Translations under genes and position numbers: made by a program | The notes under the pieces: model-generated | What the model saw: the letters and a program-made list of their open reading frames with translations, nothing else | What the model was told of the DNA's origin: nothing | Databases searched by the model: none | Shown here: positions 1 to 64,000 of the stretch, in pieces | Layout: the number at the start of each line of letters is the position of its first letter | How positions within the stretch are numbered: the first letter of the stretch is position 1 | Origin: Gnetum montanum | Lineage: Eukaryota > Plantae > Gnetophyta | NCBI GenBank assembly: GCA_015680685.1 | Contig: MNCI01001153.1 | Span: 751,160 to 815,159 of the forward strand | Direction: 5' to 3' | DNA: 64,000 nucleotides

Positions 1-2900
1 GCATGGAAGAAGGTGGGGTAACATCCAATCTTACTTCCCAACACACATCTAGCACAATTTTGACCCTAGAATGGGCCCCACATGACCTAGAACCCCTCTA
101 AGCATCTCCAACAACCTCAGGATCCCCCTAGACTTAATTAAAGCTGGTTGAAATCTAGGATTTTGTGCTTTCCGTGCTAGGGGAGGCTTCTTCCACATAG
201 AGCCTTTCACGCTTAGTGTGGATAGATGGGCGAAGCCAAAAATGACTTAAATTGATTACCTAATGACAACTTCTTGATGCTTGGTGATTTCTAGATGACA
301 CCAAAATCCTCTGGAGCTTTTGAAAGCATTAAAAGTGGTCAAATATGGTACAAAACTATCATACCACTCTCATCCACACTAGGGCCACCATGCCCAACAT
401 TGAAGAAAGGGGGAAGATTTCATAAGACACTTAGAAGCCTCCAAAAGATTAATTCTTGACAACCAGCATTGACTAGTGACACTAATAACCTAGGAGGTTG
501 ACATGCATGGTAAATTGGTTATCAATTTGGTCTAGATCTTGGTTTCTTCATTGAGTGAGACCTCTTTCATGTTGATCCTTCCACCCTCAATGTGGATGAA
601 AGGTGGAAAGCTTGAAAACCCACTCACAACCTTCAAAACAACTAGATCTTGACCTTAGGCATTAGTGGCCAATGCCATCACTTTGAGGACACTCATGCAT
701 AGCCAAATTGGTCATAAAAAGATAAAAATCCCTTTTCCCCAATTTTCTAGACTAAGCATGGAAGCCCTAGCATAGGGGGGGGGGCGTGGGGGTGGGATGG
801 AGGCTGGGGGAAGCTAAAAAATTACCTAATGATTCTTCAAATAACCAAATTTGAACATCATATGTCAATAGTTAGCACTTATAGCCTTAGAAGCCTACAT
901 GCATGACTGAAAGTGATCACACAAGGCCAAAAGGCTTTCCCCAAATTTTCCATGTTAAGCATGGAAGAACTAGTATGGAAAAAGGGAGGGTGGTAAGCCT
1001 AAAAAGACACTAATCAACCTTCAAAATAGCAAAATTTGACACCAGGCATTGATCATTGTTACTGGCAACCTTAGGGACCTACATGCATGACCAAAAATAA
1101 TGCAAAGGAATAAAAATCTATTCCCCACCAATTTTCTATGATAGGAATACTATTCATAGCATGAAAAAATAGGGAAAAGCTTAAAAACCACTTGGAAAAC
1201 CTATAAACTAATCAATTTTGACTCCAAACCCTAGTATTCAACCTCAACAATCCCAAAGGCTAACATGCATGATCGATTAAAGCTAAAACTAGGCTAGATC
1301 TATGTTTTATGATGTCTCCATGCTAAGAATTCCCCCATCCATGCTACCCAACATGGAAATTAATGGGAAGACCTATTTGAGATCCATAACTACCTTAGAA
1401 CAACATTAACTAAACTTGCATGCACTCTAGGACCTTTCCAACATTGTTTGGAACCTTCAAACTTTAAGAAACTAATGTCAAAAGGTTAAAAAATTATTTC
1501 CCCTAGTTTTTTATGTTGGTCATTCTAGTACTAGCATGGAAAAAAGGGGAAAGCCCAAAAAATTCTTAGAAATACCTAAAATGATCAAAACTTGACATCC
1601 TTGACCTTGATGGGCCCAGAGGTTGACATGCACAACTGATTAAATTCAAAATTAGCCTAGATCTAAGATGCAATTTTCTTCCACACTAAGGACCCTTTGT
1701 TTCACACTAAGGATAATATCCCCATTGTGAGAAATCAAGGGGATACTTATTTGGGGCTTCAAAAAACCTTATAATGACATTAAATGAACTTTTATGCACT
1801 CTAGAATTATGGAAATAATCATTAGAGCCCTTGAACTTCATGTGACTAATCCCAAATGGTCAAAAAGTGGTTCCATCTTATTTTTGATGTTGTGCTCTCC
1901 ATCCCTAGTGTGAAAATATTTGGGAATTCAAAAAAGAACTAAGGAATGCCCAAAACTACTAAAATTTGACCTAGATCCATAGCCCTTAATCTTGGAAACT
2001 TTATAAGGTAACATGCATGGTCATTTGTGACCTAAATCAATCTAGATCTAAGATGCTTCCTTCTTCCATGTAGGAGTAACTTTCCCAATGTGCAAACAAA
2101 GGGAAAAAGTTGCTATTCCACTTTTGGTCATAAGATGACACTTCTAGAAGCCAAAGATCTATGTTAGAGAAGCCCAAGACATCATAGCCGCAAGATTTTA
2201 CTTGCCTGAGCTTATTTCAACCTCCAAAATCCATTTCTCCCTTTCTTGCATGTTGGAGTAACTTCCCTAGTGTGTAAATAGGGGGAGACCTTAAGTACCC
2301 TTAAACAACCTTCAAACAAGCCTAAAATTAGTAAGAAACATGTAGAATCAAACTCTACAACCCTATGGGTCTAGAAACTTGGTCAAAGTACTTATAAATT
2401 ACTCTAAGTTCATAAAAAAAGTATCCCCCTATTTCTCCATGCTAAGGATACTATGATTAGCATGGAAAAGGAGGGGGGGGGGGGGGGGAAGCCATTTTAA
2501 CACATCTNTCTTGACACTAAAAATTACCTCAGAACAAAGCTAGGAGATGCATAAGTTCTCGATCTAGACTCTAGGTATCTATTTCATCATGTTTGAACTC
2601 ATTTTTACTTATGTTTTGGTTCTCCATGATGAAATTCTTCTTTTCTAAGTTGGCTAGTGTGGAAACAAAGGGGGAAGGCTTTAGAACCTACTTTTTGACC
2701 TTTCCAGAACTCCAAAGTGTCCAATTTTGATGGATATGACCTTGCAGTACCTTGGGAAGCTCTTCGATACTAAATTTTAGACCTCTAAGCATTCCAGAAC
2801 CTATTTTTCTTAGTTGCAACACTAAGGATCCCTATTTGCACACTGAGACTAGCATGGAAGCCTCAAAACACTTGATTTTGAATCCAAACAACCCTAATTA
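1..2900. repeat. Degenerate tandem array, ~190-bp period, units with internal inverted repeats; probably inside the protease-RT intron of a Tat/Ogre-like element
   Basis: ACATGCATG-like landmarks at ~501, 694, 897, 1081, 1264, 1627 and 2011 (spacing 183-203, then ~370). Recurring CCC..TTTTCCATGCTAAG / CTAGCATGGAAAA..GGG palindromic arms. Confidence 0.6.
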
Positions 2901-3513
2901 ATGCTTGAACTCACCTAATAGCATTGTGGCCTCAAAACATGGCCTGCTAAGTCCTAAAACTAGCAAAACCCTAACCATTTTTGGCCTTTACTAATCAAAT
3001 TTTATCATATATAACCTATTTTACATAAATTTGGCCTTATTATGTAATGTTTTGACTAAACTTATGTTGCCTTGTTGACCTTGTTAAGCTTCTATGGCCT
3101 TTATATAGCCTTATATGTTTGTCTTATTATAGCTCTCCTTACCTTTGTTTGGCCTTTAAATGATATCAAATAGTGGGGTTTAACCTTCCCTAGCCATCAT
3201 TTTACATCATATCATCATGGCCTACTAAGGCCTTAAACTAGCATCTTAGTCAACCAAGACTATAAATTAGCATCATGGCCTGCTAAGGCTTTAAACTAGC
3301 AAAATTATGATCTTGATTGACCAATTGTAACCTTATACTTCCCCTTGCTTAACTTTTATGTGATCTTTATTTACCTTTATTGTGCTTTGCCAAATTAACC
3401 TTATCTCACTGATGACCTTGGATGGCCTTGATTGTATTAGATTTGCATGTGTTTTATGGCATTTGTAACATTATTTATTCACTTTTACCCATGTTCTTTT
3501 AGTTGACATGTAG

Positions 3514-5500
3514 GATAAGAGTATGAGTATGTGGAAAAAAATTAGTTTTCCCTTATGTCTGCATGGACCTCATGGTAATATTAAATGGTGTACTGACCCT
3601 AATTACCTAGATCTTGAGCCTAAGAGTCTTGTAAACCACATAGCCTCAATAGAGAAACCTCTAGAATGGTCTAAAAACCTATTTAAAAGCATTGACTTAG
3701 AAGAAAGAGACATAGCCAAAGACTCTCTGGTTGAAGTTCCTATCATAGCACATAGTGATGAGAAGAAAACCCTTAAACTAAGTTCTGCACTAGAGCCTTA
3801 ATGTGCTCAAGACATCACCAAGATCTTACAAAATAACATTAAGGCATTTTCCTAGTCATATGAAGATATGCTATTCCTAGAACCATGTCTAGTCCAACAC
3901 AACATCATATTGGACCCTAGCATTAAACCAATTTAGCAAAAAGTGTGAAAAATTAGACTTGATTTGGCCTTGGTAGTTCACGATGAAATCTTAAAGACCT
4001 ACCAAGTAGGTTTCATTGGGGCTATAGATTATGTAAAATGGGTATCCAACATAGTGGTAGTCCCTAAGAAAAATTGGAGTATCTATATTTGCATTGATTT
4101 TTAAGAGCTAAATAAAGCAACTATTAAGGATGACTTCCGTTTGCTTAGTATTGATCAACTTATCAATACCATAGCTAGACATGCCTTGTTGTCCTTTATA
4201 GGTAGACTTTTAGCATATAACCAAATTAGGATCAACCTAGACCACCAACTTAGCACAACCTTTATGATCCCATGGGGTACTTTGCATTATATCATGATGC
4301 CCTTTGGCCTTAGGAACATCAGAGTGACATACGTATATCTTTAGTGATTACATGTTAGGCTTTCTTAATGATTACATAGATGACATAGCCATGAAGTCTA
4401 AGATGGTTGATGACCATGCTAATGACCTAGATCTTGTGCTTAAACAATGCCTCAAATACAAGCTTAGGCTTAATCTTAAGAACTATGTCTTTAGTTTCAT
4501 GATCTATAAGATGCTTAGCTTTGTAGTATCTAAAGCAGGGATATGCATAGATCTTGATAAGGTTAAGGTCATATCCAAATTATTAGCACCTACCAACCTT
4601 AAAGAGCTTTTGGAATTACAAGATAGATTACAATTTATTCATAGGTTTATCGCTAGGCTTATGAATAAGTTATAGCTCATGCAATGCTTACTTAAGAAAG
4701 GAGTTCACTATGAGTGGATAGCTCAATGGAAAGAGGCCTTTGAAAACCTTAAAAAAGAGTTGACACAACTACCAATGGTCTATTATCTACAAGAGGGTAA
4801 ACTATTTTACATTTATCTCACCATATTTGATACATCCATTGCCTATCTACTCTATCAGAAATGTGATGACAGAATAGAAATGCCTACATACTACCTTAGC
4901 CATACATTAGTTGCCCACAAGACCTAATACACTAAAGTGGAGAAGAATTTTCTAGCACTAGTCTTTTCATTGAAGAAATGGAGATACTACCTCTTCAAAA
5001 GCTAAGTCAATGTAATTTGCAAGGATAACATACTTAGAGTTATAACAATAAACATCTATGAAAGTAGCCATATAGCTTGATGGAAAGCCATAACCACAAA
5101 GTTTGACCTCTATTACATCTCTTAATCCTCAACAAAAGGTCAAGCTATAGCTATACAACTCATAGTTTCACCTATTGATGATCAAGAAACTATAGATTTT
5201 GAGTTTTTTGATGAACACATTGACATAGTTAGCCAAGTACCTGAGTGTTATGATGGAGTCATAAACTTTTATGGAGCTTCAACCATCCATGGGACTAGTA
5301 CTATTGCCATTGTAATATTCCCATCCAGTGAGATCCAATCCTTTGCCTATCATTTTGGATTCCCATGTACCAACAACATAGTGGAATATGAGGCTTTAAT
5401 TAGAGGGATGATGATAGCTTTTAATCTAGGAATTAGATGCCTAGTCATCAAAGGTGATTCATAACTTGTGGTTAACCAAGTAACCAAAGTCTATGCATGA
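3514..5500 (+). pseudogene. Degenerate Ty3/gypsy Tat/Ogre-type pol fragment: RT - RNase H - additional (archaeal-type) RNase H
   Basis: ORF fragments AYNQIRI..TTFMIPWG..MMPFGL, YIDDI, IDLDKVKVI and YYLSH, followed by an aRH-like GFPCTNNIVEYEALIRG. Many stops. Homologous to the minus-strand pol at 15000-17149. Confidence 0.85.
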
Positions 5501-8500
5501 AATTCTTGGGGGTTGAACATAAATTAACAAAACCGTACCATCCCAAGCTAATAGTCAAGTGGAAGTTAAAAATAGGGAAATAACAAATATACTAACAAGA
5601 ACTATTAGTAAATATAGGAGGGATTAGAGCTCAAAATTCAACACTGTCCTTTGGGCCTATTACTCTACTTGGAAACTTCCTATTGGTTATTTTCCCTATG
5701 AGCTTATGTACAGAAAGTTACCAACTCTTCCCATCCACACAGAGCTCTGTACACTATCAATGGCTTGTGGCCTTGACCTTCACCTAATTCTAGCATAGAA
5801 AGAAAGATTGATGAACCTCAACCTATAAGATGAGAATTGATTGGTGTCCTTATCATCTAACAAGTTGCACAAGGCATTTAATAAGAAATGTCATGACCTT
5901 AGAATAAAAGAAGTAAAATTCCAACTAGGAGATAGGATCCTTTACTAGAATCCCACATAAGTACAACAAAAAACTAAGTTCCAAACATTGTGGAAGGGGC
6001 ATTACATTATCTACAAAACCTTTTCTTCTAGGGTCATGTTAAATTACAAACTTGAAAGCCCAAATAAAATGTTGCTAGTTGACATCGAACAAATAGAGCC
6101 CTTTCATGAATTCAAAAGATCTAGTATTCAAAAAACCTCAATGAATGGATATACATGCTTAATTTTTTAGATCTCATCTTTCCAACTTTGTCATGGGGAA
6201 GACAACTATCCATGCTGAGCCATCTTAGTTTTTCACTTTTTGTTTTAAATTGTTCTTAGTAGATTTTCTCTTTCTTAAATATTTTACTTTATTTGGTTTG
6301 GATTTCTTTCATGATATTCTAATGTTTTATTTTATTTTTTTCCTCTATTGCCAGCAGGACTAAGTGCAAATGTAGCTACTGATTGATGATGGTTTGTACT
6401 ATAATGTTATTTGAATGCTAGTTTCTAGATTCTATTTATAAATTTTGGTATTAATAACTAAGACATGATTTTCTTTTCATGAAAATAGGTAGTGAGTCCA
6501 CGTCATCCACCCATCCACAAAACTCTATGGTGTTCCCTTGTTTTGGAAATATGTGGTCCCTTCTTAAATAAAACATTTAACAAACTTGTGACCTTGGTGG
6601 TTTCCAAACTTGGAAAGAATTAAATGGATAGATAAGGATGTGAATTCAAAGGGATTATATGCTCTTGTTACTTGCCTACTCTCTTAGATGCATGAGTGTT
6701 CTCATGGATTTCTCATGATTCCATTGTTGATCAATAATAGGAAGCTTAAGGTCTTTGCATGGTGTGGTTCTTATAAAAAACAAACAAAAATAAAAAAACC
6801 AAACAATAATGGGATTTTAAAGCATGCCAATTAGACACAGTATTGGGCTACAAGCATTCATTATGGAACTAGAAAGACATATTACCCATGCCTGAAGGTC
6901 CCCTCTAACTAAGGCTCATCTCACTTCTTACTTCTCTTTTTTCTTATTTTAGCAATGGTGATTGATCTATGGGAATATTCTTATAATTTATGGAGGGGCG
7001 AATTTTAGAGTGTCAATGTGAAGTCACTGGAGGTTTTTGATTTTAATTCAGACTAAGGATGGATATTATCAATTCATATTAATAAAGAAATCCACAAGGA
7101 ATTGCATGTGATCATGATATGGAACTCCATTCCACTCTCTACCTTATCCACCTATGCTTTCAATATCTCATCTCACTACCTCTTTTCATGTCTTATTCAA
7201 TTTCTTAGTTTGATGTGTCAAAACTCTTAGGTCATTTCTTTCAAGATCTGATCCTTAACTAACAATGACCATTAATCATCCATGAGGCCCATAGATCCCT
7301 TGGCTTGAGGATATGCAAGGGCATTAAGGGCATGGACCTACTATGGTGACGATCCACTTGCATTCCTTTTGGTTAGGCTAGTTAAATTCCTTATCCTTAG
7401 GCATCTTTGCATTTAAACCTTCTACATTCCACATCATTTATGTCTAGTTATGCATTCCTTCATGGCATTTCTCCATCATTTTCCCAATTAAATCTCCTAT
7501 TTGTGGATTATCTTTCCCTCTTCATGCATTTCATCATGGTCTAGGCTTCTTGGGCTCCCTTTGGACATCAATTTTTTGTGAAAACTCTTTGTTTTTACTC
7601 ATTTTTCAAAGTTAAAAAATTTATCTTTAGGCCCTATCGATGGAGTTAGTTGCATCAACATGATCCTATTGATGCAAGGAAAAAATTCTATAAATGACAC
7701 CCAACAGTTTGCCAATTTTTTCCATTTACTTCAAATGCAAAAGGATTTTTTGCAAATTTTCAAAGCCCCAAACCTTCAAGAGCCCATATCTTTTAAACTG
7801 CTTGTTCAATTACCTTTTTTTTGTTCTTGTAGCTACTAGAGGTGAACTCTTCATCATGGGGGCCACAAACCTTCGATATTTTAATGAAACATTTTTCAAT
7901 TTTTTTCTAACTCCCACAAGGTTTAACTAATAAAATAATATTAAAATCACTAAGTTATGGGAGTTAAACCTCTCCAACAAACTCTAATAGACATTAAAAT
8001 GAAATAATAATAGTAAAATAATATTTAAATAATTGAATTTGTCATGATCACAACTTAGCCAAGTGTAACTAACCTAGATAGGTAAGGTACCCAAGTATTC
8101 TGAAGTTACACATCAAACACTAATCCTTGATGATGTTGTGATTATAGATGGTACCAAGACCTAAGTAGTCATGGGAAGGATGATTTTCTTAACCAAGGGA
8201 AAATTAGCGCAAAACTAGAAGGGGCTAACAAAAATAATCCTAGGAGAAAGTAATAGAAACTCATGTAAGAAGATCTCTTTGGAAGGAGCTTGAAGTGAAA
8301 TTTGTTCATTAGATTCCCCAAACTAATATAGATTAATTGCATCAGGATGATGCACTAGGACCAAGGCCAATCCTTGAGGTCACATTGACTAATGTTTGCC
8401 TTGGGTAGATTTATTCTAGGGATATCCAACATTTAGTTCTCCAAGAATTAAACTTTGGTACCTTCCTAGACTTTAACCTAGAAGATTTCAGAATGCAACT

Positions 8501-9805
8501 GCAAAGTTTTCCCATATGACCAATCATGACTTCCAGAGGAAAGTGGTACATGGAAGAGACCTATCTCTTTTGGAACAATAGACAACCTGGAACCATCATG
8601 AAAATGAAGGACATAAGTGTGTCCTACTCAGTAAAGGCCATCTCGTAGGCCCTTGGTCTACCTAAAACTAGAACCAAGCTGGTAGAGATCTCTACACAAG
8701 TAGATCTAGAGGTCAAAAAGAAGTCGTGCACTCACCATGGTAGAACATGTGTACTTCAAGATAGTGGCCTACCACCTCAATTTGATGGTAAGGCCTAGCA
8801 AGGTGGCTACCTTCTTTGCCTATGTGTGCACTACTCTAAGCTTGAAATTTCCTGTTAACCTCCCACAACTAATCTATCTAGAGATAGAGAAGTGATTTAA
8901 ATAAAATGAACATGGGAGAAAGACACTTCCCTTCCCATGCCTCATCTAGAAATTATGCAAAAGAGGAGGGATAGCTTACTACTCCACCAATACATTCAAA
9001 CAAGCTCCTACTACCTCTTGGGTGGAAATGATAAAAGATAAGGTCCCTACCATGACTAAGGAAGAGGAGCAACCACCACCACCACCCACTTATGAAATAA
9101 AATTGGAGGTGTGTGCTGCCATGGAGTGCATGCAATAGCTCTAAGAATAAATCTTATAACAACAATAAGATATTCCAAGTGGTGGCTCATTTATCTACTG
9201 ACCAACCTTGAGCCATTTGAATGAGGTAACTCATACAATAAGCTAGTTAGAGAACATGACACCAACTTTCTTTGCCTGAAGAACATAGGTAGTTACATGC
9301 TTGAATCCAAATGCGCAAGAGGTAATGGTATCCATTCTAGAACAACAGAAGTTCCTAGTGTGCTTGGAGGTGGAGGATGTTGCTACCTTCTTAGTGTGCT
9401 TGGAGTTGGGTGATGGGATGACTATCTTGGTGATGTAGCATCAATAGTAAAAATGGTGGTCAAGGTGATAGCAAATTGAATGGGTGAGGTCATAAATTTT
9501 CTTATGACATCTATGTTGAATGGTGCTTCACTCAGAGATGTGTAGACACCTATAAGAATGATCTCTAGGAGATTTAGTACAACTCAACATGAGGAATTGT
9601 TTGAAATACTAGTGGGAATATGACAACTAATTTTAGAGTTCTTTGACCTCCTAGATGACATCACTGCTACCAACTCAGTGTGGTTATAGGCAAGGGATAT
9701 GTGCATCATTGTAAAGGCTCAACTTCAAATAGCTAGAGCTAGAAAGCAATGCTTGGCTATGGAGGTTGTAGAATTTAGAGCCTAGCTTGTTAATCCCATA
9801 GTACT

Positions 9806-11774
9806 TGTAGCATCCAAAAATGTTGGTGGCTAGAACACCAAGGATCACTGGGTACACAGCCTAACCCCGAGTCTATGGAAGGGTCGTATTGGAGAAGACT
9901 AAAATGGGGTGCCATGAATGGTCTAGTCAATTAGATAGGGACTTATGTGATGTACAATAACTATTTGTGAATATAGTTTTGAAAGCATCACATGTGGGAG
10001 CCAGGACAAGTAAGAACAAGACATACACAACAATGTGAGTGTACCAATGTGTATTGACAATAGAACTAAGTAATTATGTTAACAATTTGAAATACATGCT
10101 GAAATGAAATAAAGTGCAAGTTTAGGTGAAGAAATGAACCACCCCAAGTTTGGGGAATGTAGCTCTTAATTAAGTGATGTATTAAACTTGTACACAGTAT
10201 TAGACAGGCATAACAAGACAACAAGGTAGTATGCTCACAATCTCTGGGACATTGGAAACACGGTGCTAGTAGCCACCAGGGGAGCTAAACCTACTAGGTT
10301 GGTCATTGTCATGTTGTGCAAGTATGGGGTCATTATTATCAATAAGGTGTCATGCTCAAGTGATCAAGTGCAGAGGTGAGGAAAATTTTGGGAATGCTCT
10401 AATTCTAAGATTTTCCAATCATCAACTCTTCACTTGCCAATCTTTTGCAAAATCCAACTATAAAATACTAGAGCCACGGTTGATGACGGACATGGATTGG
10501 GTGCCACATGGCCTGGGTCCCACATAGCATGAGTATGAGCAAGTCACATTGACATGCTATGCTCAAAGTGTTAAGCTCAATAGTGCTACACTTTACATGA
10601 TAGGAATGGGAATTGAAAATCCACCAAACTATGACCATACTACATGAACTACATGTGCTAAATTCTGAAGGACTAACATGTACCTACAAATAATGTGAAA
10701 ACATAATGCAATTTAGAGCCTACACTCTAGGACTAAATCTTCCCCCTCTTTTGATTAGGATCAAGTGTAGGAACAATTCTGGGAATCAATAAGAGATGTA
10801 CTAGAAGGATGTTGGAGCTAAGAAGAAGATTGATGCAAATTTTTTCGAGCTCTTGGAGGCATTCGAAGGTGTTTTCCAAGTGTTATGCTATCTATGCTGC
10901 CTAGCATGATGAAGTGTAGCATGAACACTTAGAAACTTTTTGTAGTTTTCAGCTTGCTAGATTATCTATGCTGCATAGCATAGCTAAGCATAGCATCCAT
11001 TTTACAATGAATTTGATCAAAACTAAAAATTCCACTCTAGGATGTATTAAGATAGGAAACTTTAGCAACCAGAAAATGCATCTTCCATGTTAGAATAGCC
11101 TAATGCCTCTTATTTTCACACTTAGAAAAATATTTTCCTCGAAAACCTATAATGTTGGTTGTGCTATGTAGTGTAGTAGGGTGTAGCAACAATGTTGTAT
11201 GAATTTTTCCAAAATTCACAAGGTTTCTTTATGGAATTTTGACCATACTCTAAAGGTGAAGCAAGACAGGTAGTCTCAGTAATTAGAAAATTACCAAATT
11301 TGACAAACTCCAAATCCAACACTTAGAAAACTTTGAGCTCCTGAACTTGTCCTACGTTGTCTATTTTGTGTAGCTTACCAACCCCAAAAGATAGAAAAAT
11401 TGCCAAACTAGTTTTTCCATACTAAGCACCTTTGATATCTCCTAGCTTGGCACTTATGTGGACTAGCGATTGAGACATGTGTCAAGCTAAGCAAGCCAAA
11501 GAGCATAGCAAGCTTGACGGCCCAAGAGATAGAACATTTGCCAAATTATTTAGTCCATCCTCAGTGCCCTTCCTTGGAAACATGTGCTATATTGGTTGTG
11601 CTAGGGAGTCTAGCAAGAAAACTTAGAAAAATTTTGCAAACATTAGGATTTCCAGTGTGCTATGCTATCTACGCTATGCAATGTGATTCCAGACTTAGAA
11701 AAATTTTTCCCAAGTCTTGACACTTAGACAATTTTGTTGTTGAGTTGCAAGAGCCTGAAAGTAGTGGTGTTTCA
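9806..11774 (-). repeat. 3' LTR of the Tat/Ogre-like element
   Basis: Plus-strand TGTAGC...GTTTCA; colinear with 27355-29394. Confidence 0.9.
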
Positions 11775-13339
11775 TTGGTCCCTCTTTGTCAACGTCTAGA
11801 GGATTGACTTGAGAGATGTCAACAAAGAATGCGAAACACCATGATGAACATGACACCAACATCATTTTCCAGTACCCACTTGGACAATGCTTTGTTATGC
11901 TTGAGAGTGCCAAGGCATGAAGTATGGTAGGGAACTAAGGATAGGTTCAAGGAGATGGGTTAGGGGATAATGGATGGAAAGGATAACTATGGGATGTAAT
12001 GCCATGATAGGCTATTGCTATAGTATGATCCCTCATCAAAGTGCTTCTAAGGGAATTAGTATGTAGAGGCATCCTATCTTTTGGATTTCAACCTCTCATT
12101 GGAATGCTTATGAGACAGTCGATCTAGTTGCAAGATGGTAACTATGTCATTTGACTTGAGCATTTAGCTAGTTCCATTTTCGTTTCTACTTTCTCTTCTC
12201 TTCTTCTCTTTTCCCTTTTTTATGCTTTCTTTATCCTTGCTTCTTCTCTCTTCTTTTTTCTTTTCCTTTTCTCTTCTATATTTCTAGGTGAATTGCATGC
12301 CCATATCCACTTAAAGGCAAATGCATCGCAATTGTAAGATAGGTGTTTCCTACCTAGGATGAATTGTGTTACATCTAGGTGGGGCTTTCACTAGCCTACA
12401 ATGGCTTCCCATGGGATGAGTTGCATTATGTTTGTCATGGGTTCAACAATTAAGCATGGGAAAGGGTTTCATATGCATTGGAGAATCTTGTAAAAGATGT
12501 GGAATATTGCAAGAGCAAGAGGTAGAGGTTAGGTTAGTTGAGGGGATATTAGGGTATGCACTCTCAAGTAGCTAGGCTAGCCAAAGTAGATACATTGGAA
12601 TAATGTAGCGTCTTGCTCTCAAGGTGAAATGGATTCCTAAACAATGCGATCCATGCTTTATCCTACAAACACAACATAAAGAAAACAAGAGAAAACAACC
12701 ACTATGTGAGGTGAGGGAAAATTCCTACCTACTTGGAACACTACATGGGTTGCGAGCGCTATGTTAGATGCATGCAATGTCCAAAGTAGGAAGGCTAGTA
12801 TAGGCATCAATAGTGGTATTTTGGAAAGCTCCAGAAACCACACTAGAAGTGAGCACTTAAGAGGCTAGGAGCAATGGTGATGCTAGTGCTCCGACATTCT
12901 CACCAAAGGTAGGAGCCACGAAATTCAACTATAGGGTGAAGTGTCATGCTGCTAAATGCTCTTCCAAACTTTGACAATGGTGAGGGTTGGAGGATGGTAG
13001 CATTGTAGCTAGGCCATAGTACTATTAGGACTCCAACAGGAAGTGCTAACAATAAGAGCTACAACTAGGATGATTGGTGATGGTGGCGATAGCTCTAGAA
13101 GGTTAACATGAGGCCAAATGACATCTCCAAAAGATCAGCAAGATGCTAGGTATGGAAACATTGTAAATGTTCTAGAGGGTTTTCCCCTAACAATGTGAAT
13201 TTCATTCTAGAACTACAATGCCCCACCCCATCCTACCTAAGAGGAATGAATAGGCAACAGAAGATTGGAACTATTCTCGCTCACTTGTTCATAGGATCAT
13301 GTATGTTGAGGCATAGATGCTAAATTGTAAACCTAGTTT

Positions 13340-13665
13340 TAGGTATTGGTAGATTATTGGTTGTGCTAGTTTAATTCTCAATAGACCATGATCCCAGTTT
13401 AAGATTCGGGCAGATCATGCTATGCAAGTTTAAGGTCTTAGCAAACTATTGTGCTAGTTTAACATCATAGAGGATGGTGGATGGCCAAGTTAAGGTCATA
13501 GCAGACCATGCTATGGGTGCTAGTTTCATGTCATAGCCCAAGGACATTCTATGCTAGTTTAACATCATAGCGAATCAACTATTTCAATTTAATGTCATAG
13601 TAGATGTTCTATGCCAGTTTAACATCATAGCAGACATCATACGCTAGTTTAATATCATAGCAAAC
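13340..13665. repeat. Short tandem repeats (~38-50 bp, GCTAGTTTAA..CATAGCAGAC core) 3' of the integrase
   Basis: About 8 visible degenerate copies of TAGTTTAA(C/G)(A/G)TCATAG. Confidence 0.75.
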
Positions 13666-13699
13666 ATTTTTCTTACCTTACTTTCATTGTCAATGTGAT

Positions 13700-16600
13700 A
13701 CTCCATGTTAAGTGTAATATGAATTTATGTACAAGTGGTTGATAGGATTGACAAACTCATTGCCATATAAATTATCAAGCTTGAAGGCTTCATTTTCATA
13801 TGCCTTAGTGACCAAGAAAGGCCCTTCTTAGTTAGCTAAGAAATTGTTCACGGGCTCGCAAATAGCCTTGAGAACTAGGTTCCCTTTCTTGATTGGGCAC
13901 TGGTGTAGATTGTGGTGATGCTTTTTCCATTGCTTCTCTTGGTACCACTTGATGCAACCAAGCATTTGGATGCACTCTTCCTTTGTAGAGTCAAGATCAA
14001 TGGTTCTCGACTCATTTTTTTGAGCCTCATCCATGAAGTTTGAGAGGATCATGTGAAGTAATGGAACTTTTAATTCAAGAGGAAACATTGCTTTAGATCC
14101 ATATACAAGACTATATGGTGTTTTACCTATTTCAGTTCTACATGTTATGTGGTAGGCGCAAAGTGCATAGATGAGTTATTCATGCCATCATTGCTTGCTA
14201 TTGCTAAGTGTCTTCTTTAGAAGGTTGATGATGACCTTATTTGTAGCCTCTACTTAGCCATTTTCCTGAGGGTAGTACAATGATGAAAAGGAGTGTTTAA
14301 TGTTGAGGTTTTCATAGAAGGCTTTGGTTTTTGTACTACTAAATCATGACCTGTTGTCTGTGACTATAGTCATGGGGAGACTAAATCAGTTCACTATATT
14401 ATCAAGAATAAATTTGCAAACTTTCTAAGATGTTTTCTTCCTAAGGGGGATAGCTTCTACCTACTTTGTGAAATACTCAATTATGATAATAATGAAGTTG
14501 TGTCCTATGAAAGAATTAGGCGCTATAGGTCCTATGATGTCCAACCCCCAACATTGAAATGGATATGTGATTTGTGTAGTATGTAGTTCGGTCAGTGGCA
14601 TATGTATGAGATTCCCATGCCACTAACACACATTTCATGCCTTGACCATGGAGACATAATCATGCTCCATATAAGGCTAGTAGTAGCCTAGACGCCATTA
14701 CCCTAGTAGCTATATGCCCCTCACATAGTCCTTCATGTACTTGGTCAACAATCTTTTGTGCTTCATTGTTGCTAACACAAGTTAACAATATCCCAACATA
14801 AGGTCTATAACATAAGGTACTGTCACCTATGAGGACATACTACTGCAATTATTTTCACACTATGTCCTTTTGGGTAGGTGCTAAGTTTTATGGGGTTTCC
14901 CCCTATTAGAGGTATGCTTTGATGTTGTCATACCATTCCTAGGCATGAAGTGTACTTATGGATGCAATACTTGGTGTGTGGATTATAGGTTCAATGCAAT
15001 CCATTATGGAAGCAGGCAAAGTAGAGAACATATTCATTGATACACTTAAGCCTAACGTGGCCACTGCGTTAGCTATGACATTTTTGTTGTAAGGAACATG
15101 TTGGACATCTATGGTTGCAAATTTTTTTAATAAGCACTTTGCAAAATCATATTAAGGTTGTAGGTGTTATTCTTTATAGGCATAAACCTTTGTAACTTGG
15201 TTAATAACTAACTATGAATCACCTCAAATTTCTATATTTCAAATACCTAGCTCCTGAGCTACTAGAATACCTCTAAGGAGACCTTTGTATTCTACTACAT
15301 TGTTTGTACAAAGAAACACAAAGTGGTACACAAAAGGTTGAATCTCTCTAGAGGGAAATCTGATAACAACAGCGGCACTACCAGCTTACGTGGTAAAAGC
15401 ACTATCAAAGTGTAAAATGGCCTCAAATTCTATAGGTACCAGGCTTATACTGCTAACATGCTTGTCTAGGAATTCTAGATCTACTATTGCCTGATCATCT
15501 ATAGGTGAATCTATGAGTTGCATGGGTATTGCTTGACCCTTTGTGGATGACTATGCTATGTAATGTAGGTCAAAGTCTGTGGTTATTACTTTCCATCTAG
15601 TTATTTTGCTACTTTCATATATTTTGGTTCTAATGGCCCTAAGTATGTTAGTCTTGCAAATTATGTTGACTTGACTATGGAAGAGGTAGTGCCTCCATTT
15701 TTTATACACAAAACCAAGGAAAGATAGTTTTTCTCCACATCGTTGTATTTTTCCTTGTGCACTATTATTGCATGACTTAAGTAGTTAACAGAAATCTCAA
15801 AAACATCATCTCTCTTTTGACAAAGTAGAGAAACAATGGATGTGTTTGAGGTTGCGAGGTAGATGTAGAAAGGCTTATCTCTTTGTGGAGGATAGATAGT
15901 TGGGAGATGAACTAGCTCCTTATTCAGGTTGTCGAATGCTTCTTGGCATTGATTTGTCCACTCAAAGTTGACTCCTTTTTTGAGTAGGTGTTGCATTGAG
16001 AGTAACTTATTAGTTAACTTGGTAATAAATCTATTTATAAATTATATTCTACCTTGTAATCTGCATAACTCCTGAAGGTTTGCTGGTGGTGCTGAGTTGA
16101 TAATAGCCTTGACCTTATCGGGATCTACGTGTATTCCTATTTCTAATACTACAAAGCCTAACGCACAACTAGTTTTAATGTTGAAGACACACATTTTGGG
16201 ATTAAGGCAAAGGTCATGCCTATGGCAACATTGAAGGACAAGGTTCAAGTCATTTGTGTGGTCATGAGCCTTCTTGGACTTAACCATTATATTATCAACA
16301 TAGTCATTTAGCTATTTTAGAATATATTCATTAAGATGTAGGTCATTACATGTTGGTATCTTGCTCCAGTGTTTTTTAGTCCAAAGGGCATCATTGTATA
16401 GCAAAATTCCCCTAAGGGGTCATGAAGGTAGTAGTAAGTTGATGTTCTAGTTTTATACAAATTTGGTTGTACCTTGAGAACCCATCCATGAAGGATAACA
16501 AGCCATGACCGGTCATAGTATCGACAAGTTAGTCAATACTAAGAAATGGTAAATCATCTTTGATGGTTACCTTGTTTAAGTCTCAAGAGTCTATGAAAAT

Positions 16601-17149
16601 GCATATACCCCTAGTTTTCTTAGAGACAATCATGATGTTTGATAATCAACTGCCTAGATGAACCTAGCTTGGTAGAGTTTAATTATTTCTTCATAGATGG
16701 CTAATGCGATTTCTGGCTTGATTTTATGAGCTTTTTGTTTGAATGGCTTGACACATGGATCTAAGATAATGTTGTGTTGTATTATGTGTGGGTCTAAGCC
16801 CAACATATCTTCATAAGACTATGCAAATACCTTTACATTGTTGTTAAGAACTCTAGAGATACTTTGCTAGATTTATGGCTCCAGTAAAGAGCTAAGCTTC
16901 AAAGTTATTACCTCACCTTTACATGTTGTTGTGGCGGTTTCTATGAGTGGATCCTAAGTTACATCACCAGCTTCTAAATATAAAGCTTGGACTAGATGTT
17001 TTGGCTGGTCTAGTGATGTTTCTAATGATGCTATGTTGGTATCACAAAGAGGTGGTTCAAATTCCAACATCTCATGAGTTTGCCATGGGTTCCATTTGAG
17101 GTTAAAGATGAATGAAGATTCTTGTGTGTGCTCATTTTCCCAAACAATC
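13700..17149 (-). pseudogene. Tat/Ogre pol: RT, RNase H, additional RNase H, integrase (degenerate)
   Basis: ORF remnants IHVDPDKVKAI, FYIYLATS..NYLSH and MFPLEL..KKGNLVLK. aRH FVCTNNVVEY at ~15290-15320. Integrase YYPQ.NG..VEATNK at ~14235-14280. Confidence 0.85.
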
Positions 17150-17559
17150 CTACAAAATAACTAGAAAAATATGAAGTGGTACCTTTCTAATAAAGAAAAA
17201 TGAAGAAAAGTGCATAAAATCAGGAAAATAATGCTATAAAAAGTAACTATGCAGTATCTCAAAATTGCCAGTTTAAGGTCTTAGCGGACCATGACTATGC
17301 ATAAAGTATAAGGCTAAGCTAAAGTTGAAAGGCTTGAAGTGTGGTGCTAAACTAAATGTTCATTGGACAAGTAGAAAAAATGTAAAAAAAACTACAAAAT
17401 GTGAAAAGCCAAAAAAGTTGAAAATTTTTTCTAACTCCGTGTGTAATGCTACATAGGACACGGGATGTTCTACATTACGTGCAAAACACAAAGCATCTCA
17501 CGTTACATGTGGAACACAGGATGTCCTGGAAAAGTGACATGTCATGTGACCTTGGAGGG

Positions 17560-20500
17560 TATAAATAGGGGTTTACCCATGGTAAACCTATCACTTTCAC
17601 TATCAGAGCTAATAGTTCAAAGCATAGTGCAATTTGAAGTAGAGCATAACAACTACAAAGCATGATAATCGACAAGCCAGAGCTTGACAATGAAATAAAG
17701 GTGTGTAGAAGCAAGTGTAGATACCTTGGCCTTGCTAATGTGGATGAAGGTGAGCATCCCCTATGATATCTTCCTAGGGCATGTGTTCAAGAGTGTCAGG
17801 AAGAACCGTCTACTAGGTAAGCCATCATGCTTCCTTCGTTAATTTTTTCATTTTTTTCCTGTTATGTGTTTATGCCTTGGGGTTTTGGGGGCACCCTTCC
17901 CTAAGCAAGTATTGTTGTTGTCACTACCCCAACCATGGTTAGTGTGCTATGGCTGCTATAGCCATTGTGCCTTTGCTGCCACCCTTGTCATGGCCACTAT
18001 CGCCACCGTGGCTAGGAATGGCATGGGCATCATAGATTGCATGTTTCCATTTTTGTTGTTTTCTTAAAGGGTTTGTATGACATTCTAGGTTGTGGCAGTA
18101 GGCAAGGATTTCATCACAGGCCTTTGGGTGTTGGATGAAGTAAGGTAAGCTAAGGGTTCTATTTCATGCCATGTAGTAGTACAGAATGGGGATTTTACAT
18201 GTCCCATTTAGTGTAGTGCATGGGAGAGGGTTTTGGTACTTCATGTTCCATGTTGTGCGATAGGGGTTTCTTGTGTGTTTCATGTGGTGGAACAAGGTAA
18301 GGGTTTCGTAAGTATCCTACATTAGCTTTCAGGCTCTATGGCATCCCTGATAGCGTAACTACCAAGTTGAAAATATGTGCATTCATCCATTGCTATGCTC
18401 CCTAGGAGCATGACTAAGACTTTGTACATTTTCTTCAAATTTTTTCCATTTATGTATACTTTCTACACTGCATGGGAGTATGTATAGTTACTGCACTACA
18501 TGGGAGGTATAGTTGCTATGTTGTATGGAAGTATGTATAGTTGGAAAAATTTCACTCTACAAACTCTTCCCAAAATGTCATACTCCATAGGAGTGTGGTG
18601 AACAATTAGAAAAATTTCATTTGACTACTTGTCCTACAGTTGTTACCCTCCATGGGAGCATGATGAACACTTTGAAAAATTTTATTAGAAAATTGTTATG
18701 CTCTACAGGAGCGTAACTAATACTTAGAAAATTTTTCAAATTTTTTTTGGCACATTTTGTCCACTATTTTTGTTGTTTTATTACCATTATTATGCACTAA
18801 CATTTTCATTGTGACAATGTAGGGTTATGCTAAAACTGGTTCTCATTGTGGTTGAGCTTGTAGGGATATTGTGCTATATAAGCATCCCCATGTCCAATGT
18901 CCTTGCACCACATGCATGAGTAGGAGGCCAGGAAATCTAGTTTTGATAGGGGTCAAAAGAATTCTTGGAATTCCTACTTTATCACTTTAGCATAATGATG
19001 TGGTCACACTTGTATCCTAAAGCAACAAGTGTTCTAGTTGAGACATTATTGCTTGGGGTAAATCAAGGCATTTTAAAATTCATGATGAATGGACCTGCTA
19101 AGGGCAAAGGGGCATGGGGCTCAAGTCAATGTCTAAAAGGCTTAAGACCCTTATCTTGGATCTAGGAAATGCCAGAGCTTAAGTGCTACCATAAATATAA
19201 TACTTTATTCGTTACTCACCATGTGGGTATGGCCTTCTAAAATACACCTAGAACCATATACTATGTTAGGGGGTAAGTGTTATTGGGATGATAGAAATTT
19301 TATTTTGTTTGCTTTGTATATCTTGAAGTGTTTATTGTCGTTTTATCTATTGTTAGATTCTTGAATGATAATGACGGTCTTCACGATAGAGAAGGGGCAT
19401 TAGCCCTAACCCAGACAACACTATGAGAGTTCTCATCCACTGAGAATATGTGCAATGGCATCATAGAATAACTTGGGATAGATATGAGAACTTACCCAAC
19501 CAAGTACTCCAAACCCTATGTGAAGTTTTGGGATTTTAGGTGGTTAGATGGTGAGTGGGCATCTTGCCGGATACCTACTGTGGAAGAAGTGTCAGTAAAA
19601 ATACCACCATTTCCCACACCATTCATGCTAGGTGAGTTATATTATTTTTTATTTTCATGCATTTTTTCTAACTACTTTTCCATTACATGGATGATTCTAC
19701 TTTTTTTTATTGTAGTAGCAATCAAGTCCAAGGAAGTCACAGTGATCATCTCAAGGTACATTAAGACTAACCTTCTTTTTAAATATGGCAAGGTTGATGA
19801 TTCATAGTGTTGGTAATGTCATGAGGCCCTAGCAACAATTACCCAAAATGTTCAAGAGGCTGGGCTTATGAACCTCTTTTTGGTTGTCAACCCAAGCATC
19901 CCAAAAGTAGAAATAATTTCCCATGTTAACTCCTTTATAGAAAGAATTGACCACTTTCACATGCAAGTTCATAACATGCAGGTGGTCTTTGAGATCACTG
20001 ATGATCTCTTTTTACATCTCTTTGGTGTCCCCTCTGCTAGTTTACTTATGGATGAAAAAATAGTAAGTATCTAAACCACTGAGGGAACATTGAAGAATGG
20101 TTGGGCACTGATAAAGATTGCAAGGGAATTTACATGAAAAAAGTCAAATTGATGGTAGCCCAACACATTTATCCCATCTTCCAAGCTTGCGCTTTTCCCA
20201 AGCTACTTTCCCAAGGAAACGTTCTTGGGTTAGAGCAAGCTTGGATCATGAGGGATGTAATGGAGAAGGGAACACAATACAACTAGGCCACATATCTTGT
20301 TGAAGGATTATGGGCTGAAATGATCAAACTGTGTAGTAAACTTGAGGCACCTTCTCATGTTCACTTTGCATTTTTTATAGCATGCTTGCATAGGTTCACA
20401 AAATTTATGGTTGTTCATGAAAATGGGATATGGGTGGTGCAAGATCACATCCAAATATCGAAGCCATGGATCTACCATATATTCTACACAACTTGGTCAT

Positions 20501-22564
20501 AGGACCATCTAGAGACCACTAGTGAGTCTTTTTCAATGACCACCAAGGACCAGGTGGGCCTGTCCTACCGCATGCATGATAGTCTTGCAGAGGCTCCTCC
20601 CATCAACATGGGCAATGTAGTGAGAGGGGTAAATCTCATTGCTAATATGGTAAAATCAGAATTTCAAATCAAAAATCCTCATCTCACAAAGGTACCCTCA
20701 TGCACAATTGAAGAAAGGGGTAAGAGGTTATGCATCAGAGTCCTCAATGTTTGGTTTGAATGTTTTGGTAAGTATGCCTCAATTAGCATATTTTTTGCTT
20801 CTTTTCTCTTTTTTTCTTTTTACCTATATATGTTAATACAAGTTCTCTAACCTTACCTTATGCATCATAGGTAAGGAGGAGGCCCCTACCATAAAAGAAG
20901 AGGCCCCTGCTACAGAAGAGGAGGCCTTAGTAGAAGAGGAGCCTTTTGTAGAAAGTATTCCATAGCTTGAGGGACATATTATAACTAAATATGTTGTTGC
21001 ACTCCTAAGGTAGCTCAAGGAAGAGGGGCTGCATTTTGAGGATGGTGAGTTTGATGGTTTGTTTGACAATGTGCAGATGGGCAATCCCTCCACTCTTACC
21101 CTTGAGGATTTTCTAGGTAGGAGCTTTGCATTGCCATTTACATTACACTCTTGCTTCCCTCTTTCCTCTCATCCTCTTCTCTTTTCTTTTTGTTTTTTTT
21201 CCCTTCTTTTTTTTCATAATGCTAATATGCTTTATCATGCAGTGAGTGATACTTATGCTAAATGCCTTAAATCATTGTCCATTTTCTACTTACAACTATG
21301 GGTAGAACCCTAGACAAGTTTGCTTTTATGCAGGGCATAGTGGATGATATGGTGAATCATCTAAAGCAAATAGATCTTGAGATAGGTATATTTGGGTCAT
21401 TGTGTTTTTTTTTTCTTGTGTTTTTTCATTTTTGTATTATAACTAACATTTCCTCTCTTCGATGTAATAGCGTCATGACTTAAATGGGACACAAGAAGGG
21501 AAATCAAAGTTGAAGCCATGCCTGAGCTCCCTCCTAAGGTAGCAGAGATGCCTTGTCATATATATGACAAGGCAAGAAAATGCACACTACACTCAACATG
21601 ATCATTTTTGGAGTGTAGGTGTGTAAATGAGGACCTATGAAAGTGAGTTCAAAAACTTGAAAAAGAAAAAGCAAGCCAGGTAGCTCGATTGGAGGACTTA
21701 CAAATGTGGTATGAATTTTTAATTGCCTATGATAAATTAGACTATAGCTGGCGCACGGCCGTGATTGATTATGCTAGATATTGGTTGACTGTGAGGGGCA
21801 AGAATGAAGCTACACATGAGGTAATCAAGCAATGCCTATAGATGGATCTCTTGGCCCAAAAGAATCAAGATTGAAAAGATTCCAGTGCTAAGATATATGA
21901 ATGGGGGCAAGCGCAAAATAATCACAAGCATTAGTACAAAATGGAATGTGTTGCCTACCACAAAAATTACAAAAATGATTTTGTAGAATGTTGAGGTTGT
22001 GAACTATTCCTTGACACAATTGGTGCTACCCAAGATTGTGATAGATTTGCAAAGCACCTAGTGGTTAGTGAGTCCCCAAAGAGGAAAATGACCATGCCTT
22101 CTAGGGAAGGCACATCTACTATGTTTTCTCGAGGGCCACCCCTATGGATAGCCATGGAGAAAGGAAAGATCCTAGCAACCATTTACTTAGTAGAGGAAGA
22201 CTGGGCAAATATGATAGAGGAGGAAATCCTCCAGTGCTTGGAGTCTTGCCTCAACAAAATGTTGCTAGACATGGATGCAAGCCCATCTCAAGTTGGTTAA
22301 GTTTACTTTATTACAATTTATTTCATGATATCTTCATATGTTATCCTACTTACTAATTGGTTTATTGTTTTGTCTTTAGTCTTTATAGGATCTAGATGGA
22401 GATGTAGGACCTAGCAGAGTAGTGGATAAAGATAGGGGAGAGGAGCCATAGTCTATACACTAATGTTTTAAAATGTTTGAAATGTAACCCCATTGTTGGA
22501 CAATTTTGTAACTTTGAAAGTGGATGTAATCTTGGACTATGTATTTCATTTACAATTTAATAAA
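17560..22564 (+). pseudogene. Antisense multi-exon gene (~8 exons) of unknown function inside the Tat/Ogre element
   Basis: TATAAATA at 17560. GT..AG introns with T-rich tracts at 17817-18822, 19273-19356, 19632-19715, 20768-20870, 21117-21242, 21386-21470 and 22296-22388. AATAAA at 22559. Plus-strand ORF fragments cluster in the exons. Confidence 0.6.
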
Positions 22565-22629
22565 AAATCATGATACTTATTTTATTTCTTTTACTTAGTG
22601 TTTTTGTTAATGTAATTAGGCCCCTTGTA

Positions 22630-22862
22630 TGCCCCATGTGATAGTTTAAGGTCATTTTAGGCCATGGATAGTTTAAGGCTATTTAGGGCCATGCTATAGT
22701 TTAAGGACATTTCAGGCCATGGCTAGTTTAAGGCCATTTTGGGCCATGCTATAGTTTGAGGCTGTTTTGGGCCATGGGTAGCTATAAAAGAGAGTGGGTT
22801 GCTAGTTTTAGGTCTTAGCGGGTCATGCAATAGTTTAAGGTGATTCTGGGCCATGTGATAGT
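22630..22862. repeat. Tandem repeats (~26-35 bp, GCTATAGTTTAAGGCCATTTTGGGCCAT-like)
   Basis: Six to seven visible copies; core shared with 13340-13665 and 17270-17320. Confidence 0.8.
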
Positions 22863-22979
22863 TACAAAGCATAACTAATGTAGAAAGCAAACATAATGCA
22901 AAATCAAAACTATACAAACAAAAGTACTAAAGACAAATGAACTAAAAGAGTAAATTAGGAACATGCCCTAATCACATAC

Positions 22980-25900
22980 ATGTTTCCTAACTTGATGTGG
23001 GTTAGGTGATGTGTATGGCTTGGAAGACGTGAGGCAATACTCTTCTAGGTTGTCATTAGCTATTGAAAAAGGCAACTATGCCCATATAGTTTCTTCATGT
23101 AGATCATTAGTTTTGCTTGTTTCACTTTTCAAACAACATTGGATTTTATTGTAAACATGTGATGCATCTTTAGAGACTTCTATCTCTAACCCTTGCTCTG
23201 TGTCTATATTGTTGATACCTCAAGGGACTATGTCGTTAGCAAAGATCACCACTTCTCCATGTGCATAGTGTAGGTGGATCTCTTGGTGGATTGGTGAAGA
23301 GCAACCCTAATCAGGCTAACCAAGATCTTCCTAAGATTAAATTGAACCTAGGCATATCCTCTACCACAATGAATTCTACATTAGTGGGGAATTGATCCCC
23401 TACCATGAAATCAATAGTGACAGTTCCCTTGACCATGACACGTGCCACATTGAATGACTTACAATAAGAAGTTGTTGTGGGCTTGATTTGACCCACTAGG
23501 CCTAGCTTGTCGAAAACAAGGAATAGGATTACATTGGTTGTGGCCCCATCATCAACGTGCATACTAAGAATCCTATATTGACCTACACGAAATTATTATG
23601 AACATAGGGGCAATGGTTACTTGACCCATTTCAAGATTGGCTTTAATGGCTTCATCATGAAAAGTTAAGAGGTTTGACTATGGTTCTTCAATTGTAGGTG
23701 GAAGCATGATGGCATGAATGGCTCTTTCCTCTACTATCATATCTTCCTTAACAAGAATGGATGCCAACATGTGGATCCAAGCCTCATGATGTGCAGAAGA
23801 AGTCATTATTAAATCATATAAGCTTAAAGTTGTATTTATTTTTTTAAAATCTTGTCTAACCTATGTAAGTGCATCTAGGAAATCTTGTCCACTATCTAGT
23901 TTTTTGGTGGTTTTTATTTCCTCCGTATGCCCTAAGATATGAATTCCCTAAGGAGGAGAGGACTTAGATTTTGATTGGGAAATAGGCTTCTAGGCTTTGG
24001 TAGTTGCTTGTTGTAAGTGCATTTCCATCTTATCTTCAAGTGGTGGCACCATGGGAACCATTGACAAGGGGGTGGGCTTAGGGGGGCCTAGTGTAGTGTG
24101 TTCCCTAATCATCTTGTTAGCTAGGTGCTCATCATGTTTCCTTAGGTGAGAAGGTTATGATGTAGTTCCAACCACTAGACTCTGGGCAGATAAGGGGTTT
24201 GTATGTTTTGGCATCCTTTCAACAAAAGATGCTTAGGTTGTTGTTGCAACATGCTATGGGTCCTTGACCACAAAAGTTGTTGTAAGTGCTCGTGATGGTA
24301 CCTTGATGACAAAGGGGGCCTATGGCCTAGTTGACATTGAAGCTTCAACACCATGGGAAGGCACATGAACCATAAATAACTCATGTGTTGACTCTATGTT
24401 GTCATCAATGCTAATAGCATTAATGGTATATCCTACACTGTTAACATTCAATGGGTCCTTATAGACATTCATAGATTGGTTCTCTATCTGAATAGGACTA
24501 TTTTCATCAAGGACTAGCTTACCTTGATCAATCGTGCATTGGATGTCATCTTTCAATGATAAACAATAATCCATGTCATGACCACACAACTAGTGATAAT
24601 TGCAAAATTGATACAACCTAAAATTTTTGGGTACTTGAGGCTCATTGGGCATGGTTACAAAGGGTTCTTGGAGGATCTCACAATACTTCTCATGATGTTT
24701 GTGGGCATCTTTTAACATTTACATATGTTGAATGCGCCTAGCACTCAGTAGTTGATCCAAAAGTTCTGATGGCTTATTCAACAAAGGGGTATATTTTGAG
24801 TGATCCTTGTACTCAAAGTTTAATCTTGGAAAAGCTTGCATTGTGGCTATTGTTGATGTGGGTTGGTTGATTCCTACATTGCTAAAGTTGGATGTTTTGT
24901 TGGCAGTGATTAGGGCCTTAGGTGCCTTAGACACTTACTTGTTGTTGTTGGTCTTGGCTTCACTAGCCATAGTTTCCATAGTAGTTATCATGGCTTTCCC
25001 TTTTTCTTTATCTTTCTTTACATGTGTGTTCTTGTAAGCTATGTAAGACAAGTCTTTGCTAGCCTCTACTACATCTTGTATGCTCTTTGTTTGAGCAAAG
25101 TCTTGGCTAAGGAAGCATGAGGCTAAATAATATAGGTTAAATGTAATGAAATTGTTTACAGTGCCCTTAAAAATGGCCACTAAATGGGATTCAGCAATTG
25201 GCTCACAAATCTCATTTAAGGTAACACTCCAACATTATATGAATTTCTACATGGGTTCTAATGATTCTTATTTAACATTCATGAGCTAGTCTAGAGTGAC
25301 TTCTAGCTTCAAGTTGTACTTGAAGTGAGTTACAAACTAACTTAGCAACTCCTCTAGAGTTGAAATGGAAGTGTGAGGAAGCACACGATACCAATCTAAG
25401 GATTTGCTAGTCAGGGACATGGAAAAGAAATGAATGACTACATGTGGCAATGGTTGTAGTAACAAAGACTCAGAATGAAAAGTGACTAGGTAAGCATTTG
25501 AATCACCTTCTCCATTATATTTCATATATTGGGAAAGCTAGATTCTAGGAGGCAACATGAGCAGAGGAATGACGGGGCTAATAGGATCATCTTGCTAGAA
25601 TTCCATTACATGGACTATTTCAAAGTTGGAGGCTTTAAGCCACTTAACCTCATTAGTCAAGGTTTGGATGAGCTGGAATGCTTGATCTAAGCTCAAGGAT
25701 GTTGCAGAAGGTTGTATTAGTTGTACCATTGTTGGTGCCATTAGAGTAGCTACCATGGATGGTGCTGTTGGTGCAACTACTAGTCGTGTTGGGGGTGCTA
25801 TCAGAGTAGCTCCCATTGGTGGTGTTGTCTGAGTGGCCCACAACCCTGTGGGTGGTCCTACCAAAGCGACTACCATTGCTGGTGGGGTTTGAGTGGCCCC

Positions 25901-26450
25901 TAGCCTCGTAGGTGGTGCTACTAGAGTAGCTACCATTGGTGGTGCTATGGCAACGATTACCTTCCCTGATATTGTTGGAGTAGCCCATAGCCCTATAGTT
26001 GGTTGTGCCATATGTGAAGCTTGATATGTTTGCAGTTGCATATACTATGGCATCTGAGACAATTGAGCAGTAGGAAAAGGCATCACTGCCCACCACATAG
26101 TTGAAGTTGGAACTACTATTGGTGTTGGGATTAACATAGAATAGGTAATGGAAATAGGCCTTGTTTGTGGCTACGATGTGGGCATAGTATGCACATATGG
26201 AAATGTGAGCATCACAGACATTGGCTATGAAAATTGAATAGACTACGAAGGAAAAATAAAGGGAAAGGAGGCCAAAGGCCCTACATGCTATTGCTTTGAT
26301 AGAATTTGATGGCTACCTACCACAAAGAAAGGTTTGGAGTATAGAACTATCGTAGCCATCACAAAGGAGGTAGAAGACTATGACTGGTGTGAAAGGAACA
26401 TAGAGGTAGACTATGAGGCTAAGGCATAGAGTGGGCCACCACCTTCGAAA
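22980..26450 (-). pseudogene. Tat/Ogre gag-protease (degenerate)
   Basis: Gag core KYNGEGDSNAYL..FFSMSLTSKSLDWY; zinc-knuckle remnant GHDMDYC; protease VDDGATTNVI..FNLILGRSWL (23311-23562). Confidence 0.8.
25730..26000 (-). repeat. 60-bp coding tandem repeat (Pro/Thr/Ala-rich 20-mer) in the gag N-terminal region
   Basis: About 4.5 copies translating as PPMVATLVAPPTRLGATQT-like repeats. Confidence 0.8.
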
Positions 26451-27331
26451 TGATATTCAAAATCCTCTTACCCATCTTGGAGGGGCTCACCATAGTGGGA
26501 CAATTTGTCTAACTCTTTTAACCCACTCATTTAAATATGTTGGTCCAAGATCGATTGCAAAGTTTCAATGAGCAATATAACTACATTAGGGATGAGAAGG
26601 AACTCCCTTCAATTTTGATGAATAATTTCAAAGTTACAATTTTATTCTATTTCTTGGTAGTCCAAAAATATGCCTGCCTAAACCTTTATGTATTAAAAGT
26701 TGTATCATTCCTCATCAAGCATTGTGTGTTTAGCAGATTGGTGCCATAGTCTAAGAGACTACTATTGTAGGTGTACTAGGCTTAGTGGCTACTCAATGTC
26801 CACCGTATGTTGTAGGGGATGAGTTATCTCCAAGCTCAAGGTTGTAGCTAAGGCACCAAGTGGGTTAATTTTCACTATGTCAAAAAAGATGTGAGAATAA
26901 ATCAAACTTGTAACAAATGGTCGAATACAATAAATATTGAGCTAAAATGATTAAGTAGGTAAGTTGTACAGAAAATAGGCCAAAAATGGCTAAGTTTGAA
27001 AATTCTGAAAAAATAATAGTCTATGTTGTTACGCTTGTCACGCTCTATGGTATTTTCATGCTGATAGGGTTGACATGCTCTACATAACACTTAGAGCTTG
27101 ACGCAGTGAACAATTTTGGACTTTCTATCCTATAGGATTCCAAAGGAACCATCAACTGAGACCAATCTACACCAACCAAAGTGTGGATGACTCCTGTGCT
27201 AGCCTATGATCCAGCTACTACCATGGTAGGTCCATAGGGATGTTATGTCTATGCTAGCTTTCCATTAGTGATGGGGGTACAAAAAGTATGTGGGACTACA
27301 AATGGCACATAGAAGGAACACAGAGGTTTAG

Positions 27332-27349
27332 GCCCTTCTTCTATCACCA
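27332..27349 (-). promoter_or_regulatory. Primer-binding site of the Tat/Ogre element (tRNA not assigned)
   Basis: Minus-strand TGGTGATAGAAGAAGGGC, 5 nt after the end of the 5' LTR. Confidence 0.55.
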
Positions 27350-27354
27350 AAAAT

Positions 27355-29394
27355 TGTAGCATCTAGAAATGTTGATGGTTAGAACACCAAGGGTCATCAG
27401 GCACATAGCTAAACCCTGAGTTCATGGGAGGGCCATGCTAGAAAAGATGGAAATGGGGTCCTTGACTAGTTCAGTTAATTAGATAGGGACTTATGTGGTG
27501 TAGAATAACCATTTGTGAATAGAGTTTTGAAAGTGTCACACACAAGAGTCAGGAAAACCAAGAATGGGACATACACAACAACGTGAGTGTGCTAATGTGT
27601 ATTAACAATAAAACTAAGTAATTATGCTAACAATTTGAAATACATGCTAAAAGAAAATAAAGTATGAGTTTAGGTGAAGAAATGCACCAACCCAAGTTTC
27701 AGGAATGTAGCTCTTAATTAAATGGTGTATTAAACTAGTACACAATATTAGACAAGCATAGCAAGATAGCAAGGTAGTATGGTCATAGTCTTTGGGGCAT
27801 TAGAGGCATAGTGTTGGCAGCCAATAGGGGAGCTAAACCTACTAGGTTGGCCATTATCATGCTATGCAGGTATGGAGTCATGATGCTCAACAAGGTGTCA
27901 TGCTTGAGTTCTTAAGTGTAGAGGTGAGGAAAATGTTGGAAATGCTCTAATGTTGAGATTTGCCGATCATCAACTCTTCACTTGGCAATCTTTTGCAAAA
28001 TTCTATTATAAAAGCCAACCCTTGGAATGTTGATTACTGGGGTATTTATAGAGCCAAGACTAATGAGGCATGTGGATTGGATGCCACGTGGCTTGGGTCC
28101 TGTGTAACATGAGTGTGAGTAGGTCACACTGACATGCTACACTCAAAGTGTCAATCTCAATGATGTATGCTTTACAGAATAGGAATGGGAACTAAAAATC
28201 TACCAAACTATGACCATACTACCCAAACCACATGTGCCAAAGTATAAAGGACTATCATGTACCTACAAAAAATGCTAAAACACAATGCAATTTGGAGCCT
28301 ATGCTCTAAGACTATGTCTTCCCCTTCTTTTGAGTAGGGTCAAGTGTAGGAACAATTTTGGAGATCAATAAGGGGTGCAAAAGGAAGGTAAATTGCTGAT
28401 CTTGACCACTAGAAAGATGTTGAAGCTAAGAAGAAGGTTGATGCCAAGTTTTGGGAGCTCCTAGAGGCATTTGAAGGTGTTTCCAAAGTGTTATGCTATC
28501 TATGCTTCCCAGCATAACGAAGCGTAGCATGAACACTTGAAAATTTTTGCAATTTTTGGCCTACTACACTATCTACATTGCACAACATAGCCAAGCATAG
28601 CACCAAATTTTTAGTAAATTTTGTCAAAATTGGAAATGCCACTATGGGATGTAGCAAGATAGGCAACTTTAGCAACTAGAAAATGCATCTTCCATGTCAG
28701 AAAAGCTTGATGCCTCCTATCAGCCTCAAAAACCTATGATGTTGGCTGCACTATGTAGCATAGTAGGTGATAGAAACAATATCAAATAGTTTTTTTAAAA
28801 ATTCACAAGGTTTCTTTATGGCATCCTAACCATGCTTTGAGGGTGAAGTAGGATAGGCAGTCTCAATACTAAAAAATTGCCAAATTTGACAAACTCTAGA
28901 TCCAACACTTAGGAAAATTTTAGCTCTTGAACTCATGGTACAGTGTCTACACTATGTAGTGTAGCAAACCCAAAAGATAGAAAATTTGCAAAAAAAAAAT
29001 TCCATGCTAAGCAGCTTTGACAACTCGTAGCCTAGCACGTTGGTGGACTGGCAACCAGGACATGTGTCAAGCTGGGCAAGTCAAAGAGCATAGCAAGCTT
29101 AATGGCTTGGGAGATAGAAAATTTTCCAAACTATTTGGTCCATCCTTAGTGCCCTTTTGACTTCTTTTGGCTTGATGTTTATGTAAATTAGCATTGTAAA
29201 CATGTGCTACGCTGGCTGTGCTAGGGAGCGTAGTAGGCAGACTTAGAAAAATTTTGCAAACATCAGGATTTCCATTGTGCTATGCTATCTACGCTGTGTA
29301 GCATGATGCCAGACTTAGAAAAATTTTGCTGAAGTTTTCACACTTGGACAATTTTGTTGTTGAGTCACAAGAGCCCAAAAGTAGTGGTGTTTTA
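27355..29394 (-). repeat. 5' LTR of the Tat/Ogre-like element
   Basis: Colinear with 9806-11774; followed by the GTACT TSD. Confidence 0.9.
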
Positions 29395-30800
29395 GTACTC
29401 AATCAAGTAGTAACTAGGGATGAAGCTTTGTAGTAGCTTTTGTCTAAACTTGAAGAGGATGAGTATGCAAAGGATTCAAAAATCTTTAACCAGTTCTTAG
29501 CTAATGTAACCATCTACAACATTGAGAAGGACTTGTTGGAGGTTCACCAGGAGAATGAAAATCTAACAAACGATAATCATCACCCAGACACTGTCAATAT
29601 CTAGAAGGAGAAAATGGTTAAATACATGAGATAGTAGTAGGAGCAACTTGCGAAGGTGATAATGGATTTAAGGAGGTTGATAGCTGATAAGTGTTCTCTC
29701 TCAATGGAGGAGGTCCATGTACTTCATCATAGATCTACAAATTGTTAGTTGGAAGAATGAGGCCTTGAAATTCAAATAGGTTAAAAATCACTATAGGAAC
29801 CACGTTGGCTTGCAAAATGAAATCAATGAAAAACACATCCAACTGGTGAAGATGAAGGTGAATGAGATCCTCTAGTAGCTCCAACAAAGAGGTGATGTAT
29901 GGTAGCTCATGTTTGATGGATTGAATGAATATAACAAGGCTAAAATCCACCTTAAGAAGTTGCAAATTAAGGAGATAATTGAATACATGGAGCTCACCAA
30001 TATCTGCTATGCAAACTTAGCAATGCTAACTTCTAGAAGACTATCATTGGATTTGGAGAAACAAGTGGCTAGCTTGTACCTATTTTATAAGGCTGAGTTC
30101 AAGCACCATAAGGAGACCAAATAGAGGCTTGAAATACTACATGAGAAACTTGATGTTCTCAAGTAGCACTTTATTGATCAAAGATCAATAGTTGAGAACC
30201 TAGCCAGTATGTTGAATGACTACTAGGAGCTATAAAATGATGTCAAAGTGTTTGACATTGAAGCAATTCATAGCCTAGTTCATCAATGTGAAGGATTTTT
30301 TTTCCTACAATGCCCTATCCATGGAATGGTCCTATATCGGCCCACATTGATGATGTCACATGGACTATGTACAATCCTTGAAGTAAGGAGGAAAAGATGA
30401 AAGCATTGCTAGATGCTTTCTATCTTCCACTAGCAATCGTAGCTGCAATTGGATAGCCACAACTACAACCTCAACCACAATAGTTGCATGCATTGAAGAC
30501 ACAAGAAGGTCTTTTAGCACCTCAAGAACCTTCACTACCTAGGATTGTCTAATTTTCTTCCTCATCATAAAGCTGATAGTAGAGTTGTTTTATCAATTTT
30601 TGTCATAGTATTCAATTTTTTTGTCATGAACATCAAATTTTGTAATGATTGTAAATTTGTACTCTTGGGCACTTAGTGTTTGTTTGTGTTAATTTGTGTA
30701 TTAGTAGTTAGTAAATAATGTCATACCATTCAAAAATTTTGTAAAGAACTTGTTCCTCCTTTTGACTTCTGGACAAAGTGTTCATTCAATCATGGGGGTA

Positions 30801-31622
30801 TGATAAGTCATCATCCCTAAGCTACATCGATGTGATCATGTCAACTTGGAGTTTGACATGTTGATGTGTACATGTCGATGCTATGTCTTTTTTCACCTAT
30901 ATAAATACATGCATTAGTCACATTTATGGCATCCATTCATTAGTTACTAGCTAGACTCTTATGCTTTCATTTCTTCAAAGTTAGAATATTTTTTAAATGT
31001 CAATAGTAGGAGTTGAGAAGTGTATAGATCTTTATTTGAGCACTATTATACCTGAGCATCTCAGTGTAAATGACAATAAAGATGAGCTTTCATGATAAAC
31101 CATATAGCACTTGAATTTAGCCTAATGTTTATTTAATGCATTTATTATTCATGAAATTTATTTTAATGCATTTACTCAATTAATTCATACTGATAATTAA
31201 AGCACATAAGTATGACCATCTCGAGCATATGCTTAACTCTTGGTAATTTCAGTAGTGCTTAACGCTTTATAACCCAATAGCATTATAATGTGTTTACGAT
31301 GTTTATGGAAGATGGAAGCAAATGCTTATGTGAGGAGTAGTTAAGCATTAATTAGTTATTAGATTAATTAAGCATTTAAATAATTTATTTTTTGCACTTA
31401 GATAATTTAAATAATAAACATAGAATGATAAAAATCATATGCCTCAATTACATTTAACCATACACTTGCATTTCACAAGTGAAACTCAGAAGACAACAAT
31501 CATGTCTATTAGATTCACTACCTAGACCCAACGTACTTAGAGAGTTAAAGTCTATGGAATTTAACTAGATCTCTTAGTGAACACTAGTGATTCATATGGT
31601 TGGATGTAGGGATTACTCATTG
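30801..31622 (+). repeat. 3' LTR of Athila-like element A
   Basis: Starts TGATAAG after the PPT; TATA box at ~30898; ends TTACTCAT like the LTR ends of B and C. Right end approximate. Confidence 0.6.
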
Positions 31623-34360
31623 GTCATTAGCAACCTTGAAAATTCATTCTTAGATGAGATCTTAGTGTACAATTTAGTAGAGCAGTTAATGAGGATCTCG
31701 TATGTTTAAATAGAATTTAATTTGAAGTCATGGTGCACATGTTATGTGTGGTTATATGTAGGGGTATTGAAAAGGAGAAAAAATCATATATATGAAATAG
31801 TGGTGTGCTTTTTAGTGGGATCCACACCATGGGAACAAGGGTTGTTGGATGGATTTCTGACCTTTGATTTTGATTTGTAAGTTCATGTGAGGCTATGGAT
31901 TTAGTCAAGACCATGGCATTGAGCAATTGAGTCTAGTGGAGTTTTGGTAAGGCATAGTTAAGACCTATCCTTTCAGTGATATGTGTGCCTTGGCTATTAA
32001 GGATGTTAGTAGTGAGGCTATTGCCAAGATTCGACCATGAGTGAATTGTTTGGGATCATGAAGCTAATTCAACAATAGTAGTGAGGTTATTCCAAGAGTT
32101 GCTGATGAGTCCCTTTAGCAATGAGGATAACCAAGACCTAGTCTTCATAGATGCTTGGTTAAAATATACACTCTTTGGATTTTTGATGGACAATTTATGA
32201 TATCTTTGGACATTAAAATAATTTAAATGATAATCCAATGATAGTAGTGAAGTTATTCCAAGACTTGGTAGTTTTTGTTGGGAGTGAGGATGACCAAGAC
32301 CTAGCCTTCAAAGATTCTAGGATAAAATATACATTCTTTGGATTTTTTATATTTCTTTTGAATTTTTGAAAAAATTGTGGCAATTTTGGACTTGAAATAT
32401 TTTTGAATATTTTATTAGAAACCTTGTTTAGCCTATAACCTTTGACTTTTGGCCCATAACCTTTATGCTCTATGAAGAGGAAAGTAAAATAACCTTTCTT
32501 ATTTGGGTAGTTATGACTGCTCCCACATTTTGATGCAAAAGTGCTTAGAGTAGCCATGGAAACACCAAAAGAGGAACATGGGATGAAAGGTGGACCAATT
32601 CTATACAACATGGGTCTTCTAAATTTGAAAAATATTTTATGTATATTTTATATTCTTGAAAAAGAGAAGCCTTATATACTTTTTCAATATTTGAGCCCTA
32701 TACCTATTTTTAAGATTATATGATAACATATAATAGATATGAATTTTCCGTCTGTGCCTTTAGGATTGTGAGATTGCAAGGAATATTTTTCATTTCAGCA
32801 TGCACAATATCTTCAAAAAATTTTAATATTATTTATTTTATCATTTAATTTAATAAACTTCAAACATTAATAACTATATTTCTAATGTTTTTTTAGGTGA
32901 AATAAGCATCATTAGGGTCATTATTTTATGTGCTATTTTATAATGCACTTAGTGAAATTTTTAGACATCTAAATTTTTACGACTATGCAAAACTTTAATT
33001 TTCTCTAAAGAAATTTTATTTAATTATATATGAGAGCATTATAAAATTTTGTGACATTGAAATGTTCCATTAAATTTAAATTTCTAATTAATAATATTTT
33101 TTTATTTTATGGCTTTCTTTTGAGTTCGTAAATCAAGATTAAGTCTAGATCCTTGGGATTTTGTAGCATTTCTATTAGTTATTTATAAGATATTTTATAG
33201 ATAATTAACAAGGGCTTTACAATCACTATAGTCAATATAAACTAATTAGAAAGGCTTTACACTTTTTTTACTATATGACTAATATGTGTTTCATTGTAGG
33301 AGATGGATGAAACAAGAGAGCATATTTCTCCAAGGGTTAGTGCTATTTAGACATTCAGCATCATGCACACATATCATAATATCACATTAGACATCCACAA
33401 AATTATATGTCAATTAATGTCTTACTATGTAGTCACTAACTCATTTGAAAACCTACACTCACAATGCCATGATAGACTCATCATGCATGGCAATTAAGAA
33501 TCATAAAGACTATACTCAATACATGTGGCATTATATGCTCCATTGCTAACTTATCAATATCACACAACTTGTGTTCCAATATACACATGGACAAACTAAT
33601 AAGACATGACCAATACATCATATAAGCTAGCAAATATTCACTACCAAGCCTTTGATCCTATTGAATCACAATACTGCATGACCACATAAAAAACATATAC
33701 ACACCAACATTCTTTATTACTAAGATTAGACACACATATCATATCACATCTATTACATAGTCATGTGGTAGTTAGTATATCTATACTCAGTGTAGCATGT
33801 GTATTAGTTTTCACGAGCATTCATAAATCAATTCAAATGTTTATATGTTTTTTATGAGCTATTATTATATTTGACTAGTATTAGAACCCATTAACTAGTA
33901 ACTTACAATCACTAATCTTCTAAAATATTTAATATAGATGTAATTAATGACTCTCCTATATTACATACTACTCATAGGACTCAAACCTATGTTATACCAC
34001 TAGTAGGATGGTGCTTGAGATAGGAGCTATGTTGATATATGAATTAATCCAAAACTACCTATATTGTACCTCATCATCAATTAGTCTATACACCTCATGC
34101 TAGCTCTACTTGCTAACTACCCAAAAGCAACCCATGGTACATATATCATTATGTATATATAAGACATACTAGGCTTACTTAAAGTTCATCAAACTCATAT
34201 ACTAGTACCTATGATACATACAAAGGTAATAGAACCAATAGACACAAGCATCTAATGCTAAATGTAATTGTTCTTACCTATTAAACATTACATAATACCA
34301 TAGATCATTACAAATCCTAATACACTAGTAGTCATAATAAATCCTATCTCATAATCTCTG

Positions 34361-34834
34361 TGATAAAGTCAAGTTTTTATTACAAATGACATAATAGCAA
34401 TGACATCGTATCAACAATGTCATTGATACAATGTCAACACTATTAATATGTCATTGTTGATATGATATCTCAGGATGTGTGTAGCACTATAAATATGACA
34501 CTTGGATGCACAATTCTCTAACTTTTCATTTCCATAGTAACCAAACTATTTGAATTTCATTTCTTAAATTTAGGTTTAGTAACTAGTAGTGTGAATGCCT
34601 ATAGTGGTGTGTGTCATAGTGAACGGAATCTTTGTTTGAGTAGTTTGTACTTGGGCATTAGTTGTGAATAGAAATAAAGATCAAAGCTATTTTCCATCAT
34701 TGTAGCATTCTCCTAGTTTACTGTTTTCACTTATTATAATGTTTACTATTTTACTATCATAATAATTTATTTTCCAAAGAACTTTATTTTCACTTGTTAA
34801 TAGTAAGTGGAATGAATATGACTAATTTTGAGGG
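34361..34834 (+). repeat. 5' LTR of element B, left part
   Basis: TGATAAAGTCAAG.. colinear with 53500-53970. Confidence 0.85.
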
Positions 34835-34847
34835 TGGTATCGGAGCC
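34835..34847 (+). promoter_or_regulatory. Minus-strand primer-binding site, tRNAiMet
   Basis: TGGTATCGGAGCC versus the canonical TGGTATCAGAGCC (one change, compatible with a G:U pair). Confidence 0.9.
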
Positions 34848-35000
34848 TTGTTGCGGTTCTTCGTCATTCACCGCCAGGGGTGGACGTGAGGGTTGCTCAT
34901 AAGCTCGTTCGTGCAGTGCGAGTAAGCCACGCCGTAACGGCCGACGGACAGGCGAGTAAGTCGTGCACGCTAGAATCTGAACGCAGAGTAGGCACGTCTA

Positions 35001-38000
35001 ATGGCGAGTTCTTCCCGAAGACCAACTCCAGGTTCTCAATCTACTTTCTCTTATATTCAACGTTTGTCAAACTATTGCTCCTCAGCGAATGCTAGTATGT
35101 TGCCACCACCTCCATGCCAAAAAGATTTCTATCCCAAATCCTCATTGCACACTTTTGAATCATTTCAGTCTATGCATTTTAGTGAATGTGATCTCGGTAT
35201 TGCTGGCTCTGGCCTTCGTCCAGTAGCTCTTACTTTTTTTGACCCGGGGGAGGTTGCTAAATGGAAAAAAGCAGGTTATCAATATATCCATCTTGCTGAA
35301 ATTGCTATTCACCTTCATCCACACTTCAACTATCATCTCAAAAAGCCTTACTGGATTGCGTTAATAGATAGGAGATTTAAATCGTTTCAAGAAGCCATTA
35401 TAACACAAGCTAAAGGTAGGTTAGTATCCGATGCTCTAATTATAACGATTCCTAACTTTACTCTCTCGCTTTCTGATCCACATTTGTTTAATAGTCTAAT
35501 GCTTATTACTTATATTCCTATTGATATTATAGATCGAAGTGTTTATTGCACAATAGGTACAAGGTTAAGTTTTAAATTATTTATTTCAGTCAGTATCCAA
35601 ACACTCTTACCTTTTGGCCAACAAGCTCTCTCTGTTGGTTCAACAAATTTAGAATACGGGACACAGATTAACACAGAGGATCTTCCGATCCATAGGCTTT
35701 TTCCAGACCTAGAAGATCCGTTAGAAGAATACTATGAGCAGAAAAGACCTAAAAAGTCTTTATTCAGATCATCATCTAAATCTCGGAGATACTATGTAGA
35801 ACTACAACCACCAAAACTCCTTCCTTATGATCCATTAGCTCCCAAACCTATAAAACCCACAAAACCAGTAATCCTGTTTAAAAAACAAAAATCAACTTAT
35901 GAAGAACAGGAAGAAAAAATAAAAAAGATGGGAAAAATGTTCAAAGAACTAGGTATCACTTTAGATCCTAGGAGAGTCATAAAACAAAAGGGAGAAAAAC
36001 CTGTAATCATCACTGAACAATCAGAAACAGATCAAAAAGGAAAAACCATTCTAGAAGAAGTCTATACATCTAGTTCTAGTTCTGAAGATGATGTACCATG
36101 CTCAATAAAATCATCACAAAGTTGTACGCATAAGAATCTACATAAGATAGATCATGACATTAGGTGTGTTGAGTGTGATGAGTTATTAAGGATCAACATG
36201 AATACGGAAGAACCAAAAGAAGTAGCACATATGATGCAATATAAGCCATCTGTAGAACAACCTTCTGAAGTCATTAAACTCCATAATTGGACTAACCATA
36301 AGTTATCCTATGTAAGTGACCAAAACTTAATGACATATGCAGAAGTAAAAGAAGTACAAAGAGATGTAAAAGATTTGCATAAAATATGGGTTCCTAAACA
36401 AAAAAATGGAAAATCTAAGGGTAAGAAAGAAAAGAAACCTGATCCGTCTGATCTAGATGGAATTTACTTAGATTCACCACCTATCACTCCTCCTAAAGGA
36501 AAAAAGAAATCAACAATACCTTATGTCCCAACTTATGTCCCAAAAAGACGACCAGTACATACAATTCCAAAATCTGAAAAAGGGAAAAAAGAGGAGGAAG
36601 AGATTAATGCTAATGAAGAAGATAACGAAACCCTTTATATTGGAAGTGAAGGATCTTTAGATGAAGAAGAAAAGAAAATGTTACAAAAACAAGGAATGAT
36701 CTTCCAAGATCCTAAAGATTTGACAGGTATGCAAATCCGAAAGACATCAGAAAAACCACCACCATATTTTAGTATGGACAACAAATCTATTAGAGAAAGA
36801 CAAAAAGAGATTGATAAAATCAGCGGTTTCATCGCTAGGCAAATTGTCTTAGAAAAGAAAACATATGAACATGCCATACTCAACGCCACATTAAATTTCG
36901 AGGGTATGTTAAAACGTTGGTGGAATTTCATAGAAGCTCCTGTACGAAAAAAATTATTAAATAATCCGCATGTTATTTTCTTAAATGCTATTACAAAAGA
37001 ATTCTTAGGAAATAAAGCTGATAGGGATAGTGCATATAGAACTTTGTTTTATAGTTCAAGATTACATAAGATTCAGGACATGTCTCCATTCCTTGACATC
37101 ATGGAAGAATGGTATTACTATGGAAAACTCATACATGACGTAGGTGCAAAAGAACATCTGTTAGGATGTCTTCCAACGCCTTTTGCTAGTTATTATCGAG
37201 CTCAACTTCAACATGAAGAAAAGGATCTCGAGGAAATGAGTTTTAGTGCCATCCGTCAATTCCTTGAAAAAGTCACAAGGGATCTGTGTGTCCAGCAAAA
37301 AACACAAAAATTAGTAGGATCCTTAACTAAACAAATAGGTAAAGACTTATGTTTACAAATGTGTCCTGAAGATAATTTTGGACAGCTAATTAGAAATAGA
37401 AAACAACAGTCTGAGCCATGTGTATGCAAACCTACACAACGTACATCACAAAAGTACTCAAAACCAAAGAAAGTCTGGAAACGGAAATTCCAGCCAAAAA
37501 TCAAACGAAAGAATTGGCCACAAAAACCTTTTAAAGGCATGTTTAAACGAAAACAAGGGCCGTATAAAAACAAGGAAGTCAGGTGTTTCATTTGTTCAGG
37601 GAAGCATTATTCTAACCAATGCCCAAAAAAGGATAATCATCCTCAACGCATTAATTTCATTGAAACAATGAAACTTACAGAAGATGATTTCTTCCTAACA
37701 TATGATTCTGACTTATCATTCTCAAATGGGGATATTTATTTAGAATCTTCAGATCAATATTCTAGTGAAATGGAATTCGAAGATATTCCTGACTACCCCA
37801 ATGAACCAGGCGAGTTAAATTATGATACAGATTCTTCAGGGTATATGTATCATGTTTACATGAATGAAGAATCAGGAAGTGATGATCTCTATGAAAGAGA
37901 TCCAACATATTCCATGTTAAAAAGCCAACTACGCCAATTAGAAAAGAAATGGCAAAAGGTTCCTTTAGATGACTTACATAAATTTAGGGCCTACAAACAC

Positions 38001-40190
38001 AAAGTAAAATCTAAACGGAATGAGATTGAAACACATAAGCAAATGATTGAGGAATCATTTGGTATATATCAAGATTCCCAGAATCCAAACACCGTAGATT
38101 TTGAAGAGGAGATACAAACACCACATACTGAAGAAAGAGCAGTTACACCGGATATACAAACTTCTATGTGGCGACAGTTTCGTATCAAGCAACTCAAGAA
38201 GTATCTTCAACAGGCCTCCGAGGAACTTGAACGCTTAGAACAACAAGAAGAGAGTTGGCAACAAGCAGAATATGAGAAGGAAACAAAACAGGTAAGCGTA
38301 ATCCTAGAAGTAAACTGTAATACTTCACGACCAATCTTACCTGCCTGTACATTTAATATATCATGGCCTAAATATCATAGGTATACAATAGATTTTTTGT
38401 TTGACACAGGCGCGGAAGTATCACTTGCTAGAGAAGAAACAATTCCATCTTGTTTTTGGGAAGAAAAGGAACCATCCCACATTTCCTTCAACACCCAAAA
38501 AAGATTACTCACAAAGCAAGCTAAGTTACCCGTTGTAATGCCTGATAAAAAAATAGTGTATTTTATTGTCTGTCAATTTCCTTTACCCTCTTATGATTGT
38601 TTAATAGGATCAGACAATTTACAATATTTTGATATTACGATTACTAAGCAATTTATCAAACTAGATGAACAGAAGTTCCCTAGGGTAAATGCTAGACAAC
38701 AGTTTAAAAATCAAAAACACCAAAAACATAATCAGAAAAGAGAAACTTGGATTGTTAACCAAATCGAAAAATATCAACCAAGTTTTGACGACATAAAAAC
38801 TCAATTACTCCAATTTGCAAATGATGACCCGACTGTGTTTCGTCATAAGAAAGAACATTGGTGTCAGATTGAATTACAAGATGGAGTAAAAGTAAAGTCT
38901 ACTGCACAACATATAGGAATGTCTCCTAGTCTCAGAAAAGAATGTGAATCAGAAATCCAAGAATATTTACAAAGAGGTTTAATACGACCAAGCACCAGTA
39001 TGTTTGCTTGTGCTGCTTTCTTTGTAAACAAACGAGCCGAATTAGTCAGAGGAAAAAAACGTTTAGTAGTTAATTATAAACCTCTGAATGATATTATTAA
39101 ATCAGTCCAACATCCTATTCCAAATAAAGATGATTTATTTCAACGACTGCCACATACGAATATCTATTCCAAGTTTGATTTGAAATCAGGATTTTGGCAG
39201 ATCCAGATTCAGGAATCTGATCGTTGGAAAACGGCTTTCACAGTACCCGGTGGATTATATGAATGGAATGTCTTGCCGTTCGGCATCAAAACTGCACCAT
39301 CCATTTTCCAAAAAATGATGGATTCTATTTTCCATTCTTATCCTTTTATATTAGCCTACATAGATGATATTTTAGTTCTGAGTAAATCGGTAAAAGAACA
39401 TTTAGATCATTTGCGTATTTTTTCTGACCTCATAGATAAAAATGGACTTGTCCTCTCACCAACAAAAATGAAGATCGGACAGTCTAACATTGAATTTTTA
39501 GGTTTAGAAATCTCTACTGGTATTATAAAATTACAACCACATATAGTCCAAAGTATTGTTCAGTTTCCTGATATCTTAGAGAACAAAGTCCAGATACAAC
39601 GGTTTTTAGGCTGCATAAATTATGTTTCTGGTTTCTTTAAGAATATAGCTAAGGAACGAGATGTATTAAATATATTATTACAAAAACATTCTCCTCCATG
39701 GACCCCTGCATGTACTGAGGCTGTGCAGAAGATCAAACAAGCATGCCAAGAATTGCTGCCACTGTTTCTTCCAGGTGAAGGTAAGTTCATCCTTGAAACT
39801 GATGCCTCTGAATGTTTTTGGGGCGCCACTCTAAAACAAGAACAAAACCGTACGATCAGGATCTGTAGATATGTTTCTGGAAAATTTAATGAAGCACAGC
39901 AGAAATATCACAGTTCTCATAAAGAACTTCTAGCCATTGTTAAGGGCATAGAAAAATTTCGGTTATTCCTCCAACCACAACGTTTCATCGTCAGGAGTGA
40001 TTTAAAACATTTTGACAAGTATCTACAATCCAAAAACCTAACAAAGGTGGCTCATACACGGCTAATCTGATGGAGTTTATTTTTGGCTAATTTTGAATTC
40101 GATAGTGAATATATTGAAGGCTCAAAAAATTGCCTTTCTGATTTTTTAACTAGAGAGTTCCAACTCTCTAGTAGTACTAATGTTTTATAG
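35001..40190 (+). CDS. Caulimovirid ORF1 polyprotein: 30K movement protein - coat protein with zinc knuckle - aspartic protease - RT - RNase H. About 1729 aa, with one premature TGA at 40068-40070
   Basis: MP: YIHLAEI..LIDRRF..PNFTLSLSD. Knuckle: CFICSGKHYSNQC (37584-37622). Protease: FDTGA (38400). RT: AAFFVNK..RLVVNYKPLN, SKFDLKSGFWQI, YIDD (39357). RNase H: ETDAS..KELLAI..RSD. The frame continues past the stop as WSLFLANFEFDSEYIEGSKNCLSDFLTRE to TAG at 40188-40190. Confidence 0.93.
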
Positions 40191-41140
40191 TTTTATTTTC
40201 AGAACTACTCTGTAGCGAAGGATGGACTCTTCGTTCCTCAAGGAGATTACGTCCTAGTTTACCAAATGAAAGATTTCTTAGTTTTCCTCAATATTTTAGT
40301 GAAACTAGTAGATTTGGTAATGCATGGACTGCTTTCTGTAATGCCACAAGATCTCAAAGTTCTGATGCCATCATCACTCAAAAGGTTTTTTCAGCCCTTC
40401 CACTGCCTGCAAGAAGATCTCAATGGGATCAAATTCCAGCTCCATACCTTTTCCTGGCCACAGATGTGAATCTCACTAATCTAGAATTCCGTAACTGGTA
40501 TTCTGCTGATTGTTTAAACTGGCCATATTACCAGCCAAGTGATTTTCATGTTTACCGCATCTCTTTTAGTCCCCTCAGTGCACCGCCAGACAATGATGAA
40601 TTATTCTGGAATTGGTGGGCTAAATTCGGTCATTCCCCTTCTCATTTACCAGCCAATTATCCTGGTCCTCTTCGCACAAGTCTCTATGGCTACCGGGGTG
40701 ATTTCTCATTCTATAGGAATCCTGATCACATGGCCTGGAATTTTTTACACATGGCATCCAACCCAGTCTATTTTCTCATTACTTGCATATCCAAAAGGAC
40801 AGACTGGCAACTCACATGGGGCGAAGCTTTTTACCAAGATGTGTACACCGCTAATGCCTATGATATCTAGCACCACTGTCACATCCATTTAAAAGTCCCG
40901 TATACTTTAGAGCTTTATTATATGGACCGCAGGATTGATGAATATCGTAGCTCTGGAGGAAAGGAGATCAAACTTTATCTGGTTGGCGAGCACTCAGAAG
41001 ATGCTGATGATAGCACGGATAGCATGCCTAATAATTCTCCCGGACGATATGATTACAGCTCTGAAGACTTCCACAACCATACAGACGATTCTGATGGACA
41101 TAGTGTCGATTTTGGTCCAAATAGTCCACCATCACGTTAA
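40181..41140 (+). CDS. Caulimovirid ORF2, ~319 codons, no 5' AUG, one premature TAG at 40868-40870; function unknown
   Basis: One frame is open from 40181 and joins track ORFs 40466-40870 and 40922-41140 through HHCHIHLKVPYTLELYY. Contains FWNWWAKFG and an acidic Asp/Ser-rich tail. Confidence 0.75.
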
Positions 41141-41143
41141 AAA

Positions 41144-41225
41144 GCTGTCTGCCACAATCTCTTAAAGTGGATCCGAATCCTAAAAGGCTGTCTGCCACAA
41201 TCTCTTAAAGTGGATCCGAATCCTA
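41144..41225 (+). repeat. Perfect 39-bp direct repeat, period 43, upstream of the viral TATA box (candidate enhancer)
   Basis: GCTGTCTGCCACAATCTCTTAAAGTGGATCCGAATCCTA at 41144 and 41187. Confidence 0.9.
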
Positions 41226-41275
41226 GAAAGTAGATCGTCCCAGTTGGCATCCATTAATGTAAGGCGGTTTGTAAA

Positions 41276-41285
41276 CTATAAATAG
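41276..41285 (+). promoter_or_regulatory. TATA box of the pregenomic RNA promoter
   Basis: CTATAAATAG in the intergenic region after the last ORF, the usual caulimovirid position. Confidence 0.8.
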
Positions 41286-41519
41286 CAATGTGTGTGTGTG
41301 TAAGCATATGGTAGATAAGAATGCAAGTAGCATAAGTGAGTAGTCGGCAAGTGTGAGTTTCTTTCTGCAAGAGTGAGTAGTTATAAGGAGATGATATCAG
41401 TTTCTTGATGCTCTCTGCTCAGAAACTAAGCATTCTCTCCACTGAAAGAGAAATCGTTCTGTGATGCGCTTTGCTCAAGAACAAGAATTCCTTTCAGTTC
41501 TGTAAATACTGGTGTGTGC

Positions 41520-41525
41520 AATAAA
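41520..41525 (+). terminator. Viral polyadenylation signal
   Basis: AATAAA ~240 nt after the TATA box, with upstream TGTAA (41501) and downstream GT-rich sequence; would define the terminal redundancy. Confidence 0.7.
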
Positions 41526-41610
41526 ATGATTTGTTTTGGCATATCTGTGTGTTATTTGGTCTGCATTCAAATGAGCGTATGTATTAGTTCTGTGTGAACG
41601 CTGCGTACTG

Positions 41611-42022
41611 AGAACATTTGATAATCCTAGTAGTATTATCAATTGCTTCACCTAGTAGTGTAATGCTTGGTAATCCTAGTGATAATTATATGAACCCAAG
41701 ACATGTTTGGTAAATTAGGAATAGTTATCCATTGCCATAGGATAGATTTACTTACTTGTTCTCACTTAGATTTAGTACCTACTTTCATCCTTATCGTGCC
41801 TACAATTTGGAGTATTAGTGGCCAATCAACATCACTTATCATATGCCTCACTACAAGCTAAACCATACACTTAGACTTTACTAGCTTGAGTGGGAAGATA
41901 ATGATCATGATCTTAACTCAACTACTAGCATATCAACATTGACAATCCATGAATTACAATAGGCTACATGTGAATACTCATAACTTGTATGAATGCTTGT
42001 TGGATTACTACACCACTCATTA
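41611..42022 (+). repeat. 5' LTR of element B, right part
   Basis: CATTTGATAATCC.. colinear with 53985-54325, with ~80 bp extra. Confidence 0.85.
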
Positions 42023-42023
42023 T

Positions 42024-42041
42024 TGGCACCATTGTTGGGGA
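42024..42041 (+). promoter_or_regulatory. tRNA-Asp-type PBS (Athila-like)
   Basis: TGGCACCATTGTTGGGGA is a deamination-decayed form of TGGCGCCGTTGCCGGGGA. Confidence 0.75.
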
Positions 42042-42167
42042 TCTATTAATGTATGATAAGTAATTAGTTTGACAAAGTTCATTGTGTCAAGAATTTAGAG
42101 TTAACTTTCATAATCTTTTAATAATTCTAAAAATAATCACACTTAACCAAGTATCACATAATACAAC

Positions 42168-45100
42168 ATGGATTCAACCAAAGATAAACTATCATCTACT
42201 AAATAGACAAAAAGGAGTAATGACAGAACCAATGACAAAGAAGACTATGGTATGCCCATGAAAATAATAATATCATACACTCAAAATGATTCTTACTATC
42301 TAAATTTTACTTTAATCTTCCACCATGATGGTCAAATGAGATGGAGAGACATATAGGGCAACATAGTTCTGCCTCCAAAATGTTTAGCACTTAGCATGCT
42401 TCAAACAACCTTAAGGGGGATGAATCTAAACCATGTGTGAGAAGGGTACCATGTGTAGAATCACATGACAAGATCCTACCAACCCACAAAGGCATAATTG
42501 AAGGGAGATTCTACTATGAAGATTAAACATGTGCAGAATAAAGGAAACTAGGATAACTCTTTAGTTGTTCAAGAAGAACTAAATGGTGATGCATTTATCA
42601 TAGAAAAACCCCAATAAAATAATGAGGAGCATTCCCAAATGCCTATCATTTAACTTGAAGAGCCTATCAAAGTTCAATTACATTCTACCCTAGTAGAGAC
42701 ACCTAGGATGGAGGCAACAAACTCCAAGTATAAGTAGCACTCAAGGCCAAGAGCTTTTGCTGGATCTTACAAGGAGGAATATTAGATTCATACAAGGAGG
42801 ATAAGCTAGCATCATTTCCCTACTACCTCAACTTCATCCTCATGATCTTCAGTGGACTTTAACAAGAGGAGACAAAGGTATTGAGACCATGATATGAAAG
42901 AACAAAGGACTCATGATCATTATGACCATTGCTCAAGATACTTTGATGAAGAAGATGAAGACCATAAACTAAGAAGTCATAGGGATAGAATAGAGGATTC
43001 AGAGTGGTATTAGCACTAATGAGAGCATCACTACAACATAGCTTAGAAACCCAATCATGATGATGAACCCTTGCTAGAAACCTTTAGTATGATCAATATC
43101 TAGAAAGCTTTCTATATATCAACCAGGCATGTAAGGGATAGCTACATTAAGTAGCTAGACATGAATAAGATGCCTAGATTTGGGGATGGTTATAATGTTA
43201 ATCCTCAACACCACCTTCAAGGGTTTCATGATGCCTACACCCTATAGAACATAGAAAGTAATTAATAGAAATTAAAGTTGTTCTCAAAGACAGTTGTGAA
43301 AGAAGTTGAAAGCTAGTATAGATTATTTGAATTAGAATTAATTAGGAGATGGAATACCATGCTAGAACTCCTTAATGATAAATATCAAACTTATTCTTGG
43401 ATGTCCAATCTATGAAAATAAATCCAAGGATGGAAGCAAGGGATCCATGAACCCCTTGATGCAACAACGGACTGATACTATTCATTGTTGCATAGATGTC
43501 TAGGCCATGGATGTTCTCAATGGGAACAATTGAGGCACATTGTTGATGAGATTTGTAATAATACTAGAGAGACCCTTGGGGTTTATTCCTAGGGTCAATA
43601 ATTCAAAATTTCTAGCCATCAGATACAAAGATTTATTGAGCAAGTGGTAATGGAGGAAGGTGAATTAAAGAAAAGAGAATCAGCAAAAGAATATAACAAA
43701 GATCCATCCATTCAAAAAATGGATGTAAGAGTATGTGACTCATAAGCAGAGGGGGCCTTGGACTAGGTGATTTAGAAGTAAATACTAGCTATTCAAAAAC
43801 TTTTCATGGACATAATGACCAAGGTAGAAAAGATGTGGAATTTGATTAATTAAAATTTTGCAATAGCCTTAAATATTGTTAAGGAATGAAATAAGTAAGC
43901 CTTTGATGAAGGAAAAGATAAGAAGAAGAAGAGAGACTTTAGATACAAGGAAATGGTGACCTCAGTGGCTAAATGTTTAGAAACCAACTTCAAAGATGAG
44001 AAAGGATGTGTTGTGTGCCAATGTGAAAATTCCAAGGGATGTTGTTCTATGATGCCACATTTATAGGACATAGGAGCATATGCACTCAACCCCAAATGCC
44101 ATAAGAAATAGATGCCCAAATCGTTACCTTACCCTCAAGGTAACAACAAGCAAGCCTTCCAACCTATGTACTATCCTAGTGGAGCCTACCCATAGCCATA
44201 GGAACAATATCATCAGTAGTGGAAAAAACCCCAATTATGGGCCATGCCACCACCATGAGAATAGTACCCTTATTGGTAGCCAAACCCATGTGGATACTAT
44301 CTACAATGTACAATCTCTCCAAGTAGTGCAGTTGTTGAAGCTCCATAATACTATCTAGTCATATACCATAGACTGACATCGCCAAGGATAGACTTAAGCT
44401 CATACATGAATTCATAAGTAGTTGGTTCATCAAATCAACATCCCAATTCTTTACAACCAGTACCACCTATTATAATGTAGGGGGAATTTCCATCTCAACC
44501 ACAATAGAAAAGTGCGACCAAGGTGGTTAACATGTAGGGAAAAGTGATCATGCATGAACCACAATCTAGGAAATGACTATTCATTTGAATGAGTTTAAAA
44601 AAGATTCAAAGTAAGGGGACACATCTACTTTTACTTCATCCACATCTAATCCTCCAAGAAACAACAAGTTTTCTTTGTCATCTAACACCAATATTATAAC
44701 TATCATGGTAACACAAACCACTATTTATTGGATTAAGGTATGAGCATTTCCATAGAATGAATAGATCTAGGGAGTCCCTTGGTATACCTTCAAGTAGCAA
44801 AACAAAAAGCCTGCAAGGGTCTACTAGATTTTGGATCAAGGATGTAATTGATCTCATAAGATATGTATCAAGCCTAGAATCAACCATCATTGAAGAAGAG
44901 TAACATATGGCTCGATCTTTCATATCAATTGATCATAGTTCCACTAGGAAAAGTGGATGATGTGATCACTGTTATTAGTGGTTGGCCTTATCTTGCTAAT
45001 TTTCTAGTTATCCATGTAGGTAAAAGCTAGGAAGAGTTTCCAATTATAATGTGAAGAGCTTAGCTTAACACTATAGATGCTAAGCTATAAATTAGAGACT

Positions 45101-48100
45101 TGTCCTTGGAAATCTCAAAATATGATGAAGCTGACATCATTCAAAGATGCAAAGTTCCATGCATCACATACAATAATAATGGGTGCAATTGCATGTAGAA
45201 AATATGGCCAGTTCAATAGAGAAATACCAAAGCATGTAAGAGATGTATAGAAGAAATGTGTATGCAAAAATCTCTGTATGCAGTAACCACTTAACAAGAA
45301 GGCACCCAATGGTTGGTCAAAAATACAAAGATAATATCCAAGAAATACATGGAACCAACTAATCAAACCATAAGTGCTTATGTAGATGAAACTGATAGAC
45401 TAGAGAATTTAAGGAAGAAGCATCCCTATTCACATGAAGGTTAGAAAGAAGAAATAGATTGGGGCAGTTAGAAGAAATAGATTAGCAGCATGAGAGTATG
45501 CTTTCTTAAAAAATAAGAAGTTGATGATAATAAATGCTAACTTGAATGAAGATCAAAAAAATAATTTATTGGAAGTTATTAACAAGTAGCCAACAATGTT
45601 CATGTGGTCCAATGATAAGATCACATGCAGTAATCCAACAATTTTTCAACATTAGATATATACCAACCTACTGGTGAAACCACGATGCCAACCCAAAAAA
45701 GGCTCAATCCAAAACTAAAAGTAGTCATGTAGGGGATGAAAAAAATTACTAAAGGTAGGATTCATCTATTCTATTGCAAATAGTAAATGGATTAGTCGTT
45801 TAGTAATCATTCCAAAGAAAGGAGGCAAGTGGTTCGTGTGCATCAATTTTCAAATGTTGAACTCTACCACATTCAAGGATCATTTTCTTTTTTTGTTTGT
45901 TTACCAAGACCTATATACTATTGCAAGACATGAGTACTATAGTTTTCTAGATGCGTACATTGGATACAATTAGATCTGCATTGCACATAAGGACTAGGAG
46001 AAAACAATGTTCACTAGTCCATGGAAAATGTTTACCTACAAATAGATGCTATTTGGTCTTTGCAATGCACCCTTCACATTCCAAAGACTCATACTCAGTA
46101 TCTTCCAAAAGTAAATAAGAAATGACATTGAAGTTTTCATGGATGATTTTTCCACATACTGGCTAGATTTTAGAAAAGCATTGGACCATTTAGAGTAGCT
46201 ATTGAATTGTTGTGTAGAGACAAATCTTAAGCCTAAAGGCCATAGATAGTGAAAGATGTTAGATGTCAAATAGAACATTACTTAGAGGCCATAGATAGTG
46301 AAAGATGTCAAATTTCATATAGAACATTACTTAGAGGCCACATATATAGTGAAAGATGTCAAATCATTCTTAGAATATTAGGATACTATTGAAGGTTCAT
46401 AGAGAATTTCTTAAAGATTGCAAAATCATTAGTAGAACTTACAAAGAAGGATGCATCCTTTGAATAGATAGAGTCTTGTGAAAAGGAATTTGAAACCCTA
46501 AATAGAAGCTAATCAAGACACCAATCCTTCAATCTTTTAATTGATCCAAGCCTTTTCATATTACAATAGATGCTTCCAAGTATGTGCTTAGTGTAGTATC
46601 AACACAACTAGATGATCAAAAAAGACCCTACTATATACACCATAGCAGAAGCATAACTAGGGCAAAAGTGAACTATACCACAATAGAAAAGGAGCTTATG
46701 ACCATGTTGTATGCACTTGAAAAGTTTCTTCATTATGTGCTTGGGTACTAGATTTCTGTCCATATCAATCATAGTGCCATTTGATTTCTCATAAATAAGC
46801 CAATGGTTAGTCCCAGAGTGATTCGATGGCTTGTTATTTTACAAGAATTTGACATCACAATGATTGTAAAAAAGGGCATAGAGAATGTTGTAGTTGATCA
46901 TTTTTCAAGGCTTATATGGAATTCCAAAGATCATGTAAAACCATTATCTGACTAATTTCCTAATGATATTTGTTCACTCAAATAGTTATGGCTATAGCAT
47001 TAATGGTGAAGTCATACATAGCTTATTACATCACTTACTTAAAAACTCAAGAGATTCCTAATTTATGGAGAAAAGAAACAAAAAGAACAATTCCTTCAAT
47101 AGGTAAAGAGATATATGGAAATCAATGAAAACTTGTACAAGATTTGTGCAGATGGGTTAGTTAAATGATGTGTGCCAAAATGTGATCAATAGTGGATCTT
47201 ACAAGATGTCCATTAAGGTCCATGTGGAGGCCACTATGCAAGGAAAATAATGGCACTAAAGTTAATGATGGTAAACTACTTTTGCCCTACCTTGTTTAGA
47301 GATGCCCACAACTTTGCATAATGTTGTGAAATGTGCCAAAAAGATGGAGGAATTACGGTTAGGGATGAAGGGCCACAGTAGTGTATACAACCATTAGAGC
47401 CATTTGATATATGGAGAATTTATTTTATGGGATCTATAACACCTATGTCGAATGGAAAAACATAAATAATTGTGATCATGGATTATTGTACAAAGTGGGT
47501 AGAGGTAATAGTAGTAAAATATTGCATCATTAAAATAGCTACTAAGTTTTTTCAACAACATGTGGTGAATGGATTTGGAGTACCCAACATGCTTATATCA
47601 AATAAAGAAATCCATTTTACTAGTGATGATTTTAGAAAAATAATGCAATAATTGGGTGTAAATCATAAATTTACTACACCATATCATCCCCAAGCCAATG
47701 GTCAAGGTTAGTAACCATGAAATTACTAACATTTTAACTAGGATAGTTTGTAAGTTTAGGAAGGATCAGAGCACTAAGCTTAACAATGCTTTATGGGCCT
47801 ATAGGACAACATGAAAATTATGCATAGGATATTTACCATATGAGCTAGTTTATGGTAAACAATTGATGCTCCATATCTACATAGAGCTTTGAACTTTAGC
47901 TACTGTTAGTGAACTTGACTTATACTTGAGCTTAGCCTAGAAAGAACGAATAATGAATCTAAATCTCTTAGATAAAAATAAAAATGAGGTCCATAAACAC
48001 TACTCCAAACAAAGGTATGATGCAAGGATAAGACAAGTGTTTATACAACTAGGAGATAAGGTCCTTTATTATAATCCCACTCATGTTCCTCAAAAATCCA

Positions 48101-48300
48101 AATTTCAAAAGTTTTGGAAGGGACCTTACTTCATCCAAGAAATTTATCCTTCAGGTACCTTCCCCATTTTTCATCCATCCAACCCACATAAGCTCATCCT
48201 TGTCAATATCTAATAGGTCAAACTCTACCATGAATATCCCAACTCTTTCAAGGAGTCCATCCAATTTGTCCAAATATCTTCAACTTGTTTCCTCTTTAGA
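42168..48300 (+). pseudogene. gag-pol of element B (degenerate; no additional RNase H seen)
   Basis: Protease LLDFGS at ~44821; RT MLFGLCNAPFTFQR and FMDD (46136); RNase H DASK..NYTTIEKEL; integrase H..CGGHY..CEMCQ, TTPYHPQANGQ and WKGPY. Confidence 0.85.
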
Positions 48301-50469
48301 ATAGTTGATCCTAATAATAGTTGTGGGGGTGTCCATTTGGACATGTAGGTACTTCACTAAATTTTCATTTTCTTTTTACTTTTCTATTCTTAATATATTT
48401 TTTCCATTCTTTTATATGTTTTAATTTCTTCATACTTTCTCAATTCTATAACTTTTTCTAGTTCTTTGATGAGTTTTCTTTCTTTAAACATTTTTCATTC
48501 TTTTCATCTTTTTCATTCTTAATATCTTTTACATTTTTTTAGAAAAAAATCATTCTTTGTTTTCCTTGTACCTGTACATATTTTTGTTAAATTGTTAATA
48601 AAACACCAAGAATAAGTGAACATGTAGTTTCAAATGAGGTGAAGATTTCTCTATGTTATCAAGTCATAAGGGATTGGTTTTTTGTATAGTGAGGCCATAA
48701 CATCCATCCACTTATTCCACCAATAAGAAGTTCTTATACTAGCCTTGATGATATTCTTTTCCTAATAAACTAAGAATAAACTTATCATCATTATGCCTAC
48801 ACAAAAAAGTGAAGAACCAAGTGAGAATGTAAAGGGAGTGACATCAAGAGAATTTGTGGAATCTTTTGGATCACTATTGTATGATCTATTATGTTGCTAA
48901 GTTTGTAATTATATCCTTGTAGATCTAATGAAAAATGAAAGTAAGAGTCCAATAAGTGTTGCCTTACCATGTCACTAGAAAGACATGTTACCCATGCTTG
49001 AAGGTAGGTGGCTTCTTAGGAATTTCAAAAATAATAATAATACAGTGCAATGAATAAAATCCTCCCTTGGAAAATATGCAAATTGATAATACTCCTTGCA
49101 TTAGTAATAGTCTTATGGTTGTGAATCTAAGAGGTGATACAATGTGATGTCATTGGACAATGGTCTAGACCTGGTTTGAATCTTGGAAAAAAATGCTAAT
49201 GATTAATTTAACCACTAATAAAACACAAGAGTTAATTATGCCCATGGTAAGACATCTCACATCCTGATTTCAACAATCCTTTCTGAAGACCATTTTGCCT
49301 CACTGTATAATTGTCCATAACTTATGGTTCTGAATAATACAGTGTACTTTTCCCAACTTTATGATACTAAGATGTGTGTTTTTTTAGATAGGTATGCTTT
49401 ATGTTCAACTCCTTAAGTGCCTAAGGACAATTTTAGGCATGGTTATACAAGGGCACTAAGGGCTAGAGCCTTCTTTGAGAAGGATTCACATGTATAACTT
49501 TTGTATTTCATACTTGATGAGCAATTCCACATCATCTTGTTCCTTCTAGAAATAATGAAATCAACGAATAATTCTCTTCACAATCCAATAAATCCATTCA
49601 TACACCGAACATTCACTACCCATCTTGTATCCATCTTTTACCCTTTAAGAGCTTTCACAACATGAAATTCTTTCTTTATAAACTTTAAACATCTAAATTT
49701 CAAATTCATAGCATCATGACTATTCTAAGATCCTTTAATAATGCTTACTATCTTCCTACCATTTAGATTGACTCATTTTTATCCAATATAAAATGCTCAA
49801 AAAATTGAAAATTTTTGTGATGATGTCATTGATATGATATATGAGTCCCTCATATGTCATTGATTCAATGTCAAATCAACAATGTCACATCACAAAATTA
49901 CTATATATATTTGCAATGACTAAGTTGATTTTTCATTTGAATAAATAGAAACCAAAGGAGTTTTACCATTTTTTCTCATAAGATCTAATACATTGACTTT
50001 CCCAAGACATAAATTGTGCCCTAGAGCTCTAATTTTTGCAATTTTTAAATCTATTTGATCCTGGAGTGCTCACCATAGTCTTTGGGGGGTAGTGGGGGAG
50101 TAATATCAAGGAAGATCTGAGTAAAATGTTTCAAAAAATTATCTAACTCCAAAAGATAGTTCAAAAATAAGTAAGATAAAATATTAAGGATATCATTATG
50201 CATTTAGTACATTTAAGCAAAATTATTTAGTCAATTCTTCTAATAAACCATTTTAGCCAATTTTAAGGTATTATGAGCCAAACAAATAATAAGTGAGAGG
50301 TCATAGGAACTAAATATATAACATCTAAATAATTTCTTTTTGGAAATTTCTCTAACTCTATAATCATAGTATAATGAATACTTAATCTAACCATGGTTAT
50401 GAGCAAGGTAAAGACTTATTAAAAAATGATAAGAACATTTTAATAGTCTTAAATCCTTATTGATTATAG

Positions 50470-53290
50470 ATGGCACCAAAAAGGATGCCAAAAGGAGGAC
50501 CCTTGCAACAAGGAACTAAAAGACTAAGAGGCTAAGGAAGAGGCCACAATGGAGAAAAATCTCCAGTAGTAGATCAAGGAAAGTAGGAAGCTTAATTCTT
50601 TAGCATCCATCAATAAGCACCTCCTACCAAGAAATTTGCCCAAGCAAAGGCTAAGGCACCACAACTACTAGAATAAGGAAAATGCCTCACATTGTCACCT
50701 AAACGCCTCCAAGCCATTCAAGAGAAGTTCATCATGTCCATAGTTATTGTGGGACTTAACTTTGGTCCATTTATGAAGTTTTCCAAAAATTGTATCAGAA
50801 CCAAACTTCAATAATCTTCCTTGTGATCTACCTTGACAACAAGTGGAGACTGGTACTTAGTAGAAACCCTTCAATTTTGGTACAATAAACAAGCTAATGC
50901 TATAGTCAATATAGAAGGAATTTTGTATCATATTCAATGGAGGTAATAGCCAAAGCCCTAAATTTGCTAAATGAAGGGGCTAATGTTACAGAGATATCAA
51001 CAAGGTTTGACACTACTATGAAGAGATTGTGCTGCATAGAGCCTATGGAAAGGAAGATAAGGAGTATAGTGAGCTGATTATAGAAGAGAATATATATTTT
51101 AAAATTGACACCTACCACCTATTCCTAACAAAGAGACTTGCTAGAATATCTACCTATGTAGCTAGAGGAATCACCATTTTGATGGGGAAATTCAATGTAA
51201 ACATCATCCATTTGCACTTCCTCAAAATACAAAGGCAGTTTGAAAAGAAGAAGGTGGGAAATACTACACTTCCATTCCCTTGCCTAATCAAGAAGCTATG
51301 TAAGTAGGAAGGTATTTTGGGTTACACAAATGATGTTTTAAAAAATGCTCAAAATGCTTCATATGCTAAAATATCCAAGCCCATACCTCCAAAGAAAGAT
51401 CAGTTGGAAAAATAGGTAGGCATTGAGGGAGCAATAGGCTTAGCTCCTATTAGTACCATTCAAGCTATTGGCTAGTAGTAGCAAGTATGACCTAGTAAGT
51501 AGTAGCCAATTAATTAGTAGCAATAACAACAATAGCAACAATGGCATCAGTAAGAGAAATAGTAGCAAGTTCCACTACTACCCCTATAAGACTACAAATC
51601 CTCAATGAGTCATTTGTTGTAGATTGCAGATACTATTAGCTGTAGAACACATGAGGGATCCAATTTCTATAAGGTAATTAATAATGTTGTTAGAATCATA
51701 GCTTGAACTAATCTTGCCAATTGACAAATATCTTTGTAGTTAAGAGGAGGGGATGCATGGTTATAATAGATATTAAGGAATGCTACATCATTCCAAGTGA
51801 TGGTGGAAACTAGAAAAGGATCCATAATAGTGGTAATGCAACATCAAGATGCAATGGAAGCCATTGAAGTGATCATTGATTACATCAAGGAGTGTTTTAA
51901 CATCCTTATTGTTCCACTCGCTGATGTTTTAGGAGAAAGAGATACTCAAATGCTTACCAGTTCCTCAATGATTCCTACTGAACATGAAGATGTACTCAAT
52001 AGATTGCTATAGATGGAATAGGTCATGAAAAATCTCTTTGATATCCCCAATGATATCACTACAATTCAGTTTGATTTGATAGCCACCAAGGATAAGTTGG
52101 TCATGGAAAAGACTAGGGCAAAGCATGTTGAGAATGAAGTCCATAGACAACAAGAAGAGCTTGTGATCCTAAGAGAATGGAAAAGGGATCAAATGCAATT
52201 CATTATGCCTAGCCAACTTGATCAATTTTGTACAAACCACATTAATCATCTCATTAATGAAAACATGGGGATGGAATGTGAGAAGGAGAAGGAAGTATGG
52301 GATGCCTTAATGGTCAAAGCACAAACTTATGCACATGCCAAGAAACTCATAGCCCTATAGCAAGAAAATAAAAAATTAGCTACAAACAATGCGTGATTAA
52401 CCAATGTGGAGAAAGAAAAGAATGTCATCGAGGAGAGAATTTAGCAACTCTAAGAGAAACTAATATAGTTCAAATAGGACATAAGATGCTTGGTTGGAGA
52501 AAATAGAACATTGTTAATGGAATAATTTTGATCATTTGTCAAAAGTTTGCAATTAAGATAAGCATGTGGCAAAATGCAGCCAAAAAGCATGAAAGGCTCA
52601 AGAAGCATTTTCATGATCACGTGGGCATGTATAAGTAGATTAATAAGAGAGAAATCCAAATGGCTAAAGCCAAGATTAGTTTGATATTTGTGTAGAATAT
52701 AGACTAGTAGCTAATCTTGGATAGCCTGGCCCATGTCCACCAAGCTAAAATTAAAAATAAATACATGCAGATCAATGACCTTACAAGATACATGGGGTTA
52801 GTAAATCTCTAATATGCTAACTTGGCCATGTTAACAACATGTAGACTAAAAAATGAATTAAAGTAACAAGTAGTAGCAATCTATGCATTATATGAGAAAG
52901 AATTTACTGATCAAAAAGATGCTTTGTAGAAGTTCCATATGAAGATTTTAAAACTTGAAGTAGTCAAAGCTAGCTACTAGGGCCAAAAGAACATTGTAGC
53001 TAACCTAGCCAAAAGAATGAAAAATTATCAAGAATAGCATAAAATAGATACAACATTCAAAACAAAATAGTGGCACTTTACAGAGAGGTATGTCAAAGTA
53101 AATCAAATGTTCCCATAGCTACCATGTCCATGGAATGTACTAGCCTTGTCACACATTGCACAATAGGCATGGAAGGTACATGATCCTAGAATGGAGGAGA
53201 AGCTTTAGGCATTGAGAAAGCTATATTAATTTAAATAGCCTAATGATAAAGGTATGTAACTAATGAAAGAGCCACCACCACCAAACACAT
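50470..53290 (+). pseudogene. Extra (env-position) ORF of element B: basic N-terminus, plant-transposon-protein-like middle, Gln-rich linker, long coiled coil
   Basis: Starts MAPKRMPKGG; fragments TLPFPCLIKKLC and 52025-52360; many CAG/CAA-derived stops. Confidence 0.6.
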
Positions 53291-53499
53291 AGGCTATATT
53301 GAGACCCTTTATCTTTTTCTGCTTTATTTTGTATTATCAAGCACTTATTCCAAATTTTGTAAAACATCACTATGGCATTCCAAGTAATGTAAATAGTCTG
53401 TTAGTCATGTCATCTCAAATCTACCTCCAAATTTTTTAAGGAACTCTACCCTCATTTTTTCTTAACTTGAGGATGAGTTTTTAATCAATTGTGGGGGTA

Positions 53500-54325
53500 T
53501 GGTAAAGTCAAGCTTTTGTTACAAACAACATCATAGCAATGATATCATATCTATGATGTCATTGATACGATGTCAACACTCTTAATACATCATCATTAAT
53601 ATGATGTCTCAAGATGTGTGCAGCCCTATAATCATGATGCTTGAATTCATAATTTGTGAGCTTTTCATTTCCATAGTCATCAAACTCTTACAATTTTAGT
53701 TCTTGAATTTAAAATTAGCAACTAGGAGTGTGAATGCCCATAGTGTGGTATGTCATAGTGAATGGAATCTTTGTTGGAGAAGTTTGTACTTGGGCACAAG
53801 TTGTGAATGAAAATAAAGATTGAAGCTATTTTCCACCATTGCAACATTCTCCTAGTTTACTATTTTCACTTAGCATAATGTTTACTATTTTACTAGCATA
53901 ATACTTTATTTTCCAAAGCACTTTATTTTCACTTGTTGATAGTAAGCAAAATGGATACACTTGATTTCAAGCATTAAGTGTGATCATTTGGTAATCCCAA
54001 TAGTATTATTGCTTAGTTCTTAGCTCACGTAGTAGCATAATACGTGGTAATCCTAGTGATGATTACATGAGCTCAAGATGTATTTGGTAAATCAAGAATG
54101 CTTATTCATCACCATAGGCTAGAATAGATTTACTTACTCATTCCTAGTTAGATTTGGTACCTACTTTTATCTTTATCATGCCTACACTTTGGAGAAATAG
54201 TGGCCAATCAACATCACTTATCATATGCCTCACTACAAGCTAAACCATACACAGATTATGATTAAGTGAAGTGTGAACACTCATAACTTGTATGGTTGGG
54301 TGTTGGATTACTCCACTACTCATCA
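53500..54325 (+). repeat. 3' LTR of element B (uninterrupted)
   Basis: TG..CA termini; PPT at 53491-53499. Confidence 0.9.
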
Positions 54326-56933
54326 CCTAGATGCCATGCACATCATTTATCAACACATATATGACTAGTGGTGAGGATATGACATCATTCACAATGTAGT
54401 ATACATAGCACATCATCAATTTCGTTACATAATGGGTTTCACACATTCATAAGTGACAAAGTACAATCATTAAATCATGACTTCTAATCACTTCCTTTCT
54501 TTAAGATCATCACCAATGATGGGGTCCTAGTCATTACTATGACCTACATTTATCTTAGACATGAAATTTTAGAGAGTAATTGATATACCCAATTCCCTAA
54601 TATAACTCATGATAATGTTGTGGCTACTCTCACAAGTGGACTACAACTCACATCCTTATATTTCAAGTCAGCATAACTTATCTACAAAGAAACTACAACT
54701 TGTATCTCATAACAATTCCTACCATGAGCTCATCATGGACTAACTATGAGTTAAACATGACTTATGATTTGTGTCGAATGCAAAAGCTTGAATGCTAGAA
54801 GCAACAAAAATCATTCAATATTCTTAGGGAAAACATCCTAATGCATACCAATAGCCTACTAGAATATTATCATGGGTTCCTACAACCCCTAGAGATGTCT
54901 TGCATTACCTATTCATACTCTCATACATATCCAAAACATTAGGTACATAAATCATCACATTACATAGGCATAAATATATCAAATCTATCATTCACGCATC
55001 CAAACATCTTCCTCCTTTTGATAGATGTCATACATATGAATACACATATAAATCTACTAAAAGAATTAGGAAAAAGATAAATGAAACCTATTAAACTCAA
55101 TCAAAATGTAAAAATGTTCAAAATAACCACAAAATTCCAAAAACATGCATAAAAATTTGTTCCAAGCTACTTATCTCTTAAACCCAAAAAGCACCAATGA
55201 TAATAGAAAACCCTAATTCAATTGTCAAATAAGCCCCATCAAACCTACAAGCCCATAATACTGTAGAGTAAAGAAATGGTGATGGCAAATAGAAATAAAT
55301 AGCATGAATGAGAAAATAATATTGCATGTTTTAAAAATTTTTTATCTAATAAGATATGAAAAATGGTATTTTAATAATTCTATGCAACACTTCTTGACCT
55401 AATTAGTGCACCTATAGCACAAAGACATATAAACCTACCTAATTTACACATGAAAGCTCCATATGAAACACTAATCAAACCTTCAACAAGACTATTACAT
55501 ACATATTATAAACACATATTAAATACAAGTCTAGATATCACCAAACATCATCATATGACTCATCTGCATAAATATCAAATATGCTCCATAAAGAATAAAT
55601 GGATATTGGGCTATTACTCTTGTCCCCAATCCTCCAATCTTTTCATACATAACATCTATCTAAAACATTCCATAAGATCACTATGTGTAATCATGTCATA
55701 AAATGAATTTGACATAAAAAACCACATATAATGTATGCATATAGAGTATCATAAAACACATAACAATACACACTATCTACTAGACCCACAACCTAAACAC
55801 ACCCACATGCATGTATAATGAGACATCATACTATACCAAGAAGTTTTACAAAGGAATCTTACACTTGGTGTGTATCTATAATAAATTATTTTAGGTTTTG
55901 AGAAAAAATAAATTATTTTCATTTATAAATAAAAAAAATAATGAAAACAACAACTTAATTAAAAATTTCTAGGCTAAAAGTTTATATGAAAAGAAACATA
56001 TTTAGTAATATGAAACTTAACTTATGTTAGAAGATGATAATTATTTATTTATTACTAAAAATAACTACATAAAAAATCTTATAAAACAAGTATAAGTGGT
56101 TGAGGATACCTCTAAGAATAAAAGAAGATAATAGTCAAAATTAATTATCAGGAATGATATCGTTAGTGCTTTGCTGAAAAGTGTTGCAAATCTTAGAAGT
56201 ATAGTTCCAAGAACATTGTGTAGTTAGAAATTGATAAAAATGTAAAAAATTAATTTATCATAAATATGATATTGAGAAGAAATAAATCTTGACGGTAGAT
56301 ATAAATGGGAAGACCTTGATGTATCAAACATCATAAAAAATACCCAATATTTAATAATGAGGTGTAAGCCTAGTGGTATAGGCCTTGGCTTAATAACCTT
56401 AGGTAACAAGTTCAATTCTATCATGTAACATTGAGTTATAAACTTTTACAAATCTTTGAGTGTACATATATTTCAATTCTTTTAGGATGCAATAGCCCAT
56501 AAAAATATTTAATTTTTTTAAAACAAAGGTTTCTAGATATTTTTCATTTTTCTCTTTCAAATTTGTGATGTTAATTGCATCTTCTAAGACTTGTTAAATT
56601 TATTATGAATAAAAATTTTTAGTAATTGTCTCATATACAAATTTATAGGTAAAAGAAAAAATATCTCTAATATCCTTCTTAAAAATATCTAGAAAGGCTT
56701 AATGCATATTATTTTCTACCTAGAAAAAAATCAAGGTTAATAATTAATTTTTTGAAATTTTAAATCTCGATCTTACTCACACCATAGAGGTTAAAAGTAT
56801 TATTTTATATAATTCATCTATCATTAATGAGCTATTGTTCATTGACTTTTGATGGTTTTAGGACTTGGGGAAGGGGTTGTTGTAGGTAGGACAGAGTTGG
56901 GGGTTTGCTATGGGAAAAGAGAATGGCTAGTTT

Positions 56934-59900
56934 TGTTAGGTGTATTGTTAATTTTAAGTTTAAAACACCTTCATGTTGTAACAATTTCCATGTTGACAAA
57001 TTATTCTTGGCATGTTGGCTGAAAATAACAAAAGCCAAAGTATATAGTATGTCAAAAGAATATGTAACCACTCACACCCAATTTGACCATGATTAATTAT
57101 GAATTATAACCCCATAATTTAGCTTTTACCCAAAGCATGGCATTATGAAGACTATATAAGTGGATGCTTTGGTGGTCTTACAATCACACCTTCACCTAAT
57201 CAATGGGTGTATGAGGCATAATTCAAGTTTTAGTCTCTTCTTCTTGTGAAAACTTGATCTAAGCTTGTTGTAAGTATCAAAGAAAAGAAGACTTATATTT
57301 CTAAGTCTTTGTAAGAGCTAGAGTCATTGCTAGGGTTCTCATATGCTTTCCCCAAGATAATTTCTTGTATTCTTGATGCATTTCTTCTAATTTCATAATT
57401 GAATATCTATTTCTATCGCTTGATATTACTTTATTATCTTACTCAATTGATGTGTAAATTAAAAAAAATAGTATCAAAGCATAGTTCATTTGATTCTCAA
57501 GGCTCTTATCTCATTAAGTGCTTTAAGATGGTAACGATTGCTAAGTACATTGAAGAAATAAAAAAGTTTAATAGCAAAAACTACAATCTTTGGAAGCTCC
57601 GAATGGAAGATTTGCTATTTGAAAAGAAACAAGGTGTATGCATCAATGGAATTAAATAAAATATCATGAAAGGTAAAGACTAGAATCAGTTAGATCATCT
57701 AGCTTTGGAAACAATTTGTAAAGGTATTTCTAATCCTATGCTTATAAATTTACAAGATGAAGAGTCTGCAAAAGGATTATGGAATGTTATGGATAAGATA
57801 TACCAATATAGTTCTTACTCAAATAATTACATCTTAAAAGCTAATTATTATTGTTAAAGATGTCTAAAAATAATGCTATTAATCTCATCTTATTGATTTC
57901 AATACTATTTTGAGCTAATTATAATCAATTGTTAGTAAGATGGATAAAAGAGATCAATGTATTTCCTCATTACAATTACTTCCTAATTCATGGAAAAATA
58001 TTGTTAGAATACTACCAATATAAGTACCTCTTTAAAATTACTTTTTACAATAAAAAAATAAAGAATAAATACACAAGGAAAATTTGAAATCAAAAGGATA
58101 CTCTTAAAAGGAGGGTATTAACTATGAAGAAGGTTTTTCACGAGTGGTTAAGTTAACATTGATAAGATCTTTAATGTCTTTTGTAGCCACTTTAGATCTT
58201 AAACTTGAACATATTGATGTTAAGACTATGTTTCTTCATGGAGATCTTGATAAAGAAATCTACATGCAATAGCTTGAATGTTATGTGGTTAAGGGCAAGG
58301 AAAACATGATATGTCTCTTACTAAAATACTTGTATGGGTTGAAACAATCCTCTATGATGTGGTATAAGAAATTTAATTCTTGCATGATAACATCTAGTTT
58401 TGTATGGTTGTTAACAACCCTTGTATTTATCTAAAGGAAAATTCAAAAACTTGTTTAAAATTGCTATTTTATATTGATGATATTTTGATAGTAGGGAACA
58501 ATGTGCAAGAAATCACTAAGTTGAAATGCCAAGTATCATCTCAATTTAAGATGAAGGACCTTGGTACCAGCAGAAAAGCATTAGACATGAAAATTAAAAA
58601 GGATAAAAAAGAATAAAAGTTATGGCTTGGTCCATCTAAATATGTTAATAAATTTTTAGAAAAATTTAATATGTAGGATTGTAAGTTAGTAAACACTCCA
58701 TTATTTGTGATCATGAAATTATAAATGGAGAAATGCCCTAGAAAAGATGAAGAAATGTAGAAAATGCGAAAAATCCCCTATACAAATATTGTAGGAAGCC
58801 TCATGTATGCAATGGTTTGTAGTAGGCTTAATATTACATATGTAGTAGGATCTAAGAGTAGGTTTATGTCTAATCCTTGTAAGAAACATTGCATGGCCTT
58901 AATAGAATTCATAGGTATATTTGAGATACTATTAAGTTTTCCATCTATTATGAGAAAAGTTCCTTTGGATTGCATGGGCTTGTGGATGTAAATTATAGAG
59001 GTGAACTAGATCACCAAAAATCCATAAGTTGATATGTTTTTTAAAATAGACATAGGTGTGGTTAACTATATTAGCAAAAGACAAAGCTTTGTTGCATTCT
59101 TAACAACAAAGGTAGAGTGTGTAGTAGGTTCTTAAGCAATAAAAGAAGTAGTTTGGCTACAATGATTTGTCAAAGACTTTAGATAAGAATAAAAGAAAGT
59201 AAACATCTCTTGAGATAACCAAAGTGCAATATTTCTAGCAAAGAATCCCAAGTTCCATGTGGAAAAAACACACTATGATAAATTATCATTTTATTTGGGA
59301 TCAAATTAAAAAAATAAGGATTTCTCTAAAAAAGGTTCCTACATCAAAAGATCCACTAGATATGTTAAGGTAATTCTTGTGCATAAGTTTAACTAGTGTA
59401 GAAAAGAAATTCGATTGTTAAAATGTAAAATACAATTGTTGCTCCTAGCTATAAATCCTTAAAATAAATAACCAATGGAAGAATCTTAGATATGTTGTTA
59501 ATTTTAAATTTAAAACACCTTCATGTTGTAACAATTGCCATGTTGCAAAATTATTTTTGGCATGTTAACTAAAAGTAACAAAATCCAAAGTATGTAATAT
59601 GTCAAAATAATATGTAACCACTCATACCAAATTTTATCTTGATCAATTATAGATTATAACTCCATAATTTGGCTTTTACCCAAAGCATGACATTATGAAC
59701 ACTTTATAAGTGGATGCTTGGGTGGTCTTACAATTACACCTTCACCAATTATAGGGTGTATGAGGTATAATTCAAGTTGCAGTATTTTCTTAATATGAAA
59801 GCTTGATCCAAGCTTGTTTTAAGTCTCAAAGAAAAGAAGCCTTTGATTTATAAGGCTTGCTAGGAGCTAGAGCTATTTCAGGGTTTTTTTTATGTTTCCC

Positions 59901-60012
59901 AAGGGTAATTTCTTATGTTCTAGATGCATTTCTTCTAATTCTATAATTGAATTTTTATTTCTACTTCTTGTTGTTACTTTATTATCTTACTTAATCAAGG
60001 TGTAAATTAACA
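56934..60012 (+). mobile_element. Internally deleted Ty1/copia element (~3.1 kb)
   Basis: ~530-bp LTRs at 56934-57464 and 59484-60012; decayed Met PBS TAGTATCAAAGC at 57469. Confidence 0.88.
57528..59430 (+). pseudogene. Copia gag N-terminus joined directly to RT/RNase H; protease and integrase deleted
   Basis: KFNSKNYNLWKLRMEDLL, then DVKTMFLHGDL, LYGLKQS, FYIDDILI and PYTNIVGSLMYAMVC. Confidence 0.85.
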
Positions 60013-60298
60013 TATGTGTTGGAACTTGAAATTTTTTTCTTTAATAATATTTACCCATAATACATGGAATCATCAAAACTTTATTACTTAGCATTGCCTA
60101 CCAAAATCCATCTCTAAACTTAAAGCTTCTAAATTAAGAGTCTTACTACTATGCTAACACCCCATTGTTAGACATTACTCATTTGGCTCAATTACTATAT
60201 AATTTAGATGGATAAAGTGGTGATAGGTGGTCAATGTGTTTAGCTTTTTATCCTTTTAGGCAAGAGGCTTTTAATTCGAGGCATACTAGAAGCATTGT

Positions 60299-61234
60299 TG
60301 ATGAGTGGTGAGGTACCCCTACACTCAACCATACGAATACGAGCACATTACAAATGATCTAGTCGAACTCCACAAATGGACTAGTTACTTGTTGATTGTA
60401 GTTTGCTGTCTTCCTACTTGGACTAGTATATGCTTTGTCACGTATGGTGTAGTCCAAAGTGAGATGTATGATATGTTCCTAAACTAATGCTACTTCTAGA
60501 AGCAATGGAAAATAACTTTAACTAGGCTAAGAGGAAAGGGGGAGAGAGTCTAAGCTAATAGTAGATAGGGAGAGAGAACCTAAGCTAGCCTAAGTGTGAT
60601 GAGAATCCATTCCTTAATCATCCATATACATCTTAGGCCTCATTCGTGACTACCATTGGGATTACCAGGCACATGGCCTAAGTACGCTACTGGGATACTA
60701 AGTAGTCACACATAGATGCTAATGATTAAGTCATACTCATTCCACATTTAAGGAGCTTAGGGTGAAGAGATATTAACTATGAAAGTAATAAATAACAATA
60801 AAAATTAAATAATTAAACAAATTAAATGCTGCAAAGATGAAGAAATCTAAATCTCTATTTCTGGTCATGTGTGTGTCCAAGTACGTCACACTCAAATAAA
60901 GGTGTCATACAATTACAATCATCACACTGTGGGCATGCACTAGAAGAAAAGAGTTGAGAGGAAAAAATGACAAAAAGACTAATTTAACACTAAACTAACT
61001 CTTGACTTTCATATGCATCCCATTGTGTATTTATAGGCTCACACAGGAACTGCAATATCACATATACAATATCACTTGTTAGGCCACGATATCGCGTACA
61101 TGACATTGTGGGTGTGATATCGAGGGTCTAATATCAAGACTCATTATATATTAGGGTTTCAATAATAGGGGTTCAATATTAGCACCTAGTTAACAAGGAT
61201 CCAATACCAGCACCAAACAAACCATGATTCATCA
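60299..61234 (-). repeat. 3' LTR of element C
   Basis: Minus strand TGATGAA...CCACTCATCA, the same end as the B LTR. Confidence 0.75.
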
Positions 61235-61991
61235 TACCCCCACAATTGAATAACAACTCATCCTTGAGTTAAAGAAAATGAGAAGGAGTCCAATTCATTA
61301 CATAATGAATAGGTATGGGATTATTGAGTAACTAGGAATTATTCACGCCATAGTGTGGGATTGAACAAAACAAAATTGTGACATAGACATAGAATTACAA
61401 AACTTGGTTGGAACTCATGTGGTTCCTGGTGGTGGTGGCTCCTCCATGGGTTTCTTCCCATTGTCTTGTACTCCAGGCTCTGAGATTAATACTGTTGAAG
61501 AAGTGCCTAATGTTTCTCATTTTCTATCTAAGGATTATGAGCCATCCATGTTGATGTTCCAATGTTTGATGCAGTTGGCATTTTCCATGGACACAGTAGT
61601 TGCAGGAACACTTAATTGGCCTTGAGATGCCATGCTGTAAATAGCCATTATTCCTCTTCATAGGCTCAAGCCCTAACCTTTGCACCTTTTCCTTGGATAG
61701 ATTGTGTAATGACAAGAGTTTCTTGATGGATGCTAAATGATTGTGCTTCCTACTCTACATGTTTTGTATGAGGTCCTTGGTCTCTGCCTTCCCTTGGACA
61801 TTCAGTTGCACCTTGAGAAGGTCCTCCTTGTTGTCCTCTATTAGGGGCCATCTATAATCACACAAAGATCAATTGTTAGTAATGTTATTGAGAGAAGTTC
61901 AATTATTTCATACCTTACTCACTTCTTGTAATAAATGTTGAATTCTTTACTTAGTGTGATTTTAGAGTTAGAAATTTTTTTCAAGGAAGCT

Positions 61992-62179
61992 NNNNNNNNN
62001 NNNNNNNNNNNNNNNNNNNNNNNNNNNNNNNNNNNNNNNNNNNNNNNNNNNNNNNNNNNNNNNNNNNNNNNNNNNNNNNNNNNNNNNNNNNNNNNNNNNN
62101 NNNNNNNNNNNNNNNNNNNNNNNNNNNNNNNNNNNNNNNNNNNNNNNNNNNNNNNNNNNNNNNNNNNNNNNNNNNNNNN
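61992..62179. other. Assembly gap (N run)
   Basis: 188 N. Confidence 1.
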
Positions 62180-64000
62180 AGATGAGGTGAATTGTAGAAG
62201 GGATTGCAAAAATTGGGACATGAGGTAGTTGACCCATGGCACAATAAATCCTGAGTGTAGGGCATGATTAATATTTCATTAGCCCATTACTCCAAACTCA
62301 AGACCAAGTCCATTTCTTCAATTAGTGACATTTCATTTATTCATCCAATGATGGACAATCATAAGAGCACCATGATAGCAAAGTATACGATCACTTGGCA
62401 TTTTGTTCAAGTGAGGAGTCACTTAGAATTTCTTTGCAGTAATTTGATCTTGATATTTTTTTCTTCTTCATTTTGATGAAGTATTGTTGAATCCAAAGAA
62501 GTCACCTACCTTCAGGCATGGGCGCATGTCTTTCTAGTGGGACCCCTTAGAATAGCATTATTTTTTTTTTGGTTCAGTGTTGTTTGATTACTCTTACTTC
62601 CAATTTTACTTCCATCTTAGTACAACCATGCTGCATGATAACTCGTACAAATGTCACCAAAGAGAATCCACAAGTCCCCTTGATGTCACATCCTAACCAT
62701 TCCCTCTTGGTCCATCCTTCTTCATTCTGGGCATAATGAGCACAAAATTACTTTAAGTTTTATTAATGTCAAGAATATCATCATACCCAAAGTAGAACCT
62801 CTTATTAATAGAATGGGTGGATGGATGTGATGGGATCACTGTCCAAATAATTAGTCACTCGAAACTTGATAGAAAATAACAACACCTCAACCAAAGAGTC
62901 ACCTGAGTGTTTTATTCATAGATGAGATTACTTCTAAAAGATAAAAAAGACAAAATAATAAATTGAAAAATGAAATACTGGAAAATAAAAAATTGTAAAA
63001 CTAAAGAAAATGAAAAATATTTATTATTCCTACTTGTTAGAATGGAGGATACCCCTCATAACTAAATGGTTGAGCATAGTGAGGATTACTAAATGAAAAT
63101 TTGAGGTCCTTGCATGTTGGATGTATTGGGATCTAATCATATCTGAACCACTGGGTGTCTTTTGACATGGTGGTTGGAATGTACCCTAAGTGGGATTCAC
63201 ACACTTGATTATAGTAAGCATAGTGGGGCAATTTATAAGATGTCGTCAATTGATGAGTGGTTGACCCACTATGGCACCCATGATTGTAAGGTGGTATGCA
63301 AGGATCATGATGTCTCCCATCATGGTTATCTTCATTGGGTTGTATAGTTGTTGGAATGTTAATTGCTAGTCCTAATGAGATGACACAAGGTGTTAGGTTT
63401 GTAGAGAGAGAGAGATGTACCATAGTGTTGGGCTTGTGCTATGTTAGAAGATGCAGTGGTCTCAGAATTGTGCTATCCCTTCTTATGATCATGTCTAAAG
63501 AAGGGATGCCTTTGATGTTGTAAAAGGTTCCCACTGCTATTGATAGTAGAAGCATAAGTAACATTTGTGGGTTGATGTGGTGGTGCAAACCCTTCAGGCA
63601 CAATTGGTAACAATGTGGAAGGAGGTGAAGGATGAGAATGCTAAAATTGAGGAGTGCAAGGTGCCCAAGGTGGTGGTCCTATTGGCGAGGATATGGGTTG
63701 ATAGTATTAAGGAGAATGATAATAATGTGGTGAGATAGAGGATGTTAACCTAGTTGGCAAAACAAGATGTTAGACTTGATAAGCACTTTGATTCAGATGA
63801 TATGAAGGGTATAACTAGTTTGGGAGTGGCCTCCCCCATGACTGGGATTGTTGCCACTGTGATTGAACACAGTATCTTTGTAGGAACTCTAGATGTAACA
63901 CCCTTCCCCAATGCTCTTGTAAATGTAACAAGATTGGGCATTGGCCCTTGGGGTGATCATACAGGCAAATGTTACATTGAGACGTATGATTGGCAGTTGA

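Follow-up and report, generated by a model that had tools for sequence, protein, structure and literature searches.

Plant LTR retrotransposons are generally intronless, with Ogre and EVADE described as exceptions (PMC12786077). In Ogre, the spacer between GAG-PROT and RT, with a mean length of 274 bp, is a partially spliced intron, as shown in pea and Medicago (PMC6317226). The same survey, which considered single ORFs of at least 250 codons located only 5′ or 3′ of gag-pol, reports that 60% of Ogre elements carry a 3′ antisense eORF, 431 having a PMD hit. The combination of a PMD and a coiled coil is described as typical of Tat eORFs (PMC4408406). Previous studies have also shown that gene23 of Grande is driven by an antisense promoter of its own and that its product is nuclear (PMC7264820), and the antisense products of Retand, Grande and RIRE2 have been proposed to act as nuclear regulators (PMC11963269, PMC7264820). 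The origin and function of Tat antisense ORFs are presented there as open questions.

Here we describe a locus of Gnetum montanum in which an antisense gene lies between protease and RT. We conclude, with a probability of roughly two in three, that the locus represents a family-native, giant Ogre-type gag-PR/RT intron holding a decayed seven-exon antisense gene, which likely encodes the element's own nuclear regulatory (accessory) protein.

Results

In the window, that is, the whole stretch of 64,000 nucleotides analysed, the element is one decayed Tat-type insertion on the minus strand (9806-29394, 19.6 kb), with a 5-bp TSD on both sides and LTRs that are 81% identical. Its order is gag-PR, a 5.83-kb spacer and RT-RH-aRH-INT:

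27355-29394, minus strand: 5′ LTR, with the TSD at 29395-29399
22980-26312, minus strand: gag-protease reading frame, broken, closing three codons past the donor at 22979
13721-17149, minus strand: pol, interrupted by stops and frameshifts
9806-11774, minus strand: 3′ LTR (TG..CA), with the 5-bp TSD at 9801-9805

A decayed PBS-like site starting with TGG lies 5 nt downstream of the 5′ LTR; the PBS of Ogre elements is complementary to tRNA-Arg. Within pol, the RT domain matches RVT_1 weakly, RH matches RT_RNaseH_2 (15664-16041), the integrase matches rve (about 14269-14562), and an archaeal-type RNase H (aRH; RVT_3, E 1.8e-16, about 15056-15406) lies between RH and rve. The match of the protease (about 23320-23571) to Asp_protease_2 (E 0.002) is below the cut-off, and gag, which matched no Pfam family, was identified by eye. 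The archaeal-type RNase H, the LTRs, the 5-bp TSD and the gypsy domain order place the element in Ty3/gypsy's Tat clade, which upholds the first half of the label "Tat/Ogre" given in the first-pass annotation. The second half denotes layout only: two features of the Ogre subclade were found, namely the aRH between RH and INT and a spacer parting GAG-PROT from RT-RH-INT, and the RH-aRH order is also described in conifer II, gnetophyte and fern Tat clades (PMC13468544). Moreover, because an aRH between RH and INT is also present in Retand, Tat J, Tat K and fern Tat D (PMC6317226, PMC13468544), its position is not diagnostic of Ogre. In the element we detected no eORF on the 5′ side of gag or on the 3′ side of pol, and the region from pol to the 3′ LTR showed no low-stop frame and no Pfam match on the strand of the antisense gene.

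The spacer has the boundaries of a predicted intron:

17150-22979, minus strand: PR-RT spacer, predicted intron of 5.83 kb, with the donor GTATGT at 22979 and candidate acceptors ending at 17150 and 17161

The minus-strand donor GTATGT at 22979, the acceptor TTTTGTAG|GAT ending at 17150, and the GTAG|GAT at 3513 in a second pol copy, belonging to a sister element, had all been pointed out before, and all are present. The proposed pairing of 22979 with 17150 does not hold as a gag-PR to RT join, being out of frame in this copy, whereas an acceptor 11 nt upstream, at 17161, joins the two in frame. U content rises from 0.23 to 0.47 at the donor and drops from 0.45 to 0.25 at the acceptor, with a drop from 0.47 to 0.30 in the second pol copy. 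In two RNA runs of low depth (250 and 229 reads, nearly all less than 95% alike; gene depth 0-3), compared over a stretch without the donor, no spliced read of either transcript was found, and none of the 15 joints listed had RNA support, the number of reads being too small for a verdict.

Antisense to the element, on the plus strand, the spacer holds a gene of seven exons and about 910 codons with six GT-AG introns, all of which keep the frame. The model is predicted from sequence, the best frame being retained across the six GT-AG junctions:

17560-17567, plus strand: TATA-box-like site for the antisense gene, located 410 bp within the intron's 3′ end
17662-17816, plus strand: exon 1, coding part, with an inferred start at the ATG at 17662
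17817-19356, plus strand: intron 1, 1540 nt, GT-AG (junction and frame model)
19357-19631, plus strand: exon 2 (junction and frame model)
19632-19715, plus strand: intron 2, 84 nt (junction and frame model)
19716-20767, plus strand: exon 3, one frameshift; best-kept core among other copies
20871-21116, plus strand: exon 4, after intron 3 (103 nt); acidic, containing EEAP repeats
21243-21385, plus strand: exon 5, after intron 4 (126 nt); one frameshift
21471-22295, plus strand: exon 6, after intron 5 (85 nt); charged, possibly forming a coiled coil, and including a basic patch (PKRK)
22296-22395, plus strand: intron 6, 100 nt, acceptor picked from three candidates
22396-22453, plus strand: exon 7 including the stop codon (junction and frame model)
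22559-22564, plus strand: AATAAA, polyadenylation-like signal (sequence match)

The TATA box (plus-strand TATAAATA at 17560) and the AATAAA at 22559 agree with what had been called on this strand. The initial description of about eight exons and six introns of 84-126 nt is correct in the number of introns; the exons are seven, and five introns are short (84, 103, 126, 85 and 100 nt) while one has 1540 nt. A sixth short intron candidate (21539-21618) was rejected, as it is not U-rich (T 0.26) and lies inside a continuous frame, and small extra exons within intron 1 (e.g. 18089-18144) were omitted since their frame is broken. On the genomic strand the introns read CT..AC and are U-poor.

The spliced frame contains 17 stops in 909 codons, as compared with a minimum of 37 in 1000 shuffles, and codon periodicity is evident in the exons (p=1.5e-14) in contrast to intron 1 (p=0.26). 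The antisense gene has decayed about as far as gag-pol, both in stop density (1.9% vs 53/1956, or 2.7%; Fisher p=0.19) and in CpG o/e (0.14 vs 0.12-0.18). As to the protein features named earlier, the EEAP repeats are coded by 21- and 18-bp tandem repeats (20879-20953). Cys-rich patches are visible and match no family. A crude heptad scan is compatible with the coiled coil, which is not confirmed, its fold being unusable (pLDDT 38); the two single-sequence folds of the protein, at pLDDT 37-38, were both unusable.

The scanned exon pieces, decayed and split, matched neither PF10536 (PMD) nor PF04195 (Transposase_28), and the protein matched none of the other families scanned; the element's Gag is likewise without a family. 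Word-index searches yielded 138 and 36 candidates, none confirmed as homologs, and of the pattern matches in metagenome and viral contigs 0 of 29 and 0 of 5 were confirmed, the repeat pattern giving no match. Two phmmer matches among 1.84 billion representatives were long repetitive proteins aligned over single stretches of -1 to 10 bits, and were rejected. Three queries against PDB sequences produced one match at E 0.31, and the ESM Atlas gave a top score of 0.78 and otherwise nothing usable. As a control, the RNase H of the element itself was used as query, with 0 of 166 (at E 1e-10) and 0 of 18 found. Because this RNase H was missed too, and Gag has no Pfam family, the blank searches for homologs are weak evidence. 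By eye, exon 3 may resemble PMD/Transposase_32-type eORFs.

Short repeats connect the spacer to other parts of the element:

13335-13667, no strand assigned: tandem array of a 28-30-bp repeat, immediately 3′ of the integrase stop
17264-17300, no strand assigned: 28-30-bp repeat, a single copy close to the acceptor, expanded into a variable array in other copies
22634-22860, no strand assigned: tandem array of a 28-bp repeat, close to the spacer's donor end

The array at 13335-13667 is homologous to 22560-22979 (local alignment z=10), and the 28-30-bp repeat stands after both the gag-PR stop and the pol stop. Its expansion in other copies appears as joints that go back by 35-57 and as loose ends at 17301. 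The motifs said to be common to the segment, the LTR and the 3′ region do exist, two such motifs having been found; intron 1 contains four same-strand copies of an LTR motif (18539-18722) and shows a weak similarity (z=3.8) to the LTR's U3 end. In the sister element the acceptor and the repeat are present, but no homolog of the antisense gene was detectable in 3.5 kb of upstream sequence. Neither the promoter similarity between the two elements (z=1.9) nor that of intron 1 to the sister's upstream DNA (z=0.7) is significant. CACTA occurs at 17598 and TAGTG ends at 22600, each flanked by TTT.

Depth and contigs were compared in two DNA runs from the RT side to the end of exon 3. All 30 bins between 15000 and 20770 were covered in both runs, and all were multi-copy. 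Median depth was 2468 and 2987 in exon 3, 5-7 times that of intron 1 (470 and 397), and the least-covered pol bins reached 2281 and 2773, with the promoter bin as deep as pol. Lower depths were seen at 17316-17508 (385-605) and in the early part of intron 1 (57-173), and at 17301 the sequence is left by 72 contigs of run X1. A different sequence may therefore be present in this region in many relatives. Divergent contigs of about 81-85% identity span the RT-side boundary, the TATA-exon 1 region and intron 2; they tie RT to 17390 and the promoter to exon 1, one crosses 17598, and the joint from repeat to promoter (17303 to 17529) is present in both runs. One exon-3 stop is missing from about 99% of depth-weighted relatives. 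Because the bridging contigs are shorter than about 520 nt, they demonstrate the layout in parts, rather than whole in one single relative.

Discussion

Our results indicate that the segment is a real feature, and that it is probably a native part of the element family. The idea of a nested native accessory gene is supported as to nativeness by the multi-copy depth, the bridging contigs, the gag-pol-like decay, the shared repeats and the lack of TIRs; "regulator" is said by analogy, as the protein matched no PMD, Transposase_28 or other family. It is very improbable that an independent high-copy element inserted into this one copy. Multi-copy depth alone would suit such a repeat, and the copy comparison covers the stretch from the RT side to the end of exon 3; but divergent contigs link RT, repeat, promoter and exon 1 in succession, and the decay level is that of gag-pol. 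Moreover, a search for the ends of an independent transposon revealed no TIR pair bounding the segment (inverted matches between the two end regions reach at most 10 bp), and the CACTA/TAGTG pair does not extend. We also consider it unlikely that the gene is a passive passenger, either a host gene or one from a DNA transposon (of the CACTA TnpA type or the MULE VANC type, each of which has several exons), that entered the intron in an ancestral copy, lost its ends and was amplified with the family without serving it. A large number of short spliceosomal introns, as is typical for genes of DNA transposons and of hosts, would fit this origin, as would the TTT-flanked CACTA and TAGTG and a sister element without a detectable homolog. 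However, of the 8 bases that follow CACTA the ends share only 1, the pair does not enclose the TATA box, and a divergent contig spans 17598. Furthermore, the frame was as open as gag-pol until this copy's insertion, exon 3 has been conserved better across copies than intron 1, and LTR motifs lie inside intron 1.

A native gene could also reside in a spacer that is not removed as one intron, with Pol made otherwise, e.g., by way of a promoter in the vicinity of 17300-17700 that is internal or bidirectional, and the GT/AG motifs belonging to shorter introns. The out-of-frame 22979/17150 pair, the size of the intron, about 20 times the Ogre mean (PMC6317226), and a promoter bin as deep as pol speak for this. 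Nevertheless, the sharp steps in U content at both ends and in the same place in the sister element, the position of the donor just before the gag-PR stop, the in-frame acceptor 11 nt from 17150, and the lack of a minus-strand TATA-like site near RT make it rather improbable.

If the spacer is a family-native intron holding an antisense gene, the 5′ LTR would produce a full-length RNA that retains the spacer, is translated to Gag-PR, stopping three codons past the donor, and is packaged, and a fraction of the RNA would be spliced from 22979 to an acceptor near 17150-17161 to yield Gag-Pol. The internal promoter at 17560 would give an antisense pre-mRNA, spliced to about 910 codons and ending near 22559. 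Because genomic RNA carries CT..AC, which is not spliced, the antisense introns would be copied intact; their reversed orientation is the likely reason for their survival of copying through RNA, as had been suggested, a view with which the CT..AC, U-poor geometry agrees, the reads being too few for a verdict on splicing. The spliced Gag-Pol message would be without the whole gene, and the antisense RNA could therefore pair only with unspliced genomic RNA; if true, this arrangement lets spliced Pol mRNA escape pairing with the antisense transcript. As to origin, an Ogre-type 3′ antisense cassette likely moved into the intron via recombination at the 28-30-bp repeat.

We speculate further, though we hold it doubtful, that a Tat clade carries a fully spliced accessory gene of ~900 residues in its Gag-Pol intron, whose product is a VANC/PMD-like regulator binding motifs of the LTR, of its own first intron and of the tandem arrays. 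If true, this would represent an anti-silencing and autoregulatory system in an LTR retrotransposon. The gene also makes it possible to test directly whether the accessory protein targets the repeated non-coding motifs. A multi-intron gene passed through an RNA intermediate naturally mirrors the reporter cassette with an antisense intron. Such a gene suggests that retained introns do not alone exclude retrotransposition, and that accessory genes can escape ORF surveys limited to 5′ or 3′ of gag-pol.

Like Ogre, the element has a spacer that parts GAG-PROT from RT-RH-aRH-INT, a 5-bp TSD, and a size inside the 7.7-24.1 kb described for Ogre; unlike Ogre, its spacer measures 5.83 kb rather than a mean of 274 bp and houses an antisense gene, which in turn differs from Ogre eORFs in lying in the PR-RT spacer, in its six predicted introns and in having no PMD match (PMC6317226). 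With Retand, Grande and RIRE2 it shares an antisense gene, an internal promoter (here a TATA-like site) and adjoining family-specific tandem repeats (PMC11963269, PMC7264820). Their ORFs, however, are situated after pol and before the 3′ LTR, and the descriptions treat them as plain ORFs, with "intron" occurring 0 times in the available text of PMC11963269, whereas the gene here lies between PR and RT and has no Transposase_28 match. In Arabidopsis Ty1/Copia, multi-exonic antisense transcripts are kept across families (bioRxiv 10.1101/2024.04.02.587720). Those are described as non-coding and start in the 3′ LTR, whereas the transcript here is predicted to be coding, to start internally and to be nested in a predicted sense-strand intron. 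MAIN is a PMD protein. VANC of VANDAL DNA transposons, which structurally resembles MAIN, differs in being a DNA-transposon protein with experimentally shown anti-silencing, and no sequence or fold link from it to our protein was obtained; it is similar as a TE accessory protein with a predicted coiled coil, whose targets are motifs in non-coding tandem repeats (PMC5735166, PMC13547354). In summary, the PR-RT intron of Ogre and 3′ antisense ORFs were already known, and the nested arrangement of a multi-intron antisense gene inside a predicted PR-RT intron, which was not found in the literature searched, is what this locus adds to them.

Host element

Self-comparison of the window revealed the LTR pair of a minus-strand element of 19,589 bp (element 1), which is an old insertion, as its LTRs are 81% identical to each other (K2P 0.22). 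Pfam orders its minus strand as a weak protease (PR; E 0.002, below the cut-off), a weak reverse transcriptase (RT), RNase H (RH), a second RNase H (aRH; RVT_3, E 1.8e-16) and integrase (INT), while Gag was identified by eye only, with no Pfam family match. A second RNase H is the defining feature of the Tat clade, and its place between RH and INT is common to Ogre and Retand (PMC6317226). Since PMC13468544 gives the RH-aRH-INT placement also for conifer II, gnetophyte and fern clades, this order does not single out a subclade for element 1. A plus-strand TATAAAA at 10459, which recurs at an identical offset in the second LTR, is a possible antisense LTR promoter, and a strong plus-strand pyrimidine tract with a terminal AG lies at ~12190-12288.

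Features of element 1 and of the predicted antisense gene
9806-11774 and 27355-29394, minus-strand element, LTRs with an identical 5-bp TSD at both flanks
17560, plus strand, TATA-like site, candidate promoter of the antisense gene
17662-17816, plus strand, predicted exon 1
19357-19631, plus strand, predicted exon 2
19716-20767, plus strand, predicted exon 3
20871-21116, plus strand, predicted exon 4
21243-21385, plus strand, predicted exon 5
21471-22295, plus strand, predicted exon 6
22396-22453, plus strand, predicted exon 7
22559, plus strand, AATAAA 3' of the antisense gene

The PR-RT spacer as a predicted intron

The spacer between protease and RT had been proposed to be an intron with its donor at 22979 and its acceptor at 17150. 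Its composition is intron-like: on the element strand, U content rises from 0.23 to 0.47 across the donor and falls from 0.45 to 0.25 across the acceptor, and it falls from 0.47 to 0.30 at the GTAG|GAT (3513) of the sister element, a second Tat pol copy. The gag-PR frame stops three codons past the GTATGT at 22979, and coding on the RT side restarts at ~17149. The proposed pair, however, is out of frame, while an AG ending at 17161 is in frame; of all combinations of a GT in 22960-23040 with an AG in 17140-17260, four are in frame. Because an indel in this decayed copy could explain the mismatch, the exact acceptor could be either candidate.

The sister element (1-5497, plus strand) has a pol 67% identical to that of element 1 and ends abruptly after aRH. 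No protease matches within at least 3.5 kb upstream of its acceptor, so that here, too, the spacer may be long; no homolog of the antisense gene or of gag-PR was found in this 3.5 kb. A TATA-like site lies on the opposite strand 406 bp from its acceptor (in element 1 the distance is 410 bp), with a donor-like AG|GTGAGT after it near 2913, and promoter similarity between the two elements is non-significant (z=1.9).

A predicted antisense gene

The first-pass annotation's antisense gene with a TATA box, introns and AATAAA stands as a plus-strand model, its splicing and function being predictions only. All six predicted introns have GT-AG ends, the five short ones are 49-56% U compared with about 18-40% in measured exon pieces, and the frames with fewest stops are joined at each of the six junctions. 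In introns 1-5 composition pointed out the frame-joining boundaries (chance roughly 1 in 240 if independent), and for intron 6 the boundary was chosen among several candidate sites. On the genomic strand these introns read CT..AC and are 14-26% U. Five of the six (19632-22395) are in phase 1, and intron 1 alone is in phase 2.

The model, which assumes two frameshifts (breaks read as X), contains 17 stops in 909 codons, compared with a best-frame mean of 54 and minimum of 37 in 1000 shuffles. Bases are unevenly distributed over the codon positions (p=1.5e-14, compared with p=0.26 in intron 1). Gag-pol has 53 stops in 1956 codons over nine pieces, a count slightly raised by one internal frameshift (Fisher p=0.19 versus the antisense gene), and CpG depletion is similar in both. 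We therefore infer that the antisense gene was about as intact as gag-pol at insertion and then decayed alongside it.

RNA was represented by two runs with 250 and 229 reads, mainly on pol and from other copies, with a depth of 0-3 over the antisense gene; among 15 of 361 joints inspected none had RNA support, the reads being few. In RNA run X11, reads across RH and aRH (15000-15964) are heavily one-sided, and eight reads have a poly(A)-like plus-strand end at 15704, which hints that a different copy makes RNA antisense to pol.

Is the gene native to the element?

Parts of 16000-24500 occur in 9 of the 21 sequencing runs listed, and the best of these may be the run from which the window itself derives. 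Four runs (two DNA, two RNA) were mapped at 80% likeness to 15000-20770, a stretch that takes in pol, the acceptor and exons 1-3, with exons 4-7 and the donor lying outside. The majority of mapped contigs are <90% alike and therefore represent other copies. Both DNA runs have depth in 30 of 30 bins. Median summed depths, which do not equal copy numbers, are 6827 and 7511 over 11 pol bins (lowest values 2281 and 2773), 2468 and 2987 over four exon-3 bins, and 470 and 397 over seven intron-1 bins; the excess of exon 3 over intron 1 is consistent with coding constraint. One exon-3 stop is read differently in about 99% of relatives, weighted by depth, and is thus private to the element 1 copy. Sixteen of >48,000 contig pieces were inspected. 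The acceptor is crossed by one of them (17102-17390, with 42 differing letters), the interval between the TATA site and the first donor by another (17566-17860, with 54), and intron 2 by two more, each with about 50 differing letters; none of the 16 covers the whole 15000-20770 stretch. A joint, 17303 -> 17529, connects the 28-30-bp repeat with the promoter in both DNA runs.

Against a native gene stand drops in depth at 17316-17508 and in early intron 1, 72 contigs in one run that depart at 17301, the want of a piece across the whole stretch among those inspected, and the sister element, whose 3.5 kb of upstream sequence shows no homolog of the gene. An independent transposon would be expected to show bounding TIRs, but a search for a TIR pair around the antisense gene found none. 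We conclude that the gene is a real feature, probably native to the element. In the promoter bin (17509-17701), depth equals that of pol in each DNA run (7265 and 10211) and is about 15-fold higher than in its neighbours, owing either to a promoter that numerous subfamilies have in common or to cross-matches with TATA regions of other LTRs.

The spacer had also been said to share short motifs with the LTR and the 3' region, and this was borne out, although the motifs were chosen after matches were seen, which makes the shuffle contrasts optimistic. With up to 2 mismatches, a 13-mer of the 28-30-bp repeat (tandem 3' of integrase, single near the acceptor, an array near the donor) occurs five times in the spacer, five times just 3' of integrase, three times, with like orientation to pol, upstream of the acceptor of the sister element, which carries the same repeat, and four times in the remaining 41 kb outside the host element (at most 2 per region in 100 shuffles). 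The donor-side 420 bp of the spacer aligns with the post-integrase array at z=10. A 14-mer occurs six and three times in the two LTRs and six times in the spacer, four of these grouped in intron 1 (shuffle maximum 2). Intron 1 (18615-18777) aligns weakly with the LTR U3 end (11569-11741; z=3.8), and may hold an LTR remnant or common binding sites.

No 3' eORF was found in the host element when its 3' region was searched for a low-stop frame or a Pfam match. Because the gene instead lies in the spacer, adjoining a repeat that also follows pol, relocation by recombination is suggested: a 3' antisense eORF cassette would have moved into the spacer at the 28-30-bp repeat.

Neighbouring features

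An uninterrupted plus-strand ORF of 1692 codons (34992-40070) with movement protein, protease, RT and RNase H domains is followed by a second of 229 codons (40181-40870). CpG o/e is 0.55 here and 0.12-0.18 in the Tat element. The stretch 34992-40870 resembles a young endogenous insert of caulimovirid type, with a layout that may be florendovirus-like. Direct-repeat pairs of other decayed elements lie at 34361-34818/53500-53957, 41609-42020/53979-54323 and 56936-57462/59486-60010, and a run of 188 N at 61992-62179.

The encoded protein and comparison with known systems

Profile and sequence searches and structure prediction gave no family, homolog or usable fold for the antisense-gene protein; the homolog searches were low-powered, as the host element's own RNase H control went unmatched and its Gag has no Pfam family. 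Its putative function is read from kin. Tat eORFs typically combine a PMD and a coiled coil (PMC4408406). A 3' antisense eORF is present in 60% of Ogre elements, 431 with a PMD (PMC6317226), and gene23 of Grande is driven by an antisense promoter of its own and yields a nuclear product (PMC7264820). VANC proteins target motifs often arranged as tandem repeats (PMC5735166) and structurally resemble MAIN (PMC13547354); these data prompt a bolder reading, in which the protein would be a VANC-like regulator. PMC9935904, PMC12844716, PMC13317346 and PMC12477816 provide general background only.

An antisense gene with introns between PR and RT does not appear in the literature covered, which takes in few subscription journals; the REXdb per-element table may list long PR-RT spacers. 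According to PMC6317226, the Ogre spacer is an intron removed from a subset of transcripts, but it averages 274 bp, compared with 5.83 kb in the host element. The nearest splicing precedent in that literature, the multi-exonic antisense RNA that Copia elements make from their 3' LTRs, is non-coding (bioRxiv 10.1101/2024.04.02.587720). Among retroviruses a parallel exists in spliced antisense genes, HTLV-1 HBZ for example. An antisense gene with predicted splicing within the PR-RT spacer thus puts known parts into a new arrangement.

Follow-up and report, generated by a model that had tools for sequence, protein, structure and literature searches.

A decayed Ty3/gypsy element in the 64-kb window of Gnetum DNA analysed here carries, within its 5' LTR, a caulimovirid genome copy of approx. 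6.8 kb (the window is the whole stretch of 64,000 nucleotides, to which all coordinates refer). The insert belongs to clade B, occupies positions 34827/34835-41608, lacks an integrase, has a permuted gene order and resides in a host element that is much older than itself. It is probable that a single viral genome, likely of unit length, was captured in the LTR by end-joining repair of a break after it had opened at the minus-strand discontinuity. The general pattern has already been published, and the locus is a tidy example of a known process. The main idea of the first-pass annotation, namely that a unit-length genome opened beside the discontinuity was captured without an integrase and with a small loss of target DNA, holds and fits the published patterns; its base-level reading of the junctions, in contrast, is probably wrong, judging from a contig of run X5 (see below).

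The viral copy is 6782-6783 bp long and thus falls short of the 7.1-9.8 kb given for Caulimoviridae genomes in the consulted part of PMC13308828. Its main coding region is a 5.1-kb open frame on the forward strand (34992-40070; first ATG at 35001), and the encoded ORF1 polyprotein (35001-40070) contains, in the order characteristic of Caulimoviridae, a movement protein, an aspartic protease, reverse transcriptase (RT) and RNase H, matched by PF01107, PF00077, PF00078 and PF17917/PF17919, respectively, all above the curated cut-offs. A CX2CX4HX4C zinc knuckle is visible in the translation and is conserved in P0002, the nearest protein among the matches listed, while no Pfam match to a coat domain was obtained in ORF1. 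An in-frame stop lies near the end of RNase H, and the RNase H-like frame continues for approx. 39 codons beyond it. ORF1 is collinear with P0002, so that the short length reflects either a genome small by nature or sequence lost elsewhere than in ORF1. The second coding region (40181-41140, forward strand) consists of several open pieces in differing frames; the two pieces scanned gave no Pfam match, with a profile library that may lack PF31063 (DUF8797). Within the viral insert, no Pfam match to an integrase or to DUF7746, DUF7588 or PF22909 was found, and self-BLAST revealed neither a viral terminal repeat nor LTRs. Just past the last viral open frame, the intergenic region carries a 43-bp tandem duplication (41138-41223, forward strand), which is missing from X5 and X7 contigs, where one copy is skipped. 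The remaining part (41277-41608, forward strand) comprises a putative viral promoter, leader and poly(A) signal, with TATAAA at 41277, AATAAA at 41520 and the terminal motif GCTGCGTAC. Predicted folding of the leader (41305-41609) does not exceed that of shuffled sequences (z -0.94; 12 of 100 shuffles were equally good), and no clear plus-strand polypurine tract stands out among the seven purine runs of at least 13.

On the basis of its ordered domains, the lack of an integrase, the primer site and the grouping of its RT, the insert is an endogenous member of the Caulimoviridae. In a quick IQ-TREE analysis of RT-RNase H comprising 44 rows (the query and 43 chosen from 120 listed matches), a caulimovirid group of 41 rows was separated from three gypsy-type rows with a support of 100. 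The insert and P0002 group with endogenous proteins of Citrus, Taxus and Adiantum (SH-aLRT 95). P0002 shares 66% identity with the insert over RT-RNase H and 43% overall, whereas the other listed proteins reach at most 50% over RT-RNase H; none of the named proteins among the listed matches is a close relative of this caulimovirid lineage. The insert lies outside a group of 11 rows (support 100) in which the proteins with DUF7746 and PF22909 are found and which, judged from these domains in a tree built without named references, appears to be florendovirus-like. As regards the genera Petuvirus and Gymnendovirus, for which a single ORF of over 2100 aa is expected, the same tree places the insert in one broad group with the Citrus and Taxus proteins without resolving its position, and its ORF1 is shorter. 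The viral family is present in runs of four species labels, with many divergent contigs across all 30 bins, where depth is not to be read as copy number. A 21-base viral-end pattern gave 0 matches in the metagenome contigs; moreover, protein-based scans yielded 39 pattern matches in the metagenome contigs and two in the viral contigs, none of which was confirmed as a related locus.

The order of landmarks in the insert is permuted. According to the consulted part of PMC5902531, the caulimovirid primer site is preceded by the promoter and leader, and the minus strand initiates one base before the primer site, where an unrepaired discontinuity stays. In the insert, the tRNA-Met primer binding site (TGGTATCGGAGCC; 34835-34847, forward strand) begins with TGGTATC and has one mismatch to the usual form, matching the caulimovirid site printed in the available part of PMC13308828 at 12 of 13 bases. 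The differing base is position 34842, a G in place of the A of that printed site, which could possibly form a G:U pair with the tRNA. The primer site is located at the left end of the insert, and the TATA (41277) and AATAAA (41520) motifs at its right end; thus, the insert is a viral circle opened beside the primer site. Since the genes are followed, not preceded, by the promoter and poly(A) signal, and since a stop interrupts ORF1, the copy by itself would not yield a terminally redundant pregenomic RNA.

The two repeats flanking the host element are the true LTRs of one Ty3/gypsy-type retrotransposon: both start with TG (at 34361 and 53500), a PBS-like motif follows position 42022, a purine-rich tract precedes 53500, and the order RT-RNase H-integrase is found between them. 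All parts lie on the forward strand. The 5' LTR is split by the virus into a left (34361-34826; CpG observed/expected 0.21) and a right portion (41615-42022; 0.08), the internal region (42023-53499; 0.06) is decayed, with many stops and frameshifts in RT, RNase H, integrase and an extra ORF, and the 3' LTR (53500-54325) is free of virus. The internal domains were read by Pfam with X placed at stops. The decayed extra ORF between the integrase and the 3' LTR (50400-53300) has a weak match to Transposase_32 (E 0.0007, below the cut-off), and the layout is one that we take to be Athila/Tat-like. A tandem array of three units of 49-51 bp is located inside the gypsy pol (46234-46382). The target site duplication (TSD) of the retrotransposon itself could not be read at the two outer LTR ends (CTCTG vs CCTAG). 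Positions 34361-34832 and 53500-53971 align without gaps and are 83% alike (K2P 0.199), and 41609-42023 is 84% alike to the 3' LTR (K2P 0.185). Across the retrotransposon, the observed/expected ratio is 0.06-0.21 for CpG and 0.0-0.27 for CHG, as against 0.59 and 1.12, respectively, in the virus. The LTR divergence (K2P 0.19-0.20), together with a depletion of CpG and CHG that affects the retrotransposon and not the virus, indicates that the virus arrived much later; it was therefore inserted long after the retrotransposon.

Several other repeats occur in the window. Long direct repeats of approx. 2 kb, 77% alike (9805-11772 and 27354-29392), are probably the LTRs of another old retrotransposon, and decayed, related coding stretches that are 65-67% alike (3821-5496 and 15180-16852, inverted; 5497-6011 and 47643-48135) are probably retrotransposon pol remnants. 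Two 527-bp direct repeats in AT-rich DNA (56936-57462 and 59486-60010), 84% alike and 2.5 kb apart, possibly represent a small LTR element. A short tandem array of three 55-bp units is found at 22634-22798.

The extent of target loss can be estimated from LTRs that do not contain the virus. The 3' LTR reads as it was quoted in the first-pass annotation, which had taken it for the empty site; a direct check of the sequence agrees with the quotation, and the 3' LTR was rejected as a true empty allele, being a diverged paralogue that is 83-84% alike to the 5' LTR. It has 13 bases at the homologous site (53972-53984), compared with six kept in the window (41609-41614). Contigs of four runs (four species labels) were also aligned, at 88% likeness; five contigs in the resulting table (12 rows shown, 15 more not shown) bridge the flanks without virus, and among the rows shown the number of bases between 34832 and 41615 is 13 in three of the five and 14 in one, the fifth being a deletion variant, though these contigs are paralogues picked by their alignment to the flanks and are hence biased towards matching. 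The comparison with both the 3' LTR and the three contigs upholds the earlier estimate that about 7 bp were replaced, and approx. seven host bases were likely lost at insertion. The loss would be 11 if 41609-41612 is not of host origin and 13 if 34827-34832 is purely viral, which gives a range of 7-13. One further X5 contig (depth 17.1) joins the left flank at 34831 to 41650; it neighbours a 195-base contig (depth 31) that is identical to 41651-41845. This joining contig is a candidate for the orthologous empty allele.

The two junctions of the insert coincide to within a few bases, in both the viral and the host sequence, which argues against the insertion of a tandem or longer-than-unit-length form that was later reduced to one unit by deletion or recombination between short repeats. 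Arrays are common according to the parts of PMC13658181 and PMC10377300 consulted, a head-to-tail junction contig of the viral family is seen in X5, and the tetranucleotide TGAG present at both ends could have been left over from a terminal redundancy; collapse of an array, however, retains the original outer junctions, which would still need an explanation. Such a tandem origin is therefore unlikely, and the capture of a single unit is preferred.

At the viral ends, the start with TGGTATC (at 34835) and the end with GCTGCGTAC (41600-41608) followed by TG were both recovered from the sequence as first described. How much of the neighbouring sequence is viral can be judged from one X5 contig (depth 7.2, of another species label), in which 41609 is joined to 34827 through 33 letters. 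These consist of incomplete repeats of the viral end, in which the end motif is each time, three times in all, followed by TTTGA(GGG), and all partial repeats end or start within approx. 22 nt upstream of the primer site. The joint is thus a second junction at the same viral spot. As TTTGA(GGG) follows the end motif in this contig, the eight bases 34827-34834 are probably viral and would separate the primer site from the end motif, although the one contig on which this assignment rests has internal duplications, a different species label and a depth of 7.2. For the insert itself, this would mean that the circle opened 8 nt upstream of the primer site and that the redundancy is 0-1 base; of the terminal TG, probably only the T can be viral. 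Because the eight intervening bases are present at the left junction in the window, the genome would still be of unit length.

These observations bear on the exact form of capture first put forward, in which the opening of the genome lay exactly at the primer site, GG was added as filler and the terminal TG represented the first two bases of the primer site, used as microhomology. In its favour, TGGTATC does start at 34835, and the TG that follows GCTGCGTAC also matches host TGTGAT. In the X5 contig, however, all three occurrences of the viral end motif continue into TTTGA(GGG), and the primer site is reached via 34827-34834. GG (34833-34834, forward strand) precedes the primer site in this viral joint and is likely viral, so that its role as filler was rejected. 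The use of TG as microhomology finds no support either, since the contig continues with TTT after GCTGCGTAC; nor does GCTGCGTAC directly precede TGGTATC, a point that had been named for checking in other copies, eight bases standing between them in the sole informative contig. The exact form is thus quite improbable, and an opening somewhat upstream of the primer site is favoured.

The hexamer TTTGAG at the left junction (34827-34832, forward strand) is likely common to the host LTR and the viral end, and would constitute a microhomology of 6 nt. The chance of an exact 6-mer is 4.0e-4 per site, given the LTR composition. Of four informative virus-free LTR contigs, one agrees with the window up to and including 34832, two others up to 34831 and 34830, respectively, and one diverges after 34828. 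The 3' LTR has TTTCAAG where the window has TTTTGAG; the two would be the expected decay products of one CpG site, and TTTGAG can accordingly be of host origin. A microhomology of 6 nt at the left junction, rather than TG at the right, is therefore likely, as judged from LTR copies that are paralogues and that were picked by their alignment to these flanks. The right junction may be more complex. Its six ambiguous bases, TGAGAA (41609-41614, forward strand), are most simply read as host LTR, being alike to 53979-53984 at four of six positions, and this reading requires two transversions in six bases against a background of 0.05 per site. Alternatively, TGAG may be a short terminal repeat or represent templated bases.

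TGAG occurs at 34829-34832 and again at 41609-41612 (chance 2.9e-3 per site); thus, contrary to the initial statement that no TSD is visible, a short repeat does flank the insert, though it fits a TSD poorly. This repeat is what speaks for insertion at a staggered cut with a 4-bp duplication, e.g., by a borrowed retrotransposon integrase. As a TSD, however, TGAG requires an extra, independent deletion of 11 bp relative to the 3' LTR and three paralogues, and no exact TSD of the integrase type without target loss is seen, as the paralogues hold 13-14 bases at the site vs the two needed for a 4-bp TSD. Moreover, a viral origin accounts for the left TGAG as well, TG...CA is not found at the viral ends, and the virus has no integrase. 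Such a staggered insertion has little to recommend it and is about as improbable as the exact form discussed above. Transport of the virus inside the retrotransposon as a chimera, an idea proposed for banana eBSGFV (PMC10377300, in the part consulted) and compatible with the position of the virus in an LTR, was rejected as hardly credible, because the virus is found in one LTR only, virus-free LTR paralogues bridge the site, and decay and CpG erosion affect the host element but not the virus, an age contrast that already contradicts it.

For the preferred capture of a single genome by break repair, the following course may be proposed. A break opposite the discontinuity would linearise the genome and leave its primer side with a short 3' overhang, the viral DNA being opened approx. 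8 nt upstream of the primer site. The polarity of the minus strand places its 3' end at the left end of the insert, where it could anneal via approx. 6 nt (TTTGAG) to a resected host end. The right end would then be trimmed and end-joined with 0-1 nt of homology, and approx. seven host bases would be lost during repair. At the minus-strand discontinuity of CaMV, the 5' end is displaced over some bases by the overrunning 3' end; our search found no literature passage on this overlap. It is conceivable, though we regard it as tentative, that the exact 3' end of the minus strand at its overlapped discontinuity can be read off such copies: the overrunning strand would serve as the overhang for annealing at the host break, and junctions would be concentrated 8-22 nt upstream of the primer site, microhomology being confined to the primer side. 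If so, the gap-capture model would become a base-level, one-sided and testable rule for a high-copy family within an undescribed clade-B lineage. No report on a base-level offset or on one-sided microhomology was found, and the supplements of PMC13658181 and PMC4241990 (Supplementary Fig. 2) may contain such data. The locus suggests a rule of one-sided microhomology, which a single locus does not establish.

Caulimovirid entry into plant genomes is still described as a working hypothesis in the consulted parts of PMC13658181 and PMC10377300. The present locus is a clean single example, in which a non-repetitive target and many paralogous empty sites make the junction bases assignable; it supports the published bias of breaks towards the primer site and extends it beyond florendoviruses and tungro-like viruses.

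A close parallel in the sources, as far as their consulted parts go, is Florendovirus-1 of almond (PMC13658181): 77% of the 53 copies that are whole or nearly so are broken next to the Met-tRNA site without a TSD, and opening at the discontinuity followed by capture during repair is the working hypothesis put forward. The Gnetum insert likewise breaks beside the Met-tRNA site, and the two have in common a polyprotein with the MP-CP-AP-RT-RH plan, its CP part in the insert being putative and marked by the zinc knuckle, and a second ORF, present in the insert as pieces. Unlike Florendovirus-1, it lies outside the DUF7746-bearing clade and is without matches to DUF7746, DUF7588 and PF22909; its target is an old LTR rather than a TA repeat, and a probable 8-nt offset and 6-nt microhomology are readable. 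For ERTBV in rice and TPVL in tobacco, it has been reported that junctions cluster at the intergenic region and the discontinuities, and the free ends of open circular DNA were proposed as the substrate (PMC526188, consulted in part). However, 93% of ERTBV ends abut AT repeats, none of which is present at the Gnetum insert, and these viruses belong to a different clade. Empty sites with short gains or losses (PMC4241990) and capture as filler by NHEJ or MMEJ (PMC4241990, PMC10377300) are also described in the parts of these sources consulted. With respect to clade B, i.e., Petuvirus, Citrus petuvirus-like, Gymnendovirus/Pinus nigra virus 1 and Welwitschia viruses, the insert has the same polyprotein order (PMC13308828, PMC6256638, 10.1101/2022.02.23.481439) but differs from the references in an ORF1 of approx. 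1.7k rather than 2.1-2.3k amino acids and in a separate second coding region. The comparison can be extended to hepatitis B virus (PMC8398950, consulted in part). Although this is a protein-primed animal virus that is known to produce its double-stranded linear form during replication, whereas a linear intermediate is only proposed for the Gnetum insert, its linear DNA similarly integrates as that of a pararetrovirus without an integrase, with junctions at a replication landmark, joining by NHEJ or microhomology, and an integrated copy that is permuted against its promoter.

Follow-up and report, generated by a model that had tools for sequence, protein, structure and literature searches.

The question raised by this locus is whether its virus-like genes belong to one whole viral genome and, if so, to what kind of virus and by what route it came to lie in host DNA. 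The earlier note had proposed a near-intact, unit-length pararetrovirus at 34835..41610 of the window (the whole 64-kb stretch of DNA analysed), and this is correct to within 3 nt, the true ends being 34833 and ~41613 (Table 1). The primer-binding site, polyprotein domains, ORF2, repeat, TATA box and poly(A) signal were found where that note had placed them, in the order given.

Table 1. Positions in the window of the element, its features and the interrupted host repeat
Feature	Position	Strand	Basis or remark
Host repeat, 5' part, likely LTR	34361..34832	.	84% identity over 458 nt to uninterrupted copy 53500-53957
Unit-length endogenous caulimovirid genome, ~6.78 kb	34833..41613	+	Both junctions, and end-to-start joint from another copy's contig
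tRNA-Met primer-binding site, minus-strand priming	34835..34846	+	TGGTATCGGAGC; compare WolV1 primer-binding site (PMC13308828)
Pregenomic RNA leader, 3' part	34847..35000	+	AUG-free; GTAAGC 34922, GTAAGT 34956
ORF1 polyprotein, 1,729 codons	35001..40190	+	ATG at 35001; collinear with P0002 (1,768 aa, 43% identity)
30K movement protein core	35178..35507	+	PF01107 E 1.5e-11; 65% to P0002 over 194 aa
Predicted coat protein with Ortervirales capsid fold	36753..37400	+	AlphaFold2 pLDDT 87.6
Zinc knuckle CX2CX3HX4C, shorter than usual by one residue	37584..37622	+	Motif reading
Aspartic protease, DTG at 38403	38385..38642	+	PF00077 E 2.2e-4
Reverse transcriptase core, YIDD at 39357	39033..39512	+	PF00078 E 3e-35
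RNase H, stop-interrupted near its end	39699..40160	+	PF17919/PF17917, E 3.5e-22; read with X at break
In-frame stop in RNase H part of ORF1	40068-40070	+	
ORF2 frame, 319 codons	40181..41140	+	First in-frame ATG 40730 (codon 184)
Predicted splice acceptor	40182..40202	+	U-rich tract and CAG; intron would end at 40202, phase 1 of ORF2
In-frame stop in ORF2	40868-40870	+	
43-bp tandem repeat, 2.1 copies, upstream of TATA	41138..41230	+	TRF, 96% matches
Putative TATA box (TATAAA), pregenomic RNA promoter	41277..41282	+	
First leader uORF, 11 codons	41308..41343	+	Predicted splice donor GT 41336 (phase 1)
Putative polyadenylation signal AATAAA	41520..41525	+	243 nt after TATA box
Host repeat, 3' part	41614..42020	.	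81% over 274 nt and 87% over 52 nt to 53979-54323

The features in Table 1 include the domain set of Caulimoviridae: that is, 30K movement protein, coat protein with zinc knuckle, aspartic protease, reverse transcriptase (RT) plus RNase H1, in order. No integrase family was present among the nine Pfam matches from a scan of six frames, and the element bears no LTRs. Also as in caulimovirids, there is a tRNA-Met primer-binding site, its sequence at 34835 being the sole such motif on either strand of the 64-kb window, and on the circular map the promoter lies upstream of the poly(A) signal. The domains, the lack of an integrase match and a closed unit of ~6.78 kb in another copy bear out the earlier assignment to a compact member of the family. 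The best seven PDB matches of the coat-region model are Copia, Arc and PNMA2 capsids, at E 0.04-0.23 with none at E<=0.001, and the region corresponds to a segment of the relative P0015 that overlaps the PF22909 match of P0015. The leader, in which a caulimovirid shunt configuration would set a uORF before a stable stem-loop, has eight AUGs and had been called structured; its halves, folded separately, were no stabler than shuffles (z +1.10 and -0.66). That the copy has only two lesions is not established, because at many sites nearly all other copies differ from it.

To place the element we used a tree of RT-RNase H, the check that the earlier note had suggested. The element groups with caulimovirids, with support 100/100 against three gypsy-like outgroup rows, and not with Metaviridae. 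It pairs with P0002 (100/99), falls with Ginkgo, Taxus and Cryptomeria elements in a six-row group (93/89, below the starred support level), and joins petuvirus-like and florendovirus-like rows in clade B (97/99), while lying outside the petuvirus-like and florendovirus-like clades themselves. RT identity is 71% to the best relative and 52-57% for the next nine of the ten best matches, among which no named database protein reaches 62%, the genus-level cut-off for operational taxonomic units (OTUs; PMC13308828). The nearest named proteins, Ginkgo Gb_06750, Taxus chinensis KAH9328950 and Cryptomeria GLJ29319, show RT-RNase H identities of 48-50%, and the element is below the genus-level cut-off to all three. 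Judged by RT identity, the element is distinct at genus level from every named sequence compared. Of the earlier suggestion of an undescribed genus-level lineage, the distinctness thus stands with respect to these named sequences, and the word "undescribed" may prove too strong, 35 new OTUs having already been reported (PMC13308828). The host is probably a gymnosperm, Ginkgo, Taxus and Cryptomeria being the sources of the nearest named relatives.

We consider it probable that the lineage has been catalogued by RT, among the Gymnendovirus subdivisions or as one of OTUs 1-35 (PMC13308828), and that only its genome map is unreported, a reading compatible with our best explanation of the locus. 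That 2026 survey screened 27 gymnosperm genomes and defined 71 OTUs, 35 of them new and 26 of these in clade B, some at hundreds to thousands of copies, and copies related to the present element are present and abundant in four organisms. Against this reading stands the lack of a named protein at or above 62% RT identity among the ten best matches, and the host is perhaps outside the screened set. The gymnosperm caulimovirids of clade B (Gymnendovirus 1-4, PMC5766536; subclade B.2, PMC13308828) are likewise endogenous and many-copy. The gymnosperm viruses whose published genome maps were considered are either single-ORF (PNV1, WMV1/2) or 9.6 kb long (WolV1), whereas the element has two ORFs in 6.78 kb. 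Wollendovirus WolV1 (PMC13308828), compared by description only, is a gymnosperm element that likewise has a polyprotein followed by an ORF2 of unknown function, but belongs to clade C, sister to clades A and B, and has 9,631 bp with products of 2,107 and 568 aa.

The markers by which the earlier note had set the lineage apart fare less well. The CX2CX3HX4C spacing occurs in 3 of 92 knuckle-bearing relatives (P0002, P0014 and P0015, all clade B elements), so that it is not peculiar to this element. As to size, the shortest among 57 fetched caulimovirid records has 6,945 nt, only ~165 bp more than the element. The element lies below the descriptive range of 7.1-9.8 kbp given by ICTV for Caulimoviridae; that range is not a strict criterion, since 4 of the 57 records likewise fall short of 7.0 kb and a span of 6-8 kb is given in 10.1101/170415.

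The layout had been likened to that of florendoviruses, and the likeness in layout holds: Florendovirus (PMC4241990) also has a polyprotein in the order MP-CP-AP-RT-RH followed by an ORF2 in another frame, an ORF2 that is likely a remote homologue of the one here, and shares a breakpoint at the Met-tRNA site (PMC13658181). However, florendoviruses have 7.2-8.5 kb against 6.78 kb, and an ORF2 product of 45-58 kDa against ~310 codons that lack an early AUG, and the element differs further in its CX3 knuckle and its likely non-angiosperm host. With an RT identity of 52-57%, below 62%, the element falls outside the 100/99 clade of six rows labelled florendovirus-like from their angiosperm hosts, PF24925 and layout, and is therefore not a florendovirus despite its layout. 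The record L001 (7,206 nt), which from its size and layout we take to be petunia vein clearing virus, shares with the element clade B, the polyprotein order and a primer-binding site closely before ORF1, but has a single ORF of 2,179 aa and identities of 48% (RT) and 44% (RT-RNase H). Membership in Petuvirus was rejected, as the element has two ORFs and lies outside the 100/100 clade holding L001. Tungrovirus was rejected as well, the element having neither the clade A position, nor the four ORFs, which include the extra ORFs I and II, nor the P4 homologue; RT-RNase H identity to L055, a record like rice tungro bacilliform virus, is 36%.

The second ORF raises a separate question, that is, how a frame with no AUG before 40730 might be expressed. 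A plus-strand frame as open as this one (one internal stop in 319 codons) arose in 0 of 10,000 shuffles. A weak resemblance to florendovirus-type ORF2 is seen in a W-x-x-W-W-x-K-F-G region, which aligns with ORF2 of L058 (48 residues, score 74) and with the C-terminal extension of P0299 (score 81), scores that 0 of 1000 shuffles equalled in either case. ORF2 scores 6.9 bits with an HMM built on three other sequences, a value reached by 1 of 1000 shuffles. The first three HMM tests failed (248, 44 and 129 of 500 shuffles equally good), a database search found no relative, and no similarity was seen to the C-terminal extension of L001 or to the last ORF of L055 (636 and 788 of 1000 shuffles as good). 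We conclude from these alignments that ORF2 is likely a remote member of a clade B accessory protein that likely occurs as ORF2 in florendoviruses and as a C-terminal extension in certain relatives with one ORF.

In rice tungro bacilliform virus (RTBV), splicing fuses a leader uORF to ORF IV, and the same route has been proposed for florendovirus ORF II (PMC5902531). In the element the first leader uORF contains a donor whose phase agrees with that of a strong acceptor site 22 nt into the ORF2 frame, at 40202, and RTBV-like splicing is therefore predicted. The acceptor ranks 1 of the element's 202 YAG sites when these are ordered by the number of Ts in the preceding 18 nt, a crude measure, since the matching acceptor of L055 ranks 39 of 311; the 5' leader has four GT[AG]AG donors, of which that at 41336 alone lies inside a uORF, its phase 1 agreeing with that of the acceptor, an agreement expected by chance in 1 of 3 cases. 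A 41335-to-40203 junction would fuse the uORF to the AUG-less ORF2. L055 (8,002 nt), matched to RTBV by the uORF contexts in PMC5902531, has its donor at 7504 and acceptor at 5972, both in phase 0, and a last ORF with no Met within its first 29 codons; the in-frame joining of a uORF donor to an AUG-less last ORF is shown there and only predicted here. The uORF stop context of this copy, GAG TAG TCG, recurs in L055 alone among 57 virus records and is that given for RTBV/RTSV (PMC5902531). In many other copies 5 nt are inserted immediately 3' of the donor GT (summed depth 218 of 301 in X1 and 137 of 156 in X8), an insertion that leaves the donor hexamer intact and shifts the uORF stop, so that the RTBV-identical context may not be family-wide. 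The uORF AUG is only 31 nt from the TATA box, versus 122 nt in L055, and is thus probably very near the cap. RNA was sampled from four runs (a 2% or 26% share read of each), giving 192, 112, 152 and 176 matching reads, of which 2, 8, 0 and 0 were at least 99% alike; at an ORF2 depth below 1, no spliced joint appeared in these runs. We regard splicing from the uORF donor to the 40202 acceptor as a tentative explanation of ORF2 expression, with odds slightly short of even. As a marker of the lineage, the AUG-less state therefore has an ordinary candidate explanation in RTBV-type splicing, or else in damage.

Damage to this copy, the family ORF2 being AUG-led and overlapping ORF1 or part of a single polyprotein of ~2,050 aa, is a less likely account. 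It fits the opening of the ORF2 frame just 7 nt before the end of ORF1, with an out-of-frame AUG at 40180, the presence of other lesions, the ORF2 of florendovirus-like L058, which overlaps ORF1 and has Met at codon 8, the post-RNase H extensions of 349-394 aa in P0015 (of the same six-row group), P0014, P0299 and L001, and the single ORFs of Pinus nigra virus 1 (PNV1, 2,129 aa) and Welwitschia WMV1/2 (2,264 and 2,111 aa). However, P0002, P0150 (Ginkgo) and P0151 (Cryptomeria) also stop at RNase H, although gene calling or the end of a contig may account for this. The ORF1/ORF2 border is free of the 12 indels with the best support (of 32), and it is precisely where the genome has its strongest acceptor-like site. 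It is unlikely that ORF2 is AUG-less by design and made otherwise, from a near-cognate start on a subgenomic RNA, by -1 frameshifting or through another donor/uORF pair: the -1 frame relative to ORF1, the short overlap, an ATA at 40187, the non-AUG starts of RTBV and the subgenomic RNA put forward as a second route to florendovirus ORF II (PMC5902531) would suit this, but the first 40 codons hold one near-cognate codon only, and by eye there is no canonical slippery heptamer. The full proposal, that the element and P0002 represent an undescribed genus-level lineage of gymnosperm caulimovirids with one of the family's smallest one-piece genomes, the CX2CX3HX4C knuckle, recent activity in several related hosts and a florendovirus-type ORF2 made by RTBV-style uORF splicing, is more unlikely still; if true, clade B would gain its first case of RTBV-style ORF2 splicing, and with it a direct way to study how viruses of florendovirus layout produce ORF2.

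Junction analysis indicates that the genome was opened 2 nt ahead of the primer-binding site. The flanks are two halves of a single host repeat, likely an LTR, of which an uninterrupted copy lies elsewhere in the window (53500-53957 and 53979-54323), and the element has no terminal repeat. Contigs of the empty site join 34830-34832 to 41615 with 14-15 letters between, giving a host loss of ~13 bp, and neither junction shows a target-site duplication. A contig of another copy links 41586 back to 34833 with 29 letters between, yielding a unit of ~6.78 kb; the source of this joint may be a circle or a tandem array. A virus-retrotransposon chimera moved by LTRs is very improbable, as is derivation by deletion from some longer genome; such an origin would accord with the likely LTR around the element, a first sequence that is a primer-binding site as in LTR elements, a size under the family range, and the LTR-bearing pararetroviruses reported in grasses (10.1101/2025.06.08.658526), but is largely refuted by flanks that are not two copies of a repeat, empty alleles, an unduplicated target, complete core domains, a collinear sister polyprotein just 39 aa longer, and the closure of another copy on itself at 6.78 kb. 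We conclude, with a probability of roughly 0.8, that the locus holds one whole 6.78-kb clade B caulimovirid genome that was opened at the tRNA-Met primer site and now sits within a host repeat.

Whole-genome fossils of plant pararetroviruses are a common kind. Observed/expected ratios are 0.59 in the element versus 0.09-0.14 in the flanks for CpG and 1.13 versus 0.26-0.32 for CHG, and since both are barely depleted in the element, the insertion is likely recent. To be opened at the primer site is usual, as a comparison with almond florendoviruses shows, in which 77% of complete copies have breakpoints beside the Met-tRNA site (PMC13658181). Following the filler-DNA model for such insertions (PMC10377300), a break was likely filled with linear or gapped DNA whose end lay at the primer site, double-strand-break repair being the likely route into the host repeat, with ~13 bp of host DNA lost and nothing duplicated.

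In the linear copy the promoter is at the 3' end, downstream of the genes, a position that the earlier note had overlooked. Because it points into host DNA, the copy alone would give no pregenomic RNA and is likely inert; pregenomic or spliced RNA would arise only from a circle or head-to-tail array. Transcription of a circle would begin from the TATA box (41277) and run around the entire genome, reading through the poly(A) signal one time, so that the pregenomic RNA would be terminally redundant; the polyprotein would be made from it, the coat protein would package this RNA, and reverse transcription would start from tRNA-Met. Such a cycle of transcription, packaging and reverse transcription is established for Caulimoviridae. 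The 43-bp tandem repeat upstream of the TATA box is likely an enhancer duplication.

The features collected in the table establish that the element has the layout of an endogenous pararetrovirus. As the earlier note had proposed, the primer-binding site (PBS), polyprotein domains, second frame (ORF2), repeat, TATA box and poly(A) signal occur in that order. ORF1, the MP-CP-knuckle-AP-RT-RNase H polyprotein, has nine Pfam matches, including MP, aspartic protease, RT and RNase H, and there is no integrase among the nine. The segment at 36753-37400 was modelled at pLDDT 87.6 (19-row alignment), and the top seven PDB rows for the model are Copia, Arc and PNMA2 capsids, none of which reaches E<=0.001. 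The ORF2 frame is not a product of chance, because none of 10,000 shuffles was equally open (a plus-strand frame with at most one stop). The two halves of the leader, each folded by itself and compared with shuffles, give z of +1.10 and -0.66 and so lend no support to the proposed structured leader.

Features of the endogenous caulimovirid in the window, and of a leader octamer in caulimovirid records (L-numbers)
Feature	Position or extent	Strand	Remark
Caulimovirid element	34833 to about 41613	+	parts in order along strand
tRNA-Met primer-binding site	34835	+	sole such site in the window
AUG-free stretch	166 nt	+	between primer-binding site start and ORF1
ORF1	ATG 35001 to stop 40188-40190	+	
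Zinc knuckle CX2CX3HX4C	in ORF1		
Premature in-frame stop, ORF1	40068-40070		one per ORF
ORF2 frame	40181-41140	+	second long frame
Premature in-frame stop, ORF2	40868-40870		one per ORF
Tandem repeat	41138-41230	+	43-bp
TATAAA	41277	+	
Leader AUGs	between TATAAA and AATAAA	+	n=8
AATAAA	41520	+	
Octamer GTGAGTAG	L009:20, L016:7353/7364, L024:22, L025:7201, L034:37, L055:7508		

An RT-RNase H phylogeny, the check proposed in the earlier note for a distinct genus-level lineage, places the element in a six-row group beside, and not inside, the florendovirus-like and petuvirus-like clades. In an IQ-TREE tree of 36 rows (picked from 108 dereplicated of 236, with rows near the query retained and the remainder thinned, plus two virus records), the element pairs at 100/99 with P0002, a database protein, and both fall with the Ginkgo, Taxus and Cryptomeria sequences and the P0015 protein cluster in the six-row group, at 93/89, below the starred support level. 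A 97/99 clade unites this group with two further branches, a petuvirus-like clade (100/100) with L001, which we take to be petunia vein clearing virus (PVCV), and a florendovirus-like clade with its sisters. A 72-row tree (quick search only) agrees, with SH-aLRT 94. The 97/99 clade corresponds to clade B as presented in PMC5766536, and this placement points to a gymnosperm host.

P0002 is the only close relative among the matches listed in an AP-RT-RNase H search (120 of 545, with the best 150 representatives considered). Its 1,768 aa are collinear with the whole polyprotein at 43% identity (RT 71%, MP 65%, CP 52%); the next nine RT matches by score lie at 52-57%, and among named RT-RNase H sequences those of Ginkgo (50%), Taxus (49%) and Cryptomeria (48%) come nearest. 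The P0002 reading frame is uninterrupted, on a Logan contig of 6,010 nt. When loci were searched with a seven-row alignment, 57 viral and 54 metagenome loci matched, all at 47% or below; locus searches with a single protein or a two-row alignment gave no matches. A search with the N-terminal 900 aa of the polyprotein yielded no short relatives, as none of its 2,113 candidates reached E<=0.001. P0012 (Taxus chinensis KAH9328950) is a gene model in which part of a caulimovirid polyprotein is fused to a glycosyl hydrolase 28 domain, probably through faulty annotation.

Whole endogenous caulimovirids of gymnosperms are known in bulk, mostly as RT fragments, so one more copy is unsurprising. Under the 62% RT cut-off used in PMC13308828, the element would form a genus-level group relative to the named sequences compared, with P0002 as its second species. 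That survey reports 27 gymnosperm genomes screened, 47,135 RT loci assigned to OTUs and 35 OTUs newly added, 26 of them in clade B. The RT (aa 1300-1510 of ORF1) probably already sits within one of its 71 OTUs, for which 361 RT sequences stand, with the genome map unreported. It is possible that the genus-level placement is new; that it is new and ORF2 splicing is also real is improbable. The knuckle, proposed as a further lineage marker, is uncommon but not unique: the short spacing occurs in three of 92 knuckle-bearing relatives (P0002, P0014 and P0015), on two tree branches. The open-access literature yielded no prior description of caulimovirids with the short knuckle, nor any of a smallest genome. 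The P0014 cluster has 13 members and the P0015 cluster 8, on contigs of up to 8.0 kb; the two lie on different branches and consist of uninterrupted single-ORF clade B polyproteins of 2,227-2,266 aa with the knuckle CX2CX3HX4C.

For ORF2, a search of 5.8 billion proteins at 175-559 aa returned 672 candidates, none at E<=0.01, and Pfam gave no useful match; a RES-domain identity (Atlas) was set aside as noise, its rows being sub-threshold (0.83). A single-sequence structure model has pLDDT 32. An ORF2 region with the motif W-x-x-W-W-x-K-F-G resembles ORF2 of L058, a florendovirus-like metagenome contig (score 74), and the extension that follows RNase H in the database protein P0299 (score 81), with 0 of 1000 shuffles as good in either case; this extension is the best of 167 targets for ORF2, and none of 40 shuffled queries did as well. 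An HMM from L058 ORF2, P0299 and P0014 scores ORF2 at 6.9 bits, a value that one shuffle in 1000 matched. Three HMMs built earlier on petuvirus-like and other C-terminal extensions, L058 not among them, did not place ORF2 above shuffles, and ORF2 resembled neither the L001 extension nor the final ORF of L055, a record similar to rice tungro bacilliform virus (RTBV). These comparisons suggest that ORF2 is likely a distant representative of a single accessory family in clade B, function aside. The motif would link florendovirus ORF2 with the extensions found C-terminally in certain single-ORF relatives: a single accessory protein that is either split off or fused. The L058 contig carries, at 317-11037, about 1.4 head-to-tail units of a florendovirus-like genome, 7,565 nt apart, with open ORFs and MP separate from the polyprotein.

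ORF2 is AUG-less, as the earlier note had stated, its first in-frame ATG being codon 184. We propose, at a probability of roughly 0.45, that ORF2 would be read by splicing from the first upstream ORF (uORF) of the pregenomic RNA leader, with donor 41336 and acceptor 40202, which would join 41335 to 40203. The acceptor-like site ending at 40202, 22 nt into the ORF2 frame, ranks first of the element's 202 YAG sites by upstream T count, a crude measure by which the L055 acceptor ranks 39 of 311. The 5' leader has four GT[AG]AG donors, and 41336 is the only one of them within a uORF (the first, 41308-41343). Donor and acceptor are both in phase 1, an agreement expected in one case in three by chance, and a splice would therefore bring the uORF AUG in frame with ORF2. 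RTBV splices its leader uORF to ORF IV, and splicing or subgenomic RNA has been proposed for florendovirus ORF II (PMC5902531). By the same reading, L055 has an in-phase donor/acceptor pair, and it alone among 57 records has the stop context of the element's uORF, GAG TAG TCG. Against the proposal, no more than 31 nt separate the first uORF AUG from the TATA box, and many other copies have 5 nt inserted directly behind the donor GT, which leaves the donor hexamer intact and shifts the uORF stop. Four of six raw RNA runs, partly read, gave 112-192 reads each, mostly less than 95% alike and in both directions, and contained no splice joints at an ORF2 depth below 1, too shallow for a splice test. 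No prior description of a spliced ORF2 in gymnosperm elements was found in the open-access literature.

An alternative, which we consider less likely, is that the missing start reflects damage in this copy, the start having been lost or the frame having originally been fused to ORF1. A fused frame is a real contender because P0015, of the six-row group, and the gymnosperm viruses Pinus nigra virus 1 and Welwitschia viruses 1 and 2 (PMC6256638; 10.1101/2022.02.23.481439) are all single-ORF; P0002, P0150 (Ginkgo) and P0151 (Cryptomeria) end at RNase H like the element, which favours a true split. Production of ORF2 by other AUG-free routes is less probable still. The predicted uORF-to-ORF2 splice bears on how two-ORF clade B viruses lacking a translation transactivator express their last gene, a question left between subgenomic RNA and splicing in PMC5902531; the element offers a precise prediction, and, if the junction is real, uORF-to-last-ORF splicing exists in both main branches of Caulimoviridae. 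In six of 57 caulimovirid records, as in the element's leader, the octamer GTGAGTAG occurs no more than about 500 nt from the PBS; it may represent a donor-like signal that recurs in leaders and might in addition suppress the first poly(A) site. A U-rich tract plus CAG at 35571-35589, within the MP region, ranks second among the element's acceptor-like sites and may serve a second splice of pregenomic RNA; such a second splice is described for CaMV.

The element is a real, clean, unit-length endogenous caulimovirid. Its flanks (34361-34818 on the left; 41609-41870 and 41969-42020 on the right) match an uninterrupted repeat copy at 53500-54323 at 81-87%, and three rows of empty-allele contigs join 34830-34832 to 41615 with 14-15 letters between. 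The virus thus took the place of about 13 bp of a single host repeat, brought no LTRs of its own and left no target-site duplication; these features, with flanks that are halves of one host repeat and empty alleles that exist, led us to reject a reading as an LTR chimera. In a contig from sequencing run X7, position 41586 is followed by 34833 after 29 letters, versus 27 in the window copy; another copy therefore forms a closed unit of about 6.78 kb, either circular or in a tandem array. Because of this end-to-start joint, we conclude that the window copy is unit length, as had been proposed, opened 2 nt before the primer site. A breakpoint at the primer site is usual (77% of complete florendovirus copies in almond; PMC13658181), and the standard model is filler-DNA capture during break repair (PMC10377300). 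Both junctions and the empty allele are in keeping with virus DNA that was captured open at the primer site and would here have served as filler, and the value of the element is as a clean, probably young, unit-length record holding them.

The 6.78-kb size, also proposed as a lineage marker, is below the ranges given for Caulimoviridae (7.1-9.8 kbp; PMC13308828) and florendoviruses (7.2-8.5 kbp; PMC4241990), but four of 57 fetched records are nearly as small (6,945-6,994 nt). It is likely natural, because all domains are present and the sister polyprotein has just 39 aa more, and these observations, with the other copy's closure, led us to reject a deleted derivative.

The insertion is likely young, with little decay driven by methylation, since observed/expected CpG is 0.59 inside the element versus 0.09-0.14 outside, and CHG 1.13 versus 0.26-0.32. 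Parts of the element are present in 13 of 23 listed runs, from four organisms, and the four runs examined gave 6,607-9,905 short contigs, mostly of 85-95% likeness, covering 30 of 30 bins, flanks included. The family is many-copy and diverged; contig counts and summed depth give no copy number. The window also holds old host repeats: a direct pair (2 kb, 77%; 9805-11772 and 27354-29392), an inverted pair (1.7 kb, 67%; 3821-5496 and 15180-16852) with decayed RT/RNase H-like fragments labelled by eye, and a direct pair of 527 nt (84%; 56936-57462 and 59486-60010). Assembly Ns occur at 2508 (one N) and 61992-62179 (a 188-nt gap).

Because the promoter lies 3' of all genes, the linear window copy would have to be circularised or in tandem to yield pregenomic or spliced RNA; it is from head-to-tail arrays that endogenous PVCV becomes active (PMC10377300). 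The window copy is likely inert, because it has two premature stops and further private differences from other copies, and RNA of the sampled runs (four, shallow) shows no sign of active infection. In sequencing runs X16 and X17, RNA reads of diverged copies end in A-runs at window positions 35295, 35745 and 35864, in the MP region, with 3-7 reads at each, and this points to transcripts of other copies being polyadenylated prematurely.

What the first reader, a model, noticed from the sequence alone, without database searches (positions are those of the whole stretch)
40175..41140. AUG-less viral ORF2 opens at a branch point and 3' splice site: probable spliced subgenomic mRNA
Seen: the frame is open 40181-41140 (one TAG) with no Met for ~180 codons. 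It begins TACTAAT(40175)..TTTTATTTTCAG|AA(40203), a phase-1 acceptor. Phase-1 donors in ORF1 fuse in frame. CCAG|GTTCTC at 35031/2, followed by U-rich sequence, gives MASSSRRPTP-ELLCSEGW.. (~322 aa, ~5.2-kb intron). A consensus AAG|GTAAGT at 39780/1 would swap RNase H for ORF2. Known: rice tungro bacilliform virus expresses ORF IV by splicing a leader ORF to it. Inference: the same strategy operates here, possibly borrowing ORF1's start codon.
Basis: partly seen in the sequence, partly recalled or inferred. Interest (0 to 1): 0.85.

Follow-up and report, generated by a model that had tools for sequence, protein, structure and literature searches.

The report
Plant virus gene lacking start codon
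A fossil plant virus in this genome has a second gene with no start codon that begins exactly at the virus's strongest splice signal, so the gene is likely switched on by RNA splicing that borrows the first gene's start codon, although the spliced RNA itself was not seen.

Summary
Observation confirmed. The feature lies in a 6.8-kb endogenous caulimovirid (34835-41608). ORF1 is an MP-zinc finger-AP-RT-RNase H polyprotein that ends at 40190. ORF2 is a real gene: one homolog at 36% identity and a coding codon pattern from 40205. Its first in-frame AUG is 176 codons in. The AG at 40201-2, with branch point TACTAAT, is the best acceptor among 451 AGs of the element. A related copy about 96% alike has no indel across the junction. 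RNA evidence is partial. Four reads of a related virus in one run break off exactly at the predicted donor 35031, and one contig breaks off 2 nt later. Four further lays did not list this clip, and no 35031-40203 junction read was found at very low depth. Splicing into 40203 has about 0.7 probability, with donor 35031 about 0.55. Rivals are other donors, a start codon lost in this copy, or a -1 frameshift. The mechanism resembles RTBV ORF IV splicing, but would borrow the polyprotein's own AUG. It bears on an open question about ORF2 expression in two-ORF caulimovirids. Verdict: new variant of a known kind, interest 0.58.

The parts
34835..41608 (+). Endogenous caulimovirid, about one genome length, linearised at the primer-binding site and inserted into a host repeat
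   Evidence: Host-repeat homology stops at 34818 and resumes at 41609 against the uninterrupted copy at 53957-53979; Pfam domains
34835..34846 (+). tRNA-Met primer-binding site
   Evidence: Sequence; same motif as given for WolV1 in PMC13308828, one letter apart
35001..40190 (+). ORF1 polyprotein MP-zinc finger-AP-RT-RNase H; premature stop at 40068-70, natural stop at 40188-90
   Evidence: Pfam PF01107, PF00077, PF00078, PF17917/PF17919; zinc finger read from the translation; 43% identity over 99% of its length to P0002; stops
35029..35037 (+). Predicted phase-1 splice donor after nucleotide 31 of ORF1 (cut 35031/35032)
   Evidence: 5'-most of 19 good ORF1 donors; 23rd of 319 by recalled matrix, 2nd by GC drop; 4 reads in X5 break off here; not listed
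39778..39786 (+). Alternative phase-1 donor (cut 39780/39781), best consensus match in the element
   Evidence: 1st of 319; no RNA support, almost no coverage
40175..40181 (+). Predicted branch point TACTAAT; its branch A is also the A of an out-of-frame ATG at 40180
   Evidence: Only TACTAAY on the element's + strand
40182..40202 (+). U-rich tract and CAG, predicted 3' splice site; contains the ORF1 stop
   Evidence: Top of 451 AGs
40203..41140 (+). ORF2 coding exon without its own AUG; premature stop at 40868-70; acidic C-terminal tail; function not established
   Evidence: Homolog P0108, 36%, E 7e-22; third-position T/G bias from 40205
41277..41284 (+). TATA box of the predicted pregenomic promoter
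   Evidence: Sequence; role inferred from family organisation
41308..41343 (+). Leader short ORF (11 codons) with a weak phase-1 GT at 41335/6, an RTBV-like alternative donor
   Evidence: 54th of 319; its ATG lies about 30 nt after the TATA box, at the predicted start of transcription
41520..41525 (+). AATAAA, predicted polyadenylation signal
   Evidence: Sequence

Best explanation
ORF2 of this endogenous caulimovirid has no start codon of its own and is likely expressed from a spliced RNA: a predicted 5.17-kb intron (35032-40202) would be cut from the pregenomic RNA, joining the first 31 nucleotides of ORF1 in frame to ORF2. Shown: the AUG-less coding frame, the acceptor and branch motifs, phase compatibility, and reads of a related virus ending at the donor. 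Inferred: that the acceptor is used, that 35031 is its partner, and that unspliced RNA serves the polyprotein and reverse transcription while spliced RNA gives a protein of about 322 residues. This integrated copy has no viral promoter upstream, so the mechanism is that of the ancestral virus or of other copies. A likely history is that ORF2 was once the C-terminal extension of a single polyprotein, which would explain why it has no AUG.
For: Acceptor: best of 451 AGs, sitting where the ORF2 frame opens. Coding frame from 40205: third-position T 46 of 100 against 26 and 25, G 9 against 19 and 24; 0 of 10,000 shuffles reach it. Homolog P0108 is a separate protein. X1 contigs 6 and 7 cover 40086-40821 with 14 and 15 substitutions and 0 gaps. 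Decay is light: 2 internal stops in 2,040 codons, about 1% per susceptible site, and no frameshift seen. In X5, 4 reads end their match after 35031 with agreement 1, and depth falls from 8 at 35016 to 4 at 35036; an X1 contig ends its match at 35033. Scanning from upstream would meet 13 out-of-frame ATGs. Precedent: RTBV removes a 6.3-kb intron to express P4 (PMC4498817; PMC5902531).
Against: No joint to 40203 in 4 of 4 runs laid on the whole element, though raw-read depth there was only 0.33-0.7. The 35031 clip is listed in 0 of 4 runs (threshold 3 reads). X3 has 4 reads clipped at 35034 that look like diverged read-through, so clips also arise here from divergence. Most laid reads are under 90% alike, so they come from related viruses, and where the clipped reads go is unknown. 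The donor is mediocre (23rd of 319). X1 contig 6 runs unspliced across the acceptor. The ATG at 40180 lies 26 nt after the RNase H end motif in the +1 frame, much like the ORF2-type ATG at 23 nt in 8 of 10 comparison loci. P0108 is recorded as starting with M.
Confidence: 0.55

Rival explanations
1. The acceptor is used, but with another donor: 39780 (replacing most of RNase H by ORF2), 35274, 35415, 36420, 36726, 36903, or the leader short ORF at 41335 (exact RTBV layout).
For: 39780 ranks 1st of 319 and would give an ordinary 422-nt intron; 10 of 19 good ORF1 donors are phase 1. CaMV uses several donors with one acceptor (PMC4498817). Florendovirus B components fuse MP-CP-AP to an ORF2 homolog (PMC4241990).
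Against: No clip or joint listed at these donors (only 24 of 76 loose ends shown; coverage near 39780 almost nil). The leader donor scores weakly and its ATG sits at the predicted start of transcription.
Confidence: 0.16
2. ORF2 had an ordinary AUG near the ORF1 stop, as florendoviruses do, and this copy lost it by a point change or small indel; the splice motifs are chance.
For: ATG at 40180 in the florendovirus-like position and frame; 10 of 10 comparison loci have an ATG 23-33 nt after the RNase H end motif; one in-frame near-cognate codon lies upstream of the acceptor; P0108 begins with M; florendovirus ORF2 starts abut or overlap ORF1 ends (supplement).
Against: No gap in a copy about 96% alike; decay about 1% per site and no frameshift in ORF1; does not explain why the best of 451 acceptors sits at this spot; comparison loci reach only 6-9 T of 20 against 14. 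The places of the 14 substitutions in that copy were not displayed, so a point change is untested.
Confidence: 0.13
3. ORF2 is made as a C-terminal extension of the polyprotein, by -1 ribosomal slippage on the U-rich codons before the ORF1 stop, or it was one ORF with ORF1 until this copy broke.
For: The two frames overlap at 40181-40190. Relatives carry 296-392 residues after RNase H in one ORF (P0016, P0025, P0003, P0015; also PnV1, and WMV1/2).
Against: No canonical X XXY YYZ heptamer (sequence; pattern recalled). The nearest sizeable hairpin starts more than 20 nt downstream and is not significant (z -1.5). The closest relative P0002 ends 4 residues after the RNase H motif, P0108 is a separate protein, and the second copy has no indel.
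Confidence: 0.1
4. ORF2 starts at a non-AUG codon, or at the AUG at 40730, on a separate subgenomic RNA or by reinitiation.
For: RTBV ORF I starts at AUU, and a subgenomic RNA has been proposed for florendovirus ORF II (PMC5902531).
Against: Sequence conserved with P0108 begins at 40505, upstream of 40730; no TAV-like gene among the element's two ORFs; 12 out-of-frame ATGs lie between the acceptor and 40730.
Confidence: 0.06

Closest known systems
Rice tungro bacilliform virus ORF IV (P4) splicing (PMC5902531 and PMC4498817, passages seen)
   Same: One large intron removed from the pregenomic RNA would bring the last ORF in frame behind a short upstream coding exon; no TAV gene.
   Different: RTBV's donor lies in a leader short ORF; here the favoured donor is in codon 11 of the polyprotein, so both proteins would share one AUG. 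Different lineage; no sequence relation tested with P4.
CaMV 35S RNA splicing, ORF I-ORF II fusions (PMC4498817, passages seen)
   Same: Donors inside the movement-protein ORF fused in frame to a downstream ORF.
   Different: CaMV fusion proteins are undetectable and dispensable; here the fusion would be the only route to ORF2, across 5.2 kb.
Florendoviruses (PMC4241990, passages and Supplementary Data 3 seen)
   Same: Two ORFs: MP-CP-AP-RT-RH polyprotein, then an ORF2 of unknown function in another frame.
   Different: Their ORF2 is 45-58 kDa with annotated starts at the ORF1 end; here about 322 residues, no AUG, no similarity to the comparison loci, and RT groups apart from them.
Gymnosperm endogenous caulimovirids (gymnendoviruses, PnV1, WMV1/2, WolV1; PMC6256638 whole text, passages of the others)
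   Same: RT groups with a caulimovirid sequence in a Taxus chinensis protein (96/93, long branch); same domain order.
   Different: PnV1 and WMV1/2 have a single ORF; WolV1 has a 568-residue ORF2. No splicing passage was found for these viruses in the texts searched. No named reference sequence was available for placement.

Membership tests
Caulimoviridae (endogenous) | MP, AP, RT and RNase H domains, no integrase, no LTRs | tested here: met
   Pfam hits; no integrase family listed; no long terminal repeat around the insert
Caulimoviridae (endogenous) | tRNA-Met primer-binding site | tested here: met
   34835-34846
Caulimoviridae (endogenous) | RT-RNase H groups with caulimovirids, apart from Ty3/gypsy elements | tested here: met
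   23-row clade 100/100 against 4 retrotransposon rows (midpoint root)
Florendovirus | Two ORFs, polyprotein then ORF2 in another frame | tested here: met
Florendovirus | ORF2 homologous to florendovirus ORF2, 45-58 kDa, with its own start at the ORF1 end | tested here: not met
   No tblastn hit in 31 loci, no Pfam hit, no AUG; the florendovirus-like label of those loci is my inference
Florendovirus | RT falls within the florendovirus clade | tested here: inconclusive
   Outside the clade of 5 florendovirus-like loci; RT core identity 52-58% to them, which straddles the 55% cutoff and is under the 62% one; no named reference held
Gymnendovirus 1-4 or newer gymnosperm/fern OTUs | RT clustering with named type sequences | not testable with these tools
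   No type sequence was returned by any search; nearest named row is a Taxus chinensis protein, 53% RT core
RTBV-type spliced distal ORF | Strong acceptor at the 5' end of the distal ORF, in phase with an upstream AUG exon | tested here: met
RTBV-type spliced distal ORF | Spliced junction seen in RNA | tested here: inconclusive
   No joint at depth under 1; donor-side clip in 1 run, plus 1 contig at +2
RTBV-type spliced distal ORF | Donor in a leader short ORF | tested here: inconclusive
   Weak phase-1 candidate at 41335; reads favour a donor inside ORF1

The most novel reading that the evidence does not exclude
A lineage of two-ORF caulimovirids has split the old C-terminal domain off its polyprotein and now makes it only by splicing out almost the whole polyprotein as one intron, so that both viral proteins start from the same AUG and the host spliceosome sets their ratio, as in retroviral env expression. 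The ORF1 stop, branch point and acceptor are packed into 28 nt.
Probability: 0.45. Interest if true: 0.72.

Novelty: new variant of a known kind. Interest (0 to 1): 0.58.

Why it matters
How two-ORF caulimovirids without a TAV gene express ORF2 is open: leaky scanning was suggested in PMC4241990, and a subgenomic or spliced RNA in PMC5902531. As of PMC4498817 (2015), splicing was described only in tungro- and caulimoviruses. This element gives exact, testable splice coordinates in a third lineage. If true, AUG-based ORF finders miss or truncate such genes (here they would return 46 codons), so genome maps of endogenous caulimovirids may undercount ORF2. It also offers a route by which a protease-released domain becomes a separate gene without ever gaining a start codon.

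Tried and rejected
No whole genome is held for this window, so other genomic copies could not be aligned. No RNA holder of this stretch was listed; 7 of the 8 listed runs were laid, X8 was not. ORF2 searches: 0 of 65 candidates; only P0108 among 1,570 candidates; 3 hits in the representative library, of which P0109 and P0110 are repeat-protein noise; no hit in Pfam, NCBIfam or PDB sequences; Atlas hits under 0.9 (RES domain) were rejected as weak; no related locus in viral or prokaryote contigs. The structure model failed (pLDDT 30), so no fold search was run. Similarity of the first 108 ORF2 residues to P0108 residues 1-80 is not significant in any frame (best p = 0.06). No similarity between ORF2 and the C-terminal extensions of 108 fetched proteins. 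The leader pieces fold no better than shuffles (z 0.4 to -1.8), so no shunt hairpin is claimed. The long open +1 frame at 40191-40469 was rejected as a gene: it follows from T-ending codons in the ORF2 frame. Of 31 metagenome loci, 21 lacked the RNase H end motif and were left out of the junction comparison; L001 and L002 are identical there. Earlier scan notes held nothing on this. Eight paper searches showed no report of a spliced, AUG-less ORF2 in an endogenous caulimovirid; subscription papers and sequence supplements (an unreadable .doc in PMC4241990, the closed bioRxiv files, the 14 unread tables of PMC13308828) may bear on this.

Full report
What the element is. The finding lies in an endogenous caulimovirid. 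A tRNA-Met primer-binding site at 34835-34846 is followed by ORF1 from the ATG at 35001, with Pfam hits to movement protein, aspartic protease, RT and RNase H and a zinc finger visible in the translation. The insert spans about 34835-41608 and interrupts a host repeat whose intact copy lies at 53957-53979. A TATA box (41277) and AATAAA (41520) follow ORF2, so the copy is about one genome length, opened at the primer-binding site, with no viral promoter in front of ORF1. Decay is light: 2 internal stops (40068-70, 40868-70) in 2,040 codons, about 1% per susceptible site. The closest relative is the unnamed P0002 (43% over 99% of ORF1). In an RT-RNase H tree of 27 rows the two group at 99/97 and join a sequence in a Taxus chinensis protein at 96/93, on a long branch; they fall outside the florendovirus-like loci and the citrus elements. 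The host was not determined.

The observation. ORF1's natural stop is the TAG at 40188-90, 11 codons after the RNase H end motif; P0002 ends 4 residues after it. The ORF2 frame opens at 40181. Its first in-frame ATG is at 40730, after 13 out-of-frame ATGs. The AG at 40201-2 has the most T-rich upstream tract of 451 AGs in the element and the only TACTAAY on its + strand. It is 1 of 451 meeting three criteria that I set after seeing it; 95 of 451 have a loose branch motif alone.

ORF2 is a gene from the acceptor onward. P0108 matches residues 109-286 at 36%, E 7e-22, and continues across the internal stop. The first 100 codons after the acceptor show the same third-position bias as the conserved core (T 46 against 26 and 25; G 9 against 19 and 24; 0 of 10,000 shuffles). 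Their similarity to the N-terminus of P0108 is not significant. P0108 is recorded with an initial M about 23 codons inside the exon, but its DNA could not be fetched, so whether that is a true AUG is unknown. ORF2 function remains unassigned: family, PDB and Atlas searches and a fold prediction all failed.

Other copies. In run X1 (contigs, may be DNA) two pieces cover 40086-40460 and 40434-40821 with 14 and 15 substitutions and no gaps. The places of those substitutions were not displayed, so loss of a start codon by point change is untested. As a contrast, 10 of 31 metagenome loci reach the RNase H end motif; 10 of these 10 have an ATG 23-33 nt after it and none has an acceptor above 9 T of 20, against 14 here. 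Against my reading, the window's ATG at 40180 sits at 26 nt in the same +1 frame as in 8 of those 10, though it opens only 11 codons.

RNA. Seven runs of one organism label were laid; most reads are under 90% alike, so they come from related viruses. Over the whole element, no joint into 40203 was listed in 4 of 4 runs, with raw-read depth of 0.33-0.7 around the acceptor. In X5, 4 reads match up to exactly 35031 and continue with letters that lie nowhere on the stretch, with agreement 1; depth is 8 at 35016 and 4 at 35036. An X1 contig breaks off at 35033, which fits the same cut if the next exon begins with GT (24 of 76 loose ends were shown). My rough estimate is a few percent for one such hit on a donor named in advance. 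A second lay on 34800-35500 listed this clip in 0 of 4 runs, and X3 showed 4 reads clipped at 35034 that look like diverged read-through, beside indels at 35035-35039. The donor evidence is therefore moderate, and the partner of the clipped reads is unknown. Stranded runs X3 and X4 show the ORF1 5' region read almost wholly in one orientation, with A-tails on the + strand.

Which donor. With a recalled plant donor matrix, 35031 ranks 23rd of 319 GTs, 2nd by drop in GC content across the cut and 8th by T content behind it. It is the 5'-most of 19 good donors in ORF1, of which 10 are phase 1. 39780 ranks 1st but has no RNA support.

Mechanism. Most likely a fraction of the pregenomic RNA loses 35032-40202, joining 31 nt of ORF1 to ORF2 for 322 codons. 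I put splicing into 40203 at about 0.7 and this donor at 0.55. Relatives often carry 296-392 residues after RNase H within one ORF (some are automatic gene models), as do PnV1, WMV1/2 and Amborella trichopoda B virus. ORF2 has that size and place but no detectable similarity to them, so descent from such an extension is an inference. A -1 frameshift is possible in the 10-nt overlap but lacks a canonical slippery site and a well-placed structure.

Comparison with what is known. RTBV fuses a leader short ORF to ORF IV across a 6.3-kb intron, and CaMV fuses ORF I to ORF II with dispensable products (PMC5902531, passages; PMC4498817, passages). For florendovirus ORF2, leaky scanning (PMC4241990, passages and Supplementary Data 3) or a subgenomic or spliced RNA was proposed without data in the passages seen. 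Also seen: passages of PMC13658181, PMC10377300, PMC13308828, PMC7660458, bioRxiv 2022.02.23.481439 and bioRxiv 158972; the whole of PMC6256638; the outline of PMC5818608, which was irrelevant. Eight searches showed no report of this arrangement. It works like RTBV ORF IV, it is not shown to be a florendovirus, and it is best filed as a new variant of a known strategy.

Noticed in passing
window 37786-39867: A joint skipping 2,080 nt (protease and RT region) appears in an X1 contig and 3 reads of X5 and X6; ends are not GT-AG and the short side is 29 nt. It recalls the RT-less B components of bipartite florendoviruses.
   Followed up: no
window 35191-35317, 35745, 35864: Reads of related copies end in A-tails inside the 5' part of ORF1 in X2, X3 and X4: premature polyadenylation or internal priming.
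   Followed up: no
window about 41142-41235: Tandem duplication of 47 nt just after the ORF2 stop, upstream of the TATA box; an X1 contig skips 47 nt here. Possibly a duplicated enhancer.
   Followed up: partly
window 40175-40202: Branch point, an out-of-frame ATG, the ORF1 stop and the acceptor are packed into 28 nt; the branch A is the A of that ATG.
   Followed up: yes
window 34819-34834 and 41609: The insertion has 16 nt of unmatched sequence at its left end, and about 21 nt of the host repeat are unmatched at the site.
   Followed up: partly
window 3800-6030, 13700-16640 (minus), 45490-48290, 58070-58700: Decayed Ty3/gypsy-like pol remnants, and a copia-like remnant at 58 kb, by tblastn.
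   Followed up: no
window 25653-26312: Degenerate 60-nt tandem repeat with a 219-codon open frame on the minus strand.
   Followed up: no
L005:1484-1520 and similar loci: Eight of 10 florendovirus-like metagenome loci have an ATG exactly 23 nt after the RNase H end motif, overlapping the ORF1 end.
   Followed up: yes
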